In this document: piece by piece, positions 1-64,000 of the stretch
Position numbering within the stretch: the first letter of the stretch is position 1
Layout of the letters: each line of letters opens with the position of its first letter
Assembly: GCA_001563335.1 (NCBI GenBank)
Contig: LRSL01000013.1
Span: 1-64,000, forward strand
Direction of reading: 5' to 3'
Source: Candidatus Thorarchaeota archaeon SMTZ1-45
Lineage (GTDB): Archaea > Asgardarchaeota > Thorarchaeia > Thorarchaeales > Thorarchaeaceae
Length of the DNA: 64,000 nucleotides
The notes under the pieces: generated by a model
Databases searched by the model: none
The model's input: only the letters and a program-made list of their open reading frames with translations
Told to the model about the DNA's origin: nothing
Program-made: the position numbers and the translations under genes

Positions 1-3000
1 AGTAGGTTCAGAGCCTATCGGAAGCCCAATACCATCGTTTCCATTTGATGTACTATCATAGACGGTTCCAGCTGGGTCTTCACTGAGATGCCACACGGCG
101 GCAAAGGAAGTATCCCAGACACCTTCAGAATCTTCATAACTGTTTGAATAAGGATCTCCATAATACATCGAAAAGACTGTATCTGACGCAGATGATAGGT
201 CCATTCTTACCCATGCAATAAGATGGGCATGTGAAGAGTTATACGACTGGTCAAATAGCTCAACTTCGTGGGGGAGTATCCAGCCATCCTTAACAAAAAC
301 AATATCGTCACCGTCTGACTGAACATCCGTTCGAAGGTCAATATCATACATATCAATAAGGACTGGAAATCCAGTGAGGTCTGAAGCAACTTTATTGTGG
401 TCTATTATGATGTCTTTCTTGTACATGAATCTTAGGGGAATTTCCTTTGGTATGATGACTTCACGCTCAATCCCAACTGCGTAGAAGCTAGGTGGATCAA
501 GCTGATTGTTATACTCTGTAAGAATCCACTGTGAGGAAATTGTATCATGGAGAACTCGAACTTCGTCAATTATTGCTCTTGCAAAGAGATTGGGTGATCC
601 AGCATTGTCGTAGTTGTCGCATGCAGCAATCAGAAACGGTTCCACAGAGTTGATATTTCCATATCCAGTAATATCGACAGGCGAAGTTGGCACCTCGGAT
701 CCATCGATATATAAATGAAGCCAGCTTCCCGCCCTTACCATTACAGCGTAATGCCAGAAACCATCATTCAGTGCTGACGCCGAATATATGGAGATTTTTC
801 CGGGTGTACCCGAATTGTCATCAATCTCTGCTTTTACTGTTCCTGAGCCCGTGATTGATATCATGTATCTGTAAGCATTTGTCCCGATGGCTCCTTTCAT
901 AGCCAGTGGTACATCCAAATCCGTCGAGGCGAACCACACACTCATGGCAAAATCATTGTAACCCACTGTAAGCGGAGTAGTATTTCCGCAGTCTACATAG
1001 TCATTCGAACCATCAAAGTCGACAGCATTACCTATATGTCCAATCACTCGGTCACTCTGAGTCATAGATCCATATGTGGTTCCATCATTTCCTTTGTAAG
1101 TGCTATCGATAATTTGTGGAGCCGGTAGTGCACCTGAAGGGTCATCTCCGAGGTGCCACACTCCTTGATACTGATTCCGCCAAACCTCTACAGGATTCTC
1201 TTGGTTTCCGATTGCAGGGTTGGCGTAGTACATTGTGATTAAAGTGTCAGACATCGAAGAGATGTCTACTCTTACCCAAGCGACCAAGTGTGCGTGAGTC
1301 GAGTTATATTGCTGGTTAAAAATCTCTATTTCATGTGGAAGACTCCTTCCATCTGAGGTGAACATAATATCATCACCGTCAGATTGAACCTTTGTTTTTA
1401 GGTCAGAATCGTATATGTCAATTAAAACTGGGAAATCTGTGAGATCAGATGCCACTTTGTTATGGTCGATTGTGATGTCTTTCATATATCGGAAGTTGAC
1501 ATTTTCTTCACCAACGGTCAGGAATAATTCCGGATTTCTCTGATTGTAATATTGAGTTCTAATCCATGCATCAGACCTGGCAACTGTCGAAACCCGCACC
1601 TCATCAACAATGGCATCGAGATATGATGTTCCACCGGGATTGTCAGATCTGCGACCAATTCTAACAGGTCGATCTGGGTCATTCACAGATGCTGGTATTC
1701 CTGAGGTGCTCTCATCTACTAACTCGCCATTCAGGTAGAATCTTGCATAAAATGAAGGGTGGAACACTCCCACGACATGATACCATTGATCAGTGTCAAC
1801 ACGCTCAAAGCCCACAATGTCTGTATTCACGCCATCAGGACTATACCTAAACATCCCCCATCCTGCATGACTAATAGATGGATCATAGTCAAAACTGATG
1901 TCCCAGCCACGATAGTTAGACTCTCCAGACTTGACTACAAGATAGTCATTATCGATGAAATCTGCCTTGAACCACGCCTCAACTGTGAATGCTCCAGTCA
2001 TCTGCAATTCAGTCGGATTTCCAAAATCGACATAATCGTTCACGCCTTCAAGGTCTATCGCCTTACCAATAATACCACTAACACTATCAGTTGTGGTCAT
2101 TGTTCCACCGGTTGAACCATCAAGACCGTATGATGTGCTATCTTTAATCTGAGGTTGGTGTGGTAGATAATCAGCATAGGTGGAGTCCCATTGTGGTTGC
2201 GAAGGATTGTCATTCATATGCCAAACTGCAGAATAGTCGGAGTCCCAGACCTCATCGGGCTTTTCTTGACTTCCAAGATCTTCATCACCATATACCATGA
2301 CAATTGTAGTATCTCCAACAGATGAAAGTTCAGGAATTTTGACCCAACTAACCAGATGAGCATGTGTTCCGTTTCCCTGCTTGTCAAATAATTCCAGATC
2401 ATGTGGAATCGCTTGACCATTAAAGAGGAAAGCTATGTCATCCCCATCTGCTTGAGCATTGATGTGAAGGTGTTCATCCCATATATCTACCAGGACTGGA
2501 AAGTCTTGGAGATTTGAAATGACTTTGGTATGGTCAATGACGATATTCTTGTTAAATCGAAAACTAGGTATTACATCCGAAGGAGCAGAATCAATATAGT
2601 CCACAAACAGTCTAGCAAGGTCCGCTTGAGCAAACCCTGATGAGCCTTTGATTTGATTATAGGTATATTGTTGGTTTGAATAGGCATAGTCAATCATTAT
2701 ACAGATGTAATTCCCACTTTGCCATCCGGGTCTGGACACAACCTCCTGTATAAGGGCTGCAATGTCTGGTGTATCATACCTGCCGTTAGCTGTCCACGTG
2801 GTTGGACGCCAATATACACTTGTGTTCACCCAGTCGTATCTATCAGGAAGAAGTGGGTATCCACTTGTGAACGCAGAAACATCATCCTCAGCTGCAACAT
2901 AAATACGCATTCCAGGAAAACCTGTCGAGTCACTAGGTGCTTCGACTTGAAGCCTAGTTGAAGTGATTGCCGCCCCTTGTGGAACATGTAACGGAAATTG

Positions 3001-4164
3001 AAGTCCAACCTGATAGGCAAAGGCAGTTGTCCAATCAGGATATGCCGGAATGTCAGCTCCGACATCTAACCAACCATTATTCCCATAACCGTTAAGGTCT
3101 ACGCCTCCCGATCCTCCATTCGAATCTAGTGCGCTGTAGCAATCTCTATTGCTTCCATCAGGAACATATGGACTGACACTTCCCTGAGTTGAACCAGTCA
3201 CTTTAACTCCATTTGCTAGGAGGTCAACCTGCTCAGGGAAGGGACGGACTTGCAGCCTTAGTTCAACATCGTCAATATATACTTCATGAACTGAAGATCC
3301 AGGTATACCACTTATGTCCGTGCCAAGACCTATATCAAAAATCATTGAGCCTAGATTTTCCATAGATTGGAAAGCAGATGCAGGTACTATATTTGTGGCT
3401 TGAAGCCATGTATTCATAGGTGTGCCACTTACAAACATATTGTTCTTTGAAATATAGTCCTCGATTCTAGTGAAAATGAATACGTCATTGTCCAAAATGG
3501 AAGTACTTGAAACATAGTAGCGGAATTTGATTTCTGCGGAATAGATACTTCTCCAAGGTATAGGAATCTGCTGGCTGAAATACATCTGATTTGATGGATT
3601 AAGTGTTGTTCCACTACTAGGATTAGCATCGAATCGCCATCCCCATGAATTGTCATATCCATTTCCAGAATATCCATTTATTTCGAATATACCATGCTGT
3701 GGGTGTTCAGTTCCACCAGATGCATCGAACTTCACTATTGTCCATCCATCTGGGATATAAAACGGGTCATCATTATATTCAGGATTACCAGCCATGAGAA
3801 AGTGCTCTACGTGATATGCATTAAGATTCGGATTGACCAACATCGCATCCACCCACATCGAGAGATGGTCAAGCTGCCCCTCCAGCTGTTCAGAACTCCA
3901 CCCCAGGGGAGGATTAATGCCAATGTACCCTGAATGTGAAAAGTCAATCACCGATGTTCCACTCGCGACTCTCAGCCCATTGAGATTCCCAAACAATGGA
4001 TCTCCATTTCCAGAGTTTCTATCCTGCCAATCGCTTAGTACAAAATCATCTCCATCAGAACCGACTCTTTTAGAATAAGAGAACCTCTCTTCAGGAGCAG
4101 GACCACTAGCTAAAGGTACTAAGAAAATGAATATTATTGTAAGAGATATCAATGCTTTTTTCAT
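1..4164 (-). CDS. Large secreted/surface protein with tandem DUF2341 + LamG (ConA-like) modules; partial, runs off the window edge (>1388 aa)
   Basis: Manual minus-strand translation from ATG at 4164 (MKKALISLTIIFIFLVPLASG, signal peptide-like) stays open to base 1. Three repeats of K(N/D)IxIDHxKVxSxLxxFPVL.D.YD.DL...Q.DGDDI.F...LPHE.E.F...HAHLVAWV (DUF2341), followed by LamG motifs (AIDLEGVNDYVDFG, WYHVVGV, IVDEVRVS). Absent from the ORF track because no stop lies in the window. Confidence 0.88.
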   Translation of the reverse strand, partial: MKKALISLTIIFIFLVPLASGPAPEERFSYSKRVGSDGDDFVLSDWQDRNSGNGDPLFGNLNGLRVASGTSVIDFSHSGYIGINPPLGWSSEQLEGQLDHLSMWVDAMLVNPNLNAYHVEHFLMAGNPEYNDDPFYIPDGWTIVKFDASGGTEHPQHGIFEINGYSGNGYDNSWGWRFDANPSSGTTLNPSNQMYFSQQIPIPWRSIYSAEIKFRYYVSSTSILDNDVFIFTRIEDYISKNNMFVSGTPMNTWLQATNIVPASAFQSMENLGSMIFDIGLGTDISGIPGSSVHEVYIDDVELRLQVRPFPEQVDLLANGVKVTGSTQGSVSPYVPDGSNRDCYSALDSNGGSGGVDLNGYGNNGWLDVGADIPAYPDWTTAFAYQVGLQFPLHVPQGAAITSTRLQVEAPSDSTGFPGMRIYVAAEDDVSAFTSGYPLLPDRYDWVNTSVYWRPTTWTANGRYDTPDIAALIQEVVSRPGWQSGNYICIMIDYAYSNQQYTYNQIKGSSGFAQADLARLFVDYIDSAPSDVIPSFRFNKNIVIDHTKVISNLQDFPVLVDIWDEHLHINAQADGDDIAFLFNGQAIPHDLELFDKQGNGTHAHLVSWVKIPELSSVGDTTIVMVYGDEDLGSQEKPDEVWDSDYSAVWHMNDNPSQPQWDSTYADYLPHQPQIKDSTSYGLDGSTGGTMTTTDSVSGIIGKAIDLEGVNDYVDFGNPTELQMTGAFTVEAWFKADFIDNDYLVVKSGESNYRGWDISFDYDPSISHAGWGMFRYSPDGVNTDIVGFERVDTDQWYHVVGVFHPSFYARFYLNGELVDESTSGIPASVNDPDRPVRIGRRSDNPGGTSYLDAIVDEVRVSTVARSDAWIRTQYYNQRNPELFLTVGEENVNFRYMKDITIDHNKVASDLTDFPVLIDIYDSDLKTKVQSDGDDIMFTSDGRSLPHEIEIFNQQYNSTHAHLVAWVRVDISSMSDTLITMYYANPAIGNQENPVEVWRNQYQGVWHLGDDPSGALPAPQIIDSTYKGNDGTTYGSMTQSDRVIGHIGNAVDFDGSNDYVDCGNTTPLTVGYNDFAMSVWFASTDLDVPLAMKGAIGTNAYRYMISITGSGTVKAEIDDNSGTPGKISIYSASALNDGFWHYAVMVRAGSWLHLYIDGSEVPTSPVDITGYGNINSVEPFLIAACDNYDNAGSPNLFARAIIDEVRVLHDTISSQWILTEYNNQLDPPSFYAVGIEREVIIPKEIPLRFMYKKDIIIDHNKVASDLTGFPVLIDMYDIDLRTDVQSDGDDIVFVKDGWILPHEVELFDQSYNSSHAHLIAWVRMDLSSASDTVFSMYYGDPYSNSYEDSEGVWDTSFAAVWHLSEDPAGTVYDSTSNGNDGIGLPIGSEPT

Positions 4165-4345
4165 ACTACCTGCTCCTTATGATAACCACTGTGAATGGAA
4201 CAACAAAGTATCAAAATATCAAAAAATAAGATAATCTAGTATATTCGGATACAATTTTTGGTATCATTAGACACTAAATCGAATATTTACAGTAAAATTG
4301 CGGACCAATGGGAAATATATGAACATTCAAAAGAGTGCCAATCCA

Positions 4346-4978
4346 TTAATCCAAAGAGAACTCAATTCTATCTTTAGAAATTAGCTCATTGAGGGCTGGG
4401 GGATTAAGTAGTTCGACTTCAAATTTCTTCTTGGAGATTAATCTAGTTTCTTCTGGAACCAATAAGGATTCAAGAGACGCACATGAGAAAAGAGCTGTTA
4501 AATCCAGTCTTTTGAGTGGATTCTGAAGGAGGTTCAGCTTCTCTAGTTTTACACATCTTGCGAGTGGGGAAAGGTCCAAATTCATGAACCGATTACTCTC
4601 TAGGTTGAGCGAAACAAGATTCTTACATTCTAATAATGCAGAGAGATCAACTCTTAGTAGCTGATTAAAACTCAAATCCAAATGCTCCAGAAGTGAACAA
4701 TAGCCTACCATTTCTAGGTTCAAAATCTGTAAATTGTTGTGACTCAGGACTAGTTTACGAACTGCAGGACTAAATGCCAGAACAGTCAAGTCAACCGTCA
4801 TTAGTTTATTCTCGCTTAGACTGAGTTCCTCAAGAGTGTCAAGTTTGTCAAGCTCAGAGAGGTCTATTGCGATGATTTCTCTCTTTGAGAGATCTAGTAT
4901 TTTTGAATGTGAGGCGATTGGAATTGAGCTATTGGTGCCATCTGATAAGGTGACATTGACTTCTATCACTTTCAACAC
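4346..4978 (-). CDS. Leucine-rich repeat protein (24-aa LRR units)
   Basis: Repeats LEELSLSENKLMTVDLTVL / LEHLDLSFNQLLRVDLSAL / LVSLNLESNRFMNLDLSPL / LEKLNLLQNPLKRLDLTAL match LxxLxLxxNxL. Confidence 0.88.
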   Translation of the reverse strand: MLKVIEVNVTLSDGTNSSIPIASHSKILDLSKREIIAIDLSELDKLDTLEELSLSENKLMTVDLTVLAFSPAVRKLVLSHNNLQILNLEMVGYCSLLEHLDLSFNQLLRVDLSALLECKNLVSLNLESNRFMNLDLSPLARCVKLEKLNLLQNPLKRLDLTALFSCASLESLLVPEETRLISKKKFEVELLNPPALNELISKDRIEFSLD

Positions 4979-5030
4979 ACTTGTTCAGGTTTGGAAAATC
5001 CAATATATAGGATGTACCATCCCACATTTC

Positions 5031-5070
5031 AATATATGGCGCTTTGTTCCAATATATGGCGCTTTGTTCC
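5031..5070. repeat. Perfect 20-bp tandem direct repeat (aatatatggcgctttgttcc x2) in a divergent intergenic region
   Basis: Directly visible at 5031-5050 and 5051-5070; partial extra copies caatatatag at 5001 and gaatat at 5071. Confidence 0.9.
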
Positions 5071-5237
5071 GAATATCTTTGGATTAGTGTCATGTTTTCT
5101 TGCTAACTCATGCACTTTTCTATCAAATCAAGGGCGATTAGATGCATTTTTCAGTCACCAACTGATATGGGAAAACCTTTAATATATAAAAATAGTAATT
5201 ATTCATACATAATATCTTTGATTATGAAGAGGAAGGC

Positions 5238-6542
5238 GTGGTTGTCGTAAAGATGCAAATTCCGGGAACCAACATTGACGTAAGTCTTAAGGTAAATCGT
5301 ATATACATTACAGACCCGGCTGTCACTCGAAGGCTCAAGTTTTCTGGAAAATCATTCAAAGATATCATGGAGGAAGTACAACGATTTGCCTATCTTCGGG
5401 GATTCAATGTTCCCCACCCTATTCTCAAGTTCATTTTGAAAAGAGTTGGACTTCCTGAGGTGGATGTGATACCTGGAGAGGATGAGTTAACAAAGGATGA
5501 CCTTCTTGAACTCTCTCGAGCACTGAATGCGCTTGATACACTAAAAGATGAATTCCTTTCTCCAACTGGAAAGGGCAAGCTATCCGATGATCTCAAGAGC
5601 AATGTAATAGTGTCCACCCCCGATCTTGAAGACTTGGAAACAGACACCCTTGCCCCACAGACACTTGAAGACCTGAAGACAGACACTCCAGCCCCGCAGA
5701 CAATGAGCGTCTGGGATGTTCCTCTCAGTGAGGAAGTCAAAGGTTTAGTCTACTCCTTCCATGCAGAGAATCTCCCAACAAGCACACCCACCCCACGAAC
5801 ACAATCAGCTGATGATGAAACAAAACCAGTGAAATTCATTTGGGATGAACCAGAAGTTATAGCATCCCTGGAAGATATATCAGAAGAGGCGAAATCATCA
5901 GTTGAAGATGTTTCTGACTTATTAGATCTCAAGGTCTTATTCCTTGGCGAAGAAGGCGTTGGAGTCAATAGCATAATCTTCGAATGTAATCTGAAACTCG
6001 GAAACGATTACTCTTCTCTTGACTTACCCCCGACTAGACCATTTACATTCAGCAACATAGTTGAGTACAAAGAAACGAATGTTCGTGTTGACGCATGGAC
6101 GTTCAACAAGAGTATGGAAGCAAAGGTTCCTAAGACAGAGTTCTATACAGGATCTGGAATGGTTGTGCTTGTTTACTCTGTTGCAGATAGATGGAGCTTT
6201 GATAGTCTTGATTTCTGGGTACGAGAGGTATCCAATGCTTTCTTGATTCCACCACCCATAATAATTGTCGGAAATAAGACAGATCTTCGTGATCATCCAG
6301 TCATTGAGGACGAGGATGATGAGCCAGAAATTCCTGTTTCAACCGAAGAAGCTCGTGAATACTGTGATAAAGTCGCAAAATCTTTGGGTGAAAACGGACA
6401 AGCTCATCCACTCTTCTTTATTGAAACTTCAACAATTACTGGAGTAGGAATCACTGAACTACTGAATAAGATTGTAGACTTCTGGCATGTCAATGAACGC
6501 CCAAGTATGCCAGCAACTGAACAACATGTCCCAACACATTGA
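5238..6542 (+). CDS. Ras/Rab-superfamily small GTPase domain with a long acidic N-terminal extension; G1 and G3 degenerate
   Basis: C-terminal half: LKVLFLGEEGVGVNSI (G1-like), VRVDAWT (G3 position), FYTGSGMVVLVYSVADRWSFDSLDFWVREV, IIIVGNKTDLR (G4), FFIETSTITGVGITEL (G5). Confidence 0.85.
   Translation: MVVVKMQIPGTNIDVSLKVNRIYITDPAVTRRLKFSGKSFKDIMEEVQRFAYLRGFNVPHPILKFILKRVGLPEVDVIPGEDELTKDDLLELSRALNALDTLKDEFLSPTGKGKLSDDLKSNVIVSTPDLEDLETDTLAPQTLEDLKTDTPAPQTMSVWDVPLSEEVKGLVYSFHAENLPTSTPTPRTQSADDETKPVKFIWDEPEVIASLEDISEEAKSSVEDVSDLLDLKVLFLGEEGVGVNSIIFECNLKLGNDYSSLDLPPTRPFTFSNIVEYKETNVRVDAWTFNKSMEAKVPKTEFYTGSGMVVLVYSVADRWSFDSLDFWVREVSNAFLIPPPIIIVGNKTDLRDHPVIEDEDDEPEIPVSTEEAREYCDKVAKSLGENGQAHPLFFIETSTITGVGITELLNKIVDFWHVNERPSMPATEQHVPTH
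5625..5702 (+). repeat. In-frame 39-bp imperfect tandem duplication (LEDLETDTLAPQT / LEDLKTDTPAPQT)
   Basis: cttgaagacttggaaacagacacccttgccccacagaca followed by cttgaagacctgaagacagacactccagccccgcagaca. Confidence 0.85.
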
Positions 6543-6678
6543 GTGTGTTGGTCTAACCTTCAAACTGTATTCTTGATTTCAAGAAACCGAAATGCCAATG
6601 CTTATCTATTGAAATGTATTTGAAATCAAAAATCATATGGAGGTATTGAATACATGGCAACAATTCTAAGGTGGGATC

Positions 6679-6912
6679 ATGTTTGCCCGACGCTCATTCC
6701 TATCTCTACCTCCTTCTGCGAAGTTCCTTTATGTGCTGCTTAAGAACCGGCGACGAATGTCCCGGCAAGACCTAATTAGCAACACATATCTTCCTCCCAG
6801 AACTGTGAACTATGGTCTTAGAAGACTTAAGGCTCTAGGTCTTATTCGGGAGGAGGAGCATGAGAGCGACGCGAGGGAGCGGGTCTATGAGCTGGTTCGA
6901 GCACCCATGTAG
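6679..6912 (+). CDS. Small winged-helix (MarR/ArsR-like) DNA-binding protein
   Basis: LPPSAKFLYVLL..MSRQDL...YLPPRTVNYGLRRLKALGLI....DARERVY is a typical archaeal wHTH. Confidence 0.8.
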   Translation: MFARRSFLSLPPSAKFLYVLLKNRRRMSRQDLISNTYLPPRTVNYGLRRLKALGLIREEEHESDARERVYELVRAPM

Positions 6913-6931
6913 TGGGAACATTGATCCAGAA

Positions 6932-6964
6932 GAGGGGTTCTGGGATGATTCCTAGACCCCCTTT
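6932..6964 (+). terminator. Possible stem-loop after the wHTH gene
   Basis: ggggttctggga..tcctagacccc imperfect inverted repeat followed by cttt. Confidence 0.4.
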
Positions 6965-7045
6965 AACTCCTGACTCTTATAGTTTCCAAAAGCCTCATAA
7001 TGTAATCAAGTACCAGCAGATTGAACTCAGATTGAGGTCTGAAGA

Positions 7046-8404
7046 ATGGATTTCTACAAAGTAGCTGGCACTGAACCAATTGGTAACGAAGTTCGAACTC
7101 ATTTCAGTAACCAGATAACAGCTGAAATAGCTGGTACTGATGTAGTCCTAATGGGATGGGTCCACATACTCAGAGATAAAGGAAAACTCAAGTTTCTTGT
7201 TCTGAGAGACGAGCGTGGGACTGTACAAGTAACAATTCCTCAGAAAAGGGTGCCAGAAGAAGTCTTCAAAACCTCAGGGTTACTAAAACCTGAAACCGCA
7301 GTTTCAGTCACAGGGAAAGTTACAGCTGCCAAACAAGTTGCCTCGGGAGCTGAAGTGATTCCAAGGAAGATTCGGATCTTGAACACATCTGAGCGTCTTC
7401 CAATTGATGTCGTTGAAGGAAAAACAGACATTGACCTTGATACAAGACTCAACAATAGAGTCCTCGACTTGAGAAAACCATCAATCAATGCCATCTTCAA
7501 GGTCCAACATAACCTCGTTCGTTTTGCAAGGGCATTTTTGGAGAGCAATGACTTTATTGAGATACACACACCCAAACTTGTCGCTGAAGCGACTGAGGGA
7601 GGTGCTAACCTATTCGAAGTCAAGTATTTCGACAGGAAGGCATACCTGGCTCAGAGTCCCCAATTCTACAAACAGCTCATGCTTTTAGCTGGGTTTGGGC
7701 GAGTCTATGAGATTGCCCCAGTGTTTAGAGCTGAGAAGCACAATACCCGTCGTCATGTCAACGAGTATACATCATTCGATTATGAGATGGCTTGGATTAG
7801 TGGCGTGGAAGATGTCATGAAGATGGAGGAAAACATGCTCCATCATTCATTCAAGATGACTAAGAAGCATGCTGCTGCAGAGTTGGAAATCTTGGGTGTT
7901 GATCTACAGATACCAAAAGTTCCCTTCAAGAGAATCAAATATTCAGAAGCTATTGAACTTGTCAACGAAGCAGGCAAGGGTCTCACAATAACTGATGACC
8001 TTGACCCCGAGTGTGAACGTCTCTTAGGTGAAATATTCCCTAAAAAGTATGGGACAGATATGGTATATATCACACACTATCCCTTGGAGCTTCGTCCAGC
8101 TTATACAATGCCAAGCATGACAGATGAAGGTATGACTGAGAGCTTTGATTTGACCTATAAAGGCATGGAGATTACGACAGGCAGCCAGCGTATTCATCTG
8201 TATGATTTACTTGTAGAGCGGTTCAAGGCTAAGGGCTTTAATCCTGATGATTTTGCATTCTATCTAGACCCCTTCAAATATGGAGCACCGCCTCATGGTG
8301 GTTTAGGACTTGGAGTTGAGCGAATGACCATGCAACTCCTGGGCATTGAAAACATACGTGAGGCTACTCTACTGCCACGAGATCGCGATCGTCTGACACC
8401 TTAG
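7046..8404 (+). CDS. aspS: Aspartyl-tRNA synthetase (archaeal type, possibly non-discriminating)
   Basis: OB fold GWVHILRDKG; TRLNNRVLDLR; LAQSPQFYKQ; motif 2 FRAEKHNTRRHVNEY; motif 3 GAPPHGGLGLGVER; ends PRDRDRLTP. Confidence 0.96.
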   Translation: MDFYKVAGTEPIGNEVRTHFSNQITAEIAGTDVVLMGWVHILRDKGKLKFLVLRDERGTVQVTIPQKRVPEEVFKTSGLLKPETAVSVTGKVTAAKQVASGAEVIPRKIRILNTSERLPIDVVEGKTDIDLDTRLNNRVLDLRKPSINAIFKVQHNLVRFARAFLESNDFIEIHTPKLVAEATEGGANLFEVKYFDRKAYLAQSPQFYKQLMLLAGFGRVYEIAPVFRAEKHNTRRHVNEYTSFDYEMAWISGVEDVMKMEENMLHHSFKMTKKHAAAELEILGVDLQIPKVPFKRIKYSEAIELVNEAGKGLTITDDLDPECERLLGEIFPKKYGTDMVYITHYPLELRPAYTMPSMTDEGMTESFDLTYKGMEITTGSQRIHLYDLLVERFKAKGFNPDDFAFYLDPFKYGAPPHGGLGLGVERMTMQLLGIENIREATLLPRDRDRLTP

Positions 8405-8477
8405 ATAATACTACCTCTTAAAGCACCATCAGTTCTACTTCAATTACCGACCTAGTGCGGATTAGAAGACAAAGGGA

Positions 8478-9245
8478 ATGCACCTAATGCACGAGCGACT
8501 TCACTCAGAACTCTATGCTTCAATTGCTACACTTGATCAATTGAAGAAATTATATGACCTTGGTGCAGTAGATATTCGTTCGTACCAACGAGAGTCGCAA
8601 GCTCTTCTACAAGATGTTCGTTCACAGCTAGAGAACATGAAGCGAATGGGTTTTGATATCAGCACGTTCGTGTCAACTGAACGCATAATCGAGGCTTTTC
8701 CTGAAGCTGCCAATCTGCTTCGACTTAGCAGTCATGCTCCAAGGCGGTCACTTCAAGGGATGACTTTGGACCAATTCTATGATTATATTGGTCTAGCTGT
8801 GCTTGATGTGGCTACAGAGCATTCATCAAAGGGACTAATGGGGTTGGCTGAACTAATAGTCGAGGTTGTAAGACGTCTTCCAGAACTTGAATCTGTGACA
8901 TATAATGATGTCATCGAGTCTGTGAACCGTGTTGCTGACAATGGCCTTATCCCAGGAATACGCACGCTTCGAGGCGGAGTCAAAGTTGTAGAGTTACGAC
9001 CCCTCGAGCTGAGACGTGACCAAGCAGATGTAATTAATCTGGCAGCATCAAAAGGATATGTTTCTGTTGAAGAAGTAATTATGCAAATGAAGTGGTCTGA
9101 GGATCATGCTCGACAAGTTTTATCCAGTTTGGTTGAGGCTGGCATGGCTGTTGCTGATATCCGCTTTTCAACAGGCGGTCGATATTACTTCCCTGGACTC
9201 AGAGCTCGCGATAGTTCTGATCCAAGAGTAACAGGTGCATACTAA
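8478..9245 (+). CDS. ESCRT-II Vps22/Vps36-like (EAP30) tandem winged-helix protein with an N-terminal Vps28-like domain
   Basis: aa ~98-242 (DQFYDYIGLAVLDV...GLMGLAEL...PLELRRDQADVINLAASKGYVSVEEVIMQMKWSEDHARQVLSSLVEAGMAVAD...YYFPGL) align by eye with the Vps22/SNF8 WH domains. aa ~1-83 (SELYASIATLDQLKKLYDLGAVDIRSYQRESQALL...ISTFV...PEAANLL) resemble the Vps28 N-terminal core. Confidence 0.82.
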   Translation: MHLMHERLHSELYASIATLDQLKKLYDLGAVDIRSYQRESQALLQDVRSQLENMKRMGFDISTFVSTERIIEAFPEAANLLRLSSHAPRRSLQGMTLDQFYDYIGLAVLDVATEHSSKGLMGLAELIVEVVRRLPELESVTYNDVIESVNRVADNGLIPGIRTLRGGVKVVELRPLELRRDQADVINLAASKGYVSVEEVIMQMKWSEDHARQVLSSLVEAGMAVADIRFSTGGRYYFPGLRARDSSDPRVTGAY

Positions 9246-9247
9246 GA

Positions 9248-9955
9248 TTATGTTGAAATAAGAATTGCTCCTTTCTTAACCAAAAGTGCTAATACAATGT
9301 GAATGTCTTTTTCTGGCAGACTCGCAAAGTCCTCTTTGACTTCCTGTATAACTATTGACTTTACATCAAGTCTAAGTTTTCCTTTCTTGAGTGCCCACTG
9401 ATACAGAATATCTGCCCAATCCTCAAGAGGTCGCCAATAGACTCTCAATTGTCGTTTTTTCTTGTCTATCCACTCAGCAACTTGCTTGTCTATTAATACT
9501 GCAGCAATCGCATTGAAGGAGTCTACCTTATTCCTCAAATCCTTGAATGGTGGCTCACCTATGAAGGTAGCAAGTGAGAGAATATGCACATTATTCCCCT
9601 CTGTCCACTCTAATAGAAAATCTGCCCATTCCTCAGCCCAAAGTAATTTATCCTCTTCTCTTGTAGGAATACCATACATCCATTCAGTTTCTTCAATATC
9701 TCCCCAGTCAGGCATAATGAAATCAAGTTCCGTCACTACAGTTTTGGTAGCTGTTTCATCAACAACCTCAATTTTTACCTCAGGTTCTTCAGTTTCAGTT
9801 GGTTCTGAAATCTCTACGACAACCTCGGGGGAATGAACCTCCTCCTCTATGATAATCTCATCAACAGAAGGAGCTGACTCGACTTTTTCTTTTTCAACAG
9901 TTGAGGTTGTTTCCTTCGTTTTGGTCTTTTCCTTTTTCCTCTCCCGCACGCCCAC
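9248..9955 (-). CDS. vps25: ESCRT-II Vps25-like protein with an acidic N-terminal extension
   Basis: WAEEWADFLLEW...AEWIDKKKRQLRVYWRPLEDWADILYQW is the Vps25 signature (AEW.D......YWR.PEEWA.LIY.W); directly downstream of vps4 (3-bp gap). Confidence 0.85.
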   Translation of the reverse strand: MGVRERKKEKTKTKETTSTVEKEKVESAPSVDEIIIEEEVHSPEVVVEISEPTETEEPEVKIEVVDETATKTVVTELDFIMPDWGDIEETEWMYGIPTREEDKLLWAEEWADFLLEWTEGNNVHILSLATFIGEPPFKDLRNKVDSFNAIAAVLIDKQVAEWIDKKKRQLRVYWRPLEDWADILYQWALKKGKLRLDVKSIVIQEVKEDFASLPEKDIHIVLALLVKKGAILIST

Positions 9956-9958
9956 TCT

Positions 9959-11176
9959 TTAGGAACCCTCCGCCCAGTCAATGTATCTCTTGACATCCTC
10001 TGGGGGAGTTGCTGGGCGGATGTTTTCTATAGCATGCAGGAAATCATCCCGTGACACGGGGCGGATGTCCAATATCTCCTGCTCATCATCCATTCTACCA
10101 GTACGCTGCAAATCCCTAATTGGTTCCATGGCTGCCTCACGACAGACAACACTAATGTCTCTTCCACTATATCCCTCTGTAAGATCTGCCAGCTCGTCAT
10201 ATTCAACAGTTGGTGAAACCTCAACATCTTCCATATGAATCTCGAAAATCTTTGCTCGTGCCTCTCTATCTGGGAGTGGAACATGTATCTTCTTCTCAAA
10301 CCTGGAACGTAATGCGAAATCCAATTCCCATGGGAGATTCGTTGCTCCGATGAGTGTTATGCGATCTTCCTCATCGCTGGCAAGACCTTGAAGCTCTGTG
10401 AGTAACTGTGTCTTAAGACGTCTCTCGCCTCCCACATCATCACCTGACCTAGAAACACCAATTGAATCTAGCTCATCGATGAAGATTATCGCTGGTTGAT
10501 TTTTTCTTGCTAAATCAAATAAGCTCATCACAAGCCTCTCCGATTCACCCAGCCACTTGCTTACAATATTCGCAGCTGAAACATTGAAGAATGTTGCATT
10601 AACCTCCGATGCTACAGCTTTAGCAACAAGTGTTTTTCCACAACCTGCAGGTCCATAGAACAAAATCCCTCGCCATGGTTGTCTAGCTTTCCCCTTGAAG
10701 AGCTCAGGATGTTTCATGGGCGCAATTATTGCATCATCAATTGCTTGTTTTGCATCTGCAAGACCTGCAACCTCCGACATCTTCATTCTTGGACGTTCTG
10801 ATATGATGGTGTCAGAGATCATTTCTCTGAGTCTCTTCTCCTCCTCATCTAGCTCTGCTACTGCCTTTGAAGTTTCTTGGATTGGTACTTGCTCTGCAGG
10901 ACCAACATCAACCTTTGGAGGAACCATAAGACCATCAACTGGTCCATGGGATTTTTTCTTTATTCCAGAAAGATACCTTACCCTATCTACACATTCTTGA
11001 GCTCGGTCAAGATAGTGCTTTTTGACAGAAGGCAATGCCGCAGAGTTTGATAACTTGATCAGAATCTTACTTGCCTTGAGATACTCCTGACAAGCGTCTT
11101 TCTTCATACCTCTATTATCAAGTTCTATTGCTTTGGCAAGCAAAGCCTTTAGTCCATGGTCAACTCGATCCGCCAT
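9959..11176 (-). CDS. vps4: Vps4 AAA+ ATPase with N-terminal MIT domain
   Basis: MIT (KAIELD...ACQEYLKA...YLDRAQ); EVAGLADAKQAI; PWRGILFYGPAGCGKT; SKWLGESERLV; IIFIDELD; ERRLKTQLL; GATNLPWELD. Confidence 0.95.
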   Translation of the reverse strand: MADRVDHGLKALLAKAIELDNRGMKKDACQEYLKASKILIKLSNSAALPSVKKHYLDRAQECVDRVRYLSGIKKKSHGPVDGLMVPPKVDVGPAEQVPIQETSKAVAELDEEEKRLREMISDTIISERPRMKMSEVAGLADAKQAIDDAIIAPMKHPELFKGKARQPWRGILFYGPAGCGKTLVAKAVASEVNATFFNVSAANIVSKWLGESERLVMSLFDLARKNQPAIIFIDELDSIGVSRSGDDVGGERRLKTQLLTELQGLASDEEDRITLIGATNLPWELDFALRSRFEKKIHVPLPDREARAKIFEIHMEDVEVSPTVEYDELADLTEGYSGRDISVVCREAAMEPIRDLQRTGRMDDEQEILDIRPVSRDDFLHAIENIRPATPPEDVKRYIDWAEGS

Positions 11177-11179
11177 GTA

Positions 11180-11273
11180 TGTTCATGTGAACACTATTTG
11201 TAAGGTGTTAAGAATTTCTGTCACACCCAGTACATACATACGCAATATTATTTGCGAACTGCGAAGGTTTAAA
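11180..11273. promoter_or_regulatory. Divergent vps4/ESCRT-III promoter region with two inverted repeats and a BRE-TATA
   Basis: tgttca-tg-tgaaca at 11180-11193; cgcaa-tattat-ttgcg at 11241-11256; gcgaagg+tttaaa at 11261-11273. Confidence 0.45.
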
Positions 11274-11318
11274 CGCGAACTTCTCATGAATGATTTGAGG
11301 TTACACTCCTAGAATTAG

Positions 11319-11936
11319 GTGAGATATTTGGGTTCAATTAGAAAGGCATTCTCCTGGGGTAGAAAGAAACCGGACATTGGTGAAATATCCAGCCGCCTCA
11401 GGATATTGTCAAAACAATTAGCGCGCCAAAGGAACAAGTTGGAGAAGGAAGAACGTGATGCAAAATCTCGTGCTGTCCGAGCAAGAAAGGCTAGTCAGAT
11501 GGAAGCATATCGAACATATGCTACTGAGATGGTGCGATTTCGAAGATATGCTCTTTCCGTTGATAAGTCACGGCTTCAGATTCTAAAGATTCTAGCTCAT
11601 CTAAATCGTGCTCAAACTTCTGCAAAGACACAGATCGCCCTTCAAGAGGTTGCAAAGATACTTGGAATGCTCGGAGATGGCACGGATGCTTCGAAAGTTG
11701 TTGCTAATGTTGATGAGATTGCTCGACGCCTTGAGGAGTTCGAGATTGAAGCTAGCATCTCTGACGAAGCACTTGATTCAACTATGGAAGTGACGTCTGA
11801 AGACATGACCTTCGCCTTTCAAGAAATTGATGCTGAGGCTGGACTCGCTGATGCATCTACAGCTGCGAAACCTATAGGTGAAGCTGAGTCTTTGGAGGAA
11901 GACATCAAAGCATTAGAACGTGAACTTGGTGTATAA
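11319..11936 (+). CDS. ESCRT-III (Snf7 family, Vps2/24/46-like) subunit
   Basis: Basic N-terminal hairpin (LRILSKQLARQRNKLEKEE...AYRTYATEMVRFRR), acidic C-terminus with MIM1-like end ESLEEDIKALERELGV; divergent from vps4. Confidence 0.88.
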   Translation: MRYLGSIRKAFSWGRKKPDIGEISSRLRILSKQLARQRNKLEKEERDAKSRAVRARKASQMEAYRTYATEMVRFRRYALSVDKSRLQILKILAHLNRAQTSAKTQIALQEVAKILGMLGDGTDASKVVANVDEIARRLEEFEIEASISDEALDSTMEVTSEDMTFAFQEIDAEAGLADASTAAKPIGEAESLEEDIKALERELGV

Positions 11937-11938
11937 TA

Positions 11939-13516
11939 CTACCAGAGCTTGTCACGAGTATCTCTTGTGACGCGTTCAATCTCGCGTCTGTTATGATACG
12001 AGTCTCTCATAAGGTCTCTATATCTTCTGATGAAATCTTCAGTAACAAGCTGCCCACTTCGCAACATATGGACTGTATCCCGAATTGCATCTTCAATGGA
12101 TGCAGCGTCTCTTCGCAATGAATGTAATCTAGGACTCACATCATAGGTCGGATGCGGATTTTGTGTCTGATCGTATCGTTTCATGACCCTGTCTAATTCA
12201 TCACGAAATGATTCAGGTTTCCTGTAATAGCTATCATAAGGACTTCTTCGAACAGGTGTTGACCCCCAACCCCCAACCTGCTGTTTGAAACCAGGTCTCA
12301 TCAGAAACCGTTCTTCCTCATATTGTACTCTATCATTAGTTGAAAGTAATGAATATACCATCCCCTCAATCTTGAGTCTTACATCGCTAGTGCCAACATC
12401 TGTCTGTTCTATTTTCCTAACCCTTTGCATGTCTGTCTGTATATACTTCTCAAACTTTCTAGCAATCTCAATATAATCCGGTAGAACTCTCTTTGTTTGG
12501 TCTGAACAGGTCGCTTTGATTTCACCCTGTTTTAGTTTCAGAACTACACGTTTTCTGAGTCGTCCATCTTCTTCAATGGACTTTAGGTAAATCAATGGAA
12601 AATCAAAGATTGTTTCCATCTTCTTTCTTACTCGTCCAGTTTCTGCAATGAAAAGAAGTCTCTTGTTAGTGATAAAGAGTGTTCCCAATGCTTTATCATT
12701 CTTGAGAAAGTCACTCCCCGCGATCTTGATTTCAGGAAGTGCACAGACTGGAAGCTCTCCGACAGACAACTGGCCATGCTCATAGAATGTTGCGAATTGT
12801 CCTTTATAGTAGTCGAGTCCATCAAGTTGTCTTCTAATGTCCTTTAATGTGTTCTTGAGTGGTTCAAGTGCTTCATCAACATTTTGTCTATAATAGATAC
12901 CCATCTCAGTGATTCTGTTAGTTATACCCTCAATGAATGGGAATTGCGTTGGATTCCATTGAGTATAGTCTATGAAATTCTTAGTTTCCGCAGCCATCCT
13001 CTTTGCAATGATTTCAGCTTGGCTAGAGATTCTATTCTTAATAGCTGGAAGTTCGTTCTGAATAGCTTCAATCTTTTCCTCTATCCATCTGTAATGGAGA
13101 AAGTTAGCCATCCTAAGTGACACGAGTAATCTTTTCGCATTCGCTAACTTATTGGTGAACTCTCTGAGCTTTGTATGACCATATTGAATGGTCATTATTG
13201 CATGTCTCATATCTAAAGCTAGCGACCTTCTTCGATCTTCTAGAAGTACGACTCTAGTAGAGTGGCATCTAGGACAGATATCAACAGTCTTTCTTCCCTT
13301 ACTCAGATTTTCCGACTCACATTGTGGACACTCTTCGAATTTTTCCCCTGGGACAGGAGTGCCAAGGGTGTGATGACAATCACTACAGACGGTGTATTCA
13401 CTTGACCTCGATTCAAGGCATTCAGAACACAGGGCCGCTCCACAATCCTCACACATGTGAGTCGCTCTGTTTGACTGGCAAGATTTACAGTGTCCAGATG
13501 AAGGATCTTTTATCAA
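11939..13516 (-). CDS. Zn-finger + coiled-coil + GRAM/PH-like + C-terminal Vps23/Vps37-like steadiness-box protein (putative ESCRT-I-related)
   Basis: CxxC pairs and a B-box-like CKSC..HMCEDC..LCSEC; ALGTLFITNKRLLFI...DFPLIYLKSIE (GRAM/GLUE-like); C-terminal IEDAIRDTVHMLRSGQLVTEDFIRRYRDLMRDSYHNRREIE. TTG start with an upstream GGAGGT. Confidence 0.65.
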   Translation of the reverse strand: MIKDPSSGHCKSCQSNRATHMCEDCGAALCSECLESRSSEYTVCSDCHHTLGTPVPGEKFEECPQCESENLSKGRKTVDICPRCHSTRVVLLEDRRRSLALDMRHAIMTIQYGHTKLREFTNKLANAKRLLVSLRMANFLHYRWIEEKIEAIQNELPAIKNRISSQAEIIAKRMAAETKNFIDYTQWNPTQFPFIEGITNRITEMGIYYRQNVDEALEPLKNTLKDIRRQLDGLDYYKGQFATFYEHGQLSVGELPVCALPEIKIAGSDFLKNDKALGTLFITNKRLLFIAETGRVRKKMETIFDFPLIYLKSIEEDGRLRKRVVLKLKQGEIKATCSDQTKRVLPDYIEIARKFEKYIQTDMQRVRKIEQTDVGTSDVRLKIEGMVYSLLSTNDRVQYEEERFLMRPGFKQQVGGWGSTPVRRSPYDSYYRKPESFRDELDRVMKRYDQTQNPHPTYDVSPRLHSLRRDAASIEDAIRDTVHMLRSGQLVTEDFIRRYRDLMRDSYHNRREIERVTRDTRDKLW

Positions 13517-13681
13517 GTGAGAACCTCCGGTAGTCTATTTACATCGAGGAGTTATCCAAGAATAACCCGTGTATTATTCTGGAAACATTGACGTATAGTT
13601 TACTGCGACTCAAAAGAATGTCCAAGCCATATCAGTTATATCCAGTTTCATAGGCTGGGGTTCAATTCAAAGGGGATATTC

Positions 13682-15067
13682 ATGGAAGAACTCGCTCAGG
13701 TGGCCATTGATGCAGCTCTAAATGCCGGTGTTATGTTTGCAGATGTACGGATAGAGAACTCCACCACAACAATCATTGAACTTAATGATGGCATTACAAG
13801 GCAATCTATGGCCTCTCGGATGAAAGGAGCTGGAATCCGAGCATTCATCGATGGTGCCTGGGCTTTTGCTCAAACAACAAATCTATCCCGAGAAGGTATG
13901 CGAGCAACAGGACGATCAGTAGCTAAGTTAGCTCGAGCCACTCGGGAGAAAGTTGCAGATCGATTTAAAATCGAAGGTCCTGTTTTTGAGGACAATGTTA
14001 AGCTGAACGTGAAGAAACCTTTCGATACTGTATCTATTGATGAGAAGATGCAATTTGTAAAACTGATTGACGATCAGGCACGCAACTTTGACAAGCGAAT
14101 TGTGGCAACTCGCACGATTTATGGTGAACTAACATCAGAGATTTTCATTGCAAACACGTTAGGAACTCGTGTTTATCTTCAAAATACTATCCCTCGTATA
14201 ATCTCAGTTCCCACTGCTAAGGAGGGTCCTAATAGACAACGGATTCAGCAGTCTATTAGCCTTCGAAGCGGATTCGAAGAGATGGAAACCGAAAATGCTC
14301 AAACAATTGGCATTCGAGCATCACAACTCGCAATCGAGCTATTATCCTCAAAGACAGCTGAGGGTGGAATCTACGATGTCGTTATAGACCCTGCACTGAA
14401 TGGTGTTGTTACCCACGAGGCTTTTGGTCATGCAACAGAAGCTGATAATTGGCCTGCTCACTCAACAGTTTTGGAGGAGAAATTAAATGAAACGGTGGGT
14501 CCAGAATATCTTAGTATAAGTGACGACCCAACCCTGACTGGGATGCGAGGGTCCACTGAATATGATTGGGAGGGTACTAAAACCAAGAAACGATTGCTCG
14601 TAAAAGATGGCATTTTGACAGACTTACTCCATAGTTTAGAAACATCAAGTCGTTTGGGACTAGAACCAAATGGTGCTGCAAGAGCTCAATCATTCATGCA
14701 TGTTCCCCTACCTCGTATGAGCAATACCTTCATGGAACCAAAAGACTGGGATGTAGATGAACTCATTGAGGACACGAAGAAAGGCATACTTCTTTGCAGT
14801 TTCAACTATGGCTATACACAATCTGCAAAAGGTCAATTCATGTTTCAAGCCAGTCATGGCTATCTAATTGAAAATGGTGAGAAAGGGACAATGGTGAGGG
14901 ATGTATCACTTGCAGGAAATATCCTTGAGATATTGGCAAAAGTCGATGCTATTGGAAAAGATTTCGAGTTAGAAGCAGGAACTTGTGGCAAAGATGGTCA
15001 AAGCATTCCCACTATGACTGGTGGTCCTCATGCAAGAATCAGACAGGTGCCAGTAGGAGGAATGTAA
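13682..15067 (+). CDS. tldD: TldD family metalloprotease
   Basis: GAGIRAFIDGAWAFA; HEAFGHATEAD (HExxxH); PRMSNTFMEP; CGKDGQ..P...GGPH. Confidence 0.93.
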   Translation: MEELAQVAIDAALNAGVMFADVRIENSTTTIIELNDGITRQSMASRMKGAGIRAFIDGAWAFAQTTNLSREGMRATGRSVAKLARATREKVADRFKIEGPVFEDNVKLNVKKPFDTVSIDEKMQFVKLIDDQARNFDKRIVATRTIYGELTSEIFIANTLGTRVYLQNTIPRIISVPTAKEGPNRQRIQQSISLRSGFEEMETENAQTIGIRASQLAIELLSSKTAEGGIYDVVIDPALNGVVTHEAFGHATEADNWPAHSTVLEEKLNETVGPEYLSISDDPTLTGMRGSTEYDWEGTKTKKRLLVKDGILTDLLHSLETSSRLGLEPNGAARAQSFMHVPLPRMSNTFMEPKDWDVDELIEDTKKGILLCSFNYGYTQSAKGQFMFQASHGYLIENGEKGTMVRDVSLAGNILEILAKVDAIGKDFELEAGTCGKDGQSIPTMTGGPHARIRQVPVGGM

Positions 15068-15068
15068 A

Positions 15069-16418
15069 CTGAATGAGAGTCTTCTTGAAACAGCTGAATA
15101 TGCTGTGAAACATGCTGAAAAGCTTGGAGCCTCTCAAGCTGAAGCTTATGTGGGACAGTCTCGTGCCTTTGCGATTGAAGCTGAGAACTCTGCAATCCGC
15201 AACGCTGAGGAGAAGCGTGATGCTGGTATTGGTGTTCGAGCTGTCATAGACAAGAGAATAGGCTTTGCTTTTGTAACAACATTATCCAAAAAAGATGTTC
15301 GTGAAGCTGTAACAAGTTCGGTGAAGCTTGCGAGAGCTTCAATTCCTGATCCAGAGTTCGTTAGTCTCCCAGCATCTGATGGATCCTATCCAATTGTGAA
15401 GGGTCTTTTTGATAAAAACATCGCAGAACTTCCTTCAGATGCTACTGCAGATATGATAATCAGAATTCTTGATGCTTCCAAGGAAGTCCTTGAAGGTCGA
15501 AACTACGCCATCTCTGCAGGAGTTCAGAGTTCATCTGGGATGAATGCAATTGTAAATTCATTAGGGATTTCCTTCTCTGAAAAACGATCATCCATCTTCT
15601 TATACTGCTCCCCTGTTGTTAAGGAAACTGATGACCAAACGACAAGTTACGATTATCAATTAACTCGGGACCTAACTGAAATTAATCCCGAGCAGGTGGG
15701 AAAGAATGCAGCTGAATTAACACTTAGTGTTCTTGGTCCTAAGACAATTGAGAGTGGTGAGATGCCTGTTGTTTTTGCTCCCTTGGGAGGAGGAACAGTC
15801 ATAGGATACGGATTTGCTGGTGCTGTTAGTGCAGAGGAGGTACAGAAAGGACGTTCGTATGTCACTGATGCTTTCGGAGATGTTATTGCATCAGATAATA
15901 TCGAGATATTTGATGATGCTCTATTGACAGGAGGGTTGGGATCCCGAACCTTTGATGCTGAAGGATTCCGCTCACAGCGGACCTCGATAATCGAAAAGGG
16001 TGTGCTTAAGGGATTTCTGCACAACTCCTATACTGCATACAAGGACAAAGTTCCAAATACCGGGAATGCAAGTAGACCCTCTTATTCAGGCCTTCCTTCA
16101 ATTTCAACATCGAATCTCATTTTATCTCCTGGACGGGGAACATTAGACGATTTAGTTTCAGAGATAGACCGAGGTGTTCTTTGTCGAAATACTGCAGATC
16201 GACCAAATATGACTACAGGCGATCTGAGTGCTATGTTGTACGAAGGTTTCTACATCGAAAGAGGTGAGATTAAACATCCACTCAAGAATACACTAGTAGG
16301 AATAAACATGCGTGATTTGTTACAACGGATTAACCAAGTTGGGAGTGACACTAAAGCCACGTTGGCAATGATAACTCCTTCATTTGTGGTTGAAAATGCT
16401 GTAGTTACTTCTGGATAG
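15069..16418 (+). CDS. pmbA: PmbA/TldE family protein (start probably CTG at 15069; the ORF track starts at 15105)
   Basis: GIGVRAVIDKRIGFA; FDAEG; TGNASR; follows tldD; AGGAGGA at 15055-15061 precedes an in-frame CTG. Confidence 0.88.
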   Translation: MNESLLETAEYAVKHAEKLGASQAEAYVGQSRAFAIEAENSAIRNAEEKRDAGIGVRAVIDKRIGFAFVTTLSKKDVREAVTSSVKLARASIPDPEFVSLPASDGSYPIVKGLFDKNIAELPSDATADMIIRILDASKEVLEGRNYAISAGVQSSSGMNAIVNSLGISFSEKRSSIFLYCSPVVKETDDQTTSYDYQLTRDLTEINPEQVGKNAAELTLSVLGPKTIESGEMPVVFAPLGGGTVIGYGFAGAVSAEEVQKGRSYVTDAFGDVIASDNIEIFDDALLTGGLGSRTFDAEGFRSQRTSIIEKGVLKGFLHNSYTAYKDKVPNTGNASRPSYSGLPSISTSNLILSPGRGTLDDLVSEIDRGVLCRNTADRPNMTTGDLSAMLYEGFYIERGEIKHPLKNTLVGINMRDLLQRINQVGSDTKATLAMITPSFVVENAVVTSG

Positions 16419-16419
16419 A

Positions 16420-18327
16420 TTACATGCGATTAACAACAGGAATACCAAGGACTGTCAAGCAATTAGCCATCGTAGTCTTGAACGCACGAACAAGTGCAAG
16501 TCTTGTGGAGCGAATTTCAGCATCAGCCTTGAGAACTGGGCACGAGTCATAGAATTTACTGAAAAGATTGGCAAGACCATACCCGTATGCAGTAATTCTG
16601 TTGGGTGTAAAACTTGTACCCCACACATTCTTCTTTAGAGACCTGGCGACCTCTAAGATTTCCTCCGGTAGCTGTGCTATTGCCTTAATCAAAGCAAACT
16701 CAACCTCTGTTGAGAGCAGTTTGAAATCTGGCTTCGATGCAGGCTCATCTCCTACTTTCTCTAGGATTCTTTGAGCCCTTGCATGTGAGTATTGGAGATA
16801 TGGAGCCGCATCGCCATTGAAATCGAGAGCCTCACTCCATCTAAAGGTGATTTTTCTGTCAGGTGAGGCATTCAACATGAAATAACGTACCGCACCCACA
16901 CCAACTTGGTTTGCTACTGTGTCCTTGAAAATAGTATCATCATCTGGATTTCTCTTTTCGACTTCAATCCTAGCTAATTCAGTTGCTCTATCTAACACAT
17001 CGTCAGTCGTATAACCAATCCAGGTTCCATGTCTACCTGAGAACTCAGTATCCTCAAGTGTCACAAACTCGTAAGCAATATGGTGTGAGTTTTTACTCTC
17101 CTTTGAGTATCCAAGAATGTCCAAGATGGTGTAAATCAATCTTTGAGGATGCGCTTGTTCAGAGCCTATAACATTCATCACAATATCGAACTTGCCTAAG
17201 TCCAGTTTCTTGCCCTTGAGATCAGTTCGCATCACTGGCTTACCATTTGGCTGATTCTCAAACAACGAATACTTGAATGGGTCTTCGATAATCCCAAATT
17301 TCCAAAGCTGGAGTGCAACATCCGCGCCTGTATATGTCCTTGTGCCATCAGACCTAAACAAAACTTTGTAGGGGTCTTTCATGTCCTTGAATTCATCAAT
17401 TACTGAAAGGTCTGCAACTATGCATCCCGCTTTCTCACCCTCGTCTAGTTTCAGAATATTATCTGACTTCAACATCATTTTCTGAGCCCACTCTAAAATA
17501 CCACTGTGAGCAATCGCACTCTCCCAAACTTGATAATCATGATAGATGCCAAGTCGATATGATGTTTCATTCTGGGCGTTTAGACATTTAGTCACCATTT
17601 TAGAACTCAGCTTTGCTTCTTTACTCTCAAGGTTCTCTAGTTTCCTTGAAACCTCTCTAACCTCTTCTTGGACTGATTCGTTTTCATCAAATGCTTTCTG
17701 TACATCAACATATTGGTGACCCAAATAGTGATCATACTTTGTGTCGCTCTTCTCCTCCTCTGCGTGCATAAGTTTCCAGATTAATTGAGCAATCTGAAGT
17801 CCTAGGTCATTCACATAGTCAAGTCTTACAGCATCATAACCTACCCAGTCAAGAATACTACATAGAGTGTCTCCGAGTATGGCGTTTCTTGCATGGCCAA
17901 TGTGCCATGGTTTGGAGGGGTTGACTGCAGGATATTCAATAAGTGCCCTTTGGCCCTTGAACTCCTGACTACGTCCATAGTTTCCTCCCAACTCAAGAAC
18001 ACTCTCTATGGTCATCTCAGCCAACATTCCATGATCCAAAAAGATGTTGATGTATGGTCCCTTTGTTATGATTTCCTTAATCATTGGCTCCCTAGCTGCC
18101 AAGGCTTCGAGTTTGTGCAGGTGCTCTTTAACAATGACTACTGGTTTCTTCATCATTTGCTTTGCAAGAGTGAATGAAATTGTTGATGCAAGATCTCCTA
18201 ATGCTGGATCTGGCGGTATTTCAATTGAATTTGCCACCATCCCCTCTGAAACTGAAAAAACCTCGGATAGCATTTTCACTACCAGCTCTCTAACAGTTTC
18301 CCAAGGGTTAATAGAAATCTCTTGCAA
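16420..18327 (-). CDS. argS: Arginyl-tRNA synthetase
   Basis: EYPAVNPSKPWHIGHARNAILGD (HIGH motif); RSDGTRTY; FSGRHG; PYLQYSHARA; LGIPVVNRM. Confidence 0.96.
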   Translation of the reverse strand: MQEISINPWETVRELVVKMLSEVFSVSEGMVANSIEIPPDPALGDLASTISFTLAKQMMKKPVVIVKEHLHKLEALAAREPMIKEIITKGPYINIFLDHGMLAEMTIESVLELGGNYGRSQEFKGQRALIEYPAVNPSKPWHIGHARNAILGDTLCSILDWVGYDAVRLDYVNDLGLQIAQLIWKLMHAEEEKSDTKYDHYLGHQYVDVQKAFDENESVQEEVREVSRKLENLESKEAKLSSKMVTKCLNAQNETSYRLGIYHDYQVWESAIAHSGILEWAQKMMLKSDNILKLDEGEKAGCIVADLSVIDEFKDMKDPYKVLFRSDGTRTYTGADVALQLWKFGIIEDPFKYSLFENQPNGKPVMRTDLKGKKLDLGKFDIVMNVIGSEQAHPQRLIYTILDILGYSKESKNSHHIAYEFVTLEDTEFSGRHGTWIGYTTDDVLDRATELARIEVEKRNPDDDTIFKDTVANQVGVGAVRYFMLNASPDRKITFRWSEALDFNGDAAPYLQYSHARAQRILEKVGDEPASKPDFKLLSTEVEFALIKAIAQLPEEILEVARSLKKNVWGTSFTPNRITAYGYGLANLFSKFYDSCPVLKADAEIRSTRLALVRAFKTTMANCLTVLGIPVVNRM

Positions 18328-18697
18328 TCAAATATCACCAAGAAGTATGTGGGATTGTGTAATGTTACTTCATAAATGAAACGCTTTGAATGCACATGTA
18401 GCGAATTAACCCTCTAATTCATACTTGTTGTCATGAAAAGACTTTAGATTTCCATTATGTTTTCAGAAATCGTGGCCCAAAAGAACTAGTATTTGGATGG
18501 CTGATTAGGGAATTATTTAATCAAATAAATTATTGAACAATCTACAAAGGGTTTATTTACTTTTTTTGTTTGCGCAGAGGTAATCGTTCGCCCGTTGAAT
18601 GATTCACCAGTGCCACAAATGACAAGGATTCTCTCCACGCCAGCGGGAATCGACGCATTCGATCTACCACAGCTCTGACCGCAGTGTCACTCATCGA

Positions 18698-19675
18698 GTG
18701 TGCTGCATGGAGATGATTGGACTGGCCAGCAGACATTCAAAGACCCAAAAGAAGAAGGAGCACATTGGTTCGGCCAGCTATGTATGTAACGCTTGTAACT
18801 GTGTGGATGTTTATATTGACCACACTCGTGGAGAAGTGATTTGTTCTAGTTGTGGACTTGTTCTTTCAGACCATTCGATAGATATGGGTCCAGAATGGAG
18901 AGCCTTTACATCTGACGAGCAAAATGCCCGACAGCGAGTAGGAGGCCCAACAGACTGGAGCAAGTTTGACCAAGGTCTGACAACCACTATTGGTCGTCAA
19001 AATGTTGATGCATCCGGAAGAAAACTCACTTCAACAAGAAGAGCTGAAATACATCGACTTCGAAAATGGCAGATTCGTACCAAGGTGCACTCCTCTGACA
19101 AACGCAACCTTGCTGTTGCTATGACAGAACTCCACAGAATAAGCTCTCAATTGAGTATTCCATACTCGATTCGAGAAACCTCCGCCGTGATCTACAGGAA
19201 AGCCTTACGAAAGAGACTTACCCGTGGGCGTACCATTCTCGGAATGATTGCCGCTTCACTCTATCTCGCGTGTCGTGTTCATCAAGTTCCACGACCTCTT
19301 GAGGAAATCGTTGAACAGATACACATCACGCGGAAAGAACTCAGCCTTTGCGTTCGACTCATTCTTCGGTACCTAAACCTCAAGATACCCCATAGCAACC
19401 CTGCCGAGTTCGTTCACCGCTTTGGCACTGAATTAGAACTTCCAGGTGAGGCGAAAAAGAAGGCTATTGATATTCTGGAACTAGCGAGGGAGCAAAGACT
19501 CACAATCGGTAAAGATCCTAAGGGAATGGCGGCTGCAGCAATCTATGTTGCTAGTATTCTCACTGGTGCTAGACGAACCCAACTTGAGATTGCTCGAACT
19601 GCACGTGTCACTGAAGTGACCGTGAGGAACCGCTACAAAGAAATGGTTGAGAAGTTAGGAATCTCAACAACTTGA
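18698..19675 (+). CDS. tfb: Transcription initiation factor IIB (TFB); true start probably at 18713-18722
   Basis: Zn ribbon CNAC...GEVICSSCGLV; IDMGPEWRAF; RLRKWQIR; cyclin repeats; GKDPKGMAAAAIY; TEVTVRNRYKE. Confidence 0.95.
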   Translation: MCCMEMIGLASRHSKTQKKKEHIGSASYVCNACNCVDVYIDHTRGEVICSSCGLVLSDHSIDMGPEWRAFTSDEQNARQRVGGPTDWSKFDQGLTTTIGRQNVDASGRKLTSTRRAEIHRLRKWQIRTKVHSSDKRNLAVAMTELHRISSQLSIPYSIRETSAVIYRKALRKRLTRGRTILGMIAASLYLACRVHQVPRPLEEIVEQIHITRKELSLCVRLILRYLNLKIPHSNPAEFVHRFGTELELPGEAKKKAIDILELAREQRLTIGKDPKGMAAAAIYVASILTGARRTQLEIARTARVTEVTVRNRYKEMVEKLGISTT

Positions 19676-19680
19676 GCTTC

Positions 19681-19712
19681 AGAGGGGGTTTCCCCCTCTT
19701 TCTTCCTTTTTT
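19681..19712 (+). terminator. GC stem-loop plus pyrimidine/T tract after tfb
   Basis: agaggggg-ttt-ccccctct followed by ttcttcctttttt. Confidence 0.65.
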
Positions 19713-19797
19713 AATGTTCATCTCTTGATTTTGAGCCTATTCTCATATTCTCCCTGTCGTATATAGGCTTATCATCTTAGATTCAAAACAAAAACTA

Positions 19798-20646
19798 GTG
19801 AGAGGAATCATGTCCACAAAGCAGTCCATACTGGGTGTCTGGCTAATTGAGCGAGGCAGTGGTAGGAATCTTGTGGCTAAATGCTACTCTGATGCAGTTA
19901 AACTGGATATGGACCTGATAGCTCCTTTTCTCTCTGCTACACATACTTTCATCGACAAAGCATCAAATGAAACTCTCAAGACTGTTGATACAGAAACAAA
20001 TCGATATGTTTGGGAGGCTAATGATCATCTTCTCTTTGTAATGGTGGTTTCCAAAGCAGCCCGTCTTGGCCACATGCGTTTTATGCTTGAATACGCATTA
20101 AATGAATTCATGAAGAAAGAGGTTCCTCCTGATTCAGATGTTGCCACTTTGTTGAAGAATTGGCATGGTGCTCCAGGCACATTCAAGAACTTTGGAAGAT
20201 TTGTTGACGAGCTTGTGACTCAATATGAGGCGACTGATGAGAGTCTTGTGGCTGGAAAATCCATGGACTGTCTTGAGGTATACAGTCATCTTTTCAGAGG
20301 CATAATGAAAGTAAAGGGTGGCAAAAAGAAGAAAGAAACCATTGTCAAACGAATGAAAGGTTTCACCGAACCTCTGCTCGACAGATATCCATTCCTACTC
20401 AAGGTTCCAATAGATATTGCTGGCATTGAAGTTCTAGACATCGATGTCAATACCGTTGCCTACCAACATCTTAGAGATTCTCTAGAGGAATTATTACGAC
20501 TACTTGGAAAGGCTGTTCGCGAGATTGTGACTCCCAAAGCATACAAGGATATGCTGTTTGATTATGTCATGCCTTATGTGAAACATGATATACAAAGACT
20601 GCAAACCTACGCAATCCTGGATGATGTTGTTAGATATCTATTCTAG
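19798..20646 (+). CDS. Longin-like domain protein with a C-terminal helical domain
   Basis: ILGVWLIERGSGRNL...DMDLIAPFLSATHTF...LLFVMVV...LEYALNEF...FKNFGRFVDELV fits the beta-beta-alpha-beta-beta-beta-alpha-alpha longin pattern common in Asgard proteins. Confidence 0.65.
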   Translation: MRGIMSTKQSILGVWLIERGSGRNLVAKCYSDAVKLDMDLIAPFLSATHTFIDKASNETLKTVDTETNRYVWEANDHLLFVMVVSKAARLGHMRFMLEYALNEFMKKEVPPDSDVATLLKNWHGAPGTFKNFGRFVDELVTQYEATDESLVAGKSMDCLEVYSHLFRGIMKVKGGKKKKETIVKRMKGFTEPLLDRYPFLLKVPIDIAGIEVLDIDVNTVAYQHLRDSLEELLRLLGKAVREIVTPKAYKDMLFDYVMPYVKHDIQRLQTYAILDDVVRYLF

Positions 20647-21987
20647 TCACTTTTCAAGGACAATGAGAGCTCTTTGAACTACTTGTCCCCTCTTTCTCTC
20701 TGGGATCGATTCTCGACCAGGTCTAATTTTCAAACGGGCATCAATATCCTTCCGACTCACGATTAAATCGCTGGGCAACATCTTATAGAGTGATACTCCC
20801 GTATCTCTAGTTAAATCACTGAATTTTATTGAAATAGATTCTTTCTCTGTCCGAATCACAGGAATTGTCATTGCTATGCGACCATCAGGTCGTAGTATCT
20901 TAGAGATCTGTTTGAGTACTTGAAGATAAAGCATTGTGAGTTCTTTGATTGTTTCTTCTGCTTCATCTCTTTTGGGTGGCTTCTTGAAGATTGGTCCAAG
21001 AATTGGCTCAAAGGCTACTGCATCCACCTGTTTCTTGACAAATGATGATAACTCTCTTGAGTCGCCAATGAGAATATTATAGTCTAGTTTCTCTCCAAGG
21101 TCCTTTTCAAGCCATTTCATATTTGATCTAGCGCCTTGGACCTGATCCCCATCGATATCAACACCTATACACCTCATTCCTAGGATTGCAGCCTCCATGA
21201 GGATTGTTCCAGTCCCGCAGAAAGGATCTAGAACTATGTCGCCTGGTCTAGCTCCAGAGAGGTTGAGCAGAGTTCGACAGATTTTCGGACTCGTGCTGAT
21301 TTCAGCTGAAACAAATGGTCTTGATTCATCCCTATACTGTTGCAACATAGAATCATAGACGACATTGGTTCGTGCAATGTATAGTTTTGTTTCTGAGAAT
21401 ACTGCTAGAACCTCAGCATTAGGCGGAGTAAGTAATGCATTTCGAGCAATTGATTTAGGCCAGAGCGCAATATTCAATCTGTCCCTTACTCTTCTATCTG
21501 GTTCATCGTAGGCATAATAGTCTGCTCTTCTTGCCCCGTTCTCAATAAGGAGTTTCTTTACTTGATCATTCAGTCCCCGAGTGAACCTTCTGAAATTGAT
21601 TGGAAATCCTCCATCTACGATAGGATAGGTACTGATCCCAAATCTGACCTTCTTCCCCTTGACTTTTGGCCACACGATTTTGAGCCAAGGACATTTGTTA
21701 ATCTCCTTCAATGAATCCTTGCTTGCAGCCTTCTTAGCCGGATAAGCTTTCAATGGGATGTCTATATCATATTCCCAGATGACCCTACCAATTTTGAAAC
21801 AACCTCCAAGAGCAGACTGCATATCTATAATCTGGTCTGCGTCGAGTTGTTGTCTAACTTCAATGACTGCAGCATTTCTTGAATGGTCCACAAGGACTCC
21901 ATCAAACCCTCTGTCCTGAATATAGGTTAGGAGTTCAGCTATGCTGAGTAACCAATTCGAACCAAGTACTAATGCAAACTTTGTCAT
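20647..21987 (-). CDS. TRM11/Trm-G10-like tRNA (guanine-N2) methyltransferase
   Basis: SPKICRTLLNL; VLDPFCGTGTILMEA; GVDID; FEPILGP; N-terminal THUMP-like region. Confidence 0.78.
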   Translation of the reverse strand: MTKFALVLGSNWLLSIAELLTYIQDRGFDGVLVDHSRNAAVIEVRQQLDADQIIDMQSALGGCFKIGRVIWEYDIDIPLKAYPAKKAASKDSLKEINKCPWLKIVWPKVKGKKVRFGISTYPIVDGGFPINFRRFTRGLNDQVKKLLIENGARRADYYAYDEPDRRVRDRLNIALWPKSIARNALLTPPNAEVLAVFSETKLYIARTNVVYDSMLQQYRDESRPFVSAEISTSPKICRTLLNLSGARPGDIVLDPFCGTGTILMEAAILGMRCIGVDIDGDQVQGARSNMKWLEKDLGEKLDYNILIGDSRELSSFVKKQVDAVAFEPILGPIFKKPPKRDEAEETIKELTMLYLQVLKQISKILRPDGRIAMTIPVIRTEKESISIKFSDLTRDTGVSLYKMLPSDLIVSRKDIDARLKIRPGRESIPERKRGQVVQRALIVLEK

Positions 21988-22829
21988 TTACTTCCTTTCT
22001 CCAACTCTTCAAAGAGGAACTTGGCGTAGAGTGCCCCCTGAAGTGGATTTGTAGATTCACTTATGAACGTAGGTTTGTATCCACATTCTTGAACAATCTC
22101 TACCAATGGAAGTATGTCCGGTCCCCACTCTTCTCCCAGCGGCCGATGAGCTACTTCACCTTTTCCAGTGAATGAAATTCCACTGATATGAAAATGCATG
22201 TTGTCAACAAAAAGTTCTCCCAATTCATCCTCAAAGCGATTCAAGACTTTGAGGTAGCTCTCTCTATCATTAATTTCTCCTTGACTTCTTGCATATAGGT
22301 GCGCCCAATCAATTGTTGGGATGCATCCATCCACCTCTTGACATAAACGAATGACCTGTTCTAAAGATCCGTATGCCGATAGTTTGCCTGCAACTTCAGG
22401 AGCCAGAAGTGCACCTCCACCCAAATCTCCTGCTGTTTGCCAGACGCTTTTCAACCCCTCTCTGATCACTGTATGAGCTTCAATCTCTCCTAATCCACCT
22501 AGGGACCCTGGATGAAACACAATTCGTTTCACATTCATCAGAGGGGCAAACTTGAGCGCTTTGATTAACCTCTTCTTCGATGATTCACGAATTCGAGAGG
22601 TTTTAGACGCGAGACTGATGTAGTATGCCGCATGAAGGCTCATGCTAACTCCTGATTCTTTTGCGAGCTTACCAATCAATCTAGCCTTTTCATCTTTGGT
22701 CTGCAATCCGTAAACTGCTGCATATTCAAGAGCGTCCATTCCTGCTTCTCTGAGGATTGTAAAAACACGTTGCACATTCCCTCGTGCTTCATTCGGATAC
22801 CCTGCCGGACCAAACAGAACCTTATTCAT
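21984..22829 (-). CDS. nfo: Archaeal endonuclease IV-like (AP endonuclease 2 TIM barrel)
   Basis: FGPAG; SLHAAYYISL; VFHPG; PEVAGK; PTIDWAHLYAR; HFHISGI; GEVAH; ISES. Confidence 0.85.
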   Translation of the reverse strand: MNKVLFGPAGYPNEARGNVQRVFTILREAGMDALEYAAVYGLQTKDEKARLIGKLAKESGVSMSLHAAYYISLASKTSRIRESSKKRLIKALKFAPLMNVKRIVFHPGSLGGLGEIEAHTVIREGLKSVWQTAGDLGGGALLAPEVAGKLSAYGSLEQVIRLCQEVDGCIPTIDWAHLYARSQGEINDRESYLKVLNRFEDELGELFVDNMHFHISGISFTGKGEVAHRPLGEEWGPDILPLVEIVQECGYKPTFISESTNPLQGALYAKFLFEELEKGSK

Positions 22830-22945
22830 AACTTGACCTCTACACTACTTGCGATACTGATGAAATAAGAGTAATTGGTTGTGCAGAACATTGTCCACAA
22901 GTCTTTAATTGAAGCTTTCTCTGGACAGCTTGGTAGAACAGTACT

Positions 22946-23887
22946 ATGACAGAAATCTCGCCTGAAGCAGGAAAAACCAAGCGTTTCTATCCAATGGCAT
23001 TTCTCTCAATTATCAGACCTCAGAATTGTATCATCGGTGGTCTCACAGTCATTGCTGGAGTGGCTATGGCTTATCGAATGGCTCAAGTTGGTAGTGGCAT
23101 CACTGATTACCTGCATCTCTTCATTTATGGTTATATCACCTATTTCTTTGTGGCTGCAGGTGGTAATGTGGTGAATGACATTTTTGACATCGAGGTTGAC
23201 AAGATAAATCGCCCACATCGTGCATTACCCAGTGGGAGAATGACTGTTAAGCAAGCATGGGCATATGTGGTTTTTTTGAGTATGACTGGACTCCTGTTTG
23301 CGATCTTGACCGGTCCGTATAGCGCATTGATTGTTTTCTGTTTCCTAGTAATAGGCTATCTTTATGCCGCCAAGGTAAAAGCACTAGGACTTGCGGGTAA
23401 TTTCATGGTCGCATTCTCTTTTGCTTTTGGAATCTTATATGGTGCATTTGCCTACGGCGAAACTATTGGATTGCCATTGACCAATGCAATCCCGCTTCCA
23501 CATTGGCTCTTCTTCTTTACGGCTTTCTTAATATTACAAGCTCGAGAAACTATCAAAGGTGCTGAAGACGTTGAAGGTGATCGAGCGAGAGATGTCCGCA
23601 CAATCGCTAGGATTTACGGATATAATGTTGCCGCAGCAGTTTCTGGAGCCTTAAACTTCATTGGAGTCTTTAGCTATGTACTAATATGGGTCTGGGGGTT
23701 TGCGAGTTGGGATTTGTGGCCATTACTTCTTCTAGGGATGGGTGTTGTATTAGGAGCTGGAGTTGCTCCGCTGACAGGACCAGATAATAAAAGGGCACTT
23801 CTTATTGGCAGTACCTTAGATAAAATTGGTGCTCTGGTGGGTCTAATTGCCTTCATAATAATTTCACTCTATGGGGTAGCAATTTAA
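22946..23887 (+). CDS. Digeranylgeranylglyceryl phosphate synthase (UbiA family)
   Basis: IRPQNC; NVVNDIFDIEVDKINRPHRALPSG; ARETIKGAEDVEGD; multiple TM helices. Confidence 0.9.
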   Translation: MTEISPEAGKTKRFYPMAFLSIIRPQNCIIGGLTVIAGVAMAYRMAQVGSGITDYLHLFIYGYITYFFVAAGGNVVNDIFDIEVDKINRPHRALPSGRMTVKQAWAYVVFLSMTGLLFAILTGPYSALIVFCFLVIGYLYAAKVKALGLAGNFMVAFSFAFGILYGAFAYGETIGLPLTNAIPLPHWLFFFTAFLILQARETIKGAEDVEGDRARDVRTIARIYGYNVAAAVSGALNFIGVFSYVLIWVWGFASWDLWPLLLLGMGVVLGAGVAPLTGPDNKRALLIGSTLDKIGALVGLIAFIIISLYGVAI

Positions 23888-24717
23888 TGGACCTGCCAAA
23901 ATGTCCACACTAGGACAATCACGCATGCTATTGCTACTAATGCTGCCCATAAGGTCGAAGTATCATGAGCCTCTCTAATTCCGAATATCAATAAATAACC
24001 AGTCCAAAGGAACGCACCAGTTGTCATGATGTCTATTGTGAACCAAATACCTGAAGTATATGCCCAGTTAAGAAACTCTGGAGTGAGAATTGCTAGAGAC
24101 CCTGGATCAAAGTTGATTACAGTACCATATGCTGGAAATGCAAAGAGAACTACTAATAGCGCAACCAATCGCACAAGAATCACTGGCATCATGCTGTATC
24201 CCACGACTGAAAGCGTCTTCATCTTACCTCCTGTACCACCAGTCAGCTTGAATGCAAAGTGTGCAAATGCAGTTCCAACAATCAAATAGACGAGTCCAAT
24301 CATGATACTAGGCATCATTCCCACAAGTGCGACAATCCATGCCATTCCTCCTTGAGGGCTCAATAGTAAGTTGGCTGGTCCAATCTCCCCACTAGTTGCA
24401 TTTACTATGACATTGGTTGTAATTTTGGAGGATAATGATAGAAAGAGTCCTGCAATAATCAGGGCATTTATCACGATTATCATAAATGGTCCTGCTGAAT
24501 CAGGTCTCTGTCCTATGTCTCTATAAGTGGCTCCTGGTCTTCTGATTACTCCCCACATTCTTTCGCGGGTCCCCATGAATTTGACTTCCGGAGACTCTGG
24601 TCTCTTCAAGATTGGTAGAATCCGCTCAAGGGTTTCTTCTGCAATCGTTTCTTTGCAGACTGGACAGGTGGTTGCATCAGCCGGAACTGGGCTGTCACAG
24701 AATTCACAGCGCCGCAC
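23884..24717 (-). CDS. Yip1-domain membrane protein with an N-terminal zinc ribbon
   Basis: CEFC..CPVC; VIRRPGATYRDI; GG...KTLSVVGYSMMP; LWTGYLLIFGIREAH; about 5 TM helices. Confidence 0.75.
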   Translation of the reverse strand: MRRCEFCDSPVPADATTCPVCKETIAEETLERILPILKRPESPEVKFMGTRERMWGVIRRPGATYRDIGQRPDSAGPFMIIVINALIIAGLFLSLSSKITTNVIVNATSGEIGPANLLLSPQGGMAWIVALVGMMPSIMIGLVYLIVGTAFAHFAFKLTGGTGGKMKTLSVVGYSMMPVILVRLVALLVVLFAFPAYGTVINFDPGSLAILTPEFLNWAYTSGIWFTIDIMTTGAFLWTGYLLIFGIREAHDTSTLWAALVAIACVIVLVWTFWQVH

Positions 24718-24798
24718 GATTAATCATCTCTAAAGGGGTGACGTACAGGATAAACTGTCGTGCCTTTCTATTTAAGCGAATTCCAGCTAAGTATATGT

Positions 24799-25452
24799 TC
24801 ACCACATACCAAAGCTTTTGAAAATACCAGTTTTGTGTACAATAATGAATGGAATCAATGCATCCCACATACTCTGGAATGCGTTAAGAATAATCGCATA
24901 GCTTAGGATGAATTCAACTGTCAGGAACGGCATTGCAATGGCTCCATATATGAGATTGATTGGAACCATTAGTAAAAGCCGGAGAATAAAAGCTGAGAGC
25001 ATTAACGTCCCATAAAATCTTGGTCTGGATAAGGACTCCCCTCTTGATTCGTTTCCCAATCTACGCACACCAAGCCATGGAACCAGAATCATTGGCAAAG
25101 TAGCTAATATTTTGAATATTGGTCCAATTGCTGTTGGGTCATATAGGAATAATCCGAATGTACCAGCAAATGCACTAAGCATCCCTACCCAATAACCACC
25201 TAACAGGAACGCAATAATCCAAAATATTGAAACTGGATCAAAGAGAGCTATCCCCCACCCTGGTATTCTGGGAACAATGGACGCTATTGGCGCAACAGCT
25301 ATGGAGAGCGCAGCCAATACGCTTGCTGTTACGATCTTCTTTACCTTCTCAGCGCTTTCTGAAGTCTTTGTGAGGTCCATGTCATCACGAACCTCATCCT
25401 TTACAGTCTGATCCGGTACTCTGGGGGTTCCATGGGTGGTAATGTCGACCAT
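24799..25452 (-). CDS. ECF transporter S-component-like membrane protein
   Basis: ASVLAALSI...P....FDPVSIFWIIAFLLGGYWVG, about 6 TM helices. Confidence 0.6.
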   Translation of the reverse strand: MVDITTHGTPRVPDQTVKDEVRDDMDLTKTSESAEKVKKIVTASVLAALSIAVAPIASIVPRIPGWGIALFDPVSIFWIIAFLLGGYWVGMLSAFAGTFGLFLYDPTAIGPIFKILATLPMILVPWLGVRRLGNESRGESLSRPRFYGTLMLSAFILRLLLMVPINLIYGAIAMPFLTVEFILSYAIILNAFQSMWDALIPFIIVHKTGIFKSFGMW

Positions 25453-25525
25453 GCTCTTGGAGCCTTGGGTCCGTACTTATTAATTTACCCATAAAACACT
25501 AACTACCCAAAAATGAGTAAACCTC

Positions 25526-25981
25526 CTATGTCAGATCGTCTAAGAGTCTCTCGTTCCTTCCTGGGAAATCCTCAGATGATGCGGGTCTGAATCTAGGTCT
25601 CCTCATCATTTGAAGCAGTTTTCTTGTTGGTTCTAACCAGTCAGGATTAATTCTCCATTCAGCCCAGTCAATACCTGATGTTAATGAGGTTCTACTCAGA
25701 ATCAATCTTGATGCTACCAATTCATTCATTCCATTCAATATGGTGCCAATCGTGACTGCACCCACAATAGGCCTTTCTTGACGTGCCGCTCTCAGGAGGT
25801 CTGCTGTTGTGACCCAATTACCATCTTCAATGAGAACTTTCAATACTCTCGATCTGACAGGATCTGATTCAATTGCACCTTTCAGAGGCGCTAGATTTAT
25901 CGGTTGAAGTCTTCGAGTAGTTGATTCTGGTCTTGACCAAGCATCTGAATCGTGGTCTTTATGGAATGAACTAAAATCCAT
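25526..25981 (-). CDS. Hypothetical protein, possible winged helix
   Basis: DPVRSRVLKVL....WVTTADLL...VTIGTIL...WRINP pattern; fills the gap between genes. Confidence 0.55.
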   Translation of the reverse strand: MDFSSFHKDHDSDAWSRPESTTRRLQPINLAPLKGAIESDPVRSRVLKVLIEDGNWVTTADLLRAARQERPIVGAVTIGTILNGMNELVASRLILSRTSLTSGIDWAEWRINPDWLEPTRKLLQMMRRPRFRPASSEDFPGRNERLLDDLT

Positions 25982-26089
25982 ACTAGTGCACCATTCTTTC
26001 CTCGAGTCTAATCCTTTTGAAACACAGTATTATCCCAAATTTCGGTTGTGCAGATACCTTACACAACCCTTTAAAGCATCTGTACTCTT

Positions 26090-26482
26090 GTGCTATTGAT
26101 TGTGATGAGTGTACGGGAGCCTTTGGTTGGACTGTTTAGTAAAAGTTTCGAAAAACCATCTGATTTGTTATGTTGTGCATTTGGACTTCGAAATAGTGAG
26201 ATCGATACGTACTTTTCTTTAATGGATGGTCCAAAAACAGTCGAGCAGATTAGCGAGATTATCGGAAAAGACAGAAGCACTGTTCAACGGGTGTTGAACA
26301 AACTTCTCAATAAGAATCTAGTTGAACGTACAACACATTTCATAGATAGAGGCGGATATTATTATGAATATAGCGCGAAATCATCTGAAAAAGTAAGAAA
26401 GGAGATTCTGTCTCAATTAGATGAATGGTATGAAGCAACCAAAAGCTTCTTGTTACGAAGCTGGCCGCAGACGCCTCAGTAA
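26090..26482 (+). CDS. TrmB-like winged-helix transcriptional regulator
   Basis: LLCCAFGL...YFSL..GPKTVEQISEIIGKDRSTVQRVLNKL..KNLVER...GGYYYEY. Confidence 0.85.
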   Translation: MLLIVMSVREPLVGLFSKSFEKPSDLLCCAFGLRNSEIDTYFSLMDGPKTVEQISEIIGKDRSTVQRVLNKLLNKNLVERTTHFIDRGGYYYEYSAKSSEKVRKEILSQLDEWYEATKSFLLRSWPQTPQ

Positions 26483-26503
26483 TCTTACTACCTGAGGCAG
26501 TCT

Positions 26504-27067
26504 TTGATGTCGATAATACCAGTGAAGTCAAACACAATTGCACTTACCACTCTTGCAATGATTGCAGCAGTAGGCATCGTAGTAAGATATGCAGTTCAGA
26601 TACCAATTATCCCGAATGCAGTTGTTCTGACTCCTGGATTTATGTTTTCAATTCTAGCAGGCATAGTTGGAGGAATACCTGGAGGAGCTATCGTTGGAGC
26701 TATTATTGGAGCCTCAGGGGCTCTATCAGGTACAGAAATGCCTCTTCTGCCCATGTTTGGTAACATATGTCTAGGAATTGGTTCTGGTTATGCTATCTAC
26801 TTTGCTAATCGAGATGACGCAAAATACTATGCCCTGGTAATTCTTGGTAGCGGGTTGATTGGTGGTTTCATGCCCACAATAACTGTATTCTCCTCCTTTG
26901 TTGATCCATTTATTATCAATCTGATTGCAGCATCTATTGATATGATCCAAGCATTTCTTTGGGCAGTCATTGGACTTTTTATTGAGAAGACAATCATCCG
27001 CCCGATAGCTGGGCAATATCTTTACTCAGATGGTAAAATTCGAGAACTAAGTGAAAAGGAAGTCTAG
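26504..27067 (+). CDS. ECF S-component-like membrane protein
   Basis: LAMIAAVG...IPIIP...LAGIVGGIPGGAIVGAIIG; hydrophobic; co-oriented with hypB. Confidence 0.6.
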   Translation: MMSIIPVKSNTIALTTLAMIAAVGIVVRYAVQIPIIPNAVVLTPGFMFSILAGIVGGIPGGAIVGAIIGASGALSGTEMPLLPMFGNICLGIGSGYAIYFANRDDAKYYALVILGSGLIGGFMPTITVFSSFVDPFIINLIAASIDMIQAFLWAVIGLFIEKTIIRPIAGQYLYSDGKIRELSEKEV

Positions 27068-27073
27068 TACAAT

Positions 27074-27739
27074 ATGACAAATACCAAAAAAGAAACTAGA
27101 ACTGTGAATATTGACATACGGAAAGACCTCTTTGGTGCCAATGAGAATGCAGCTGCTTTGAATGCTGAAACTTTCAAGAAGCATGGCATTGTGGCTATTG
27201 ATATTATGGGATCTGTGGGGACTGGAAAAACTCAGTTGATTGAAACACTCTGCGATCATCTTCGCGATAAATATCGCATTTTGATGCTTGCTGGCGATTT
27301 GGCGACAACAATTGATGCAGACCGTGTCGCATCACATGGTGTAGATACTGTGCAAATCAACACTGGTACTGCCTGTCACTTAGATGCAAGGATGGTCAGA
27401 GTAGCACTTCAGAATGTTAATCTGGCTGATTATCAGGTCATATTTATTGAAAATGTTGGGAACTTAATCTGTCCTGCTGGGTACTCTTTGGGAGTGGATA
27501 GGAAACTAGTTGTTGTGAGTATTACGGAAGGTCCCTACATGATTCGAAAACATCCACTTACAATAAAACATGCAGACATGGTGATAATCAATAAGATTGA
27601 CCTAGTCGAAGCACTAGAGTTTGATATTGACGCCTTAGAAGCTGACATTCGTGAAGTTGATGCTGCTATACCAGTACTTCGAGTTAGCTCAAAGACGGGT
27701 GAAGGTATTGACCAGTTGATTAAGGTCTTGAACCTATGA
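27074..27739 (+). CDS. hypB: Nickel-insertion GTPase HypB
   Basis: GSVGTGKT; GDLATTIDADR; INTGTACHLDA; IENVGNLICPA; NKID. Confidence 0.93.
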   Translation: MTNTKKETRTVNIDIRKDLFGANENAAALNAETFKKHGIVAIDIMGSVGTGKTQLIETLCDHLRDKYRILMLAGDLATTIDADRVASHGVDTVQINTGTACHLDARMVRVALQNVNLADYQVIFIENVGNLICPAGYSLGVDRKLVVVSITEGPYMIRKHPLTIKHADMVIINKIDLVEALEFDIDALEADIREVDAAIPVLRVSSKTGEGIDQLIKVLNL

Positions 27740-27744
27740 AACGA

Positions 27745-28413
27745 CTATTGAAGAAGTTGCTTTAATGCTGCCTTGACACCTTGGATATGACCTGCACCCA
27801 GCACTGCTACAATTCTACCCTTAACATCATTCAATATGAAATGTAATGCGTTTGCTACATACTGGTCTCTCTGCTCTATCAGAACGTTGGCTAGACCTGG
27901 AAACTCTGATCTAAACTGCTCCATTAGGTCATTCACAGCCCTGTCCTCCTTAAGCATAGCAAGCAGATCGCTTGCTCCACCACCTTTGATATCCTTTGTT
28001 GCATCTGGCAGCATTTCAGTTAGTTTGTAAATCTCATCCACAGAAACTTGCATCATTGCATGAACTGTTGCCATCATTGGACGGTCTACTAGAGCGATTT
28101 TTGCACCAACAGCCCTACCTTCCTCTATTGCTGCTATCATCTCATCTCCTACATCAGAACCAGTTATTTCACTCAAGCTCTTCTCCAATATGGCAAGCTG
28201 CTGCATCAAATCTTGTGCCATATCACCTGAACCGGTTTGCACAATATCTCCCTCATCTGGAGGATTCATTAATTGATTGTATCTGTCATGGTCCAACTCC
28301 ACTGCTACAACATCTGGTCTAATTTCTTTTACTACTCGTCTTGCTTCTTCGACACTCTCAACATCAGTATGTATGACGGAAACGAATACTATTCTGTCTG
28401 ATTCAGCTGCCAC
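27745..28413 (-). CDS. TraB family protein (soluble domain only)
   Basis: PDVVAVELD..R; GDEMIAAI; ALVDRP; LIEQRDQYVA; VAVLGAGH. Confidence 0.85.
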   Translation of the reverse strand: MAAESDRIVFVSVIHTDVESVEEARRVVKEIRPDVVAVELDHDRYNQLMNPPDEGDIVQTGSGDMAQDLMQQLAILEKSLSEITGSDVGDEMIAAIEEGRAVGAKIALVDRPMMATVHAMMQVSVDEIYKLTEMLPDATKDIKGGGASDLLAMLKEDRAVNDLMEQFRSEFPGLANVLIEQRDQYVANALHFILNDVKGRIVAVLGAGHIQGVKAALKQLLQ

Positions 28414-28608
28414 GCAAAGACACGCTCAAACTATGGAGTGCATACCTAGATATTTTCTTTTTGTAGAGCATAATTTGATAGTAAACGTTTATTGGTAAAA
28501 GTTAGTTCTTTGTGGGTCTAAAACAGAGATTAGTATTAAGAGAAGGTTTTTCACGAACCTAACGTTTACTACATACTAACAATCAACCAAGGGAGTAGGA
28601 AGAAAATC

Positions 28609-28959
28609 ATGATATCTGATCTTGAACTTGCATTTGCAAAGTTGATGAACCCGCGCATGAGCGCTGGATTAATGGTCCTTTATAGTCTTCTTGAGGACTT
28701 GAAAGGGAATCCCATAGAGCCTCGTCGAGTCCGAAAGGCAGTTGACAATCGCATTGATAAAAGACGAGTTTCAAAACAGTCAGTCACCAATGCTGCAAGG
28801 CGTCTTGAAGAAGCTAACATCATTGAACGAAAGGAAAACAGGTACACAGTTAATTTTGGGTATCTGATATCAGTACTACTTAACACAGTTCTTGAAATGA
28901 CACATCGTATTGATGATCTTGAAGATGAAATCTCTATGTTAAAATCAATAGAACGATAG
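28609..28959 (+). CDS. Winged-helix plus coiled-coil protein (putative regulator)
   Basis: VSKQSVTNAARRLEEANIIERKENRYTVN HTH/wing; C-terminal heptads RIDDLEDEISML. Confidence 0.7.
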   Translation: MISDLELAFAKLMNPRMSAGLMVLYSLLEDLKGNPIEPRRVRKAVDNRIDKRRVSKQSVTNAARRLEEANIIERKENRYTVNFGYLISVLLNTVLEMTHRIDDLEDEISMLKSIER

Positions 28960-29107
28960 ACCTCCCTCTTTTACTCTCTGTCCTGGTTGATCCTTAGACG
29001 TGAAACACTTTCCGTACTATTTGTGTTATACGCCCGTTTACCTTATATGAGCTAATGTAATGTAAAATTCCACCCACAACCCTCGTTGTGGTTCGGAGGA
29101 AAGACAT

Positions 29108-29464
29108 ATGTCTGGTAAACCAACCGGAGTTCTGATATTAGCTATTCTTCAGCTAATCGGAGCTATATCATGGCTAGCCCTAGGAGCTTTTCTGCTTATG
29201 GCTGGAGCAATGCTGCTCCCAATTTTTGGGATGCTAATGGCATTCTTCCCATTGATAATTGGTATCATTGGGTTAATCCTATTCTACGGGCTATGGACAT
29301 TGAAGGGATGGGCCTGGTTATGGGCACTCATCTTCAACTTGTTGGGTGCTGTAATAGGTCTATTAGGAAACCTTACTGACATAATGAATTTGATTTCATT
29401 AGCTATCAGTGTAATAATAGTGATCTATCTACTGATTCCTTCTACAAGAGCTGCTTTCAAGTAG
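29108..29464 (+). CDS. Small 4-TM membrane protein
   Basis: KPTGVLILAIL...YGLWTLKGWAW...IIVIYLLIPSTRAAF; GGAGGA ribosome-binding site upstream. Confidence 0.75.
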   Translation: MSGKPTGVLILAILQLIGAISWLALGAFLLMAGAMLLPIFGMLMAFFPLIIGIIGLILFYGLWTLKGWAWLWALIFNLLGAVIGLLGNLTDIMNLISLAISVIIVIYLLIPSTRAAFK

Positions 29465-29492
29465 TTAGTAGAATTCAGTTGATACTGATTAA

Positions 29493-29542
29493 GGAGTTCT
29501 AATTAGCTCAACTGGTTAGAACTCCCCCTTCCCTCTTTTTTT
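29493..29542 (+). terminator. Long stem-loop plus T tract
   Basis: ggagttctaattag-ctcaa-ctggttagaactcc (14-bp stem with G-U pairs), then cccttccctcttttttt. Confidence 0.6.
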
Positions 29543-29642
29543 AATATAAAATCAAAAGGACTAGGTTCTAAACATCCTGTTAATAATGGATTGTAGCCTA
29601 TTGTCTAGATGATGTTTCTAAATCCAATCTTGCTGCTCAACT

Positions 29643-30635
29643 CTAGCCAAGAAGATTGATTCTCTGACCAAGTCCCTTCTTCTTTGCTGTATCATATACT
29701 ATCTTTGCAGCTGCAATGTCCTGGGCAGACAGTCCTGTGGAATCAAATAATGTAATTTCGTCATCTGACTCTCTTCCAGACTTCTTTCCATTTATTATCT
29801 CACCAATCTCTGCATGAATCTTTGATTCATTGATTATTCCTTGATTCAAAGCATGCTGAATCTCACCTATCTTACGACATTGTTCTAAACTATCAACAAC
29901 AATCTTTGAAGCACGAGTCATGATATGCGGATCAAGTTCTTGCTTTCCAGGTCCATCGGCTCCTATTGCATTGATGTGTATTCCATCGTGGATTGAATCT
30001 GCATTGATGAGCGCTTTTCTTGAGGGCGTTGCAGTAACAAGAATATCCGAATCTGGAACAGCAGCATCAGGTTTGTTTACAACCTGAATATCGATTGAGA
30101 GTTGCTTGGACATCTGATCTTTATATCGGGTAGCCATTTCCTGCTTAATATCCCAAACTTTCACGTTTTGAATATCAAATAGCTCCCTCAACGCAAGAAG
30201 CTGCATACATCCTTGAGTTCCAGCACCAACAATACCTATTCTTTCACTATCCTTCCTAGCAAGAAAACTTGCTGCAACTGCTCCAGCTGCACCAGTTCTG
30301 TATGCTGTAATATGGGTCCCATCCATTATTGCTAATGGCATACTTGTTTTCAAGTCAAGAAGAACTATCACTGCTATTCCTGGAGGGAGTCCTTTCTTTT
30401 GGTTGTCATAGAATCCTGATGCTATCTTGGTGCCCATCAATCGAAAATCCTCCACAAAACCTGATTTAATGTCTACTTCTCCATTATACTGATGGACATC
30501 AAGGTGCTGAACACTTGGCATCTGTACTCTCCCATTAGCAAAAGCCGAATATGCTACCTTAACAGCGTCAATTGCTTCTCTCATAGACAAACAAGCGCTG
30601 ACTTCAGATTGGGTCAAAATTATCGTATCTTCCAT
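29643..30635 (-). CDS. Ornithine cyclodeaminase/mu-crystallin family (archaeal alanine dehydrogenase-like); start refined to MEDT at 30635
   Basis: ITAYRTGAAGAVA; GIVGAGTQG; HINAIGADGPGKQELD; LFDSTGLSAQD. Confidence 0.9.
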   Translation of the reverse strand: MEDTIILTQSEVSACLSMREAIDAVKVAYSAFANGRVQMPSVQHLDVHQYNGEVDIKSGFVEDFRLMGTKIASGFYDNQKKGLPPGIAVIVLLDLKTSMPLAIMDGTHITAYRTGAAGAVAASFLARKDSERIGIVGAGTQGCMQLLALRELFDIQNVKVWDIKQEMATRYKDQMSKQLSIDIQVVNKPDAAVPDSDILVTATPSRKALINADSIHDGIHINAIGADGPGKQELDPHIMTRASKIVVDSLEQCRKIGEIQHALNQGIINESKIHAEIGEIINGKKSGRESDDEITLFDSTGLSAQDIAAAKIVYDTAKKKGLGQRINLLG

Positions 30636-30857
30636 AACGAATCCTCGCTTACGCGCTATAAAAAAAGTAACTTCGCAAAATAGATTATGGCTCATCTTCT
30701 CTTGCATTGAAAAAGAAATTTTCGTCTTATAGATAATCTTCTATGTAACCAATTTGATAAGTGTGATTTTCGATTGCATATCACTGCTATTTTCATTTGC
30801 TTTATAATTCATTATAAGCTAGATAACATTGCCATTTTCGCAAAGGGAGATTGTATT

Positions 30858-31577
30858 ATGGAAGTAGTGTATCGGTCTGCTGTTTATGGATTTCTTGAGT
30901 TCATTTTGGAGAAGGAAAGGATTAGTGGAGAATCCTTGGGTCGAAAAATTCTAGATTGTGGAGCAGGTGGTCAAAGACCTCCTATTGGACTTTTTTCTGA
31001 GTATGGTTTTGAAGCATTTGGAATAGATATCTCCGATAGTCAGGTTGTAGCAGCCAAAGAGTTCTGTGAGGGTCGAGGACTATCTGTTAAATTCTCGATT
31101 GGCGATATGAGACGCATTCCATTTGATGACGGTTCTTTCGACCTCGTCTATGAATTCTACTCGATGGTCCACTTGACAAAAAGTGATATTCTCAAGGCTA
31201 TTCGAGAGATGAAACGTGTGGTTAAGAAAGGAGGTCACCTCTTCTTCGGGTTTGCCTCACGTGACACTTGGCCAATCACAGGGGAAGAACGCGAGAAAAA
31301 CGAGTTCTGGTTGTTTGAACATGATGATTTAGAAGTTGTACATAGCTTCTTCAACGATGATGAAATCGATGAGTATCTTGAAGGTTTGGAGATTATGAGG
31401 ATAGATAAAGTGGTTAGACATGACTCTTGGTGGTGGTCTAGACTCTCTAAAGAGGACTGGATGAACTATTATGCTGATAATTGGACTAACCACTCTAGAG
31501 AAGAATGGGAGAAGATCTATGACCGACGTTCGGAACAGAACTATACGCACATCTTCTACATCTGTAAGAAACTCTAA
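30858..31577 (+). CDS. Class I SAM-dependent methyltransferase (start refined to ATG 30858)
   Basis: ILDCGAGG; GIDIS; GDMRRIPFDDGSFDLV; EMKRVVKKGG. Confidence 0.88.
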   Translation: MEVVYRSAVYGFLEFILEKERISGESLGRKILDCGAGGQRPPIGLFSEYGFEAFGIDISDSQVVAAKEFCEGRGLSVKFSIGDMRRIPFDDGSFDLVYEFYSMVHLTKSDILKAIREMKRVVKKGGHLFFGFASRDTWPITGEEREKNEFWLFEHDDLEVVHSFFNDDEIDEYLEGLEIMRIDKVVRHDSWWWSRLSKEDWMNYYADNWTNHSREEWEKIYDRRSEQNYTHIFYICKKL

Positions 31578-31591
31578 TGTTTCTGAGGAAC

Positions 31592-31798
31592 CTATTCTTC
31601 GAATATGAATACATCTTCAATTCCAGACTTCAGAGCCCTCGCAACCTTGTACGCTAATCTTAACGATGGGTTGTATTTACCCTTCTCAAGGAAGATTATT
31701 GTTTCTCTGCGAACTCCAACTTGCTTTGCAAGTTCTTCTTGAGTCAGGTTTAGCTCGTTCCTGAGTTCTTTCATCCGGGTCTTCATCAAGAGGTTCAA
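31592..31798 (-). CDS. XRE/Cro-family HTH regulator (alternative start ATG 31786)
   Basis: [36 protein letters not shown]. Confidence 0.92.
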
Positions 31799-32130
31799 TC
31801 ACCTCTTCTATCATAGTAAATATAGGATAAAACAAAGGATACCATACTTGCTATGAACAGCATGCTGAATACAATTGGAAATGTTCCTATCGATTCAAAT
31901 GAAACGACATAGACCAGTGAAAAAGCCATCGTGATTGTGATTATTGCGAAAGAGTTCCTACATGCACGATTGATATTGCTCTCAATCCTTTCATCTGTTC
32001 CAGTCCCTGCAAAGGCACTTAGAAACCCCACAAACCCAAAGAAGCCATAGAATCCTAGATTCCCAGTTATGGGACCTAGAAATCCCAAAAGTCCCAAAAA
32101 TCCTAAGCAACTTACAATGTTAAACCTCAT
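31795..32130 (-). CDS. DUF3796-like small membrane protein coupled to the XRE gene
   Basis: [11 protein letters not shown]...GFFGFVGF...DER...RA; overlaps the start of the XRE gene. Confidence 0.7.
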
Positions 32131-32140
32131 ACTTTACACC

Positions 32141-32176
32141 ATGTTAACTATTTCTAACGTTATATATTTCTAACAT
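32141..32176. promoter_or_regulatory. Two overlapping palindromic operators (GTTA-N8-TAAC) upstream of the DUF3796-XRE pair
   Basis: atgtta-actatttc-taacgt (32141-32160) and acgtta-tatatttc-taacat (32157-32176). Confidence 0.6.
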
Positions 32177-32284
32177 TTGCCTTTAACCTTTACTATTCAA
32201 ACAATAATCCCCCACTCAAACTAAACCGACTGATAGGAAAGATTCAAGCGCTATTCTTACAACATATCTCCGAGGACCAGAGAG

Positions 32285-32773
32285 ATGGAATATCATTTTT
32301 GCTCCTGCTGTGGAAGTGCTCTTGTTTCATGTGAGAATGAGGAGTGGGAATATGAGTGTATAAGATGCGACAAGAAATACTATAGCAATCCTGTACCTGT
32401 TGTTGCAGCGCTTGTCTTCAAAGATGAGAAATTGGTGATAGTAAACTCAAAGAACAAAGATCTCTGGGGATTGCCTGGAGGTTTTGTTGAAATCGGTGAG
32501 TCACTCGAGGATGCTATTATCCGTGAAGTTGAAGAAGAAACTGGTTTACGAATTGGAGTCACAAATTTTTTAGCATCTTATCCTCTAAAAAAAAATCAAA
32601 CAGAGATGGTGTTTATTGTGTTCATCACTAACGTGCTTGAAGGTGAACCTTTAGCTGGTGATGATGTAAAGGAATTGGAAATACTGCCGCCATCTGATGC
32701 TTACCACCAATTGACAGGGAAATATGCCAAAAAAGCGGTTGAAAAGTGGATGAGTCTTTCCGCAGATTTATGA
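32285..32773 (+). CDS. NUDIX hydrolase with an N-terminal zinc ribbon
   Basis: CSCCG...CIRC; Nudix box GGFVEIGESLEDAIIREVEEETGL. Confidence 0.92.
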   Translation: MEYHFCSCCGSALVSCENEEWEYECIRCDKKYYSNPVPVVAALVFKDEKLVIVNSKNKDLWGLPGGFVEIGESLEDAIIREVEEETGLRIGVTNFLASYPLKKNQTEMVFIVFITNVLEGEPLAGDDVKELEILPPSDAYHQLTGKYAKKAVEKWMSLSADL

Positions 32774-32791
32774 ACCTTCATAACTATCTTA

Positions 32792-33208
32792 TTGACAGAG
32801 CATTTGGAGGGTTTAAGGTTGAGAGAAGCCATGTCCTCACACAGTCATAAAGGACTAAACCTCATTGCTGATTTGTGTATCATCGAAGGAGTTGTACTGA
32901 CCGGTTCTGGCGCACTATTATTGGTGTTCGGCTTCATATTTGCACTTATTCTGCTTATAGCTGGCATTGTCATGGTTGCTATGGGCTATTATCTTGATGA
33001 CCTAAGAAAATTCGCTTGGTGGGTAGTAATCATAATTAATTCTCTCTCGCTTGCTGGAACTTTCATAGGCACTGCCCTCAATAGCAATATGTTTCATACC
33101 CCTCTCGGATTAAGTGACTTTGTTACGTTCGTTATCAATATACTCTTGAGTTTCCTAATAGTAGGATATCTTCTGAGAAGCAATGTCAGAAAGCTCTTTT
33201 TTGAATGA
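32792..33208 (+). CDS. Small 4-TM membrane protein, similar in pattern to 29108..29464
   Basis: GYYLDDLRKFAWW...LIVGYLLRSNVRKLF; true start may be the ATG at 32831. Confidence 0.65.
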   Translation: MTEHLEGLRLREAMSSHSHKGLNLIADLCIIEGVVLTGSGALLLVFGFIFALILLIAGIVMVAMGYYLDDLRKFAWWVVIIINSLSLAGTFIGTALNSNMFHTPLGLSDFVTFVINILLSFLIVGYLLRSNVRKLFFE

Positions 33209-33245
33209 CTAACATCTCAATGGTCGCAGACAAGTGAAAATGAAA

Positions 33246-33320
33246 TGGGGCCCAGGGGGGGAATTGAACCCCCTTCAAGGGAGCCACAATCCCTTATGCT
33301 GCCGGTACACCACCTAGGCC
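33246..33320 (-). tRNA. tRNA-His(GTG) with encoded G-1 and CCA
   Basis: Reverse complement folds as G-GCCTAGG-TG-GTGT..GCAT-A-AGGGA-TTGTGGC-TCCCT-TGAA-GGGGG-TTCAATT-CCCCC-CCTGGGC-C-CCA. Confidence 0.95.
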
Positions 33321-33500
33321 ATAGTTATCGTGGCAAATGAGGCTCTGTGATTTTCTCTTATCAACTTATCTCCAAGTACATAACTAACTGTTTTCAGGAC
33401 CTCAAAATCCACCTATAGACAGGTCAATCTTTTTCAAGAATTCCATATCTTTCTACAAACTTTGGATAGTGGATGTCCACAGTCACTACACCATTTGCTC

Positions 33501-35384
33501 TCATAGATTAAGTAGGAAGGTATACTGGTCGTCGTCAATACTAAGCTTACTCTCAATCAGCTTGCCAGTTTTGTGAATGAAGTCAATCATTTTGATATTC
33601 TTTGGATGTACATAGGCAATGAAGGCACTAACGCCTTTGCTCTTAGCGATTCGCATCATTTGGTTCAAGAGAAATGTACCAATACCCATGTTTTGATACT
33701 CATCTTGTACAAGTAGGGCGAATTCAGCTTGATTGGTGCTCCTATCTAACAGGTATCTCCCAGCTGCGATAATCTTCTCGCACTCCTCATTGTTGTCTAA
33801 GACCCCAACAAGTGAGATGTCCGATTCTTGATCTACATAGTAGAATTCTTGCAGTGTCTGTCGACGGAGACTTCTAAGAGGAGTAAGAAACCTGAAGAAA
33901 ATAGACTCCTCACTGAGACCGTAGAAAAGACCTTTGATACGATCCGCATCATCTGGTCGTATCAATCTAGCATGAACTGTAATTGGGCCTTCTGGTCCTT
34001 CAAAATCTTGTTGTGCCTCATACTCCGTTGGGAAGTATGTTCCTCTGGAAAGGAATGGCACTTGATCCTCAAACACATAGTGCATATCTTTTGCCGCTTC
34101 TAGAAGTCCATTTCTATAATCTGGATGTGCTATCGCAATGAGAGATAGTACACGCTCCCGAATATTCTTCCCACGAAGAGTAGCTAGTCCATATTCCGTG
34201 ATGATGACATCCACATCCCCGCGTGTTGTAACAACTCCTGCTCCCTCACTAAGACGTGGCACAATTTTTGAAACTGTACCATTCAAAGCTGTGGACTTGA
34301 GGCAGATTATTGATTTACCACCCTCGGATCTAGAGGCTCCCCGAATGAAGTCCACCTGGCCACCAATACCACTATAGAACGAATGGCCAATTGAGTCTGA
34401 ACAGACTTGTCCAGTCAAGTCAACTTCAAGTGCTGAATTGATTGCCACCATTTTCCTGTTCTGGCTGATGACATAGGGATCATTGACATAGGCAGTTTCT
34501 CTGAAATCAAACAGTGGGTTATTGTTCACATATTCATAGAGCTTCTTTGTGCCCATGGCAAAACTAGCTGTTACTTTTCCTCTGTTGATGCTCTTCTTCA
34601 TATTAGTGACAACACCACTCTCAATTAGGTCGATGATACTATCACCGAATGTTTCGGTATGAATTCCCAAGTCCTTCACACCAGAGTTAATGAGATTAGA
34701 TGTTACCGCCTTCGCAACAGTACCTATACCAACTTCAATGGTTGATTCATTTTCAATGAGTTTCGCTGCATATTCCCCTATTCGGTTCTTTATCTCGCTC
34801 ACCTCAGGTGATTCAAACTCTCTCAGAGGTTCCGTGTGTAACACAAGATAGTCCATATCTTTCACATGAATAAATGAATCACCATGCGTTACAGGCATCC
34901 TTTCATTTACTTGAGCAATCACCATGTCTGCATGTTCTGCCCCTGTCTTTGTTATATCCACAGATATCCCAAGTGAGCAATAACCGAATTCATCTGGAGG
35001 ACTAACCTGAATCAATGCTACATCTAATGGGATTCTCTTAGTTCGAAAGAAAAACGGGATGTCCGATAGTGGCGCGGGTGTGTAGTCGGCGCGGCCTTCT
35101 GAAACAGCACTACGGATGTTATCTGAAACAAAGAAGGTATTATGCCTAAACTGAGTCTGGAACTTTGGATCTGCGGAAGGCGTGTTACCAATCGTGATTA
35201 GATGGACAATCTCATTATCAGCCATCTTATCAGCATTCTTTCCTAGTTCCTGAACGAGGTGATAAGGAACGCCGCAGCCAGTTCCAAGTAGGATTCGGGC
35301 ACCCCTTCTGATTTTTGAAATAGCCTTGTCAGCTATAACAATCTTATCCTTGTACTTCTCAGTCCAATCTCCTTTGGAATTCAT
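33501..35384 (-). CDS. Acetyl-CoA hydrolase/4-hydroxybutyrate CoA-transferase family protein fused to a C-terminal GNAT acetyltransferase
   Basis: GRADYTP; SPPDEFGYCSLG; DLGIHTE; INSALEVDLTGQV; GIGGQVDF; VTTRGDVD..ITEYG; GNAT: RLIRPDD..LSEESIFFRF...AEFALLVQDEYQNMGIGT. Confidence 0.92.
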   Translation of the reverse strand: MNSKGDWTEKYKDKIVIADKAISKIRRGARILLGTGCGVPYHLVQELGKNADKMADNEIVHLITIGNTPSADPKFQTQFRHNTFFVSDNIRSAVSEGRADYTPAPLSDIPFFFRTKRIPLDVALIQVSPPDEFGYCSLGISVDITKTGAEHADMVIAQVNERMPVTHGDSFIHVKDMDYLVLHTEPLREFESPEVSEIKNRIGEYAAKLIENESTIEVGIGTVAKAVTSNLINSGVKDLGIHTETFGDSIIDLIESGVVTNMKKSINRGKVTASFAMGTKKLYEYVNNNPLFDFRETAYVNDPYVISQNRKMVAINSALEVDLTGQVCSDSIGHSFYSGIGGQVDFIRGASRSEGGKSIICLKSTALNGTVSKIVPRLSEGAGVVTTRGDVDVIITEYGLATLRGKNIRERVLSLIAIAHPDYRNGLLEAAKDMHYVFEDQVPFLSRGTYFPTEYEAQQDFEGPEGPITVHARLIRPDDADRIKGLFYGLSEESIFFRFLTPLRSLRRQTLQEFYYVDQESDISLVGVLDNNEECEKIIAAGRYLLDRSTNQAEFALLVQDEYQNMGIGTFLLNQMMRIAKSKGVSAFIAYVHPKNIKMIDFIHKTGKLIESKLSIDDDQYTFLLNL

Positions 35385-35458
35385 TTCCTATCGCCTCAGG
35401 TTAAAATAACCTGTCCAAACGAATAGATTTGAGCGTTTCGAGTTAAGCTTTGAGGAAC

Positions 35459-36268
35459 CTAGGAGTCATGTCCGAGTAACCTGAGCAGTGTAACCTCACT
35501 GAGTAATCCAAGTCTTTCAGCAATGGATTCCACTGCTTTCACTGCAGGTGATTCTCCATTAAGCTCAAATAATGGAGCTCCGCGGTAGTTGACTTTCGAG
35601 AGTTCTTCATCACTGGGGATTAATCCAATGAGCAGCATGTCTTCTGCTGCAAATTGATTTCCTAATTCCTCCTCCATATCTAAAGGAAACCTATTCCCAA
35701 TCACTACAATCTTTTTAAACTCGATATGAACCTCCTTTGCTAAGTCCCTTATCCTCAAGGCTGCCTCAAAAGCAGCTCTTGAAGGGTCGACAACAATAAT
35801 GAGAACATCCACATTTCGATTTGTACGTCTACTCAGATGTTCAAGACCCGCACTCATATCTAACAAGGTAATCTCATAGTTCTTGCTTAGGGTATCCAAG
35901 ATTTGTGTTAGGAGCCGATTTACATAGCAATAACACCCTTCTCCTTCGGTTCTCCCCATAGCAAGGAAGTCAAACTTTGGGTTCTCGACGAGTGCTTCGA
36001 ATATCTCTCCCTCAAGAACATCTTGTTTCGCTACTTCTCCCGAATATGTGCCCTCATCTATATCCTTACGAAGCCTAGTCGCAATTGATCCAACTGACTT
36101 CACTACTTCTATTCCAAGTGCTCGTGGGAGATTCATAACCGGGTCAGCATCAACAACGAGAAGGTCTCTTTTTGTCTTCTCAGTGACGATGCGTGTAAGA
36201 AGAGCAGCTGTTGTTGTCTTTCCCACACCACCCTTGCCTGACACCGAGATTACGAGACGTTCTCTCAT
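35459..36268 (-). CDS. cooC: CooC/AcsF-type nickel-insertion ATPase for CODH/ACS (start refined to ATG 36268)
   Basis: SGKGGVGKTT; DADP; EGEGCYC; D..AGLEHLSR. Confidence 0.9.
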   Translation of the reverse strand: MRERLVISVSGKGGVGKTTTAALLTRIVTEKTKRDLLVVDADPVMNLPRALGIEVVKSVGSIATRLRKDIDEGTYSGEVAKQDVLEGEIFEALVENPKFDFLAMGRTEGEGCYCYVNRLLTQILDTLSKNYEITLLDMSAGLEHLSRRTNRNVDVLIIVVDPSRAAFEAALRIRDLAKEVHIEFKKIVVIGNRFPLDMEEELGNQFAAEDMLLIGLIPSDEELSKVNYRGAPLFELNGESPAVKAVESIAERLGLLSEVTLLRLLGHDS

Positions 36269-36279
36269 ATGAGTTAATT

Positions 36280-37695
36280 TCACTCCTCTTTCCATTTTCC
36301 CTCTTGAAGAAATTTTGGAATCCCACTTGAGTCACGTGGACCAACTTTGACAGTCCAACCACTGACCTCCTCTGTTTCGCCGCTGATTCTTGCAGCCATT
36401 CCTGGACTAATCAATATCTTGTGATTCACTTTTTCAGCCACTTTATATTCCTCTAGAGCTTCAGCGACACCATCAGCTGTTAGCTTTCGACCCGCCACTG
36501 CAGACTGGACACTCATTCCCTCTGTATCAACCACAAGCAAGTATGCATTGACACCTGCTTGCTTGATGTCACTCTCGACAGTAAAGTATGTCAGAGCAAA
36601 ATTAGTTGTATACATTACAGGTGATTCAGAATCCACTTCTCCAAATTCCATCAATCCTGGCTCGACTGCTACTGGCTTTACAGGATCTGTGTAGAGGTTG
36701 CTACGGAGAAATGTTAGAGGGAGATTGGTCCACATATCTACGCTGTGCAAGACAAGTATGTCTGTGTACCTTACGATCTGAGCTGATGCAGTTAGGACTT
36801 CATCCCATTTAGTCAGCTCAGGGGCTTCGTCCTTCTTATAATCCGCCCAGACTGTAATTGGAGCACCAAGTATTGGATAACCGAGTAGCTCGTTGTCTTC
36901 GATTATTGATGAACGTCTCAATTGTGTGAAATCATCAACTGTATTTCCAAGACCTGTTCTGGAAGTGGTACCTGGGTCGAGGACAATATCCTCCACGCCT
37001 ATAGCACGAAGCGTACCCACAAGTGAAGCAAGATTGTTAAGACTCCCCGGTGCACATGCCACAAGTGGTAGATTGTGTTTGGCTGCAAGCTCACCAACTT
37101 CCGCCCATGTTTCTAAGGTGGCTGCATAGAGCAGAGGACGTTTGTCTGCTATAGCTTTAGCTGCTGCAGCAAGCATCTTTGGATCTAAGGAACAGAGAAT
37201 TATTGGCCAGTCAGTCAGTTTGGTCAGTTTCTTTGCTGCGGCAGCAAAGGTCTTTGGGTCTTGAGAAACCCCCCTAAGAGCAATCCCATCAAGATGGAGG
37301 TTTGTACCAATATAGACATAGGTCCATTCTTCTATGGATTTGACTCTCGCAGCCAATCCCTCTGCATCAAGTGTGTCTGGTGCATCAAGGAAGAATGCAG
37401 TTGGATTGCTCCATCTCAAATCATGCCGATAGAGTACTAGTTTTCCTCCAACACTCACAGCTTTCTCCCCAGTCCCGATTACAACTTCTCTGATTGGCGG
37501 TCGAACTAAATTCTTGAGTTTCTCTAGTTTCTTTGCATACTTTGCCTCATCAAACAGAGGTGTACAAGTTTTGAGTTTAACTGTGTGTTCAGCCATCTTT
37601 GTAGCAAACGCCATGCAGTTTGCCTCACCACAAACTTGACAGTTTGTACCTGGGAGGAGTGGGTAGATCTCAAGTGGTCCTGGCAATTTAGCCAT
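36280..37695 (-). CDS. cdhE: CODH/ACS complex gamma subunit (large corrinoid Fe-S protein); start refined to 37695
   Basis: LPGTNCQVCGEANCMAFA; VLYRH; LYTDPVKPVAV; TTNFALTY; PGMAAR; VGPRDSS. Confidence 0.95.
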   Translation of the reverse strand: MAKLPGPLEIYPLLPGTNCQVCGEANCMAFATKMAEHTVKLKTCTPLFDEAKYAKKLEKLKNLVRPPIREVVIGTGEKAVSVGGKLVLYRHDLRWSNPTAFFLDAPDTLDAEGLAARVKSIEEWTYVYIGTNLHLDGIALRGVSQDPKTFAAAAKKLTKLTDWPIILCSLDPKMLAAAAKAIADKRPLLYAATLETWAEVGELAAKHNLPLVACAPGSLNNLASLVGTLRAIGVEDIVLDPGTTSRTGLGNTVDDFTQLRRSSIIEDNELLGYPILGAPITVWADYKKDEAPELTKWDEVLTASAQIVRYTDILVLHSVDMWTNLPLTFLRSNLYTDPVKPVAVEPGLMEFGEVDSESPVMYTTNFALTYFTVESDIKQAGVNAYLLVVDTEGMSVQSAVAGRKLTADGVAEALEEYKVAEKVNHKILISPGMAARISGETEEVSGWTVKVGPRDSSGIPKFLQEGKWKEE

Positions 37696-38885
37696 TATGT
37701 TCCCTCCGGTATTGATAATGTTGTCCAATCTGGATAGTCTTCTGGTTTGATTGATTGTCGTTCCCTCATCCAATCCACCAGGTCATGTACAGTCTTGATC
37801 GCAGCAGGATGCATCATCATGAAAAGATCGTTACCTGCTAGCAATAAAGCTAGAGCAGTGACACTCTCCCAGATTGGACCTCGGAGTTCTCTTGGACCCA
37901 ACTCAGGATTATTCATCCAAGCCTCTCTAGCGGCCCATGCATTAGTTGTGCCTGAGCTGATGGGGAATCGTAGCTCCTCGTCTCCCAGCAGCCCTGCAAG
38001 TCGCATCCTTTGCATTATTGTAAAGGCATATTCTAGACCATATCCAAGAGCTGCAGTTGTAGGATCTATAACTATCTGCTCTGGAGTCAACCATTCGAAG
38101 AGTCTTCTATTGAGTTCCTTTTGTTGATTAATGTCAATCGAAGTCCATGACAAAACTACTTGATCATGTTTCTTGGCTGCTTCTGCAATTTCCTCGTAGA
38201 CATCTACTGTTGCAGAACATAGAAGCGTCCTCTCACCTTCACAGACTTCAGCCGCCTTTGCTAAAACTGGTCCGTCTTTTTCAGGGTCCCCTGCAGATCC
38301 AATCAAGATTGGTACTTTTACAGCTTGAAGAACCTCTTCAATTGTCTTGGCAGCATCTTTTGGTGAGGTGTCACCAAGCTGGCGATCAGTGCTAATAAGA
38401 TGGAGCGTGACCACATCTGCACCAAACTTGTCGACAACTAGTTTTGCCCACTCTGCTGGGTCGTCAAGAACCTCTTTGTAATGCATCTTGACCATCTTTG
38501 CTAGTGAGATAGGCATGTCAAAAACATCTGCAGCAATTATGGGTGGGTGTTTTGGAGGTGCTTGAAACAAGTCCCAAGCCGGAGCAGTATGTCCTCCAAT
38601 TGTTACAGTTTTGCTTCTTGTTCCACCTTGACCTTTCTTTGCTCCAAGAGTGATTTCTTGGATGACCTGCGTGTATTCACCCAATGGTGGTGTGAATGAA
38701 GCTGGGATTAATGACTTAGGCATTTCAAGTGCTGGACGAGCTGCAGCCTTTGCTATCTGTTGTACCATAGGTCGGAGAGCAAGTCTAAGCTCGTCAAGCT
38801 CTATAGTAACATTCTCAAGGACAAGTTCAGCAAAATCGCCGAACATATCATCCAGCGAAGTGGTCCTTTCCTTGTCTGTTGTCAT
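37695..38885 (-). CDS. cdhD: CODH/ACS complex delta subunit (small corrinoid Fe-S protein)
   Basis: DVFD; DPAEWAK; GDPEKD; DINQQKELN; DPTTAALGYGLEY; NAWAAREAW; MMMHP. Confidence 0.95.
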   Translation of the reverse strand: MTTDKERTTSLDDMFGDFAELVLENVTIELDELRLALRPMVQQIAKAAARPALEMPKSLIPASFTPPLGEYTQVIQEITLGAKKGQGGTRSKTVTIGGHTAPAWDLFQAPPKHPPIIAADVFDMPISLAKMVKMHYKEVLDDPAEWAKLVVDKFGADVVTLHLISTDRQLGDTSPKDAAKTIEEVLQAVKVPILIGSAGDPEKDGPVLAKAAEVCEGERTLLCSATVDVYEEIAEAAKKHDQVVLSWTSIDINQQKELNRRLFEWLTPEQIVIDPTTAALGYGLEYAFTIMQRMRLAGLLGDEELRFPISSGTTNAWAAREAWMNNPELGPRELRGPIWESVTALALLLAGNDLFMMMHPAAIKTVHDLVDWMRERQSIKPEDYPDWTTLSIPEGT

Positions 38886-40288
38886 TTCTTCTTGTCACCT
38901 TTTCCCGTTCTCCGGATAATTACTTTCTCAGCATAGATTTTGGCGTTCTTGAAGATAATTTCAAGTCCACCACCTACGCCTCCAACCATGGCTGTCATCT
39001 CTCCTGGAACTGCTATATAGTCAGTCCCGGCATCAGCCGCTAACACGGCTGCTTCAGCTTCTTCTTCCAACTCAACCCATCGGTTAACAACAGGATGACT
39101 CTTTTGTTTAAGAAATTCCTTAAGGTCCCCAATATTCATCGCATCATTCTCTGTGGCTATCCTATCCCTCACATCCTCAGGTATGAAGTCTACGATCCTC
39201 TCCATTACAGATTGAGGAACCCATACAATACGATTCCATCCATCATCAACCTGCAAGAACTTAGGAGATCGCATATATTCGATTGATATGCCATGGAATC
39301 CAGGAACCTGACGACCGCCAGCTGTTGAGTCCGCCATGCTTGAGAAAGGCAGTCCATTGACTGTATCACCCTTGAAGTCACGATGCACTATTCCTAGACC
39401 ATCCACTTCTGGAATCACGAAAGCAATGGCCTCAAAACAGCCACAACTAGTATGAGGTTTTTCAAAGGCACTATAGAGCGCAACCGAATTCACTTTCCCA
39501 AGTGACTTCTCAGTGTATGCTTGATTGACGCCAACATACTCTCCACGAAACTCGTCTATTGTTTCACCTTTCGGAATGGCATAGAGAGGTCCCTTTGGAT
39601 CAACTCGAGCTGCTGCTCTGCCATCAAACCAACTAATTGCTCCACAATTGGCATATCTCTGTGGTGTGATTGTACAGACATGTGTTGGAGCGAATGACTG
39701 ACAGAGTGAACATCCATAGAATGTATCGACTTCTGTATCACTGAGTCCTCGTGCACGTTCATCTCGCTGATTATATCGATTTATTGCATCATCATAGCGT
39801 TCAGCAACTACCTCTGGATCTGTGATGAATGTCACTTGAATTCTTTCAATGATGTTCATCTCACTCTTGAAAAGCCTCATCAAGACCTTTCCTAGAAAAT
39901 CAAATGAGTTGAATCCCTTCTCAAACGACTTCTTGCTGAGCCTTAACCAGATGTCATATCGCTGGTTAAGATGCATCATACCTTCTACGAAGTTGACATA
40001 TTCATGAATACGTCTCTCAATGACTCCTTCTAGATCTGGCTCAATCTCCTTACCAGCTACTTCGACAACTATTCCAAGAGGATGGTAACTTCCTTCCTCC
40101 ATGTCTTTCAAATCAGGACCTATTATGGTGACTTTTTCATCCTCGATATCGCCCATATCCCGAGCGATTGCAAGTTCGAATTTCTGTTCCATCTTCGGTC
40201 CACCGAGCTCGACAAACATATCTTTACCGCGAACTCGCTCACCTTCATATACCACACCAATATCTACAGGAATGTCTTCGAATGACAA
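38882..40288 (-). CDS. cdhC: CODH/ACS complex beta subunit (acetyl-CoA synthase)
   Basis: YEGERVR; ERRIH; FYGCSLCQSFAP; HTSCGCFE; GGRQVPGF. Confidence 0.96.
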   Translation of the reverse strand: MSFEDIPVDIGVVYEGERVRGKDMFVELGGPKMEQKFELAIARDMGDIEDEKVTIIGPDLKDMEEGSYHPLGIVVEVAGKEIEPDLEGVIERRIHEYVNFVEGMMHLNQRYDIWLRLSKKSFEKGFNSFDFLGKVLMRLFKSEMNIIERIQVTFITDPEVVAERYDDAINRYNQRDERARGLSDTEVDTFYGCSLCQSFAPTHVCTITPQRYANCGAISWFDGRAAARVDPKGPLYAIPKGETIDEFRGEYVGVNQAYTEKSLGKVNSVALYSAFEKPHTSCGCFEAIAFVIPEVDGLGIVHRDFKGDTVNGLPFSSMADSTAGGRQVPGFHGISIEYMRSPKFLQVDDGWNRIVWVPQSVMERIVDFIPEDVRDRIATENDAMNIGDLKEFLKQKSHPVVNRWVELEEEAEAAVLAADAGTDYIAVPGEMTAMVGGVGGGLEIIFKNAKIYAEKVIIRRTGKGDKKK

Positions 40289-40289
40289 A

Positions 40290-40838
40290 TTACTTACCTC
40301 CTCCTACGAGTTTAAGAATCTCGTCGAGAACAGCATGATACTGCTTCTCCTTCATATTCGGGAAGGACCATTTTGCATGAGGCTGATAATGTCGTCCTAA
40401 TGCTATTGCAGTTAGATGAGTCCCAAAGTTCATCACAGAAGAGAGTAGGGTCCACTGCATATAATATGGGAGTCCATAGATGATTACCATATCGTATGGT
40501 CCTGTCCCAGATGGTCCTACCCAATCGGGGTCTTGTAACCGGAGTGCCAACTCCATTGCTCCCATTGATCTAGCATTCTCGAAGTCTTTCTCCAAGAACG
40601 CTTTGATTGCGCCACCAGTTGCAATGACAGGCATCTTCATTGCATTTGAAAGGGCAATTGCATAGTCAATCATATCACCCGTTCCATGCTTTTCTGTCAC
40701 AGCCTCAGAACCCACAATCAGAAGTGGTTTCTTGGCTTTTGAGAGGTCTCTCTTGAGGACTTCAGGTTTTGTAAGCGATTTAGCACTATCTGGCCCACAA
40801 ATCTCTCCTGTCTGCCAAGGTACAGGTCTCATCACCAT
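40290..40838 (-). CDS. cdhB: CODH/ACS complex epsilon subunit (start refined to 40838)
   Basis: PWQT...GP; AKKPLLIVG; L.DPDW.G..G.GPYD; YQPHAKWSFPN. Confidence 0.92.
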   Translation of the reverse strand: MVMRPVPWQTGEICGPDSAKSLTKPEVLKRDLSKAKKPLLIVGSEAVTEKHGTGDMIDYAIALSNAMKMPVIATGGAIKAFLEKDFENARSMGAMELALRLQDPDWVGPSGTGPYDMVIIYGLPYYMQWTLLSSVMNFGTHLTAIALGRHYQPHAKWSFPNMKEKQYHAVLDEILKLVGGGK

Positions 40839-43180
40839 TAGGTTCCACCTCCCATTATTTGCTCCTTTAGGAGTGTTGGGTCTATAATCCTCCGCTCTTT
40901 CCACTTGTTCTCCTTCATCTGAGCCAGTATCTTGTCTTTCAGAGTGATTGGAATATCCGTATCACGTCTGATGTATTTCCAGACATCATCAGGGAAGAAG
41001 CCATAGTATTTCTCATGAATATCGATATAATGGCTTAGTTTAATTGACCGTCCCTTTCCTGTATCGTTGGGTCGAAGAACAAGTTTCGCTGTCATTACAT
41101 TCGCTTCTGCAACTGTTTCTGCTGCATAGAACAAATGTTCTGGACCCGGCGCAGTCAACACTCGATCTCCAGTACGTGCATCATAGACTGTCCAAGCTCT
41201 TTCTTCTTCAGCTTTTCCAAGCAACATTCTTCGGTATTTCGAACCGTGTGGCCCCACAATCACAGGAACCCCGAGTCTCCAGAAACCTGAAGCAATCGAA
41301 GCCGCTTTCTGAGACATAGCTCCCCAAGAGATACCAACTGCACCCACACGATTGTGAATATAATCGGCTATCTCTGCGTAATTTCCACGAAGGTTTCTTT
41401 TAGCGAAGATTGCTGCAATTTTGATAGCAGCACCAGCGATATGTGGATTGGATACGCATGATCCGACGTTGAGTACGCCGCCTGCATCGAATTCACCACT
41501 ACGTCGCTCGTAGATTGATTGTCCGTTCTCATCTTTTACATGTCCAGCTGATATTGCTGCGCAACCTGATGTTACGATGATATAACGTCGTTTAGCAAAC
41601 TCTTCAGCCATGTCATGAACATCCTTACCTCCCTGGGGGTAATTTGCACAACCAACATGCGCAATCACACCAGGTATCTCACCAAAGACGATTGGCTGAC
41701 CGACATTTCTGATTTCAGTGTCTTGGATAGCTCCTCGACCAGTCCGCACCATGTGTGTTTCATCTTTGCAATCTTGCTGAGCTGCAACAACCATCCAACT
41801 GTGTAAATCGTAGTCATTTGGACACGCAGACTCACAACGTGCACATCCAATGCAGTTCTGATAGACCTCCCGGAGTGGTTCAAAATTGCCTAACTGAGCT
41901 GCAAGTACAGCTTCCATTACAGGTTGATCATTTGGACATGCCCTAATGCACTCACTGCATTTTTTACAATTTTCAGCCATCTTCTGAATCTGTTTCTTTG
42001 ATGGGAAAAACTTCATTTTCCTTCTCTTTGGCATGACCGCAAGAGCGACCCTTGTGGCAACTTCACCAACCTTATGATGATCATGGATAAAGGCACCATC
42101 TATTTTGCCTGAAACAAGCTCCTCCACTATTGAGTCGACAGGGTCATCCGACCTCTCAGGTAATCCCATGACAGCTTTGTCACTAGTTGAGATGACAGGT
42201 GCTTTGACTTTCTTCGCCTCATTAACAACATTGGTCTGAACACACTGTTCGTCAACTACAACGACATCTGCCATCCCACTTCGAATATATCGAAGCTGCC
42301 ATGAGATAGGTCCAATTACCTTTGCATTTGGATCTCGTCGTGTGATATCCCATGCAGTGCAACACATTCCTCCAACCTCAACCTTGCTACCAATTTTCTT
42401 TTCGGTAATATAATCGGTTATCGAAGCGGCTGGTACTATATTGTGACCAATAGTCAATATGATGGCTTTACTAGTGTCCATCATGCCTATTCCTGACTCA
42501 ACAAGTGGTGCGTCAGGATCAGCTTTTGGAAAACCGAGAGTCGAAATTTGGACAAGGTCTGCAATCTCCATACTGACTTGGTCCACCATTCCAACATGGA
42601 GCACTTTGCTTTCAAAATCCAACCAACTCCCCTCTTGACCAGTATGTGTAGCTGAAAGGGTATGTGCCAATTGAGTTTCGCAATAATCAAGTATAATGCT
42701 CGCATCCTCAAGTTTTCTTGGTCTCATGCCTGTGACTAATCGAGAAACAGGTGCATGTATCTCAATTCCCGCTCCCTGAATGAGATCCGTACGAGGTCCA
42801 TACTCCTCAATCAGATGGTCGACCAGATGCCGAGCATGTGCAAGATGAGCTGAGCAACCTATATTGGCTGCTGCTAGCACAATCCTTGCTTGTTGACCCT
42901 TGATATCAATCCCACAAGCTCCTCTCTTGTCACCAGATAAATCACACTTCCCAAAAGTACAGAGACAACAAACCTGACAATAAGGCATGTATGAAGGGTG
43001 ATAACGAGATAGTAGCTTGTGATCCCATGCGCGGAGGTCAGTTGGATTTGGCATTGGTGTTGGACCCATAGGTTCATCCCATTCATCATCGACTATAGTG
43101 CCAATGCGAACTTCAAGTCCCTTGAACCTGCCAAGTCCAGTTTCTGCTTCGTCCGCTTTGAAGTAAGCTTTCTTCTTCAT
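40838..43180 (-). CDS. cdhA: CODH/ACS complex alpha subunit (CO dehydrogenase); start refined to MKKKAY at 43180
   Basis: GPTPMP; CCLCTFGKCDL; GACGI; GHN; GMCCT; DEQC; two CxxCxxCxxxCP ferredoxin motifs; GCAN; SGCA; GSCVSN; SQKA. Confidence 0.96.
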   Translation of the reverse strand: MKKKAYFKADEAETGLGRFKGLEVRIGTIVDDEWDEPMGPTPMPNPTDLRAWDHKLLSRYHPSYMPYCQVCCLCTFGKCDLSGDKRGACGIDIKGQQARIVLAAANIGCSAHLAHARHLVDHLIEEYGPRTDLIQGAGIEIHAPVSRLVTGMRPRKLEDASIILDYCETQLAHTLSATHTGQEGSWLDFESKVLHVGMVDQVSMEIADLVQISTLGFPKADPDAPLVESGIGMMDTSKAIILTIGHNIVPAASITDYITEKKIGSKVEVGGMCCTAWDITRRDPNAKVIGPISWQLRYIRSGMADVVVVDEQCVQTNVVNEAKKVKAPVISTSDKAVMGLPERSDDPVDSIVEELVSGKIDGAFIHDHHKVGEVATRVALAVMPKRRKMKFFPSKKQIQKMAENCKKCSECIRACPNDQPVMEAVLAAQLGNFEPLREVYQNCIGCARCESACPNDYDLHSWMVVAAQQDCKDETHMVRTGRGAIQDTEIRNVGQPIVFGEIPGVIAHVGCANYPQGGKDVHDMAEEFAKRRYIIVTSGCAAISAGHVKDENGQSIYERRSGEFDAGGVLNVGSCVSNPHIAGAAIKIAAIFAKRNLRGNYAEIADYIHNRVGAVGISWGAMSQKAASIASGFWRLGVPVIVGPHGSKYRRMLLGKAEEERAWTVYDARTGDRVLTAPGPEHLFYAAETVAEANVMTAKLVLRPNDTGKGRSIKLSHYIDIHEKYYGFFPDDVWKYIRRDTDIPITLKDKILAQMKENKWKERRIIDPTLLKEQIMGGGT

Positions 43181-43243
43181 GCTTCGTTCAGTTCCTGTGC
43201 GTGGTAAATCGGCCAACACATAGCACCATAATAAGGTTGCGAA

Positions 43244-43273
43244 TCTCACACAAAGTTGTGAGAATGTGCACAT
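43244..43273. promoter_or_regulatory. Palindromic operator candidates upstream of cdhA
   Basis: tctcaca-caaagt-tgtgaga (43244-43263) abutting atgtgcacat (43264-43273). Confidence 0.5.
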
Positions 43274-43356
43274 AACTAAAAATTAACCCAGTTAAGTAGT
43301 TCATTTAGGAAAGGAAACAATATTCCCCCTAGACTTTCAATTCGTAAGTGAGATAG

Positions 43357-44154
43357 CTAATTTCTAGTTTCTTCAATTAGATTTGTTTTAATCTCACGAA
43401 TCGCTTTCATTCCTATAGAATCAGGATCTAGATCTATGGGTGCTACACCTTTTCGATCCGCCTGCCTTATTTTTTCATCAAGAGGAACCATTCCAATAAG
43501 TGGAATTCCCTCACTCTCAACCCATTTTCTAATCATCTCATCATCATCAGAGCTTGCGACCTTATTACCAACTGCAAAAACCCGTCCAACATCTATATCC
43601 TTAGCAAGGGTTTTAATTTTTCCAAGAACGTCAAGTGAACGTCGACCAGGTTCTGCTACCACCAGTAATGCATCCATCCCTCTAGTTGTTCCTCGACCAA
43701 GATTCTCGATACCTGCATCCATATCCATTACGAATGCTTCATCAGTCCCAAGAATAAGATGTCGCATGAGCGTCTTGAGAAGTGTTGCTGAAGGACACAT
43801 GCATCCTGAGCCTCCAATCTCAACAGTACCAGCAACCAAGAGACTCACATTGTCAGGACCCTCTATAGCAAATTTGTTGGCAAGGTCATCTACATGAGGA
43901 TTGAGTTTGAAGAAACCACTATATCCTTGAGCTCCGTCAATTTGGAGTCGTTCCTCGATAAGTGTTTTGTTTTCAGTGAGTGGAACAATCTTCTTTGCAA
44001 CCTCTGAAGGTATCCCTAGGGCGGACCAGAGTGTGTAACTTGGATCTGCGTCAACTGCAAGTATCTTGAGTCCATCTCTGCCAAGTAGTCTTGCTAGTGT
44101 TCCAGCGATGGTAGTTTTACCAACGCCTCCTTTTCCTGCGACAGCGATTTTCAT
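43357..44154 (-). CDS. cooC: Second CooC-type nickel-insertion ATPase
   Basis: MKIAVAGKGGVGKTT; DADP; GGSGCMCP; DMDAGIENLGRGT. Confidence 0.92.
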   Translation of the reverse strand: MKIAVAGKGGVGKTTIAGTLARLLGRDGLKILAVDADPSYTLWSALGIPSEVAKKIVPLTENKTLIEERLQIDGAQGYSGFFKLNPHVDDLANKFAIEGPDNVSLLVAGTVEIGGSGCMCPSATLLKTLMRHLILGTDEAFVMDMDAGIENLGRGTTRGMDALLVVAEPGRRSLDVLGKIKTLAKDIDVGRVFAVGNKVASSDDDEMIRKWVESEGIPLIGMVPLDEKIRQADRKGVAPIDLDPDSIGMKAIREIKTNLIEETRN

Positions 44155-44169
44155 TTTATAGTCTCCATT

Positions 44170-45366
44170 CTATGTTCTCTTCGTTCGTACAAGCTTGTGC
44201 AGTTTCATCAAAACTTCACTATGTTTCTCAGTGGCCACACTGGCTCTCCATTTTTTGAATTCTATCTCTTTCATATCCACTCTAATCATTGTTCCAGTGC
44301 CTGCAATGATAGCATCACTTGTGTGGACTGAAACAGTAGCCCTCTTGTCAGTCAATCCACCAGGTGGTCCTACATACAGAATTTGAGTCTTTGCAAGCGC
44401 CTTAGCTACAGAGCCTGGAAGATGTGCTAGAACATCATCACCTACCACTAGAGTAGTATCAAACTCTCCACTAGATATTCTATGCAACAACTCACCTACA
44501 ATTTCATGATCGTGAGTGGCTTTGATAACTCCCATAGTATTCGATTGAACAAACATTGGAAGCGCATATGCCTTTTTTCCAGTAGCTCGCAATGTTTCAA
44601 TAAGTTTGACCATTCCTGTGAGGTTAGTATCCTGATTTCCTGAATTTAACACTCCACTGCCATAGAAGATAATGATACAATCAGCTTTTTGGAGGTTTCT
44701 TACAAATCCTACCAACTCAATTCCAGGTATACCCAGAATCTTATCTTTGATTACTGATTTACCCTCAAGCTCAGAAATTACAGTATTTAGAAGTTCAACA
44801 TCTGATCCAATTGGAATGATGAGTCTGTGGTTTGCCATCTTCATTGTTTCAGTTTGTCGGACATCAACCACACCAATAGTTCGACTCTCTATTCCCTCAG
44901 GTATCTTCTCGCCACGCGGCAAGACAGCAAATCTGCTAGGATGCCGGTGTAGGCTCTCTGATGGGTCTGTTCCCCAGTAAATGATGAACTCACCATTGTT
45001 GCGAACATACTCGAGATCAATGTCAAGTCCTTCTGCATGAATAGTGTGTGACATTGCTTGCATGGGTCCCAAGTTTACGTTTGATCCAAAGTGTCCTTTG
45101 AGGGTCGCTGCAAGTTCAAGTCCCTCTCTAATTGCTTCATCAGTTGCATGAGTCCATCCAAAGAGAAGTAGGTTCGTTGTATTCATTAGAAGGTCTGCTG
45201 CTTTTTCTAGTTTCTTTTGAGTTGCTACTATTTTATGTGCTGTAACTGTTTCTAAATGCGTATGTCCCAATTTGCAGAGGCCAAGTGAATTTACACCTTT
45301 ACTAGAAATCTCAGCAGACACATCGTCACAGAGCAAAGAACAACCGTTGCACACGATATTTTCCAT
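44170..45366 (-). CDS. Formylmethanofuran dehydrogenase subunit B-like protein (FwdB/FhcB-like; Mo/W-ligand Cys apparently absent)
   Basis: CNGCSLLCDD...CKLG; VRNNGEFIIYWGTDP..LHRHPSRF; VDVRQTET; GTMIRVD. The expected CHGP motif reads NLGP. Confidence 0.78.
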   Translation of the reverse strand: MENIVCNGCSLLCDDVSAEISSKGVNSLGLCKLGHTHLETVTAHKIVATQKKLEKAADLLMNTTNLLLFGWTHATDEAIREGLELAATLKGHFGSNVNLGPMQAMSHTIHAEGLDIDLEYVRNNGEFIIYWGTDPSESLHRHPSRFAVLPRGEKIPEGIESRTIGVVDVRQTETMKMANHRLIIPIGSDVELLNTVISELEGKSVIKDKILGIPGIELVGFVRNLQKADCIIIFYGSGVLNSGNQDTNLTGMVKLIETLRATGKKAYALPMFVQSNTMGVIKATHDHEIVGELLHRISSGEFDTTLVVGDDVLAHLPGSVAKALAKTQILYVGPPGGLTDKRATVSVHTSDAIIAGTGTMIRVDMKEIEFKKWRASVATEKHSEVLMKLHKLVRTKRT

Positions 45367-45376
45367 TCAAAACCAC

Positions 45377-45835
45377 CTACCATATCTCAATAGCATCCGT
45401 GCAACAGTATTGCTCACAGACTCTGCAATTCAGTCTATCCGGTGGAAATCTCCGACATTTCTCTAGATTGATGATTTTCGATATGCCATTCTCAACCCTA
45501 AACACTGTGTCTGTACTCATGGCGGCTTTTCCCTCACTCGTAGGAGGTTCTGCTGCGACGTCCACCGGGCACACTACTACGCAATTGTTACATCCTGTGC
45601 ATTTACTCTCATCAAGTTTTATTCCGGTTGCTTCTGCAGAGAGCATCGGGGCAACTAGCTCTCTGATCCTTTCAAGGTTCTTTTCGAAACCAGATTCGAG
45701 GAGTGGCGGACAATCATCAGGGGAGATATCTCCTAGAGCAAGCTTTGTGGCAAATGCCATACACGTTTTTGGTTCACAGAGCCGGCAGTTCGTCTTTGGG
45801 AGCAAGTTATAGAGTTCCATTGGGTTGAGTTTCAC
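45377..45835 (-). CDS. FwdG-like ferredoxin with an N-terminal CdhE/RnfB-type Fe-S domain
   Basis: LPKTNCRLC..KTCMAFA...CP; CTGCNNCVVVCPV; CRVCEQYC. Confidence 0.8.
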   Translation of the reverse strand: MKLNPMELYNLLPKTNCRLCEPKTCMAFATKLALGDISPDDCPPLLESGFEKNLERIRELVAPMLSAEATGIKLDESKCTGCNNCVVVCPVDVAAEPPTSEGKAAMSTDTVFRVENGISKIINLEKCRRFPPDRLNCRVCEQYCCTDAIEIW

Positions 45836-45956
45836 TGTCTTATCTCCGTTATAGCTTATTTTGATATATCACAAGAATTATCCGGTATGACACAAGTCGT
45901 AACTAGTTGTCCTATACAGCTTTCCATATGGAACATTGAACAAATTGGTGTAGCTC

Positions 45957-48386
45957 TTGAGCCGCAGTAAAAAGTCATCGAAAAAGGAAACGAAGAAGGA
46001 TAAACTAGCTGTCTTTCTATGTCGCTGTGGTTCTAATATTGCCGATACAATTGATATCGACTCATTAAGGGAAAAATACGAAACCCAAGGAATTCCCCTT
46101 GTTGACGTTGACGACCACCTTTGTTCTGAACAAGGCGTCTATGATTTAATTGAGAAAATTAAGAAGAGTAGAGCCAAACGTGTTGTTATTGCTGGATGTT
46201 CACCGCTTCTCCACAGAGAGCTATTTGCAGATGCAGTGAAAGAGGCTGGAATTGACCCTGGTCATTTACACATGGCAAACATTCGTGAGCAGTGTAGTTG
46301 GGTTCACTACGACGATCCAGAAGCAGCAACGAAAAAAGCCGCTGCAATAATTGACACTGGGATTGCTGAGGTTCGTGATGCTAACCCAATCCCAACCCAA
46401 GGACTTCCAATGACACAACGAGTTATGATAGTTGGAGGTGGGGTTGCTGGAATTACAAGTGCACTTGAGCTTGCTGATGCAGGTATAGATACTGTGATTG
46501 TTGAACGTGAAGGTTTTCTTGGCGGCCATATGGCAAAGTGGGACAAACTTTTCCCAACATTCGACTGTAGTATTTGTATACTAGGACCAATGATGGCAAG
46601 AATGGCGCGTCATCCTAATATTAGAATCATGACTCTGACTGAAGTGACTGATGTACGCGGCAACGTTGGTCGATATCGAGTTACTGTGAAGCAGAAGCCT
46701 CGATATGTGGACATAGAAACCTGTACAGGATGCAACAGATGCCTTGAAGTTTGTCCCGTTGAAGTTGCTGATGAGTATAACAATGGTCTTGGAAAACGAA
46801 AGGCTATGGTTCGACCATCAATCGATGCAGTGCCAATTGCTCCATACATAGACCCCAACAACTGCATTGGATGCCAGTCATGTTCTGGGGTATGTGAACC
46901 AAAATCTCTCCGATATGATGAGCTCGAGCAGACTGAGGTCATTGAGGTGGGAGCTGTTATTCTTGCTACAGGCTTTCAACCATTTGATCCCACTATCGTG
47001 GAAGAATTTGGTTATGGTCAGATTCCAGACGTCATAACATCACTTGAGCTTGAACGATTAGTCAATCCTGAAGGTCCAAGCGGGGGAAAACTTGTACGTC
47101 CCTCAAATGGAAAACCTCCTCGAAATATTGTATTTGTGCCATGCGTTGGAAGTCGGTCACACAGATTCAATCGTCCATATTGCAGTAGAGTCTGCTGCAC
47201 TGCTGCGGTTAAAGAAGTGATGCAGGTTAAACAACAATTGCCTGATTGTGAGGCTTATGTCTTTTATACAGACATGCGTGTGTTTGGTAAAGGCCAAGAG
47301 GAACTGTATGTTCGAGCTGCCGATGAATACAAGATTAATTTCATCCGAGGAACCATAGAAGTTGTCCATGACCCAATTTCAGGTACGGTTTCAGTTCGAG
47401 CTGAGGACACTCTTGTGAGAAAAATGCTTGAGTTTGAAACCGACTTGATTGTCCTAATGATTGGTATGGATGCTGAACCAAGCAATATAGAACTCTCAAG
47501 AATGTTCAAAACACCTCTGGATGAGAATGGATTCTTTCTTGAACAACATCCCAAACTTGGTCCCAGTACAACTGCCTCAAAAGGAGTTTTTCTTGCTGGA
47601 GTTTCTCAAGGTCCAAAGGACATTGCGGATACAGTAGCACATGCAGGTTTAGCTGCTTCCAAGGTGAAAACACTGCTTACTTCTGGCGATATAATTACTG
47701 AAGCATGTATCCCCTCCTTTAACCAAGATCTTTGTATTAGTTGTAGATTATGTGAACAGATCTGTACACCCAAAGCAATCAAGTTCAGCGACGAGAATAT
47801 ACCTGAAGTTGATCTTGCTGCATGTCGTGGTTGTGGGGCTTGTGCTGCGGCATGTCCTTCTGGCGCACTTGACTTACCCTGCTTATCGAATGAACAACTC
47901 GAGAATGCGACAAAGGCAGCAATTGAGTTCAACCCCCTTAAACCTGCAATCGTGGGATATCTCTGTCGTTGGTGTGCTTACATTGCAGCTGACAGAGCTG
48001 GAACTGCTCGTATGAAATATCCGCCCAACGTAATTCCTATACAAGTACCTTGCACAGGTCGAATCAATGTTGATACCCTTCTCACTGCGTTTGCTGAAGG
48101 TGCTGATGGTGTTACAGTCATGGGATGTCACATTCAAGACTGTCATTACAGATCAGGTGCTCGTTATGCAAAGGATAGGACTGATAATATGCGAGAAATA
48201 CTTGAGGTTGCAGGTATTGATCGGCGTAGATTGTATTTTGGTAGTGCGTCTGCATCAGAAGCAGATAGTTTTGCAGAACAAATAACTCAGTTCGTTAATG
48301 ATATTGTCAAACTAGGTCCACTTGGAAAGGAATCGCCTCGTAATTTGATTGGAAAACAAGATGTAGAAGGAGTTCCTGGGAGGTGA
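45957..48386 (+). CDS. hdrA: Heterodisulfide reductase subunit A fused to a C-terminal MvhD domain
   Basis: VFLCRCGSNI; NIREQCSWVH; VGGGVAG; LFPTFDCSIC; CVGSR..YCSRVCC; QGPKDI; MvhD: CRWCAYIAAD..G..R..YP, VPCTGRI, GCHIQDCHY. Confidence 0.93.
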   Translation: MSRSKKSSKKETKKDKLAVFLCRCGSNIADTIDIDSLREKYETQGIPLVDVDDHLCSEQGVYDLIEKIKKSRAKRVVIAGCSPLLHRELFADAVKEAGIDPGHLHMANIREQCSWVHYDDPEAATKKAAAIIDTGIAEVRDANPIPTQGLPMTQRVMIVGGGVAGITSALELADAGIDTVIVEREGFLGGHMAKWDKLFPTFDCSICILGPMMARMARHPNIRIMTLTEVTDVRGNVGRYRVTVKQKPRYVDIETCTGCNRCLEVCPVEVADEYNNGLGKRKAMVRPSIDAVPIAPYIDPNNCIGCQSCSGVCEPKSLRYDELEQTEVIEVGAVILATGFQPFDPTIVEEFGYGQIPDVITSLELERLVNPEGPSGGKLVRPSNGKPPRNIVFVPCVGSRSHRFNRPYCSRVCCTAAVKEVMQVKQQLPDCEAYVFYTDMRVFGKGQEELYVRAADEYKINFIRGTIEVVHDPISGTVSVRAEDTLVRKMLEFETDLIVLMIGMDAEPSNIELSRMFKTPLDENGFFLEQHPKLGPSTTASKGVFLAGVSQGPKDIADTVAHAGLAASKVKTLLTSGDIITEACIPSFNQDLCISCRLCEQICTPKAIKFSDENIPEVDLAACRGCGACAAACPSGALDLPCLSNEQLENATKAAIEFNPLKPAIVGYLCRWCAYIAADRAGTARMKYPPNVIPIQVPCTGRINVDTLLTAFAEGADGVTVMGCHIQDCHYRSGARYAKDRTDNMREILEVAGIDRRRLYFGSASASEADSFAEQITQFVNDIVKLGPLGKESPRNLIGKQDVEGVPGR

Positions 48387-48390
48387 TTAT

Positions 48391-49743
48391 ATGGACAAAT
48401 CTCGTGTTCTGATTGGTGAGAAGCCTGTCATCTCAATGGATGTAGTTGATGGCAAGATTCGACTGACATGGGAAACCTCACTTCTCAAAAGAACACTTGA
48501 TCATAACATCTCAAAGTGTGTCGGCTGTAGCCTATGCTTGCCATGTCCTTGGGAGGCAATCACCCTTGGTCCAATACAAGAAACTGCATCAGGTCGCATT
48601 GAGGGTGCGCCATTGGTAAATGTAGACCCAGATGTCTGTACCTTCTGCGGTTTGTGTGACTCCTCTTGCATTTTTGGAGCATTTGAAGCAAAGTATGAAG
48701 GTGACAGTGCAGTCAATGAGTTCATTCGGATTGAAGGAACACACGAGATTGATGAGGAAAAATGTGCTCCCTGTTTATTATGCGCCAAGATTTGTCCCAC
48801 AGACTCTCTTGAAGTAGAGGTCAAGGTTGATCGAAAAGAGAGTCTTGTGACCTACAAAGGTGAAGAACATGCTGAAGGTACAATAAAAGTAGATGAGGAT
48901 AAGTGTTCGTATTGTGGTCTCTGCGAGCTTTTGTGTCCTGAAGCTATCAAGATTTTCTGGTCTGACGAAGTAAAACCTCCTGACTTCAGACCAGCGGTTG
49001 GAATTAGAGTCGATGAGGATCACTGCGATTATTGTGGTCTTTGTCAAGATATCTGTCCTGATGATGCGATTGAGGTAAAATGCACCGAGTCGAGCACTCG
49101 AGAGATAAAGCAACCAACCATAACTGGAAAGTTGACACATAACGATGAAACCTGCTTGAAATGTGGACTGTGTGCAATTGTCTGCCCATATGAGGCATTG
49201 AAGGTTGAAAAACCATTCACAGGGGAAGTCAAAATTCCTCAACTTGAGAAATGTGATCCAACAGGATGCAATAACTGCTTCAATATATGTCCAGTAGATG
49301 CAATCTACCCTACCGGCACAGCAGATAAGATTGCCATACTTGACCATTGTGTTTACTGTGGAGCTTGCGAACATTCCTGTCCCTATGATGTTCTTGATGT
49401 GCAGCGAGAGGGATACAAGCTAGATGAGCTCGAGCGAGAAAGAGAATGGGAACGTGCACGTAGGCTCTTCTTTGATGCAGTCATAGGTAAAGATCCACCA
49501 CCAAGTGGTCTCTTTGAGAGAGATATTTCTGTAAAACCTATTCAGAGACTTCAGGTTAAGACATCATCCCGAAAAGATTGGGAATCTGAAGATGGTGAAC
49601 GAAATAGAGCTATGTTGTCTGCAAAGCGAGTTAAAGAATTACTGAAAGATGATCCTCGTCTACATCTACAGCTTGAACGGGGTAACACTGAGAAAGTTGT
49701 TGAAAGGATTAGGAACTCTCAAGAAGTGACTCAAGAGGAGTGA
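48391..49743 (+). CDS. FwdF-like polyferredoxin
   Basis: About 8 CxxCxxCxxxCP-type motifs; CPWEAITLGP; CDPTGCNNC; CVYCGACEHSCP. Confidence 0.85.
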   Translation: MDKSRVLIGEKPVISMDVVDGKIRLTWETSLLKRTLDHNISKCVGCSLCLPCPWEAITLGPIQETASGRIEGAPLVNVDPDVCTFCGLCDSSCIFGAFEAKYEGDSAVNEFIRIEGTHEIDEEKCAPCLLCAKICPTDSLEVEVKVDRKESLVTYKGEEHAEGTIKVDEDKCSYCGLCELLCPEAIKIFWSDEVKPPDFRPAVGIRVDEDHCDYCGLCQDICPDDAIEVKCTESSTREIKQPTITGKLTHNDETCLKCGLCAIVCPYEALKVEKPFTGEVKIPQLEKCDPTGCNNCFNICPVDAIYPTGTADKIAILDHCVYCGACEHSCPYDVLDVQREGYKLDELEREREWERARRLFFDAVIGKDPPPSGLFERDISVKPIQRLQVKTSSRKDWESEDGERNRAMLSAKRVKELLKDDPRLHLQLERGNTEKVVERIRNSQEVTQEE

Positions 49744-50107
49744 CTTCATCTTCAGTTCTAGTTACTGTTAAAGAAACTCCATGAAATTGTGGTGGTGAAT
49801 CATCAACTGGAATCGAAACGAGTGCAAGAGCCCAGGGACCATATGGGATGACTGCTAATCCCTCAGTGACTTTCTCATCACTATAAGCAGCTAGAACAAT
49901 ATGTCCTGCTTTAGATTTGATACTCGCATGACCTCCATCCTTAAGACCCAATCTCTGTAGATCGACCTTGTTCAATCTCACTCTAGCTGCACTGGTGAGG
50001 AACTCATTTGAGAGGATATTTCTAGCAGACTCTACATCCGCTTCAAAGGAGTGAGCAATGACTAGCTTCAGCTCAACATGTGGGAATAGAAAATCACCTA
50101 ATGCCAT
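49709..50107 (-). CDS. FwdD-like double-psi-barrel protein, degenerate (start refined to 50107)
   Basis: AARVRLNKVDLQRLGLKDG...S.AG...IPYGPWAL...PQFHGV; lacks the canonical TGRT..QG. Confidence 0.7.
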   Translation of the reverse strand: MALGDFLFPHVELKLVIAHSFEADVESARNILSNEFLTSAARVRLNKVDLQRLGLKDGGHASIKSKAGHIVLAAYSDEKVTEGLAVIPYGPWALALVSIPVDDSPPQFHGVSLTVTRTEDEVTPLESLLESS

Positions 50108-50241
50108 ATCTAAGTCATCCGAGCTATCGTGTATTTTATGATGCATATTATGTTTCTGTTATCACGATTTATCTATTGAGCCGCAATCAGCACGCTTTTT
50201 TAACATATGAGCGTTGGATTTCTAATTCACAGGTGGTTTCA

Positions 50242-51024
50242 GTGCGAATCGGAACGATATATGGCGATGTGTTTGCGGAACGAGTCATTGGAAATCTGAT
50301 CAATTTCAAGACATTCTGTGAGGGTTGCGAGCCTGTTTGTGCTGAGTGCAGGAGTGGCTATGGTTCGTTTGTTGGTGATATTGTAAGCATTCACCCCACT
50401 GATCCTCCCTCTCCAACTATGATTGAAAATCCTGAAGAGTTCATTAAGAACCTAAATCTAACTCCCTGCGATCTTCTCCTGATTGTAGCAATCCATCATG
50501 ATCTCCTAGCAGCTGTCGATTTGTTGGTTGAAGCCACTGGTGCAAAGGCGGTCTTAGTACCAATAGAAGATCCCACTTGGGTGCCACCTGGTTTAAGAGC
50601 GCAAGTGAAAGAAACTCTGGACAATATAGGTATTGAATCAGCTTTTCCCAAACCATTCTGTACACTTGAACTTGGAGAAGGGAAGCTAATCGATGAATTC
50701 ATCCAGACCTATAAAATCGGAAGTCCAATTCACTATGTAGACATGAATGACGATGTAATTGCTGAAATTGGTCCAGTAAGGTCCGCCCCATGCGGTTGCA
50801 CTTGGTATGTAAGTCAAAAAATCAGAGGGAAATCAATATCTGATACTGATGCACTATTTGATGAGATTGCGAAAGCACACCACTCATATCCGTGTACTGC
50901 ATCAATGGCAAAGGATAGAGAGATTGGAGATGCTCTCCTTCATATTGCTGGATACAATGCACGCTATGCAGTCTGTAATGCGACTGGGATTAAGGATTGC
51001 AAGTTCTCCACCGACAAAAACTGA
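50242..51024 (+). CDS. DUF166 family protein (start refined to GTG 50242)
   Basis: ERVIGNL; C..C...C..CR; IENPEEF; HHDL; FPKPFCTL; VRSAPCGCTWYV; HHSYPCTASM; LHIAG. Confidence 0.75.
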   Translation: MRIGTIYGDVFAERVIGNLINFKTFCEGCEPVCAECRSGYGSFVGDIVSIHPTDPPSPTMIENPEEFIKNLNLTPCDLLLIVAIHHDLLAAVDLLVEATGAKAVLVPIEDPTWVPPGLRAQVKETLDNIGIESAFPKPFCTLELGEGKLIDEFIQTYKIGSPIHYVDMNDDVIAEIGPVRSAPCGCTWYVSQKIRGKSISDTDALFDEIAKAHHSYPCTASMAKDREIGDALLHIAGYNARYAVCNATGIKDCKFSTDKN

Positions 51025-51034
51025 GTGATGATAA

Positions 51035-51676
51035 ATGCCAGACGAGATATACGATTATTGGATGGTCGTAGCAAAGGACCTTGCTGTGAGATTTAATATC
51101 GACCAGTTTGATACGAGCTCTGCTATGTGGAGTTGGGACAATTTCTCTGAGGACATTCAATCTCTGAGGAGTAGGTTAGGACTAGGTGACATGAATGCCG
51201 AGATTCTTGGATTGAGATTAGATTTTGAAACTGGTGAGGTTTATGATGTGCTAGTGGACAAACCTTCACACAGTAGTCGTTTAATACCATACCTGTTCTA
51301 TTACAGTAAAGCAAAGGATGAGGGGATAAGTGGCGAGTGGGTCAAGTTCAATACACTTCGTGGATCTTGGGCATGTAGATACTCATTCGATGAAGAAGAT
51401 GTGGGCAAACTAATCACAGTCTTCAATGAGAATCAGGATGCAATGTTTGCTGCCATTGAGAAATTGGGTGGAAAGCGAGTCGATTTTGGAAACGCTGCGT
51501 TTGAGGTATCATTCCTTCCATATGTGAAGGTGCTCTTGATTTTCGAGGAGGCTGATGAAGAATTCCCTGCAGATGTTAGGTTACTCTATGATTCAAACTC
51601 AGTCTTCTATCTACCACATGAATTACTAGGAACTATCAGTTGGTTTCTCGCGGAACGAGTTATGAAAGCCATCTAA
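51035..51676 (+). CDS. DUF3786 family protein
   Basis: YLFYY....ISGEWVKF..L.G; LP.V...LIFEEADEEFPA...LLYD. Confidence 0.8.
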   Translation: MPDEIYDYWMVVAKDLAVRFNIDQFDTSSAMWSWDNFSEDIQSLRSRLGLGDMNAEILGLRLDFETGEVYDVLVDKPSHSSRLIPYLFYYSKAKDEGISGEWVKFNTLRGSWACRYSFDEEDVGKLITVFNENQDAMFAAIEKLGGKRVDFGNAAFEVSFLPYVKVLLIFEEADEEFPADVRLLYDSNSVFYLPHELLGTISWFLAERVMKAI

Positions 51677-51790
51677 GAATCTGCAAAAAGTGCATTTTAC
51701 ATCACATATCCGTTCGAAAACGAAAAACGAAGTTCCAAATTCGCCCTAGGGCTTTTAAGGCGGATGTTTTTCAGTATTGCTTGCAAAGTA

Positions 51791-51839
51791 AACCAGATTT
51801 GTGTTCCTGTTAGTCATTTTTCAGACACATAATCTGGTT
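51791..51839. promoter_or_regulatory. Long inverted repeat in the leader of the Gfo/Idh/MocA gene
   Basis: aaccagatt-tgtgt (51791-51804) pairs with acacataatctggtt (51825-51839), with one bulge. Confidence 0.5.
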
Positions 51840-51870
51840 AACATGAAAAGTTACAAAGGCGAGGAACAAA

Positions 51871-52929
51871 ATGACTGAAAAAGTTTTGAAGACCGTCTGT
51901 GCTGGAGTAGGTTTTGTTGGCGGTGCAGCTCATGTTCCATCATTCCGTAAGGTACCTAACTCTCAATTATATGGCCTACTAGCCAGGAAGGGTAGGGACA
52001 GTGAGAAGTATGCTTTGAAATTGAAGGAAAAGATGGCGAAGAAAGATAATTTCGACATCAAGATCTACTACGATTGGAGTGATGTCTGTAAAGACCCTGA
52101 AGTTGATGCTGTATGTGTTGCTACACCTACACCATTCCACTATCCAATGGGCAAAGAAGCACTTGAAGGTGGTAAACATGTCTACTTGGAAATGCCAATA
52201 GCTCCAAAACTCAAGGAAGCCGAAGAACTGGGTAAACTTGCGGAGAAGAAGGGCGTGGTCCTCATGCCTATCCTGAATTTCAGACGTTGTCCTGGTTATT
52301 TGAAGGCAAAGGAACTCCTTGATTCTGGTGCGATTGGAAAACCGATTGCTATCACATTTAGAGAGTTTATTGCCGCAGAGGATTTAGCGGACCAGTGGCC
52401 TCTAAGTGGATGGGCTTGGGACATTGAAAAGGCTGGAGGGTATCCAGATTACACGTTATCAGTATGGAGTCTTGATATGCTTCAGTGGTTCTTTGGCAGT
52501 CCTCTCGAAAACGTCCAGTGGACTGCAAACTACAAACCCATAGAAGGGATTAATGATTTCAAAGGTTACCAAACTGTGGGAATAATGAAGTTTGCCAATG
52601 GCGTAGTTGGTACAACAATGCTTGGATCAACTGTAGCAAAAGGTCTAGATCTCAGCAGGTTTGAGATTTTTGGAAACAATGGCAAAACCATTCTTGTTGA
52701 TTGGATTCCAAGTAAAAACCGAGAGGTCTTTGATGTAACCCTCTTTGGTAAGGATGATGATAAAGAGAATTGGCAGGTTGAAGGACCGGGTCCACAAATT
52801 TGGGGACACAAACAAATGATCTCTCACTTCGTCCAAGCGTGTCTTGGTAACGAGAAACCCGAGTGTGGCTACAAAGATGCAATTGCAGCACAAAAGTGGG
52901 CAGATAAGATTGTAAGCAATCTTATGTAA
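51871..52929 (+). CDS. Gfo/Idh/MocA family oxidoreductase (atypical active-site motifs)
   Basis: AGVGFVG; VDAVCVATPTPFH; GKHVYLEMPIA; G.IGKP. Confidence 0.85.
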   Translation: MTEKVLKTVCAGVGFVGGAAHVPSFRKVPNSQLYGLLARKGRDSEKYALKLKEKMAKKDNFDIKIYYDWSDVCKDPEVDAVCVATPTPFHYPMGKEALEGGKHVYLEMPIAPKLKEAEELGKLAEKKGVVLMPILNFRRCPGYLKAKELLDSGAIGKPIAITFREFIAAEDLADQWPLSGWAWDIEKAGGYPDYTLSVWSLDMLQWFFGSPLENVQWTANYKPIEGINDFKGYQTVGIMKFANGVVGTTMLGSTVAKGLDLSRFEIFGNNGKTILVDWIPSKNREVFDVTLFGKDDDKENWQVEGPGPQIWGHKQMISHFVQACLGNEKPECGYKDAIAAQKWADKIVSNLM

Positions 52930-52946
52930 CGAGGTCTATCTAATAT

Positions 52947-52978
52947 AGAGGGGGATTTCCCCTCTTATCCTATTTTTT
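52947..52978 (+). terminator. GC stem-loop plus T tract, nearly identical to the tfb hairpin
   Basis: agagggg-gattt-cccctct then tatcctatttttt. Confidence 0.6.
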
Positions 52979-52994
52979 CATTGGTATACTGGCT

Positions 52995-53975
52995 CTACTT
53001 CCAAATATGGATAGAAACCTTTTCGTCTTCAATTTTCAAATATGAACCACGTGTGCTCAGCCAACATCCCGCATCAGCAACCATTGTTTCCTGACTAATA
53101 TATGGTGTATGACCATGACCACTAATCAGGAACTCGTCATCCTTTAGATCCACTGTAAGTGAGGCCGCCTTTCGCTTTATTTGATTCGCCTCATTTGCTA
53201 GGCGAGGTGGCAAGGATGTTCTATTCGGATATGGATCGATATTTCGAAGCATTTGTTCCCAGTCTGTGTTGAACTTCTCTATCTCGCTTAACAACCTTGA
53301 ACTTCTATGAGCAACATCTTCAATATCACTTACTTCTTTGAGCAACTCCCATTCATATTGTAGCCCTTTCTTTTCCTCTTTCATACTTCCATCAAGAGGT
53401 CCAGCGAGCTCCTTTTCAATAGCTATCTGAGTTTCGTGACTAATATTTCTCACTTTATTTCTCGTCTTCTCTGGTAGGGTTTCAGCAAAACGATAGATTA
53501 TATTCCATACATCTGAAAGGTCTTGATCACCACTGTCCACAAGACACATAGCTTGACTAAAGACCTCGTAGAAACTTAATGCAGACCAATAGTCGATTTG
53601 ATGACCATGAATGAATCTTAGTTTAAGTCCATCGCTCTGAATCTCTAGGGTTTCTGAAACCTTATCTAATACTCCTGTGGAGCTCTCAGGAACTAAAGAA
53701 GAGTTCTGATTCAGTATGCTGAGAATTGCATAGTCATGATTTCCTACCAAGTAATTCTTCGTCATATCTAGTCCACTAAGCTCTGTGAGAACATCTAAAT
53801 TCTGTTGCAAAACGTGTGAGTTTGTATATCTCCACAAATCCAGAATATCTCCAAGCAAAACAATACGAGAAATATCACTCTGATTAGGTTCCAGGAATTG
53901 GTGGATAAATTCATAGAATCCCGATTTATTTGCCATTTGACTTCCCAAATGCAGGTCAGCTAAAACGATAATCAT
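52995..53975 (-). CDS. Calcineurin-like metallophosphoesterase (LpxH-like) with a helical insertion; start refined to 53975
   Basis: DLHLG; GDILD; GNHD; HGH; GHGH; DAGCW. Confidence 0.85.
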   Translation of the reverse strand: MIIVLADLHLGSQMANKSGFYEFIHQFLEPNQSDISRIVLLGDILDLWRYTNSHVLQQNLDVLTELSGLDMTKNYLVGNHDYAILSILNQNSSLVPESSTGVLDKVSETLEIQSDGLKLRFIHGHQIDYWSALSFYEVFSQAMCLVDSGDQDLSDVWNIIYRFAETLPEKTRNKVRNISHETQIAIEKELAGPLDGSMKEEKKGLQYEWELLKEVSDIEDVAHRSSRLLSEIEKFNTDWEQMLRNIDPYPNRTSLPPRLANEANQIKRKAASLTVDLKDDEFLISGHGHTPYISQETMVADAGCWLSTRGSYLKIEDEKVSIHIWK

Positions 53976-53985
53976 GCTATCTTCC

Positions 53986-54420
53986 TCAATGATTATGTGG
54001 ATGATTTTCATCTTCTCCCTCAGGCAAGAAGAAGGTGAAGAGTCTTACATACTCGATTCCTTTCAGCCCTGAAATCTTGTTTGCTAGATCTTCAATTGGT
54101 TCTTTCTTTCCTCTCAGTGTGATCACTTCCAAACAATGACTTTTCGAAACATGGACGTGAACAGTGGAAACTACATTAGCATGTCCATCATGTTGTACTC
54201 TCATGAGTTCCGCCATCAACTTTGGTTTATGTTGATAGACTATGTTCAAACTAGCCATGGTGCCCTCTTGATTTTCCTCCCATTCAGTTTGCGAAATAAA
54301 CTCCCGCATTGCATCTCTGATTGCTTCCGATCTACCAACATATTTCTTCTTCTCAACCAGCTTGTCAAACTTCTCCAACAAATCCTCTGGAACTGATACA
54401 CCAAATCGCTTGAGTGCCAT
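53986..54420 (-). CDS. nikR: Nickel-responsive regulator NikR (start refined to 54420)
   Basis: RFGVSVPEDLLEKFD...RSEAIRDAMR (RHH); QH; STVHVHVSKSHCLEV. Confidence 0.93.
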   Translation of the reverse strand: MALKRFGVSVPEDLLEKFDKLVEKKKYVGRSEAIRDAMREFISQTEWEENQEGTMASLNIVYQHKPKLMAELMRVQHDGHANVVSTVHVHVSKSHCLEVITLRGKKEPIEDLANKISGLKGIEYVRLFTFFLPEGEDENHPHNH

Positions 54421-54468
54421 AACACGAATCACCCATAATAGTAACACGATTTCACTAGAAGTAACACA
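54420..54468. promoter_or_regulatory. Candidate NikR half-sites (GTAACAC repeats about 20 bp apart) in the nikR/nikM divergent promoter
   Basis: taacacga (54420), gtaacacga (54441), gtaacaca (54461); inverted gtgttac at 54534-54540. Confidence 0.45.
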
Positions 54469-54515
54469 CTTAAGTAAATATGTTTGCATCTTTGAAGTGG
54501 AAAGGTGCGAGAAAA

Positions 54516-55223
54516 ATGCATGTTCCTGATGGTGTGTTACCATTTTGGGTCTATATCCTCTTCATAGCCATTAGTCTTCCAATGCTTGGATTTGCAATTC
54601 GTAATGTCAACAAGCGGTTTGATGATAGATTAACTCCCTATATGGGAGTATTAGCAGCAGTAATATTCGCCGCGCAATTTGTAAACTTCCCAGTCCCTCC
54701 CTCAAGTGGGCATCTTGTGGGCACGACGCTTCTTGCTGTGTTGCTTGGACCATGGGCTGCAATGGTGATAATGGCATTAGTTCTGTTTGTCCAAGCTCTA
54801 TATGGTGATGGAGGATTACTTGCATTTGGTCTCAATTTCTTCAATATGGGCATCTTGGGTGCCATCTTTGGATGGGGGATTGCAATGGTCATTTTCAAAG
54901 GACTAGCCAGATTTCAAGATGAGAAAATATCTGTTCTTGTTGCGACTTCAATTTCTGCATTCATTACAACAGTAGCGACAGCTTTTGTGTTGGGTCTTGA
55001 ATTACTTGCAATTCCTGGATTGAGTTTTGATTTTGTGTATATCATTACTGGTATTCACGGACTCATAGCTGTCGGTGAGGCTATCCTTACATTTGTGATA
55101 CTCCTTTACTTTGTCAAAGCATCACCAAAGATGATTTCCTTCCTAAAAGGCAGTGATACTGGTAAGGCTCTCAGAAGATCAAAAAAGTTAGAAATTGAAC
55201 CAACACTCGAGGAGGGAATTTGA
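54516..55223 (+). CDS. nikM: Ni/Co ECF transporter S component NikM/CbiM (start refined to MHVPDG)
   Basis: N-terminal MHVPDG; FAAQFVNFP; SGHLVG; QALYGDGG; HGLIAVGEA. Confidence 0.9.
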   Translation: MHVPDGVLPFWVYILFIAISLPMLGFAIRNVNKRFDDRLTPYMGVLAAVIFAAQFVNFPVPPSSGHLVGTTLLAVLLGPWAAMVIMALVLFVQALYGDGGLLAFGLNFFNMGILGAIFGWGIAMVIFKGLARFQDEKISVLVATSISAFITTVATAFVLGLELLAIPGLSFDFVYIITGIHGLIAVGEAILTFVILLYFVKASPKMISFLKGSDTGKALRRSKKLEIEPTLEEGI

Positions 55224-55510
55224 TGGATAGGAACACCAATTTGAGGATATTAATCCCTGTTATTGTACTACTGTTTACGATTATATCTGTCCTGATTTTG
55301 ACTGGTCTTGCCTCTGAGAATCCTGATGGATTCGAATGGTCGTTGTTCGAATGGGCTGGAATCGCAGAGCCTGAAGGCGGGTTTGGAGGTATATTCTCCT
55401 TTCTTGGAGAAGGTCCTCTTGTAGATGTCGTAACAGGAGGCATAGGAATTGTTGCAATTCTAGTAATTGCCTACCTTTTCTTCAAATTCACTTCTCTTAG
55501 AACAGAATAA
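55220..55510 (+). CDS. nikN: NikN/PDGLE-domain accessory membrane protein
   Basis: LASENPDGFEW; two TM helices; overlaps the nikM stop. Confidence 0.8.
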   Translation: MMDRNTNLRILIPVIVLLFTIISVLILTGLASENPDGFEWSLFEWAGIAEPEGGFGGIFSFLGEGPLVDVVTGGIGIVAILVIAYLFFKFTSLRTE

Positions 55511-55564
55511 TCCACCTTATAGATTAACATCAACAAATGGAACGAATCTCGGAGAAATATAATA

Positions 55565-56350
55565 ATGGCAACATTCCTATTACCCTTTAGCGAAGGCCGA
55601 GCGAATATGCAACGGTTTTCACCAACAGCTACTTTACTATTTGCAATTGGTTTAGGAATATACATTGCCATCCAAACAAATCCCTATACTGTTCTCTTAA
55701 TTCTGCTATTGATATTTGCTGGAGGACTCATCTCCTATACAAGATGGAGGGTAGTTCTTTCTCTTGCAGCTAAATTCGAACTCCTCATTCTATTTTGGAT
55801 GTTCTTTATGCCTTTTCTATACGGAGAAACAGTGATACTTTCAATAGCTCATCCTTGGGGATCTTTGAATGTGTATTATGAAGGTCTTTCGTTTGGAATT
55901 CTAATTGGTCTTAGAATGATGACAATGGTTATGCTCTTTATATCCGTTCTCTCTCATATGTCACTTACTGAGTTCATCGGAGCATTACGTACTTTGCGAG
56001 TTCCAAATATAATTCTTGGCTCCCTACTGATAATGCTTCGGTATATCCCACTATTCATGACTGAGCGGAAACGTATGCATGATGCACAACATCTACGCGG
56101 TTATAGTCATGGTAAACGGTTTGAACGAATCAAGTCCCTAGGTTATCTTGTTGGTACAACTATCAATCGTTCATTTGAAAGAAGTGCAAATGTCTATGAT
56201 GCCATGAGTCTTCGAGGATTTGGAAAAGGGCCGATGGTATCAGGTAGTGGTTTCAAGCGTACTGACATTCTTCTCCCAGCCTTATTGCTCGTCTTTGTTC
56301 TAAGTCTTCCTTTTCTAGTTTCAATAATTATGGAGGTCCTAATGTTATGA
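55565..56350 (+). CDS. nikQ: ECF transporter T component NikQ/CbiQ
   Basis: LRVP...MLRYI...AQHLRG...RSFERS..VYDAMSLRGF. Confidence 0.88.
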   Translation: MATFLLPFSEGRANMQRFSPTATLLFAIGLGIYIAIQTNPYTVLLILLLIFAGGLISYTRWRVVLSLAAKFELLILFWMFFMPFLYGETVILSIAHPWGSLNVYYEGLSFGILIGLRMMTMVMLFISVLSHMSLTEFIGALRTLRVPNIILGSLLIMLRYIPLFMTERKRMHDAQHLRGYSHGKRFERIKSLGYLVGTTINRSFERSANVYDAMSLRGFGKGPMVSGSGFKRTDILLPALLLVFVLSLPFLVSIIMEVLML

Positions 56351-57105
56351 CATGTGCGATCGATGTTGATCATGTGTTTTTCAAATATGATGAGTTTAAA
56401 ATGGAAGACATCAACTTCCAACTACATGTTGGTGAACAGAAAGCTCTTGCTGGCCTGAATGGGTCTGGAAAAACCACCTTGTTCAAGCTTCTCCTCGGAC
56501 TGCTTGAGCCAGACTCAGGTGATATTTACATTTTTGACAAGAAACTCACAAAAGACACACTCTGGGAAATCAGACAGGATGTTGGCTTTCTATTTCAAAA
56601 TCCAGATGACCAGCTCTTCGCACCTACTGTATGGGAGGATGTTGCTTTTGGTCCTCGTAATTTAGGACTGTCAAAAGAAGAGGTCGAAGATAGGGTTGAG
56701 TGGGCACTTGATAGAGTTGACATGTCCAAATTTGTGAACCGACCAGTAAACCAGATGAGTCATGGACAAGCAAAACGAGTAGCACTTGCTGGTATCATTG
56801 CAATGAGACCTAGCATTTTGATTCTTGATGAACCCTTTTCGGGACTTGACTTTAAGATGGTCACAAATATGATAGATATAATCGGGAGATTAAGACAGGA
56901 AGGTGCTAGTATACTCTTTACTACTCACAACAGTTTCTTCATAGAAACTTTGTCTGACTCAGTTGCCGTGATAAAGGAAGGTCGGATTGTTTACGATGGA
57001 CCTACCAAAGAAGCAATGAGAAGTAGAACAGTGTTTGAGAATATTGGTGATTGGGGCCAACTGAGAAAACAGATTATGTCTACCAGAAGTTCTCTTTTAG
57101 AATGA
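56347..57105 (+). CDS. nikO: ECF transporter ATPase NikO/CbiO
   Basis: GLNGSGKTT; FQNPDDQLFAPTV..DVAFGP; SHGQAKRVALAG; ILDEP; H-loop. Confidence 0.92.
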   Translation: MTCAIDVDHVFFKYDEFKMEDINFQLHVGEQKALAGLNGSGKTTLFKLLLGLLEPDSGDIYIFDKKLTKDTLWEIRQDVGFLFQNPDDQLFAPTVWEDVAFGPRNLGLSKEEVEDRVEWALDRVDMSKFVNRPVNQMSHGQAKRVALAGIIAMRPSILILDEPFSGLDFKMVTNMIDIIGRLRQEGASILFTTHNSFFIETLSDSVAVIKEGRIVYDGPTKEAMRSRTVFENIGDWGQLRKQIMSTRSSLLE

Positions 57106-57150
57106 GTTCGATATGGTTAAAAGGCACTTTCCAAGAACTCCAATTTGAAC

Positions 57151-57238
57151 GCGGAGGTTGCCAAGCCAGGTCAAAGGCGTAGGGTTCAGATCCCTATTTC
57201 GTAGGAATTCGCGAGTTCGAATCTCGCCCTCCGCACCA
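57151..57238 (+). tRNA. tRNA-Leu(CAG) with encoded CCA
   Basis: GCGGAGG..GCC AAGCCAGGTCAAA GGC G TAGGG-TTCAGAT-CCCTA, long variable arm, GCGAG-TTCGAAT-CTCGC CCTCCGC A CCA. Confidence 0.96.
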
Positions 57239-57250
57239 TTTTCATTATTG

Positions 57251-57691
57251 TCATTCATCTTGCGGGAGAATGAACATTGTTTCTATCCTTTCCACACCTT
57301 CCAGCTTCTCAAGTTCTCCTGTGATAAATTTAGCAAGTTGAGGTATGTCTTTAACTCGAACCTTACAAATGAAGCTGGCTGGTCCTGTAGTTCTAAGAAT
57401 CTCTGAAATCTCATTGTATTTAGAGAGCTTCTGATAGATTTCATAAGAATCTCCAGGTCTAGAAATGATTAAAACGACTACCTGAGCCTCATATCCAAGT
57501 TTCCTATGATCCAGCTCAAGTGTATATCTTTTAATGACGCCTTCATCGACAAGACGTTCCATTCGGTTTCTAACTGAACTAGGACTAAGTTTTACGATAG
57601 CTCCAATCTCTCTTAGAGACCTTCGGGCGTTCTTTGTGAGCATCTCGATGATTCTAAGGTCCGTGTCATCAATCCTTTCAGTTGAGCCCAT
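57251..57691 (-). CDS. Lrp/AsnC family regulator
   Basis: IDDTDLRIIEML..NARRSLREIG...LSPSSVRNRMERL.DEGVIKRY. Confidence 0.92.
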   Translation of the reverse strand: MGSTERIDDTDLRIIEMLTKNARRSLREIGAIVKLSPSSVRNRMERLVDEGVIKRYTLELDHRKLGYEAQVVVLIISRPGDSYEIYQKLSKYNEISEILRTTGPASFICKVRVKDIPQLAKFITGELEKLEGVERIETMFILPQDE

Positions 57692-57725
57692 CTAGAACAT
57701 CCCTTTCTTGAAAAGATTGAATGCT

Positions 57726-58124
57726 CTAAGTTTTCACCCTAGTAATTACCTTGGTGCCCATGACATCCCATACTTCAACTGCTACATTGAGCTCAATTTT
57801 CGAAGCAATATCATCATCTGTTGGCTTTGGAACCTCATAAGTCACAAAGGTTTCACTATCCATGAGGCTGTAGGTTTCACCCATATCAGCTATTACTGTT
57901 GCACTCGTTTTTTCAATAACTGGAACATCAACCATCCGGTCTGCTGGCATGATGACATTACGTTTCCGGTTGTCAAAGAAACCAATGGCTACAATGTTTG
58001 CCTTGGCTGCGCCATGCTTTCCAGGCTTTGATTTTTCTATTGATACAACTTTGCAGGGTTCACCATCTATCAGAAAGTAGCTTCCAGGTTTGAGGCCCTT
58101 GGCTTCAGACTTCTTAATGCTCAC
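57726..58124 (-). CDS. eif5a: Translation factor aIF5A
   Basis: Hypusine-site motif SKPGKHGAAK; IDGEPC; MDSETF. Confidence 0.95.
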   Translation of the reverse strand: MSIKKSEAKGLKPGSYFLIDGEPCKVVSIEKSKPGKHGAAKANIVAIGFFDNRKRNVIMPADRMVDVPVIEKTSATVIADMGETYSLMDSETFVTYEVPKPTDDDIASKIELNVAVEVWDVMGTKVITRVKT

Positions 58125-58259
58125 TCTAAATCACCAACTTCGTCTTGCAGACCTGTGTTAGTCCCCCTCCATTCCTTTCATGTATATATATTTGGGGGCG
58201 GTAGAGTTTTCTTTCCATGACAACAAGTGTAAAAGGGGCTTGAAAAAAGCCAAGCTTGG

Positions 58260-59141
58260 GTGTGTTCTAATTTGATTGAAGAGGACCCACAGATTCTCAC
58301 TGAGAAAAGGGCTGTAGGACTTATCTGTAGACCTGACCGCCCTGAAATTGAAGAGATTGCTAATCAGATAGCTGAATTTCTAATTTCGGAAAACCTGAGC
58401 GTGCAGGTTGATCCTGGTTCCTGTAATATCGTTCACAAGAAAGCACAACCCACCTTGATAGAGAAAATGGATGTTGACTTTGTAGTTACAATTGGTGGGG
58501 ATGGAACAATTCTCTATACACTGACAAAGCTGAAGGATCGCGAAACTCCCTTATTCTGTGTCAATCGAGGAACTGTAGGATTTCTCACGGAGAGCGACAC
58601 TGAATCTGCTATCTCATCACTTAGGAATATTCTAGAGAATGAATGCATCATCGAAAACAATGTTAACATTAGTTCTGGGGTTGGCGAGCGGAGATTCGAA
58701 GATGCTCTAAATGAAGTGTATGTCGTGTCCAAAATACCTGGACGACTCTTAAGTCTGCAAGTATATGTTGATGGGGTTGAAATTGATTCTGGACGAGCTG
58801 ATGGAGCAATGCTTGCAACACCAGTTGGATCCTCTGCTTATGCTCTTGCAGCAGGTGGGTCTATTCTTGCACCAAATGTTAATGGGCTCATTTTTGTGCC
58901 AGTATGCCCGCCTAGATTTGAACTCAAATCAGTCGTAGTACCGGATTCTGCAACTGTAGAAATCGAGCTTGTCAAACCAGGAGTTTCTGCCTATGCTGTG
59001 ATTGACGGTCAGACAAGATGGGAGATTGCTCCGCATGAAACAGTGTGGATGAAAAAGTCTGAGGGTGTTTCTCGATTCATTAGACTTTATGATAATTACT
59101 ACGATCGATTGAACACGCGTCTTGTTCCTCGTGTCTTATAG
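58260..59141 (+). CDS. ppnK: NAD kinase
   Basis: GGDGT; GTVGFL; ALNE; ADG..LATPVGSSAYALAAGG. Confidence 0.93.
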   Translation: MCSNLIEEDPQILTEKRAVGLICRPDRPEIEEIANQIAEFLISENLSVQVDPGSCNIVHKKAQPTLIEKMDVDFVVTIGGDGTILYTLTKLKDRETPLFCVNRGTVGFLTESDTESAISSLRNILENECIIENNVNISSGVGERRFEDALNEVYVVSKIPGRLLSLQVYVDGVEIDSGRADGAMLATPVGSSAYALAAGGSILAPNVNGLIFVPVCPPRFELKSVVVPDSATVEIELVKPGVSAYAVIDGQTRWEIAPHETVWMKKSEGVSRFIRLYDNYYDRLNTRLVPRVL

Positions 59142-59666
59142 GTGACTCAAATGTCACAGGTCTATGTTGTTGATGCAGGCGTCTTGTTTTCAACATGGAC
59201 TAAGAAAATCCCAGATGCAACCCTTGTGACAACTAGTAATATTCTGTCTGAGCTTCACAATAAGCCTAGCCAGTTTAGGTCAGAAATTCTTATGGTCATT
59301 AATAGGATGCGTGCTATTGATCCGGAGGAAAAAGAGATCCATAGAACAACTGATGCTGCTTCTCAATCTGGCGATATCTCTGTTCTCTCAGAAAATGACA
59401 TAGAACTGATTGCTCTTGCACTTAAAATCAAAAATGAGGGCAAAAAAGTAACACTGGTGTCTACAGACTTTGCAGTGCTCAATACTGCGAGTCATCTAGA
59501 TATCGCAATTCTTGACCCATCAGGTAAGTTCAAGGAACAAATTACTTGGGTAAGGAGATGTCCTGCTTGTAAATACAAGTCTAAGACCCCATCGGATGAT
59601 ATTGAATGTCCCGTATGTGGCACAGAAATGCGTAGAATGTCCTTGCGAAAGCGAAAGATGTCTTAA
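59142..59666 (+). CDS. nob1: Nob1-like PIN endonuclease with a zinc ribbon
   Basis: VVDAG; GD..VLSENDIELIALA; STDFAVLN; CPAC...CPVCG. Confidence 0.88.
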   Translation: MTQMSQVYVVDAGVLFSTWTKKIPDATLVTTSNILSELHNKPSQFRSEILMVINRMRAIDPEEKEIHRTTDAASQSGDISVLSENDIELIALALKIKNEGKKVTLVSTDFAVLNTASHLDIAILDPSGKFKEQITWVRRCPACKYKSKTPSDDIECPVCGTEMRRMSLRKRKMS

Positions 59667-59740
59667 AACTGGTAATACTCTGGTCTTACATCATGTAATA
59701 TGGTTACATTGAGAGGATACTTGTTGGAGAGTTGTCCTGA

Positions 59741-60010
59741 TTGAAAGATAAACCTGGACTCACGATACAACGAGATTTAGATGACATAAAGACCCAGGTC
59801 AAGAAAGAGTTAGATACCATAAGAGACCTCATGGACTCTTTTGAGTATCGCAATCCATCCTCCAACTGGAGTGCTCCTTTTCAGATACATCGTCTGCGTA
59901 GAGCTTTGAGAATTCATTATCTTGCTCTAAAGATCAGAGACTCTACTCCTCAAAGTCCAAGTATGCGAAACTTATCTTGGGATTTACATAATGATCATGA
60001 TTTACCATGA
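59741..60010 (+). CDS. Hypothetical small protein
   Basis: TTG start after GGAG; fills the gap and abuts the convergent gene; no recognisable motif. Confidence 0.45.
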   Translation: MKDKPGLTIQRDLDDIKTQVKKELDTIRDLMDSFEYRNPSSNWSAPFQIHRLRRALRIHYLALKIRDSTPQSPSMRNLSWDLHNDHDLP

Positions 60011-60430
60011 TTACTCGCCAATGAGAACAACTTCAAGTCGTCTGCTTCTTGGTTTATTATCAAAGTCAATGAATGTTATTTGTTGCCATGAGCCTAGTGT
60101 TAGACTTCTGTTTACAAAAGGTACAGTGAGACTAGGTCCAAGAATAGATGCTCTGATATGAGAATGTCCATTACCATCCCGCCATCTTAGATGATGCTGA
60201 TATACTGCTTCTTTTGGTGCAATCCTCTCCATAGCGACGGGAAAATCCTGCAAGAGCCCATCTTCGTATTCGATTGTTGTTACCGAACCTGTTGAGCCAG
60301 TACAGAATAATGTACAAATTCCTGTCTTTATTCCGCTCTTGGCTACGGTATTTTCAACAGCGTGTGTGATGTCAATCATATCACAATTTCCCCTTGTTTC
60401 AAACGTGATTTTATCATGAAATGTACTCAA
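60011..60430 (-). CDS. yjbQ: YjbQ/UPF0047 family protein
   Basis: DIT..V; GSTG...EYE.GL; NGHSHIRASILG; LGSWQQI...DFD. Confidence 0.92.
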   Translation of the reverse strand: MSTFHDKITFETRGNCDMIDITHAVENTVAKSGIKTGICTLFCTGSTGSVTTIEYEDGLLQDFPVAMERIAPKEAVYQHHLRWRDGNGHSHIRASILGPSLTVPFVNRSLTLGSWQQITFIDFDNKPRSRRLEVVLIGE

Positions 60431-60496
60431 CTTGCTTCACCAGTCAATATAATACTCATTGAGAGTGGAGATGACACTTTTATCTTCCGTAAACTT

Positions 60497-62302
60497 CTAC
60501 TTAACAGCTCGTTCAATCTTCGACTTTTCAATCAGAGTTCGAATTCTCATTTCCTTATCCAGCAAGGCTTCTTCGTTCTCTTGAAGTATAAGCAGTGCTC
60601 CAATGTGATTACCTGCATTAAGAGCACGAACTAAAGACATTATGGCAAGCATCACCTCATCTTGAGTTGATACAGCAATCTCATCCATTTGCTTTATGGC
60701 CGCATTAATAGGACCTAGTTTCTGTGGATAGTGGATGAAGCGTGTTTCAAAAACGGTGAAGAAATCCTCAAACGCCTCTTTGAGTTCATTCGCCTCCTTG
60801 AACCCTTCTCCAGATTTTTCAAGCAGGTCAATAGCTTTCTCAATCATCTCAGGTGAGTTAGTCAAGAGCGCTTCCATACCTGCTGTACGTACCCAAATCG
60901 TTGCTAATTCAGGGACACCAAGTTCTTGATAATACTCTGCTGCGTTCTCAGCCTTTTCACTTGCCAACCAATGGAATGACTCATACCGTTCTTTGTCTCC
61001 GAGCTTCATAGCACATTCTGCAGCTTTGCTGTACAGTTTTGATCCTCCTTCATGGTCTCCGGAGGTGGATGATTCATCAGCAAGTTCCACATAGAGTTCT
61101 AATGCCTGCTCTAGATACCCCCGAGCCTCTGTTTCATTTCCAGACTCATCTAGAACTTCAGCGGCTTCTTCGAGAGATACAGCTTGTAATTCCTTATTAC
61201 CACCCTCCTTCTCCTCTACAGCCTGCTGAAGATAATGATTGATGACCTCTTTGTATAGATTGTCTGCATCTTCTGTTTGTCCCCACTTTTGTAGACACAT
61301 AGCTTGGAATCGAAGGTATTTCTTTTCGGACTCCACATCATGTTGACTCTTGGCTTTCTCTGCAAGTTCTCCAAAAAGCTCGTTCGCACGTTTGAAAGCC
61401 CATTTAGCTTTCATTGGTCGACCGATCTCAATGAACATATTTCCCCCCTTTACTAGAAGTGGAGCCACAGATTCAGCTGTACCTTGCATTTTCAGGTAAG
61501 CTTCCGCAGCCTTTGAGATAGCCTGATTCCGAGCAGATGTTAATCTCTGCAGTTTATATGCCTCTTGAGCTGCATCATAGATATTACCCGCCTTCTCATA
61601 CAACTCAGCTGCTTCGTAGAGTTCTCCTGCGTCCATCATAATTCGCGTTGCTTCGGGAGAATCGCCCTTTGTTTCCATAATCTGTGCTGCTTCAGCCATT
61701 GCATTCCCTGCAGAAAGGTAATCGCCAGAGCCTTTCGCAATCTCAGCCCAACGTTTTGCAAGTCTGGCTGCTCGATCGTTGATTCGTTCGCCCAGCTCAT
61801 CATCTCCTGCAGTATAATAGAGTCTACTGACTTTTCTAAGGAGACTAACTGCTTCATCAAAATTCTCCTCAACTTCTCGCGCATCCGCAAGGTTTTCGAG
61901 TGCATCTGCCGCTTTGATGTTAAGCTCGTTCTTTTTCTCGTCTGTTTCTACAAAATCCTGAGCTCTAAAGTAGAAATCAGCTGCTTTCTTGTATTCTGTT
62001 GCATCTTCTGCAACCTTTGCAGCACTCATGTTAAGTCTTACAATTTCTTGATAGACCTCTGGTCCTTGAGGTAATCGGATGAGCATTAGAGTGGCATTGT
62101 CGAACGCTTTGAAAGCATCCTCTGCTCTATAGATGTCTTGATATACTAGAGCGCCTTCTTCATAGATTTTTGCTGCTTTTTCATAGTCCATTTTTGTAGC
62201 GAAACGGCTTGCTGCAGCAATAAGCAACTTTGCTCCTTGCTCTTTGTTGCCATCTTTCAGTGCATTTCTCGCTTCTTTCAGGATCTCTTCATCAGTAGTC
62301 AA
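60497..62302 (-). CDS. All-helical TPR/alpha-SNAP-like repeat protein (601 aa)
   Basis: Repeated A(A/G)xxYxxAAxxY helical hairpins; the segment DYLSAGNAMAEAAQIMETKGDSPEATRIMMDAGELY resembles SNAP-family repeats. Confidence 0.7.
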   Translation of the reverse strand: MTTDEEILKEARNALKDGNKEQGAKLLIAAASRFATKMDYEKAAKIYEEGALVYQDIYRAEDAFKAFDNATLMLIRLPQGPEVYQEIVRLNMSAAKVAEDATEYKKAADFYFRAQDFVETDEKKNELNIKAADALENLADAREVEENFDEAVSLLRKVSRLYYTAGDDELGERINDRAARLAKRWAEIAKGSGDYLSAGNAMAEAAQIMETKGDSPEATRIMMDAGELYEAAELYEKAGNIYDAAQEAYKLQRLTSARNQAISKAAEAYLKMQGTAESVAPLLVKGGNMFIEIGRPMKAKWAFKRANELFGELAEKAKSQHDVESEKKYLRFQAMCLQKWGQTEDADNLYKEVINHYLQQAVEEKEGGNKELQAVSLEEAAEVLDESGNETEARGYLEQALELYVELADESSTSGDHEGGSKLYSKAAECAMKLGDKERYESFHWLASEKAENAAEYYQELGVPELATIWVRTAGMEALLTNSPEMIEKAIDLLEKSGEGFKEANELKEAFEDFFTVFETRFIHYPQKLGPINAAIKQMDEIAVSTQDEVMLAIMSLVRALNAGNHIGALLILQENEEALLDKEMRIRTLIEKSKIERAVK

Positions 62303-62461
62303 AGTGGAATCTCCTTGGTTCTACCTAGATTGCGATGTTAACTACAGGTTCTTGAATTCATGTACCTCATAACAGTTGTCGTTATGATTCAATAACCCTC
62401 ATGTTATTCTCAGAACACTCAAATATCAAAGTTCCACATAGAAAATGGTAGTTGAAACCCA

Positions 62462-63568
62462 TTGAGCGGTGATGCAGAACTACGGCTTGGAATCATCGGG
62501 ATAGGGAAAGTTGGACTGACTCATCTTGCCGCTTTAAAATCTTTGAAAGACACAGGTCTTCTGAACATCGAAATTAATGCAGTGAGTGACAGTGATATAG
62601 GAAAATCGAAAGAAGCTGCAAAGGAATTCAATGTTCCCTCCGTCTATGATGATCATATTGATTTAATCAATGATGCGAATGTCGATATTGTCTATATCTG
62701 TACTCCTACTAGCAAGCACACAGACATGGTGAAAGAAGCAGCTCGAGCAAACAAGGCTATCTTTTGTGTGAAACCGATTGCCCATAGTTGCCCACAGGTT
62801 CGAGATTTGAATGCGGTTGCTCTGGCTTCCTCTGTTCCAACAAGTGCAGGATTGGTGTTAAGATATGATCCATTCCTGTTATATGCCAAACGCCTTATTG
62901 AGAAGAACGATTTTGGAAAACCTTTGCTAGCGAACATTCGTGATGACCAGCATTTTCCCCTAGAACAAGAGGAATATTCACAGTGGAGAAGTGATACTTC
63001 TGTTCCTGGTGGTGGAATACTCCTCCATCAGGGCATTCAAGATATTGATGTATTAAGCTGGTTCTTTGGTGATATTGTAAACGTCTACGCGCAAGTAGGT
63101 TTCTATAGCGAAAGTGGCGTTGAAGACCAAGCTTCCTTAATTATGCGCCATGAAGATGGAACAACAAGTACAATTAATTTAGTTTGGCATTGGCTAGAGC
63201 GTCCTAATGAAAGAAAAATCGAGTTCTTCTTTGAGAAAGGACTCATAGAAATAATCCTAGAATCTGGGAGCACTCATCTAGACTATCATATTCGGGGAGA
63301 AGAACCAGTTCGTATAAACTCTGAAAATACTGAGCAGGTGCTCCTTGAACATCTAGATTTATCATCGGATAATCTTGCATTAGATATTCACGAGACTCTA
63401 TCTAATGCTGGAATTAACAAACAGTTAGCGTTAAACTACTCCTTCTTGAAAGCTATACAATCTGGCGAAACCCCTTATCCAAGCTTCCAGGAGGCTGTTC
63501 TAGCACATAAGATTGTAGATGCAGCATACGAATCCTCGAATAAGCAGACTCCAATTGATATACTCTAG
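62462..63568 (+). CDS. Gfo/Idh/MocA family oxidoreductase (atypical active-site motifs)
   Basis: LGIIGIGKVG; VDIVYICTPTSKH; IFCVKPIA; WR..GGGILL..GIQDID. Confidence 0.85.
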   Translation: MSGDAELRLGIIGIGKVGLTHLAALKSLKDTGLLNIEINAVSDSDIGKSKEAAKEFNVPSVYDDHIDLINDANVDIVYICTPTSKHTDMVKEAARANKAIFCVKPIAHSCPQVRDLNAVALASSVPTSAGLVLRYDPFLLYAKRLIEKNDFGKPLLANIRDDQHFPLEQEEYSQWRSDTSVPGGGILLHQGIQDIDVLSWFFGDIVNVYAQVGFYSESGVEDQASLIMRHEDGTTSTINLVWHWLERPNERKIEFFFEKGLIEIILESGSTHLDYHIRGEEPVRINSENTEQVLLEHLDLSSDNLALDIHETLSNAGINKQLALNYSFLKAIQSGETPYPSFQEAVLAHKIVDAAYESSNKQTPIDIL

Positions 63569-63624
63569 AATCCAATTGGACATCCTTAAGTAGTCCCAAA
63601 CAACCCACAAAGGCGAGCTCAGTA

Positions 63625-64000
63625 ATGCAAGAAATCACCCTAGACCAAGTAGACCTCTCTAAATATGATGTCATCATTGCAGGCGGAGGTGCTGGAGGTC
63701 TTCTAACCGCATTAGCATTGACTGCTGAGGGAAAATGTGTTCTTGTTCTTGAAAAAGCTGAACGTCTGGGTGGAGTTTGGAATAGTTATTGGGTAGATGG
63801 ATACCGTGTGGATCAAGGACTGCATGTAATCACACGAGTTACAAGAGGTGCATTTACCAAATTCCTAAGAACATACTTGTCCCCACCACCAAAGTTTGTT
63901 CTACATGAGGGATGGCATTTCCGCGTCTATGATAAAGTTGGTACAATCCCATCAAGCGTTGGAGAAACACTCCGTTGGCCACTTACTGGCTGGAGAGGTC
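63625..64000 (+). CDS. FAD-dependent oxidoreductase (phytoene desaturase/amine oxidase-like); partial, runs off the right edge
   Basis: Manual translation MQEITLDQVDLSKYDVIIAGGGAGGLLTALAL...VLEKAERLGG...VDGYRVDQGLH; not in the ORF track. Confidence 0.85.
   Translation, partial: MQEITLDQVDLSKYDVIIAGGGAGGLLTALALTAEGKCVLVLEKAERLGGVWNSYWVDGYRVDQGLHVITRVTRGAFTKFLRTYLSPPPKFVLHEGWHFRVYDKVGTIPSSVGETLRWPLTGWRG

Follow-up and report, generated by a model that had tools for sequence, protein, structure and literature searches.

The locus at 8478-13516 of the window (the whole 64,000-nucleotide stretch analysed) is probably the core ESCRT locus conserved across Thorarchaeota, acting through a pair of helical hairpins that would join an adaptor protein to Vps22. 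It consists of five contiguous ORFs separated, in order, by gaps of 2, 3, 142, and 2 nt. These code for a Vps22/EAP30 (ESCRT-II) protein of 255 aa with an N-terminal helical hairpin (8478..9245, + strand), Vps25 (ESCRT-II, 235 aa; 9248..9955, - strand), the AAA+ ATPase Vps4 (405 aa; 9959..11176, - strand), an ESCRT-III subunit of the CHMP1/2/3 (Vps2/24/46) class (205 aa; 11319..11936, + strand), and the adaptor (525 aa, TTG start; 11939..13516, - strand), whose AF2 model runs from a Zn module through long helices and a PH-like domain to a C-terminal hairpin. The vps4 gene is located immediately upstream of vps25 and in the same direction. The cluster is flanked by a gene for aspartyl-tRNA synthetase (AspRS; 7046..8404, + strand; Pfam tRNA-synt_2 3.8e-92) and by a TldD plus PmbA/TldE metallopeptidase pair (13682..16418, + strand; Pfam PmbA_TldD domains), with the adaptor gene and tldD transcribed divergently across a 165-nt gap. 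A preliminary description of this DNA had named the same genes and flanks; all five ORFs are present where it placed them, and its domain calls were all correct.

The five-gene arrangement is not due to chance. Among Thorarchaeota species-level loci that extend 5.2 kb or more past the adaptor gene, and are thus long enough to judge, 52 of 53 carry ESCRT-III, Vps4, Vps25, and Vps22 in identical order, so the adaptor gene is indeed kept beside ESCRT genes. DNA-level matches in related loci cover the adaptor over its full length (residues 1-525). Its relatives number 166 at E<=0.001, of which the named ones among the best 120 are mostly from Candidatus Thorarchaeota, and 94 representatives were obtained as well. 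The conserved block reads ArgRS-PmbA-TldD-adaptor-ESCRT genes-AspRS, wherein TldD is present in all 66 loci with enough upstream DNA and AspRS is syntenic in 56 of 75. The one exception, locus L032 on a complete chromosome, retains the adaptor and ESCRT-III genes beside TldD and has other genes at the Vps4, Vps25, and Vps22 places.

Within Thorarchaeota, ArgRS, PmbA, TldD, and AspRS are equally syntenic, and adjacency there is therefore weak evidence of function. The 525-aa protein might simply sit in a frozen housekeeping block and have a partner outside the ESCRT system, such as the adjacent TldD/PmbA peptidase pair. Conservation of the whole ArgRS-to-AspRS block, the divergent arrangement with tldD, and the gene content of L032 would all suit such a role. 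However, a steadiness-box (SB)-like hairpin recurs throughout the adaptor family, one clade carries Vps22-type winged helices as a fusion, and the predicted Vps22-adaptor complex passes its scoring mark. Moreover, a Lokiarchaeota family member (cog.011556) adjoins a Vps20-family ESCRT-III gene in Table S2 of PMC10936438, and TldD is absent among the 12 genes listed there. We therefore regard a role outside ESCRT as very improbable.

The cluster is the standard five-gene Thorarchaeota ESCRT cluster and is already in print. Table S2 of PMC10936438 includes a Thorarchaeota contig with gene coordinates equal to those of the window, so the architecture has been described before. The same source states that Vps22 fused to an SB is the general Asgard form. 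Its table labels the window's Vps22 gene 'EAP30/Vps36 family protein' and adds 'fused to Vps28' for the Thorarchaeota SMTZ1-83 and Lokiarchaeum genes. Thus, to speak of 'swapped' ESCRT-I and ESCRT-II domains, as the preliminary description did, is to use eukaryote-centred wording for an ordinary Asgard protein.

In the Vps22 protein, Pfam EAP30 matches residues 85-227 (E 1.3e-13), a profile of 31 orthologues matches human SNF8 (3cuq_A, E 3.2e-20), and Foldseek aligns the AF2 model (pLDDT 78.6) with SNF8 2zme_A at E 6.5e-9 over 246 columns of the 255-aa model. The tandem winged-helix core spans residues 97-237 (8766..9188, + strand), based on AF2 secondary structure, the EAP30 match, and an SNF8 alignment covering residues 89-241. 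Preceding this core is the N-terminal helical hairpin, residues 2-56 (8481..8645, + strand), whose helices 2-27 and 33-56 are modelled with a pLDDT of about 93; the orthologues begin at the residue aligned to M4. The hairpin resembles the Vps28 N-terminus or a steadiness box, and Pfam VPS28 matches residues 10-78 below threshold (E 0.0011, 19.3 bits vs a cut-off of 24.5) through positions 2-70 of the 188 in the profile. VPS28 also matches 15 of the 31 orthologues at E<=0.1 and none of them at the curated cut-off, and with the Vps22 profile, N-terminal chains of yeast Vps28 in ESCRT-I core structures are matched at E 0.08-0.11.

The adaptor begins with a Zn-binding module (residues 1-91; 13244..13516, - strand), a beta-rich region in the AF2 model (overall pLDDT 72.3). 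Twelve cysteines (C10, 13, 22, 25, 30, 33, 44, 47, 63, 66, 81, and 84), which make up three 4-Cys sites, are invariant in 36 adaptor-family sequences down to about 20% identity. The gene start annotated in Table S2 of PMC10936438 is 13195, so the annotated protein is without this module. Three long helices follow (92-136, 142-177, and 189-233, pLDDT mostly 76-89), forming a predicted coiled coil or helical bundle over residues 92-233 (12818..13243, - strand). The next domain, residues 256-353 (12458..12751, - strand), is modelled as seven strands and a C-terminal helix, which corresponds to a PH/GRAM-like fold; neither the AF2 model nor the searches reveal a winged helix in the adaptor. The protein ends in a helical hairpin (residues 462-524; 11945..12133, - strand) with helices 462-486 and 492-524 at pLDDT 80-91.

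Pfam matches to the adaptor are all weak: bPH_3 at 0.026 (274-335), Vps23_core at 0.044 (470-511; 14.2 bits vs a cut-off of 26.8), DZR at 0.15 (30-84), and Mod_r at 0.23 (458-512). These calls are backed by the AF2 model, the invariant cysteines, and Foldseek matches to PH-containing proteins, the best of which are DH-PH RhoGEFs, the Lam6 PH-like domain, and GRK2; the E-values of these run from 5.5e-6 to about 1e-4, and their global TM-scores are low. An atlas search likewise gives only PH-like leads for the PH/GRAM-like domain. Among 32 orthologues, bPH_3 is found in 16 and GRAM in 6, and of 47 distant relatives, 26 have a match to PH-like families, including 11 at or above the bPH_3 cut-off. 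For the steadiness-box-like C-terminus, Vps23_core is found in 6 of the 32 orthologues (best 5.7e-4) and 13 of the 47 distant relatives (best 7.2e-6, 26.3 bits vs a cut-off of 26.8), and yeast Vps23 core chains match at E 0.15-0.69.

A prediction of the Vps22 N-terminal hairpin together with the adaptor C-terminal hairpin gives an ipSAE of 0.84 in three of three runs, compared with 0.00 for the best of three controls, which were unrelated natural proteins rather than other helical hairpins. The mark that this pair passes is reached by 116 of 157 solved complexes and by 2 of 215 mismatched pairs. The runs share at least 97% of contacts, and the pLDDT of the partner is at least 82. Because solved ESCRT-I core complexes exist, the score may reflect likeness to these structures and not binding. 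The predicted contact residues are the best conserved on both sides: the mean fraction identical is 0.81 at the Vps22 interface vs 0.65 in the remainder of the hairpin (p 0.015), and 0.76 vs 0.58 for the adaptor (p 0.005), with A14, A17, T18, E39, and L43 of Vps22 and R486, F495, and Y499 of the adaptor invariant. No homology between the two hairpins is detectable (hhalign probability 5.6%), and their Vps28 and SB family assignments (E 0.0011 and 0.044) all fall below curated Pfam cut-offs. In silico evidence supports a prediction that Vps22 and the adaptor clip together through their hairpins, and the pairing suggested in the preliminary description is strengthened by the complex score, the conserved interface, and a natural fusion.

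This fusion is found in a small Asgard clade (P0271, P0345, and P0346, comprising 2+5+7 member sequences), in which the Zn-helices-PH module is joined directly to Vps22-type winged helices. The proteins are 601-610 aa long with 64-100% mutual identity, and all carry PF04157. They align to adaptor residues 4-362 (hhalign 99.85%, E 9.4e-31), whereas their residues 466-601 match the Vps22 winged helices (32% identity, E 4e-20; hhalign 98.7%), and the winged helices of the fusion match Vps22 (E 6.3e-7) far better than Vps36 (E 0.23). The fusion keeps the N-terminal 360 residues of the adaptor and lacks both hairpins, a loss expected if the job of the hairpins was to join the adaptor and Vps22. The clade thus makes a Vps36-like subunit as one chain, its architecture being Vps36-like; the Pfam Vps36_ESCRT-II (GLUE) match is sub-threshold (22 bits vs a cut-off of 24.1).

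The Vps22 hairpin could instead correspond to the N-terminal helical domain of eukaryotic Vps22 and Vps36 and mediate homodimerisation in place of Vps22-Vps36 pairing, leaving the adaptor hairpin to bind itself or other hairpin proteins, such as a BAR-Vps28N protein. Foldseek places the Vps22 N-terminal helices where SNF8 has its own, and PMC10936438 describes a helical domain before the first winged helix of Vps22 and Vps36 that likely promotes their interaction. Thorarchaeota Vps22 self-interacts in two-hybrid assays, and a Heimdallarchaeota Vps22 dimer is formed via residues 41-47 and 160-167 (PMC9192718), so the hairpin may serve homodimerisation. A related Thorarchaeota genome also encodes a BAR domain joined to the N-terminal domain of Vps28 (HHpred, KXH73277.1). 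Nevertheless, the heteromeric pair scores 0.84 vs 0.00, its contact residues are the conserved ones, and the natural fusion dispenses with both hairpins. We consider this alternative unlikely, and a three-hairpin bundle of two Vps22 proteins and one adaptor would reconcile it with hairpin pairing.

If the two proteins pair as predicted, the adaptor would act upstream, with membrane or cargo contacted by the PH-like domain and perhaps by the Zn module as well. The C-terminal hairpin of the adaptor would pack on the Vps22 hairpin in a bundle like the ESCRT-I headpiece, and this contact might couple the adaptor straight to ESCRT-II without a bridge between the Vps28 C-domain and the Vps36 GLUE domain. 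The Vps22 winged helices would then bind Vps25, ESCRT-II would recruit ESCRT-III polymers, and Vps4 would disassemble these; the latter steps are modelled on the eukaryotic pathway and on Asgard two-hybrid data (PMC9192718).

Vps25 matches Pfam ESCRT-II/Vps25 (E 5.8e-11), and its residues 87-228 match PDB 7pb9_A, 'Tandem WH domains of Vps25' (phmmer, E 3e-30); the first 90 or so residues form an acidic extension that matches nothing. Vps4 carries Pfam AAA (3.1e-39), AAA_lid_3, and Vps4_C (23.5 bits, above the cut-off of 21.3), with MIT below its cut-off (22.5 vs 30 bits) and NCBIfam CdvC (2.1e-79) under the equivalog cut-off. The ESCRT-III protein matches Pfam Snf7 (E 1.1e-8, 35.4 bits vs a cut-off of 27.3), and its PDB ranking is CHMP1B (1.4e-7), CHMP2A (3.9e-5), CHMP3 (1.2e-3), and Snf7 (9.9e-3); Table S2 of PMC10936438 names its orthologue 'Vps24 family'. 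The sole ESCRT-III of the cluster is therefore of the CHMP1/2/3 class and not the Vps20 class reported to bind Vps25, which counts against our preferred explanation. No second Snf7 protein was found among the 58 further ORFs of the window (Pfam scan, E<=0.01).

The same scan identified no ubiquitin, ThiF/E1, UQ_con/E2/UEV, RING-E3, or JAB/JAMM family in the 64 kb, in agreement with the earlier observation that no ubiquitin-system gene lies nearby. The broader proposal of a minimal, ubiquitin-independent machine is only partly supported, ubiquitin independence being shown for the 64-kb window only. The same architecture is also found in Lokiarchaeota genomes with a gene for a ubiquitin-like protein. 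In a comparison Thorarchaeota genome with an adaptor orthologue 83% identical, Table S2 of PMC10936438 lists a Vps20-class ESCRT-III, a BAR-Vps28N protein, and a second EAP30 protein away from the cluster. Related genomes thus hold a Vps20-class ESCRT-III and additional hairpin proteins outside the locus, and the five genes do not form a self-sufficient minimal machine.

The comparison genome also has a Uba5-like E1, whose neighbours are a Jab1/MPN gene and two short ORFs (390 and 240 nt) that lack annotation (PMC10936438). Through its cross-brace Zn module or some other region, the adaptor might read a ubiquitin-like modifier made by such a system, in which case cargo would still be selected by a tag. 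A Zn finger of yeast Vps36 binds ubiquitinated cargo, and a Lokiarchaeota genome with the adaptor family also lists a ubiquitin-like protein (PMC10936438 and its Table S2). However, a true ubiquitin homologue was not found in the Thorarchaeota genomes analysed in PMC9192718 (30 of which were used for co-location analysis), UEV-Vps23 was not found in Thorarchaeia (preprint 10.1101/2023.07.25.550441), and the window is free of ubiquitin-system families. In addition, the adaptor Zn module has no NZF match; B-box matches it in 16 of 32 orthologues (best 1.9e-5), and its weak top PDB matches are FYVE, RING, and B-box chains. Tag reading by the adaptor thus seems quite improbable.

Among known systems, the closest to the adaptor are Znr_CC_PH_SB (asCOG cog.011556; also written Znr_PH_CC_SB), regarded as probably part of ESCRT-I and as carrying a PH domain that associates with membranes, and Thorarchaeota cog.002441 (PMC10936438). 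Both share its three Zn sites, long helices, PH-like domain, and C-terminal steadiness-box-like hairpin, and their genes adjoin an ESCRT-III gene. In Thorarchaeota, the positional orthologue is a 1578-nt gene between a Vps24-family ESCRT-III and TldD (Table S2). The adaptor is homologous over residues about 10-395 to members at the bPH_3 cut-off, and this together with the PH/GRAM-like fold suggests that the two asCOGs are a single family. Asgard Vps22 (cog.002769, 'EAP30/Vps36 family protein fused to Vps28') shares with the window's Vps22 an N-terminal hairpin, two winged helices, and a gene convergent with vps25 and near vps4 and an ESCRT-III gene; we found no difference between them.

The eukaryotic ESCRT-I headpiece (PDB 2f66, 2caz, and 2p22) bundles helical hairpins of the Vps23 SB, Vps37 SB, and Vps28 N-terminus, much as in the hairpin complex predicted here. 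Similarity of the Vps22 N-terminus to Vps28-N and of the adaptor C-terminus to the Vps23 core is weak but mutually consistent, with family scores below curated cut-offs. In contrast to the three hairpin proteins of the headpiece, the window encodes two, with one hairpin on an ESCRT-II subunit, and its proteins are without a UEV domain, the Vps28 C-terminal bundle, Vps37, and Mvb12. PMC9192718 describes no Vps36 homologue in Asgard archaea. Eukaryotic Vps36 combines a GLUE (split-PH) domain, NZF Zn fingers in yeast, a helical domain, and two winged helices, and the same kinds of modules are distributed across the two window proteins. However, the adaptor PH domain is unsplit by a Zn-finger insert, and its Zn module, of the cross-brace plus ribbon type, lies at the N-terminus. 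The two hairpin proteins might jointly constitute a non-covalent equivalent of a Vps36-like subunit, whereas the fused clade holds the Vps36-type modules in one chain.

The five contiguous ESCRT-type genes reported between aspS and tldD in the preliminary description are confirmed in every detail by the ORF layout and by Pfam. The ORFs at 8478–13516 are separated by gaps of 2, 3, 142 and 2 nt, with AspRS encoded upstream and TldD/PmbA downstream, and they form four transcription units rather than a single operon. The Vps22 gene (8478–9245, + strand; EAP30, E 1.3e-13, residues 85–227) sits after aspS. The genes for Vps25 (9248–9955) and Vps4 (9959–11176) are co-directional on the - strand, and the ESCRT-III gene (11319–11936, + strand) is divergent from vps4. 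The gene for the fifth protein, here called the adaptor (11939–13516, - strand), is convergent with the ESCRT-III gene and divergent from tldD.

Three of the five proteins are readily assigned. Vps25 matches the Pfam ESCRT-II family (E 5.8e-11, 43.2 bits versus a cut-off of 27) and the solved chain 7pb9_A (E 3e-30). Vps4 matches AAA (134.9 bits), AAA_lid_3 and Vps4_C (23.5 bits versus a cut-off of 21.3), and its MIT domain is recognizable at residues 11–69 below the Pfam cut-off (22.5 versus 30), such that the Vps4 feature set of MIT domain, AAA+ cassette and C-terminal helix is present. The ESCRT-III protein matches Snf7 (E 1.1e-8, 35.4 bits versus a cut-off of 27.3), and its closest solved chains are CHMP1B, CHMP2A and CHMP3. 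The adaptor has weak Pfam matches only, to bPH_3, Vps23_core, Mod_r and a double-zinc-ribbon family. The first 90 or so residues of Vps25 (9680–9955, - strand) form an N-terminal extension rich in Glu, Lys, Thr and Val. Searches found no match for this extension, and solved Vps25 chains align only from residue 68–87 onward.

The locus is already published, and the first reading of it is correct. Table S2 of PMC10936438 includes a block for LRSL01000013.1 in which gene coordinates are identical to those of the window ORFs (5238..6542, 7046..8404, 8478..9245, 9248..9955, 9959..11176, 13682..15067 and others). The cluster has been catalogued and therefore adds no new kind of system. Gene order is strongly conserved among relatives. 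A genome scan with a Thorarchaeota-level adaptor alignment gave 75 loci, one per GTDB species and most titled Thorarchaeota, and tblastn with the window proteins revealed a fixed order of ArgRS, PmbA, TldD, adaptor, ESCRT-III, Vps4, Vps25, Vps22, AspRS and a wHTH protein. In 53 loci the sequence extends 5.2 kb or more past the adaptor gene, and 52 of these have all four ESCRT genes; TldD is present in each of the 66 loci having enough upstream DNA. However, the housekeeping neighbors are as frozen in place as the ESCRT genes, and so synteny alone says little about function. For synteny beyond Thorarchaeota, our source is the PMC10936438 table alone.

The sole exception among the 53 loci is L032, on the complete chromosome CP070658.1, which keeps the adaptor and ESCRT-III genes. 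There, genes at 9549–17545 for a 1087-aa protein without a Pfam family, a PLP-dependent enzyme and PPDK replace vps4, vps25 and vps22.

The Vps22 protein has a tandem winged-helix core that scores above the Pfam gathering cut-off for EAP30 (51.6 versus 26.8 bits). This family is matched in 31 of 31 orthologues, and the orthologue profile matches SNF8 with an E value of 3.2e-20. An AlphaFold2 model made from 31 sequences (mean pLDDT 78.6) predicts a hairpin of helices 2–27 and 33–56, with pLDDT of about 93, followed by two winged helices. Foldseek matches the model to human and yeast Vps22 (2zme_A, 6.5e-9; 1u5t_A, 4.6e-7). The placement of its gene beside vps25 supports a putative role as the Vps25-binding subunit of a Y-shaped ESCRT-II. 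The hairpin region resembles Vps28 at sub-threshold level. Pfam VPS28 matches residues 10–78 at 19.3 bits versus a cut-off of 24.5 (E 0.0011), spanning profile positions 2–70 of 188 only, and this family is found at E ≤ 0.1 in 15 of the 31 orthologues, none of them above the curated cut-off. The orthologue profile at residues 6–65 also matches Vps28 N-terminal chains in four yeast ESCRT-I core structures (E 0.08–0.11). A protein-atlas search with the N-terminus returned no usable match, and NCBIfam yielded nothing further on this protein or the adaptor. Most orthologues begin at the residue aligned to M4 (8478–8486, + strand), and thus the true start may be the ATG at 8487 rather than 8478.

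The adaptor is modeled with lower mean confidence (32 sequences, mean pLDDT 72.3). AlphaFold2 predicts a beta-rich region (residues 1–91), three long helices (92–233), a PH-like domain (256–353) whose seven strands and helix have PH topology, two short helices, a disordered stretch (394–435) and a C-terminal hairpin (462–486/492–524, pLDDT 80–91). Across 36 family members, with identities as low as about 20%, twelve Cys residues arranged as three four-Cys sites are invariant. Both the spacing of the first eight Cys and weak matches to B-box, ANCHR-like B-box, FYVE and RING families suggest a Zn module with a cross-brace followed by a ribbon.

The PH-like domain is positioned after the coiled-coil region, as in the Asgard family Znr_CC_PH_SB. 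In Foldseek, the adaptor model has its best matches in DH-PH exchange factors, GRK2 and the PH-like domain of Lam6; matches to the full-length model are local only (PH or helical), with TM-scores of 0.12–0.34 and rmsd of about 20 Å. The bPH_3 family scores 15.4 bits versus a cut-off of 23, and a protein-atlas search with this region found nothing beyond PH-like leads, each short of the 0.9 mark of the tool. At the C-terminus, Vps23_core (14.2 bits versus 26.8) and Mod_r (11.9 versus 30.1) are both sub-threshold. Among 32 orthologues, bPH_3 is matched in 16, GRAM in six, Vps23_core in six and Mod_r in three.

Searches with phmmer link the adaptor to Asgard proteins of the same architecture (E 1e-63 to 1e-20). 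PMC10936438 Table S2 places the Thorarchaeota orthologue in cog.002441, a group that seems to form a single family with cog.011556 (Znr_CC_PH_SB). Two annotation points are worth flagging. The table labels the Thorarchaeota orthologue with winged helices, but the model and the family searches indicate a PH/GRAM-like domain and no winged helix at 12458–12751 (- strand), and thus the middle domain is PH-like. In addition, the table gives the fifth gene as 11939..13195, a 418-aa 'uncharacterized protein'. A start at 13195 omits 107 N-terminal residues (13196–13516, - strand) that hold all 12 invariant Cys residues, leaving the listed gene model without its Zn module. The TTG start at 13516 is supported by conservation of this N-terminus in orthologues and by DNA-level matches to residues 1–525.

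The proposal that the Vps22 and adaptor hairpins pair with each other survives the tests run, although it is a prediction only. Complex prediction with Vps22 residues 1–85 and adaptor residues 450–525, each with its own alignment, gave a score of 0.84 in three of three runs, versus 0.00 for the best of three controls, which were not other helical hairpins. Of 157 solved complexes, 116 attain this mark, as do two of 215 mismatched pairs. Contacts agree by at least 97% between runs, and partner pLDDT is at least 82. In each hairpin, conservation is higher at the predicted contact residues than elsewhere (Vps22, 0.81 versus 0.65, p 0.015; adaptor, 0.76 versus 0.58, p 0.005), and the invariant contacts include A14, A17, T18, E39 and L43 of Vps22 and R486, F495 and Y499 of the adaptor. 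The model supports, rather than shows, hairpin-hairpin binding. Solved ESCRT-I cores exist, and so the pass may reflect likeness to them. Neither hairpin reaches a curated Pfam family cut-off, and hhalign detected no homology between the two hairpins or to other helical parts (probability at most 5.6%).

Homodimerization has to be taken seriously as another role of the Vps22 hairpin, in place of pairing or alongside it, because PMC9192718 reports Vps22 self-interaction in Thorarchaeota and a Heimdallarchaeota Vps22 dimer surface at residues 41–47. The same paper describes a Lokiarchaeota steadiness-box (SB) protein that interacts with Vps22, and PMC10936438 describes Asgard Vps22 proteins fused to SB. 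In the accessible portions of the literature, whose figures and supplements may bear on the point, we found no explicit hairpin-to-hairpin link between the adaptor and Vps22.

For both proteins, most of the relatives that carry a name come from Candidatus Thorarchaeota, with the best being 94% and 89–91% identical. An exhaustive phmmer search with the adaptor over 1.84 billion representatives recovered 94 proteins at E ≤ 0.001, including distant relatives of up to 1171 aa that are 20–31% identical and mostly aligned over residues 10–395 only. The few of these that are named come from Promethearchaeota, Jordarchaeales and 'Asgardarchaeia'. Pfam was applied to 47 of the 94, a set without the three closest matches and without short or fragmentary sequences. 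PH-like families (bPH_3, GRAM, Vps36_ESCRT-II) are present in 26 of the 47, and 11 reach or exceed the bPH_3 cut-off. Vps23_core occurs at the C-terminus in 13 of the 47 with weak E-values, the best being P0255 at 26.3 bits versus a cut-off of 26.8.

Three of the representative clusters, P0271, P0345 and P0346, join parts of the two proteins in one chain. Their 14 member sequences are 601–610 aa long and mutually 64–100% identical, and PF04157 is found in all. Residues 4–362 are homologous to the Zn-helices-PH part of the adaptor (hhalign 99.85%, E 9.4e-31), and residues 466–601 to the winged helices of the window Vps22 (32% identity, E 4e-20; hhalign 98.7%). The similarity of these winged helices is much stronger to Vps22 (6.3e-7) than to Vps36 (0.23). 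Neither hairpin is present in the fused chain, as expected if the role of the hairpins is to join the adaptor to Vps22. The natural fusion is thus new support for hairpin pairing, and it and contact conservation are two independent observations that point in the same direction. This small Asgard group, with one member named Promethearchaeota, has a Vps36-like single chain. We considered P0271 as an assembly chimera and rejected this explanation, because the three clusters and their 14 sequences share the full length. The accessible literature, again with figures and supplements that may bear on the matter, includes no mention we could find of a chain joining the Zn-helices-PH module to EAP30 winged helices.

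The preliminary description also framed the cluster as a possible minimal, ubiquitin-independent ESCRT machine, and this is not established. The absence of ubiquitin-system genes from the 64-kb window stands: a Pfam scan of the 58 further ORFs that make up the rest of the window revealed no ubiquitin, E1, E2/UEV, RING-E3 or JAB family and no second Snf7. The claim that the machine is minimal does not stand. According to PMC10936438 Table S2, the Thorarchaeota genome of locus L010, whose adaptor orthologue is 83% identical, has the same five-gene cluster and, elsewhere, a Vps20-family ESCRT-III and a 778-aa EAP30 protein with a coiled coil. The same source lists in this genome a protein that combines a BAR domain with a Vps28 N-terminal domain, encoded between two Rab-like GTPases, and a Uba5-like E1 whose neighbors are a Jab1/MPN protein and two small ORFs lacking annotation. 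With further ESCRT parts encoded outside the cluster, the machine is not minimal. The single ESCRT-III of the cluster is of the CHMP1B/2A/3 class, and Asgard two-hybrid data in PMC9192718 tie Vps25 to ESCRT-IIIB, not to this class.

The architecture is likewise not tied to ubiquitin loss. The label 'EAP30/Vps36 family protein fused to Vps28' in PMC10936438 Table S2 is also applied to a Lokiarchaeum gene, and, in a Lokiarchaeota genome listed with a ubiquitin-like protein, a Znr_CC_PH_SB gene adjoins one for a Vps20-family ESCRT-III. PMC9192718 ('Asgard archaea shed light on the evolutionary origins of the eukaryotic ubiquitin-ESCRT machinery') describes Thorarchaeota as seemingly without ubiquitin, and preprint 10.1101/2023.07.25.550441 reports no UEV-Vps23 in Thorarchaeia. 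Thorarchaeota, reported to be without ubiquitin and UEV-Vps23, are a natural place to ask how ESCRT proteins are recruited without a ubiquitin tag.

According to Pfam, the rest of the window encodes a CODH/ACS cluster, a Ras-family GTPase, a Yip1 protein and a SNAP/TPR protein. The gene at 5238–6542 (+ strand), two genes upstream of the ESCRT cluster, codes for a Ras/Roc-family small GTPase domain (residues 232–413) preceded by about 230 acidic, repeat-like residues with no family match; its synteny extends to just 10 of the 75 loci. Candidates for eukaryote-like trafficking proteins have a weak longin-domain match (19798–20646, + strand), a Yip1 domain in a membrane protein (23884–24717, - strand) and TPRs with a SNAP-like match (60497–62302, - strand); the PMC10936438 table names a positional orthologue after TFIIB 'Longin'. 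The CO dehydrogenase/acetyl-CoA synthase cluster, which includes CdhA-E-like genes and CooC-type ATPases, and the adjoining Hdr/Mvh-delta-like flavoprotein and polyferredoxin genes occupy 35459–45835 (- strand) and 45957–51676 (+ strand), a gene set consistent with a Wood-Ljungdahl pathway. At the window edge, the ORF at 1–4164 (- strand) is open-ended at more than 1388 aa, has Laminin_G_3/DUF2341 domains and probably encodes a surface protein, and the next ORF (4346–4978, - strand) encodes a 210-aa leucine-rich-repeat protein.

The predicted pairing yields a concrete and testable wiring diagram for an Asgard ESCRT-I/II link, with named contact residues and the backing of a natural fusion. We also entertain, as a speculative and rather doubtful extension, that the adaptor and the hairpin-bearing Vps22 are a two-chain, headpiece-clipped equivalent of Vps36, in which case the fused clade would be a genuine archaeal Vps36-like subunit. 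If true, the Zn, PH and tandem winged-helix design of Vps36 would already have been explored in Asgard archaea, and ESCRT-I and ESCRT-II would have begun as one hairpin-bundled supercomplex. In Thorarchaeota, the BAR-Vps28N protein could complete such a supercomplex with a third hairpin, and the supercomplex could bring ESCRT-III to membranes without ubiquitin, through the sensing of lipid or curvature. PMC9192718 reports no Vps36 homologue in Asgard archaea and regards the Vps36 design as having been invented by eukaryotes. When Vps36 arose is a question to which the fused clade is relevant.

Comparison with known ESCRT subunits reveals differences in how the parts are distributed. Unlike Vps28, the window Vps22 protein lacks the C-terminal four-helix bundle that binds ESCRT-II; the rest of its chain consists of winged helices, and Pfam found no match to the C-terminal two thirds of the VPS28 profile anywhere in it. 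Unlike Vps23, the adaptor begins with its 12-Cys Zn module in place of a UEV domain, and Pfam found no UQ_con/UEV match in the protein. Vps36 carries GLUE and tandem winged helices, whereas in the window the PH-like domain and the EAP30 winged helices are on two chains. The one-chain, Vps36-type combination of PH/GLUE and EAP30 winged helices is seen only in the clade of P0271, P0345 and P0346. With Znr_CC_PH_SB as described in PMC10936438, the adaptor shares three N-terminal Zn sites and a PH-like domain after a coiled coil. That paper describes the family, also written Znr_PH_CC_SB, as Asgard-specific and probably ancestral, with a likely place in ESCRT-I and a PH domain expected to associate with membranes.

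Follow-up and report, generated by a model that had tools for sequence, protein, structure and literature searches.

A single open reading frame (ORF) from Candidatus Thorarchaeota archaeon SMTZ1-45 raises two questions: (i) does it join part of Vps28, an ESCRT-I subunit, to part of Vps22, an ESCRT-II subunit, in one polypeptide chain and (ii) if so, how might such a gene have arisen and what might its product do. In eukaryotes, ESCRT-I and ESCRT-II are joined non-covalently, with the Vps28 C-terminal domain (CTD) binding to ESCRT-II (Vps36). The initial annotation of this DNA, made from the letters and their ORF translations, had proposed a covalent link that skips the CTD and had called it an informative evolutionary state. 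Our reading, to which we assign a probability of roughly 85%, is that the gene encodes an ESCRT-I/ESCRT-II chimera that arose by deletion–fusion, that its N-terminal domain docks onto a neighbouring protein carrying a steadiness box (SB) and that a peptide bond replaces the non-covalent hand-off between the two complexes.

The ORF lies in the window, by which we mean the whole 64,000-nucleotide stretch that was analysed (positions 1 to 64,000 of contig LRSL01000013.1, assembly GCA_001563335.1). The features relevant to the argument are as follows.

8478..9245, + strand: Vps28N–Vps22(WH) fusion ORF, 255 aa, coordinates including the stop codon; probable start at ATG 8487
8487..8738, + strand: Vps28 N-terminal domain, aa 4–87 (HMMs, hhalign, AF2 model, structure comparison)
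8739..8765, + strand: linker and fusion junction, aa 88–96 (low pLDDT, poor conservation)
8766..9212, + strand: Vps22/EAP30 tandem winged-helix core, aa 97–245 (Pfam, 3cuq_A match, Foldseek)
9248..9955, − strand: Vps25-like ESCRT-II subunit, 235 aa (PF05871 at aa 108–194, E 5.8e-11)
9959..11176, − strand: Vps4, with MIT, AAA and Vps4_C domains (Pfam)
11319..11936, + strand: ESCRT-III, Snf7 family (Pfam)
11939..13516, − strand: 525-aa protein with Zn ribbons, a PH-like domain, a coiled coil and a C-terminal steadiness box
11957..12154, − strand: steadiness-box hairpin region of the 525-aa protein, about aa 455–520 (Pfam, hhalign)

Translation of the fusion gene probably starts at ATG 8487 rather than at 8478, because most homologues begin at the second methionine (MHERL...). 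The Vps25-like gene is convergent with the fusion gene and lies 2 nt downstream of it, and the genes for Vps25, Vps4, ESCRT-III and the SB protein are all found at most 4.3 kb away. The SB-bearing protein is a conserved member of the ESCRT cluster in Thorarchaeota (hereafter Thor). Pfam assigns to this 525-aa neighbour a weak bPH_3 match, Vps23_core at aa 470–511 and Mod_r, and its SB region aligns to the Vps28 N-terminal domain (Vps28-N) with an hhalign probability of 37%.

By Pfam alone, the resemblance of the N-terminus to Vps28 is marginal: aa 10–78 match positions 2–70 of the 188-position VPS28 profile with E 1.1e-3 and 19.3 bits, below the cut-off of 24.5. A score under the cut-off leaves room for a different reading, in which the N-terminus is the ordinary helical region of Vps22, diverged in sequence and similar to Vps28 only through a coincidental hairpin likeness. 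Foldseek of the whole model points the same way in that its alignment to human Vps22 extends over 215 columns and takes in the N-terminal helices, but at an rmsd of 17. We ran profile searches in both directions, taking as reference a set of 30 loci that encode canonical full-length Vps28 and represent 13 other (non-Thor) Asgard families. An HMM built on aa 4–92 of a 24-sequence alignment of the Thor N-domain matches the Vps28 N-domain at every one of the 30 loci (39–67 bits, E 6e-12 to 2e-20); the 28 Vps22 ORFs within the same 240-ORF set all go unmatched. The reciprocal HMM, made from the 30 Asgard Vps28 N-domains, matches the fusion ORF with 68.1 bits (E 4.1e-19); of the genome's 14,667 six-frame ORFs it finds no other, the next best having E 0.0027.

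Comparison of profiles with profiles separates the two readings further. Aligned by hhalign to Asgard Vps28-N, the fusion N-domain gives a probability of 99.4% (E 7.8e-22, 83 columns); aligned to the N-terminal region of the 28 non-Thor Asgard Vps22 proteins, it gives 0.2%. Four control pairings, involving the Vps28 CTD, the neighbour's coiled coil, the neighbour's SB region and the winged helices versus Vps28-N, fall between 0.1 and 5.4%. The N-domain is 22–38% identical to 24 Vps28-N sequences in an almost gapless alignment (a single one-residue indel), and it keeps the residues conserved in canonical Vps28-N (L12, Y13, A17, T18, L19, Y36, Q39, L54, F64 and P75), with the conserved motif ELYASIATLD in helix 1. 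A profile of this N-domain/Vps28-N alignment, searched against the PDB, finds yeast Vps28 (2f66_B, E 2.4e-5) and human VPS28 (6vme_E, E 0.0076); Vps23 follows with an E-value of just 0.3, and chains of Vps22 or Vps36 are absent from the matches.

The predicted structure agrees with these assignments. The AF2 model of the N-domain (pLDDT 85, pTM 0.74) folds as a hairpin (H2–27/H33–56) followed by three short helices at aa 61–81. The ten best Foldseek matches are all Vps28 chains (TM 0.59–0.70, rmsd 2.1–4.4), with weak E-values of 0.07–0.4, as can be expected of a helical domain of 85 residues. Superposition on the yeast ESCRT-I Vps28 chain had been suggested in the initial annotation; in a VIA-align comparison with 48,161 chains, human VPS28 (6vme_E) ranks first (Z 11.9, rmsd 2.0, 81 residues aligned) and yeast Vps28 (2caz_E) second (Z 9.7), whereas generic hairpins reach a Z of at most 8.5 over at most 69 residues. 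The match to 6vme_E spans all five helices of Vps28-N. Vps23 SB chains are also found (2p22_A, Z 7.7; 2f66_A, Z 7.6), aligned over the hairpin; Vps28-N contains a hairpin of the SB type. The best 50 VIA-align rows hold no Vps22 or Vps36 chains, an absence that by itself excludes nothing.

The N-domain is therefore a bona fide Vps28 N-terminal domain, and the Vps28 core pattern that had been noted in aa 1–83 corresponds to the only such match in the genome. The identification of these 83 residues as ordinary Vps22 N-helices is refuted by the reciprocal 68-bit unique match, the hhalign contrast and the five-helix structural correspondence, and we leave it only the slimmest of chances.

The C-terminal half is identified without difficulty. 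Pfam EAP30 matches aa 85–227 at profile positions 82–218 of 219 (E 1.3e-13, 51.6 bits), and human SNF8 (3cuq_A) is matched with E 4e-20 in sequence and 7.2e-8 by Foldseek, in agreement with the tandem winged helices originally placed at aa ~98–242. What is missing is equally clear. In all three of the non-Thor Asgard Vps22 proteins tested, the EAP30 match runs from profile positions 1–2 to 216–218, and an HMM of the non-Thor Vps22 N-terminal region, searched over the six-frame ORFs of the genome, does not match the fusion ORF. A Thor-only protein of ~790 aa encoded elsewhere in the window's genome (contig C118) does combine orthodox Vps22 N-helices with winged helices, and is a candidate Vps36 analogue that might pair with the fusion protein. 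On the Vps28 side, the Pfam match ends at profile position 70, the CTD corresponds to positions ~100–188 and the sequence beyond aa 97 consists of winged helices. An HMM of the Asgard Vps28 CTD leaves the fusion ORF unmatched and has no significant match in the genome as a whole (best E 0.014). Given the lack of a CTD match and the winged helices after aa 97, this is a Vps28-N-domain protein and not a full Vps28. Both the orthodox Vps22 N-helices (EAP30 positions 1–81), which in eukaryotes help Vps22 to pair with Vps36, and the four-helix Vps28 CTD are absent. The architecture is a Vps28 N-domain, a linker of ~9 residues and two Vps22 winged helices; the model has pLDDT below 50 at aa 87–89, within the junction that had been named at ~8730–8770 (aa 85–98). 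Fusion of Vps28(N) to Vps22 in one chain, with the Vps28 CTD skipped, is thus what the sequence encodes.

A contiguous junction on one contig could in principle reflect chimeric assembly or read-through from one gene into the next. Against this, a profile of the whole fusion is matched at full length (positions 1 to at least 244) in 68 of the 77 genomes that represent the window's family. The gene is also full length in the single genome of the sister family, which belongs to the same taxonomic order; there the PF03997 match falls within the fused ORF. Among 138 homologues from many assemblies, the 120 that were listed have 77–100% query cover, and fusion-protein homologues of 61–91% identity carry the source label Thorarchaeota. 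Four runs, each from a different study, yield Logan contigs that span 8730–8770 with no differences, although one of the runs may be the source sample. Family-wide conservation, the homologues and the bridging contigs together rule out a misassembled junction, and the chance that the fusion is an artefact is negligible. Separate trees of the two halves, as the initial annotation had recommended, place each half of the Thor proteins in a single clade (SH-aLRT 100). No RNA data sets holding the fusion gene were listed. Outside the window's family and its sister family, the distribution survey of 301 sampled Asgard genomes yielded no whole-fusion match beginning before profile position 19, and most matches cover the winged helices only, from position ~85.

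We also looked for a standalone Vps28 in the Thor lineage. Among 86 genomes of the family, PF03997 exceeds its cut-off once, with 25.6 bits, in a coiled-coil protein of 441 aa. Orthologs of this protein are matched more weakly, and the window's genome encodes one of them. Seven of these orthologs, aligned by hhalign to the Asgard Vps28 profiles, reach at most 1%, and phmmer against the PDB finds no Vps28; we therefore do not accept the protein as Vps28. Thor Vps5-BAR proteins are described as often fused to Vps28 in the accessible text of Eme et al. 2023 (PMC10307638), and the 441-aa protein may be this Vps28–Vps5-BAR fusion. Three further weak matches to the Vps28-N or CTD HMMs (C46, C19 and C76; E 0.003–0.014) were set aside, as Pfam identifies them as a Na/H exchanger tail, as coiled-coil proteins or as nothing.

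The second question, that of origin, can be approached from gene order in other Asgard lineages. At 28 of the 30 non-Thor loci, representing 13 families, vps28 lies directly upstream of vps22 and in the same direction, and the distance between the two genes ranges from −65 to 441 nt; the remaining two loci stop at a contig edge. Because vps28 immediately precedes vps22 on the same strand in these lineages, the Thor gene is probably derived from such a pair by deletion–fusion, in which the CTD of Vps28 and the N-helices of Vps22 were lost. On the simplest reading, an in-frame deletion would have extended from the middle of vps28, removing its 3′ half, to about codon 90 of vps22, removing its 5′ third. 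We found no evolutionary intermediate of this process, and the proposed origin draws on synteny in the other lineages. One non-Thor locus has the order UEV-Vps23, Vps28, a 97-aa ORF, Vps22 and a convergent Vps25; its convergent Vps22/Vps25 layout is the arrangement seen in the window.

Searching the full-length fusion profile against 1.84 billion cluster representatives returned two representatives that carry the fusion at full length, P0119 (Thor) and P0200 (a sister type), together with fragments. Local HMMs run on the 150 best matches of this search revealed two more fused forms. P0205 (299 aa, MAG protein with source label Odinarchaeia) has a Vps28 N-domain at aa 24–106 (54.6 bits) and P0206 (315 aa, MAG protein with source label Ranarchaeia) has one at aa 19–96 (45.7 bits). 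In both proteins the N-domain stands ahead of the winged-helix pair, with linkers longer than that of the Thor protein, and the local HMMs detect neither a Vps28 CTD nor a Vps22 N-terminal region. A full-length fusion of the P0205 type was not found among 400 species-representative Asgard genomes.

These additional forms bear on whether the fusion arose once or several times. In unrooted maximum-likelihood (ML) trees the fused forms appear at three places among the unfused lineages: P0200 groups with Thor (support 99), P0205 is nested among four unfused families that form a clade (98–99) and P0206 falls near two other families with weak support. Branches enclosing P0205 and the Thor group have SH-aLRT values of 98–99. 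The junctions and linkers also differ in length among the fused forms (about 9, 40 and 70 aa). A grouping of every fused form in one clade survives the AU tests (p 0.154 and 0.142; this group was named after the tree had been seen), and for this reason the trees only suggest that the fusions originated independently.

The same data are relevant to the possibility that the fused form is ancestral, a state preceding the split that gave rise to separate Vps28 and Vps22 proteins. Fused forms are known in more than one Asgard lineage, and a single fused clade survives the AU tests on trees that have no root. However, separate, adjacent and full-length vps28 and vps22 genes are present in 13 sampled families, and the two proteins are separate in eukaryotes too. 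The ML trees scatter the fused forms over three places, with the SH-aLRT values given above around P0205 and Thor, and their junctions and linkers differ in length. Fission of an ancestral fusion would moreover require the CTD of Vps28 and the N-helices of Vps22 to have appeared de novo. We consider an ancestral fusion improbable. The interpretation made in the initial annotation is supported, but its informative evolutionary state is likelier to be a derived, lineage-specific deletion–fusion of adjacent genes than an ancestral intermediate.

The recurrence of the same double loss is worth considering. It is possible, though we would put the whole proposal at well under even odds, that adjacent vps28 and vps22 genes have fused repeatedly (in the Thor order, P0205 and P0206) with loss of the same two modules each time. 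Were the fusions independent, the co-loss would mark the CTD of Vps28 and the N-helices of Vps22 as mutual docking partners in the unfused Asgard ESCRT machinery. Their contact would then represent an archaeal precursor of the one that eukaryotes make between the Vps28 CTD and Vps36, and ESCRT-I and ESCRT-II of Thor would be hard-wired together and ubiquitin-independent. A predicted complex of non-Thor Vps22 (aa 1–244) with the Vps28 CTD (aa 104–222) scored 0.00 (mark 0.32), a result with no bearing either way. More generally, a tethered lineage shows which parts of Vps28 and Vps22 become dispensable, and these parts therefore serve as a pointer to where the ancestral interface lay.

As to what the protein does, the fusion is real, conserved and suggestive of a function. 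In solved ESCRT-I headpieces the Vps28-N hairpin is packed against the steadiness boxes of Vps23 and Vps37. Because the Thor N-domain is homologous to the Vps28 part of this headpiece, we infer that its docking partner is the 525-aa SB protein encoded 2.7 kb away, with the Vps28-N hairpin packing on the steadiness-box hairpin of that protein. Profile similarity between the N-domain and the neighbour's SB region is weak (hhalign 5.4%) and is silent on binding either way. The Zn ribbons and PH-like domain of the neighbour could then bring the complex to membrane or cargo, and the winged helices of the fusion protein could bind the Vps25-like neighbour, with Vps25 recruiting ESCRT-III and Vps4. 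The fusion would in this way functionally join ESCRT-I and ESCRT-II, and the peptide bond would take over from the hand-off mediated elsewhere by the Vps28 CTD. As far as the available portions of the sources extend, ubiquitin is absent from Thor (Hatano 2022, PMC9192718) and UEV-Vps23 is absent from Loki and Thor (bioRxiv 2023.07.25.550441), and their absence fits a streamlined, ubiquitin-independent pathway.

An alternative role for the hairpin is that of a self-association module, standing in for the lost Vps22 N-helices and not serving mainly as an ESCRT-I link. The Thor 'Vps22' ortholog, which is without orthodox N-helices, is described as interacting with itself in yeast two-hybrid assays, and hairpins of the SB type are known to form homo- and hetero-oligomers, as in Odin, where a Vps23 dimer binds one Vps28 (both from the part of Hatano 2022, PMC9192718, that we consulted). 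The winged helices could equally well mediate such self-interaction, however, and the hypothesis does not account for the retention of residues that are conserved in canonical Vps28-N or for the conservation of an SB-bearing protein in the cluster. We regard self-association as an unlikely main role, although it is the most credible of the competing explanations, and favor docking of the N-domain onto the SB neighbour.

How much of this is new can be judged by comparison with published work. Asgard Vps22 (cog.002769) has been described as fused to a steadiness box and named Vps22#, an 'Asgard specific version' (Makarova et al. 2024, PMC11188069), and the SB–Vps22 architecture is therefore already known in general form. 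Compared by published description, Vps22# and the Thor protein are alike in having a hairpin domain of the SB type ahead of two winged helices; the difference is that the N-terminal part is called only 'an SB' in the portion of that paper available to us, whereas here it is a complete Vps28 N-domain that replaces the N-helices. The same study describes, in its accessible text, a Znr_PH_CC_SB family, whose domain order is that of the 525-aa neighbour (PMC11188069). A full-text literature search returned no title or abstract on a Vps28–Vps22 fusion among its results. Nowhere in the sections of the sources that were available did we see the SB of Thor Vps22 identified as an entire Vps28 N-domain in place of the Vps22 N-helices, or traced back to a neighbouring gene; the figures and supplements of Makarova et al. 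may say more. Because the architecture is already in print, the present result refines and explains a known feature and is not a discovery of it. What it adds is an exact assignment of the N-domain, the recognition that two modules have been lost, an origin proposed from synteny and the finding of similar fusions in two further lineages.

The closest experimental counterpart is ThorAB25_09030 (Hatano 2022, PMC9192718), an evident ortholog of the same length class and with the same N-terminal motif, from a locus with the same gene order of SB protein, ESCRT-III, Vps4, Vps25 and Vps22. It is labelled and treated there as plain Vps22, and the consulted text makes no mention of a Vps28 domain. Supplementary Data 1 of that study labels the neighbour (ThorAB25_08990) 'SB' and contains no Thor Vps28, although in the text available to us the SB protein of Thor is described as one that 'may interact with Vps28' (PMC9192718). 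The same authors, by the account in that text, could not find the ESCRT-I/II bridge in Odin (PMC9192718). The protein assayed as 'Vps22' can now be reinterpreted, in that any interaction with the SB protein may stem from its Vps28 domain.

Relative to canonical Vps28 (PF03997; yeast 2CAZ, 2F66 and 2P22, human 6VME), the fusion has the sequence family and fold of the N-domain in common, but in place of the four-helix CTD that contacts ESCRT-II in eukaryotes it carries Vps22 winged helices. Relative to canonical Vps22/SNF8 (PF04157; human 3CUQ and 2ZME, yeast 1U5T), the tandem winged helices match, but the fusion is without the N-terminal helical region that other Asgard Vps22 proteins keep. A further parallel is the UEV-Vps23–Vps28 protein of Heimdall (HeimAB125_14070; Hatano 2022, PMC9192718), in which, as far as it is described in the available text, a Vps28 domain is likewise fused to a neighbouring ESCRT subunit. 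That fusion lies within ESCRT-I and retains a full Vps28, whereas the Thor fusion crosses the boundary between ESCRT-I and ESCRT-II and drops the Vps28 CTD.

The fusion gene, which joins the Vps28 N-domain to Vps22 winged helices, contains in-frame ATGs at 8478 and 8487, separated by 9 nt. The annotated start (8478) is probably three codons too early, because most homologues of the fusion protein begin at the second ATG (MHERL...). At the other end of the gene, around its 3′ end and the point where it meets the convergent vps25, every contig from the four public runs breaks off between 9170 and 9238; in one of the four, coverage picks up again at 9268, where the contig has a loose end. A repeat at 9170–9270, or variation among strains, may account for these stops.

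The ESCRT cluster is preceded, 2 kb upstream, by a gene whose product places its GTPase domain at the C-terminus (aa 232–413), after an acidic, low-complexity segment of ~230 aa:

5238–6542, plus strand, 434-aa protein with a Ras/Roc-type small GTPase domain

Vps28N–winged-helix fusions are also represented by P0205 and P0206, two MAG proteins with the source labels Odinarchaeia and Ranarchaeia, respectively, from the profile search; their linkers are longer than that of the window's fusion protein. The full-length P0205 form was not found among 400 representative Asgard genomes. Where vps28 and vps22 are separate adjacent genes, in non-Thor Asgard loci, the gap is 285–441 nt in 8 of 28, and in loci with a gap of ~300 nt the two genes are separated by an ORF, as in L026:

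L026 2114–2407, plus strand, 97-aa ORF between vps28 and vps22

A second EAP30-like protein is encoded on contig C118 of the window's genome (locus L048), with a GTPase gene and a coiled-coil gene nearby:

2071–4443, minus strand, EAP30-like protein of ~790 aa
6085–6936, plus strand, Arf-like GTPase with a longin-like N-terminus
7025–7591, plus strand, 188-aa CdvA-like coiled-coil protein

The C-terminus of the EAP30-like protein consists of orthodox Vps22-type N-helices and two winged helices: a non-Thor Vps22-N HMM matches aa 567–638, and EAP30 profile positions 51–214 match aa 602–766 (21 bits). Its relatives span 733–805 aa, and every named one is labelled Thorarchaeota. It may act as an analogue of Vps36 and pair with the fusion protein.

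A further protein of the window's genome is encoded on contig C107 (locus L046):

1498–2739, minus strand, 413-aa coiled-coil protein

Vps28 kinship of this protein is unsupported in profile–profile comparison with Asgard Vps28 (≤1%). Its orthologs give weak Pfam VPS28 matches (profile positions 10–186, 18–25 bits), and the protein may correspond to what Eme et al. 2023 (PMC10307638) describe as a 'Vps28-Vps5-BAR' fusion.

Follow-up and report, generated by a model that had tools for sequence, protein, structure and literature searches.

How are membranes and cargo recognised upstream of ESCRT-II in archaea that are without a UEV-containing Vps23? A hallmark of membrane biology in eukaryotes, ESCRT has its closest prokaryotic version in Asgard archaea. 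Among these, recognition of membrane or cargo upstream of ESCRT-II is least clear in the Thorarchaeota-like and Lokiarchaeota-like types, which have no UEV-Vps23; the Thorarchaeota are also without recognisable ubiquitin. In the locus described here, a protein with zinc, PH and steadiness-box domains is encoded next to ESCRT genes. Its family appears to be an obvious candidate for this step.

The gene, its neighbours and its family

The window analysed is a stretch of 64,000 nucleotides, the first part of contig LRSL01000013.1 of Candidatus Thorarchaeota archaeon SMTZ1-45. The gene lies in the Thorarchaeotal ESCRT-II/III/Vps4 cluster, with the following features:

8478/8487-9245, forward strand: Vps22/EAP30 gene (Pfam EAP30, E 1.3e-13)
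9248..9955, reverse strand: Vps25 (ESCRT-II) gene (Pfam ESCRT-II, E 5.8e-11)
9959..11176, reverse strand: Vps4, consisting of MIT, AAA and Vps4_C (Pfam AAA 3.1e-39, Vps4_C 5.5e-5, MIT 1.3e-4)
11319..11936, forward strand: ESCRT-III (Snf7 family) gene (Pfam Snf7, E 1.1e-8)
11939..13516, reverse strand: Znr_CC_PH_SB protein, whole coding sequence (525 residues, TTG start, stop at 11939-11941; from the ORF list and translation)
13523..13528, reverse strand: GGAGGT, a Shine-Dalgarno-like motif six bases 5' of the TTG (read from the sequence)

The ESCRT-III and Znr_CC_PH_SB genes are convergent, and their stop codons adjoin. The TTG start codon occupies 13516-13514 and the GGAGGT motif 13528-13523; the presence of this motif before the TTG backs the long gene model, in which the first CxxC pair is retained. 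In public records the start is commonly placed at M21 or further downstream (entries of 505, 471 and 415-419 residues), with loss of the first CxxC pair or more. These records label the protein 'hypothetical protein'. The gene occurs in one copy in its own genome.

The architecture is already known as Znr_CC_PH_SB, and the 525-residue protein is its Thorarchaeotal member. The family is asCOG cog.011556 (Makarova et al., 2024, mBio, PMC10936438), and its members are confined to the phylum to which our genome belongs. Table S2 of that paper lists a Thorarchaeotal locus in the order AsnS, Vps22, Vps25, Vps4, ESCRT-III, cog.011556, TldD, TldE, ArgS, which is matched by the gene order in our window, and in which the cog.011556 gene between ESCRT-III and TldD encodes 517 residues. 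The family is therefore known already, with a Thorarchaeotal gene tabulated at this syntenic position. The published domain order (Zn ribbons, coiled coil, PH, steadiness box) is the same as the one found here, and nothing structural differs. Section 6 of PMC10936438 regards the family as probably belonging to ESCRT-I and expects its PH domain to associate with the membrane, in agreement with the first-pass annotation, which had proposed an ESCRT-I-like subunit with zinc and PH modules as membrane or cargo sensors. Table S3 of the same paper, which gives HHpred evidence, has no row for Znr_CC_PH_SB.

A full-text search for the family name returned Makarova et al. (2024) alone, with no experiment on any member, and the supplements of PMC9192718 hold no Thorarchaeota or steadiness-box text. 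Beyond the published description, our analysis offers a candidate partner (a hairpin of Vps22), specific contact residues, and an EAP30 fusion variant that points the same way. Within section 6, part of Table S2, Table S3 and abstract passages of PMC10936438, the hairpin fused to Vps22 is not named as a partner of Znr_CC_PH_SB, and there is no mention of a variant ending in EAP30.

The same domain layout turns up again in 166 close homologues and in 94 sequences that each represent a cluster at 50% identity; across the phylum, 299 of 400 genomes contain the family with this layout. The architecture is therefore not a matter of chance, and the open reading frame and domain description originally given for it are borne out, apart from a miscount of CxxC pairs.

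Domain architecture

Pfam and PDB searches with the single Znr_CC_PH_SB sequence gave only sub-threshold matches. The AlphaFold2 model of the whole protein has a pLDDT of 75.9 and a pTM of 0.51, so that it describes the single domains and not their mutual arrangement. The domains, all on the reverse strand, are as follows:

13376..13489, reverse strand: B-box/RING/FYVE-like two-zinc module, residues 10-47 (CxxC pairs C10/13, C22/25, C30/33 and C44/47; all eight cysteines invariant, n=40)
13265..13330, reverse strand: zinc ribbon, residues 63-84 (C63/C66 and C81/C84, invariant cysteines)
12776..13243, reverse strand: helical ('coiled-coil') region, residues 92-247 (AlphaFold2 secondary structure)
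12404..12757, reverse strand: PH-fold domain of GRAM/GLUE type, residues 254-371 (AlphaFold2 model, VIA-align, Foldseek)
12134..12337, reverse strand: variable, mostly disordered linker, residues 394-461 (pLDDT and variable alignment columns)
11942..12133, reverse strand: Vps23-type steadiness-box helical hairpin, residues 462-525 (family profile, domain model, Foldseek)

Five CxxC pairs had been counted at the N-terminus; there are in fact six (C10/C13, C22/C25, C30/C33, C44/C47, C63/C66 and C81/C84). All 12 of these cysteines are invariant in a family-wide alignment of 40 sequences, and they are sufficient for three zinc sites. Pfam zf-B_box (PF00643) matches 15 of the 31 Thorarchaeotal members at E<=0.1 (best E 7.9e-6), with no match at this threshold in the 525-residue protein itself, and the RING domain of RNF4 is matched by the whole-length family profile at E 1.6e-4. 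The zinc ribbon gives a weak match to the ribbon of RNA polymerase subunit M (7oqy_Y, E 0.081), and Pfam DZR matches 12 of the 31 members.

The coiled coil originally placed at residues 95-240 is modelled as three long helices (92-134, 139-177 and 189-233), which together with two short ones make up the helical region. This region contains the conserved motif LRMANFLH, and R135 is invariant in the family-wide alignment, with H141 and E146 nearly invariant.

The PH domain consists of seven strands (256-336) followed by a C-terminal helix (339-371). The first-pass annotation had suggested a PH fold here from the sequence GTLFITNKRLLF, read as a GRAM/GLUE motif. The middle domain does model as a PH fold, with GRAM-type PH domains and GLUE as its top matches, and the motif sits within the modelled fold; throughout the family its G278 never varies, and T283 and F289 hardly do. 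In VIA-align, the domain (residues ~243-359) superposes on MTMR2 (1lw3_A) with Z 13.0 and an rmsd of 2.7 Å over 107 residues, and on Lam6 (5yqr_A) with Z 12.7; the EAP45 GLUE domain (2dx5_A) follows at Z 10.3, below the GRAM-type PH domains. Foldseek matches to the domain range from E 4e-5 to 1e-3, and include the ESCRT-II GLUE domain 2hth_B (E 9.8e-4, TMt 0.59), while the whole-length family profile matches the yeast Vps36 GLUE domain 2cay_A at E 0.015. Pfam GRAM (PF02893) is found at E<=0.1 in six of the 31 Thorarchaeotal members (best 0.017) and reaches the cut-off in one distant relative (23.6 bits). Pfam Vps36_ESCRT-II stays below its cut-off, with matches in two of the 31 members and a best relative at 24.0 against 24.1 bits.

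A cluster of basic residues in the PH domain (R286, R297, K298, K322, R323 and R353) is conserved, with K or R in 28-38 of 40 sequences at each column, and we infer that this cluster would help the domain to hold a complex on the membrane. Foldseek also returned many DH-PH proteins as matches to the whole model, but with rmsd values of 18-27 Å; a DH-PH relationship was rejected, and these matches are taken as likeness in the PH domain only, plus unrelated helices.

In the linker, first described as low-complexity, residues 394-435 and 446-459 have pLDDT <50. Inside the linker is a short conserved helix (437-451), in which L441 is nearly invariant in Thorarchaeota. Relatives from other lineages are much longer overall, at up to 1171 residues.

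The C-terminal hairpin

The C-terminus is predicted to form one helix at 462-487 and another at 492-524; block means of pLDDT across residues 461-510 are 83-94, and the C-terminal part modelled alone has a pLDDT of 90.4. It thus folds as a helical hairpin of the steadiness-box kind, as had been anticipated, and it matches the ESCRT-I headpiece. A Foldseek search of the hairpin model against 350,542 chains placed ESCRT-I headpiece chains in all ten top positions, with TMq 0.73-0.84, rmsd 0.8-2.9 Å and identity of about 22-28%. The C-terminal family profile, searched against the PDB, matched Vps23 at E 8.5e-8 (2f66_A), 1.2e-7 and 3.6e-7 and TSG101 (6vme_B) at 2.6e-4, and the whole-length family profile matched Vps23 at E 4.1e-5.

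Significance against the PDB is reached only by profiles that include distant family members, to which the 525-residue protein is linked by phmmer (relatives of 460-1171 residues, E down to 1e-63). A Thorarchaeota-only C-terminal profile matches Vps23 weakly (E 0.07-0.23), and none of the Thorarchaeota-only profiles (whole-length, C-terminal, or Vps22 N-terminal) is significant against the PDB alone. Pfam Vps23_core scores 14.2 bits on the 525-residue protein against a cut-off of 26.8, and among 30 distant relatives it matches 11 at the C-terminus, the best at 26.3 bits. We conclude that the hairpin is homologous to the steadiness box of Vps23/TSG101. The first reading had compared it with both Vps23 and the Mod(r) domain of Vps37: the likeness to Vps23 stands, and that to Mod(r) is weak (VPS37B, 6vme_C, at E 0.061; Pfam Mod_r in two of 31 members).

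Conservation of the locus and distribution of the family

The Znr_CC_PH_SB gene is followed immediately, at a distance of 0.01-0.2 kb, by an ESCRT-III match in 68 of 71 Thorarchaeotal loci. In the same 71 loci, housekeeping neighbours (TldD in 66, ArgRS in 59, AspRS in 54) show roughly the same degree of conservation as the ESCRT genes, and so Thorarchaeotal synteny alone says little on function. On a complete Thorarchaeotal chromosome (locus L036), ESCRT-III adjoins, but there is no Vps4, Vps25 or Vps22 gene within 8 kb. Among 20 loci sampled from other families of the phylum, ESCRT-III is present within 8 kb in eight; the remaining 12 have no ESCRT gene within this distance, including all six loci from the largest family, f22.

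The zinc fingers and PH domain had been proposed to replace the UEV. This fits the Thorarchaeota-like family f1, where Znr_CC_PH_SB occurs in 82 of 85 genomes and UEV in none of the 85, and the Lokiarchaeota-like family f22, with 127 of 135 genomes and again no UEV (0/135). It does not extend to the whole phylum: about ten families (f5, f6, f10, f13, f16, f17, f18, f19, f28 and f30) carry both, which rules out strict complementarity with UEV-Vps23. The genome that contains our gene is 88% complete. Its best UEV match is below cut-off (E 0.07), it contains no ubiquitin match at E<=0.1, and no full Vps28 was found in it, the sole weak match being the N-terminus of Vps22. The 525-residue protein itself has no Pfam match to UEV.

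A small sister subfamily was identified, comprising three clusters (P0152, P0216 and P0217, with 14 member sequences), in which an EAP30 domain of the Vps22/36 type replaces the hairpin. Its Znr-CC-PH module aligns with residues 3-391 of Znr_CC_PH_SB (hhalign 100%, E 3.6e-42). The fusion of this module to EAP30 points to ESCRT-II.

A predicted partner in Vps22

The Vps22 gene of the cluster encodes a second hairpin:

8487..8741, forward strand: N-terminal Vps28-N-like hairpin of the Vps22/EAP30 protein, predicted as the partner (Pfam VPS28 at positions 2-70, E 0.0011)

The true start of this gene is probably the ATG at 8487, at whose Met the starts of its homologues align. The top PDB matches of a Thorarchaeotal Vps22 N-terminal profile are Vps28 N-termini, with weak E values of 0.042-0.079, and Table S3 of PMC10936438 lists a Thorarchaeotal Vps22 with an HHpred match of 99% to the N-terminal steadiness box of VPS28. 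By profile search, the genome contains a single Vps23-like and a single Vps28-N-like hairpin. A possible second steadiness box, in a 201-residue protein on contig C118 (E 0.016), carries no Vps23, Vps28 or steadiness-box signal and resembles a generic coiled coil.

A complex was modelled between the Vps22 N-terminus (85 residues) and the hairpin (71 residues). It gave an ipSAE of 0.81, against 0.00 for the best of three controls. Of 157 solved complexes 116 attain the mark used for such scores, as do two of 215 mismatched pairs; these counts apply approximately here, since the alignments used were our own. Between runs the contacts coincide fully (100%), with a partner pLDDT of >=83. The confident contacts include three of the five invariant columns of the hairpin (R486, F495 and Y499) and six of the 14 invariant columns of the Vps22 N-terminus (A11, S12, A14, T15, Q18 and L40). 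The complex model may owe its pass to the predictor having learnt the solved Vps23-Vps28 cores (2f66, 2f6m, 2caz, 2p22 and 6vme), and what it shows is likeness, not binding. On this modelling, the Znr_CC_PH_SB protein probably plugs into ESCRT-II through the product of the neighbouring Vps22 gene.

Proposed role and alternatives

We consider it likely that the Thorarchaeotal Znr_CC_PH_SB orthologue is a modular upstream ESCRT adaptor, whose hairpin docks on the neighbouring Vps22. The C-terminal hairpin would pack on the Vps28-N-like hairpin of Vps22 to form a headpiece-like helical bundle, tying the adaptor directly to ESCRT-II; recruitment of Vps25, ESCRT-III and Vps4 by ESCRT-II would follow. 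By analogy, the PH domain and its basic cluster would keep the adaptor complex at the membrane, and the zinc module and helical region may bind cargo or some other partner, or may serve in oligomerisation. Since the genome shows no UEV-Vps23, full Vps28 or ubiquitin, Znr_CC_PH_SB would be the main ubiquitin-independent entry point to ESCRT. The description of the protein as a stalk/headpiece subunit is accepted in part: the hairpin is of the headpiece type, and the stalk is not supported, because the helices are N-terminal to the PH domain and a disordered linker precedes the hairpin.

A different partner for the hairpin seems rather unlikely to us. Instead of docking on Vps22, the hairpin would associate with a second copy of itself, or with some other protein of the steadiness-box or Vps28-like kind such as a BAR-Vps28 fusion, in a separate membrane-shaping complex. 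Eukaryotic ESCRT-I headpieces hold three hairpins, which makes a third partner plausible. Steadiness-box hairpins are also promiscuous building blocks, as seen in the many Asgard proteins with steadiness boxes or Vps28-C in PMC10936438; in Table S2 of that paper, cog.002483 ('BAR fused to Vps28') is entered for a Thorarchaeotal genome, and its positional orthologue in the present genome (L112:5465-6181) lies between two Rab-like GTPases. Pfam and PDB sequence searches of this candidate, however, returned no Vps28, BAR or steadiness-box signal, so that its identity as a BAR-Vps28 fusion is unconfirmed. The genome searches found no second hairpin of either kind, their one weak extra match being the unrelated coiled-coil protein, and both the score of the Vps22 pairing over its controls and the EAP30 fusion subfamily favour ESCRT-II.

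The hairpin might instead make the protein a cell-division anchor like CdvA, in which the PH domain replaces the membrane-binding part of CdvA, and the hairpin polymerises as the CdvA coiled coil does and recruits ESCRT-III directly, without ESCRT-II. The hairpin does superpose on the CdvA filament of S. islandicus (9s9g_A; VIA-align Z 10.4, rmsd 1.5 Å, 67 residues), but helical hairpins score high Z nonspecifically, and for helical folds a Z below about 13 may reflect no more than a common arrangement. Two of 30 distant relatives have a weak Pfam CdvA match (E 0.006-0.014), Table S3 of PMC10936438 puts the coiled coil of CdvA and the steadiness box into one profile class, and the most constant neighbour of the gene is ESCRT-III. 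Sequence profiles nevertheless rank Vps23/TSG101 first (E 1e-7 to 1e-4), with no CdvA chain among all 35 matches of the C-terminal profile or the best 60 of 136 matches of the whole-length profile, and we regard such an anchor as distinctly improbable.

A generic zinc-finger/PH protein with no relation to ESCRT, placed in the cluster by inherited gene order, would suit the equally conserved housekeeping neighbours in Thorarchaeotal loci, the sub-cut-off single-sequence Pfam matches and the 'hypothetical protein' label, but is very hard to reconcile with the significant C-terminal profile homology to Vps23, a fold search topped exclusively by ESCRT-I chains, the EAP30 fusion subfamily, and the linkage to ESCRT-III in eight of 20 loci of other families.

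If the protein is indeed an adaptor docking on Vps22, the ESCRT-I/II junction would be simpler than the eukaryotic one, with a bearing on the origin of the PH plus EAP30 layout of Vps36. A much bolder extension, which we offer as speculation and think doubtful, is that Znr_CC_PH_SB is the ancestral ubiquitin-independent entry to Asgard ESCRT; that in Thorarchaeota-like and Lokiarchaeota-like types it alone couples membrane or cargo to ESCRT-II, by a handshake of its Vps23-like hairpin with the Vps28-like hairpin of Vps22; and that the rare EAP30 variants still show today the sort of fusion from which eukaryotic Vps36 arose.

Comparison with known systems

The protein shares with Vps23/TSG101 the C-terminal steadiness-box hairpin and its modelled packing on a Vps28-N-like hairpin. 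It differs in having no UEV, the N-terminal part being instead a zinc module, helices and a PH domain. Moreover, the Vps23 hairpin is joined to a continuous stalk helix, whereas that of Znr_CC_PH_SB is preceded by the short helix 437-451 and the disordered linker.

With Vps36/EAP45 the common feature is a GLUE-like PH fold together with zinc fingers, as in yeast Vps36, and the sister subfamily also has the PH plus EAP30 layout. In contrast to Vps36, Pfam finds no EAP30 in the 525-residue protein, the zinc fingers are N-terminal and not inserted into the PH domain, and the best structural matches of the PH domain are GRAM-type (MTMR2, Lam6), not GLUE.

The resemblance to Vps37/Mod(r) is confined to the steadiness-box hairpin, with the weak VPS37B and Mod_r matches given above; it is clearly below that to Vps23, and the Mod(r) stalk region is absent. 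Finally, the hairpin superposes on the filament of CdvA, from Thermoproteota cell division, and both proteins would link membrane to ESCRT, but by a different membrane-binding part, which in Znr_CC_PH_SB is accompanied by zinc as well as PH domains.

Domain architecture and gene model

The Znr_CC_PH_SB protein (SB, steadiness box) is encoded next to ESCRT genes, as follows:

8478–9245, + strand: Vps22/EAP30 gene, N-terminus weakly Vps28-like
9248–9955, − strand: Vps25
9959–11176, − strand: Vps4 (MIT, AAA, Vps4_C)
11319–11936, + strand: ESCRT-III/Snf7, convergent with the Znr_CC_PH_SB gene
11939–13516, − strand: Znr_CC_PH_SB ORF, 525 residues, TTG start

GGAGGT can be read in the sequence six bases 5′ of the TTG, and the gene occurs once in its genome. 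Close homologues that carry a name are from Thorarchaeota, and their product is nearly always "hypothetical protein"; automatic annotation has given some public homologues unrelated names ("transposase-like protein" or "ribosomal protein S17E"). Public gene models are often shortened at the N-terminus (505, 471 or 415–419 residues) and so lose zinc ligands. For the Vps22 gene the probable start is the ATG at 8487 rather than 8478, because homologues align from that methionine.

The structure was predicted using AlphaFold2 with an alignment of 31 Thorarchaeotal homologues (mean pLDDT 75.9, pTM 0.51), and consists of:

Residues 10–91: zinc region, short β elements
Residues 92–134, 139–177, 189–233: three long helices
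Residues 256–336 and 339–371: PH region, seven strands and a long C-terminal helix
Residues 394–435 and 446–459: linker, low confidence
Residues 462–487 and 492–524: C-terminal helical hairpin, confident

The inventory of domains in the first-pass annotation is borne out and the layout is confirmed, except that five CxxC pairs had been counted where there are six (C10/13, C22/25, C30/33, C44/47, C63/66 and C81/84); none of the 12 cysteines varies among 40 aligned sequences spanning the whole family. The first-pass proposal of an ESCRT-I stalk/headpiece subunit is not supported in its stalk part: the helices are not positioned like a stalk, because the PH domain and then a disordered linker intervene and keep them apart from the hairpin. 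For the partner or cargo of the zinc module and helical region, the oligomeric state of the protein and the cellular process it serves, we have to infer.

The Pfam "ANCHR-like B-box" recurs on residues 10–47 (13376–13489, − strand) in 6 of 31 Thorarchaeotal members, and one distant relative reaches 26.6 bits (cut-off 27). In animals, ANCHR/ZFYVE19 binds VPS4 and belongs to the abscission checkpoint; what the two have in common may be no more than the type of zinc finger. The otherwise variable linker of Thorarchaeota contains a conserved short helix at residues 437–451 (12166–12210, − strand), with the pattern FRxxLER and a nearly invariant L441, which could be a short docking motif.

The PH domain

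Foldseek, run on the whole model, matched PH-containing chains, among them those of Lam6 (PH-like domain, E 4e-5), MTMR2 (GRAM-PH domain, rmsd 3.6 Å over 117 columns) and human EAP45 (GLUE domain, TMt 0.59). There were also many DH-PH matches, at rmsd 18–27 Å, so that they are informative for the PH part only. An all-against-representatives alignment, independent of Foldseek, ranked GRAM-type PH domains first (MTMR2, Z 13.0, rmsd 2.7 Å, 107 residues; Lam6, Z 12.7), with EAP45 GLUE next (Z 10.3). The middle domain therefore models as the PH fold that had been proposed for it. The Pfam bPH_3, GRAM and Vps36 GLUE profiles match recurrently, mostly below threshold, although 8 of 30 distant relatives pass the bPH_3 cut-off, and the family profile matches yeast Vps36 GLUE at E 0.015. 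Lys or Arg occupies six PH-domain positions in 28–38 of 40 family members, a sequence pattern consistent with, but no proof of, contact with an acidic lipid surface. The domain may bind membranes; membrane association is also expected in the published account of the family (PMC10936438).

The C-terminal hairpin

The protein alone scores 14.2 bits with Pfam Vps23_core (cut-off 26.8), and a profile of Thorarchaeotal C-termini matches solved Vps23 at E 0.07–0.23. The C-termini of distant relatives align across the same hairpin without gaps, and the combined profile (29 sequences) matches core chains of yeast Vps23 (E 8.5e-8, 1.2e-7 and 3.6e-7), human TSG101 (2.6e-4) and VPS37B (0.061). Vps23 ranks first with the whole-length family profile too (E 4.1e-5). 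A separate model of residues 455–525 has pLDDT 90.4, and when 350,542 chains were searched with it by Foldseek, the best 10 matches all came from entries of the ESCRT-I core or headpiece (2f6m, 2f66, 2caz, 2p22 and 6vme; TMq 0.73–0.84, rmsd 0.8–2.9 Å, identity 22–28%), with E-values that are weak (0.02–0.14), as is to be expected at a length of 60 residues. Hence neither outcome set beforehand as counting against the first-pass reading, a middle domain without a PH fold or a C-terminus without a steadiness-box-like hairpin, came about.

Residues 459–525 (11942–12133, − strand) also superpose on the cytoplasmic domain of Promethearchaeum ribophorin I (8whn_A, Z 10.3).

Relation to the published family

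Interpretation as an ESCRT-I-like subunit is supported, and is the reading given by Makarova et al. (2024, mBio; PMC10936438), who describe the family (asCOG cog.011556) as Asgard-specific, probably ancestral and a likely ESCRT-I component. In their Table S2, one Thorarchaeotal locus runs AsnS, Vps22 (cog.002769), Vps25, Vps4, ESCRT-III, cog.011556 (517 residues), TldD, TldE and ArgS, which is the gene order of the window; in the older arCOG-based sheet of this table, the gene at this position is unmarked for ESCRT in two Thorarchaeota assemblies. Their HHpred evidence table (Table S3) has no Znr_CC_PH_SB row; it assigns residues 1–70 of one Thorarchaeotal Vps22 to the VPS28 N-terminal SB (99% probability), and CdvA coiled coil plus SB to one profile class. 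A full-text search of the literature for the family name returned Makarova et al. alone; we found no experimental work on the family and, from 2022 on, no paper joining Asgard, ESCRT-I, pleckstrin homology and Vps28. The architecture and family are therefore already known, and our additions are modest: a predicted partner with mutable residues, a fusion variant that points to ESCRT-II, and distribution counts.

Vps22 as the proposed partner

In Vps22, the first ~80 residues form a hairpin resembling Vps28-N and contain the invariant motif ASIATLDQ, so that ESCRT-I-type and ESCRT-II-type parts are fused in one chain. We propose that the C-terminal hairpin of Znr_CC_PH_SB would pack onto it. Prediction of a complex between the two fragments (26-row alignments each, from the same loci) scored 0.81 (0.80–0.81 over three runs), against 0.00 for the best of three controls. 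In calibration, 116 of 157 solved complexes reached the mark, as did 2 of 215 mismatched pairs; these counts are only approximate here because our own alignments were used. Contacts agree 100% among the three runs, with partner pLDDT of at least 83; those that are confident involve R486, F495 and Y499, three of the five hairpin columns without variation, and 6 of the 14 such columns of the Vps22 N-terminus. Vps23–Vps28 cores have already been solved, so the pass may reflect memory of these structures; as a model, it shows likeness to Vps23–Vps28, not binding.

The hairpin might instead pair with itself or with another SB or Vps28-like protein; profile searches, however, found only one Vps23-like and one Vps28-N-like hairpin in the genome. 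The protein might also act like CdvA, since the hairpin superposes on the Saccharolobus islandicus CdvA filament (9s9g_A, Z 10.4, rmsd 1.5 Å), but high scores are nonspecific for helical hairpins, and Vps23 is favoured by the sequence profiles.

Elsewhere in the genome (locus L112, 5465–6181, + strand; G000:C92) is a 238-residue protein with helical termini and a Pro/Thr-rich linker, whose gene is close to PheS/PheT and flanked on both sides by genes for Rab-like GTPases. Table S2 of PMC10936438 lists "BAR fused to Vps28" (cog.002483) at this position in another Thorarchaeotal genome, an identity that Pfam and PDB sequence searches did not support here.

Also bearing on Vps22 as partner is a small subfamily outside the window, P0152, P0216 and P0217 (three 90%-identity clusters, 601–610 residues, 14 member sequences), in which the zinc–helix–PH module ends in an EAP30 (Vps22/36-type) C-terminus and has no hairpin. 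If the hairpin serves to reach ESCRT-II, a covalent Vps22/36-type core in its place would be expected. The module aligns with the family profile (hhalign, 100%, E 3.6e-42, residues 3–391), and this evidence is independent of any structural model. The EAP30 ending is absent from the other 65 relatives scanned, and the available parts of PMC10936438 do not mention it.

Gene neighborhood

An ESCRT-III match lies directly 3′ of the gene in 68 of 71 Thorarchaeotal loci, the other three stopping at a contig edge; 62 loci contain Vps4, 59 Vps25 and 59 Vps22. Housekeeping neighbors are kept about as often (TldD 66, ArgRS 59, AspRS 54), which makes this block synteny of related genomes, of little weight as evidence. 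Of 20 loci sampled from other families of the phylum, 8 have ESCRT-III within 8 kb and 2 have a true Vps4 and Vps25; the six from the Loki-like family f22 have none of these genes within 8 kb. Linkage to ESCRT genes thus reaches past Thorarchaeota without being universal.

On one complete Thorarchaeotal chromosome (L036), ESCRT-III adjoins the gene but matches to Vps4, Vps25 and Vps22 are lacking within 8 kb, which sets it apart from the other long Thorarchaeotal loci. Just upstream of the cluster in the window are a leucine-rich-repeat protein (4346–4978, − strand) and, adjoining it, a 434-residue protein whose C-terminal part is a Ras/Roc small-GTPase domain (5238–6542, + strand).

Distribution and missing ESCRT components

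The first-pass annotation had asked how widely the architecture occurs. Among 400 genomes of the phylum, 299 have a match to the protein (E ≤ 1e-5), including 72 of 90 of high quality, and nearly always in single copy. Matches occur in 82 of 85 genomes of f1, the family to which the window belongs, and in 127 of 135 of f22, the largest, but are all but missing from families f8 (1/31), f11 (0/22), f26 (0/7) and f29 (0/4). UEV matches are distributed in a partly opposite way, at 0/85 in f1, 0/135 in f22, 0/19 in f14 and 0/14 in f21, against 22/31 in f8 and 13/22 in f11. The suggestion that this protein replaces UEV therefore stands for Thor- and Loki-type lineages, which have Znr_CC_PH_SB alone; some 10 families carry both, so it is not a simple replacement of UEV-Vps23.

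The genome of the window (completeness 88%) has no UEV match above cut-off, no Vps28 beyond the weak match on Vps22, and no ubiquitin at E ≤ 0.1, the last in agreement with Hatano et al. (2022; PMC9192718), who report Thorarchaeota as seemingly lacking ubiquitin.

Comparison with known ESCRT systems

By both profile and fold search, the hairpin is of the Vps23/TSG101 steadiness-box type, and its match to Vps37 is clearly weaker (E 0.061 against 8.5e-8). The PH domain resembles the GLUE domain of the ESCRT-II subunit EAP45, yet by Z score is closer to the GRAM-type domains of MTMR2 and Lam6. The subfamily ending in EAP30 has a layout like that of Vps36, a PH domain together with an EAP30 domain.
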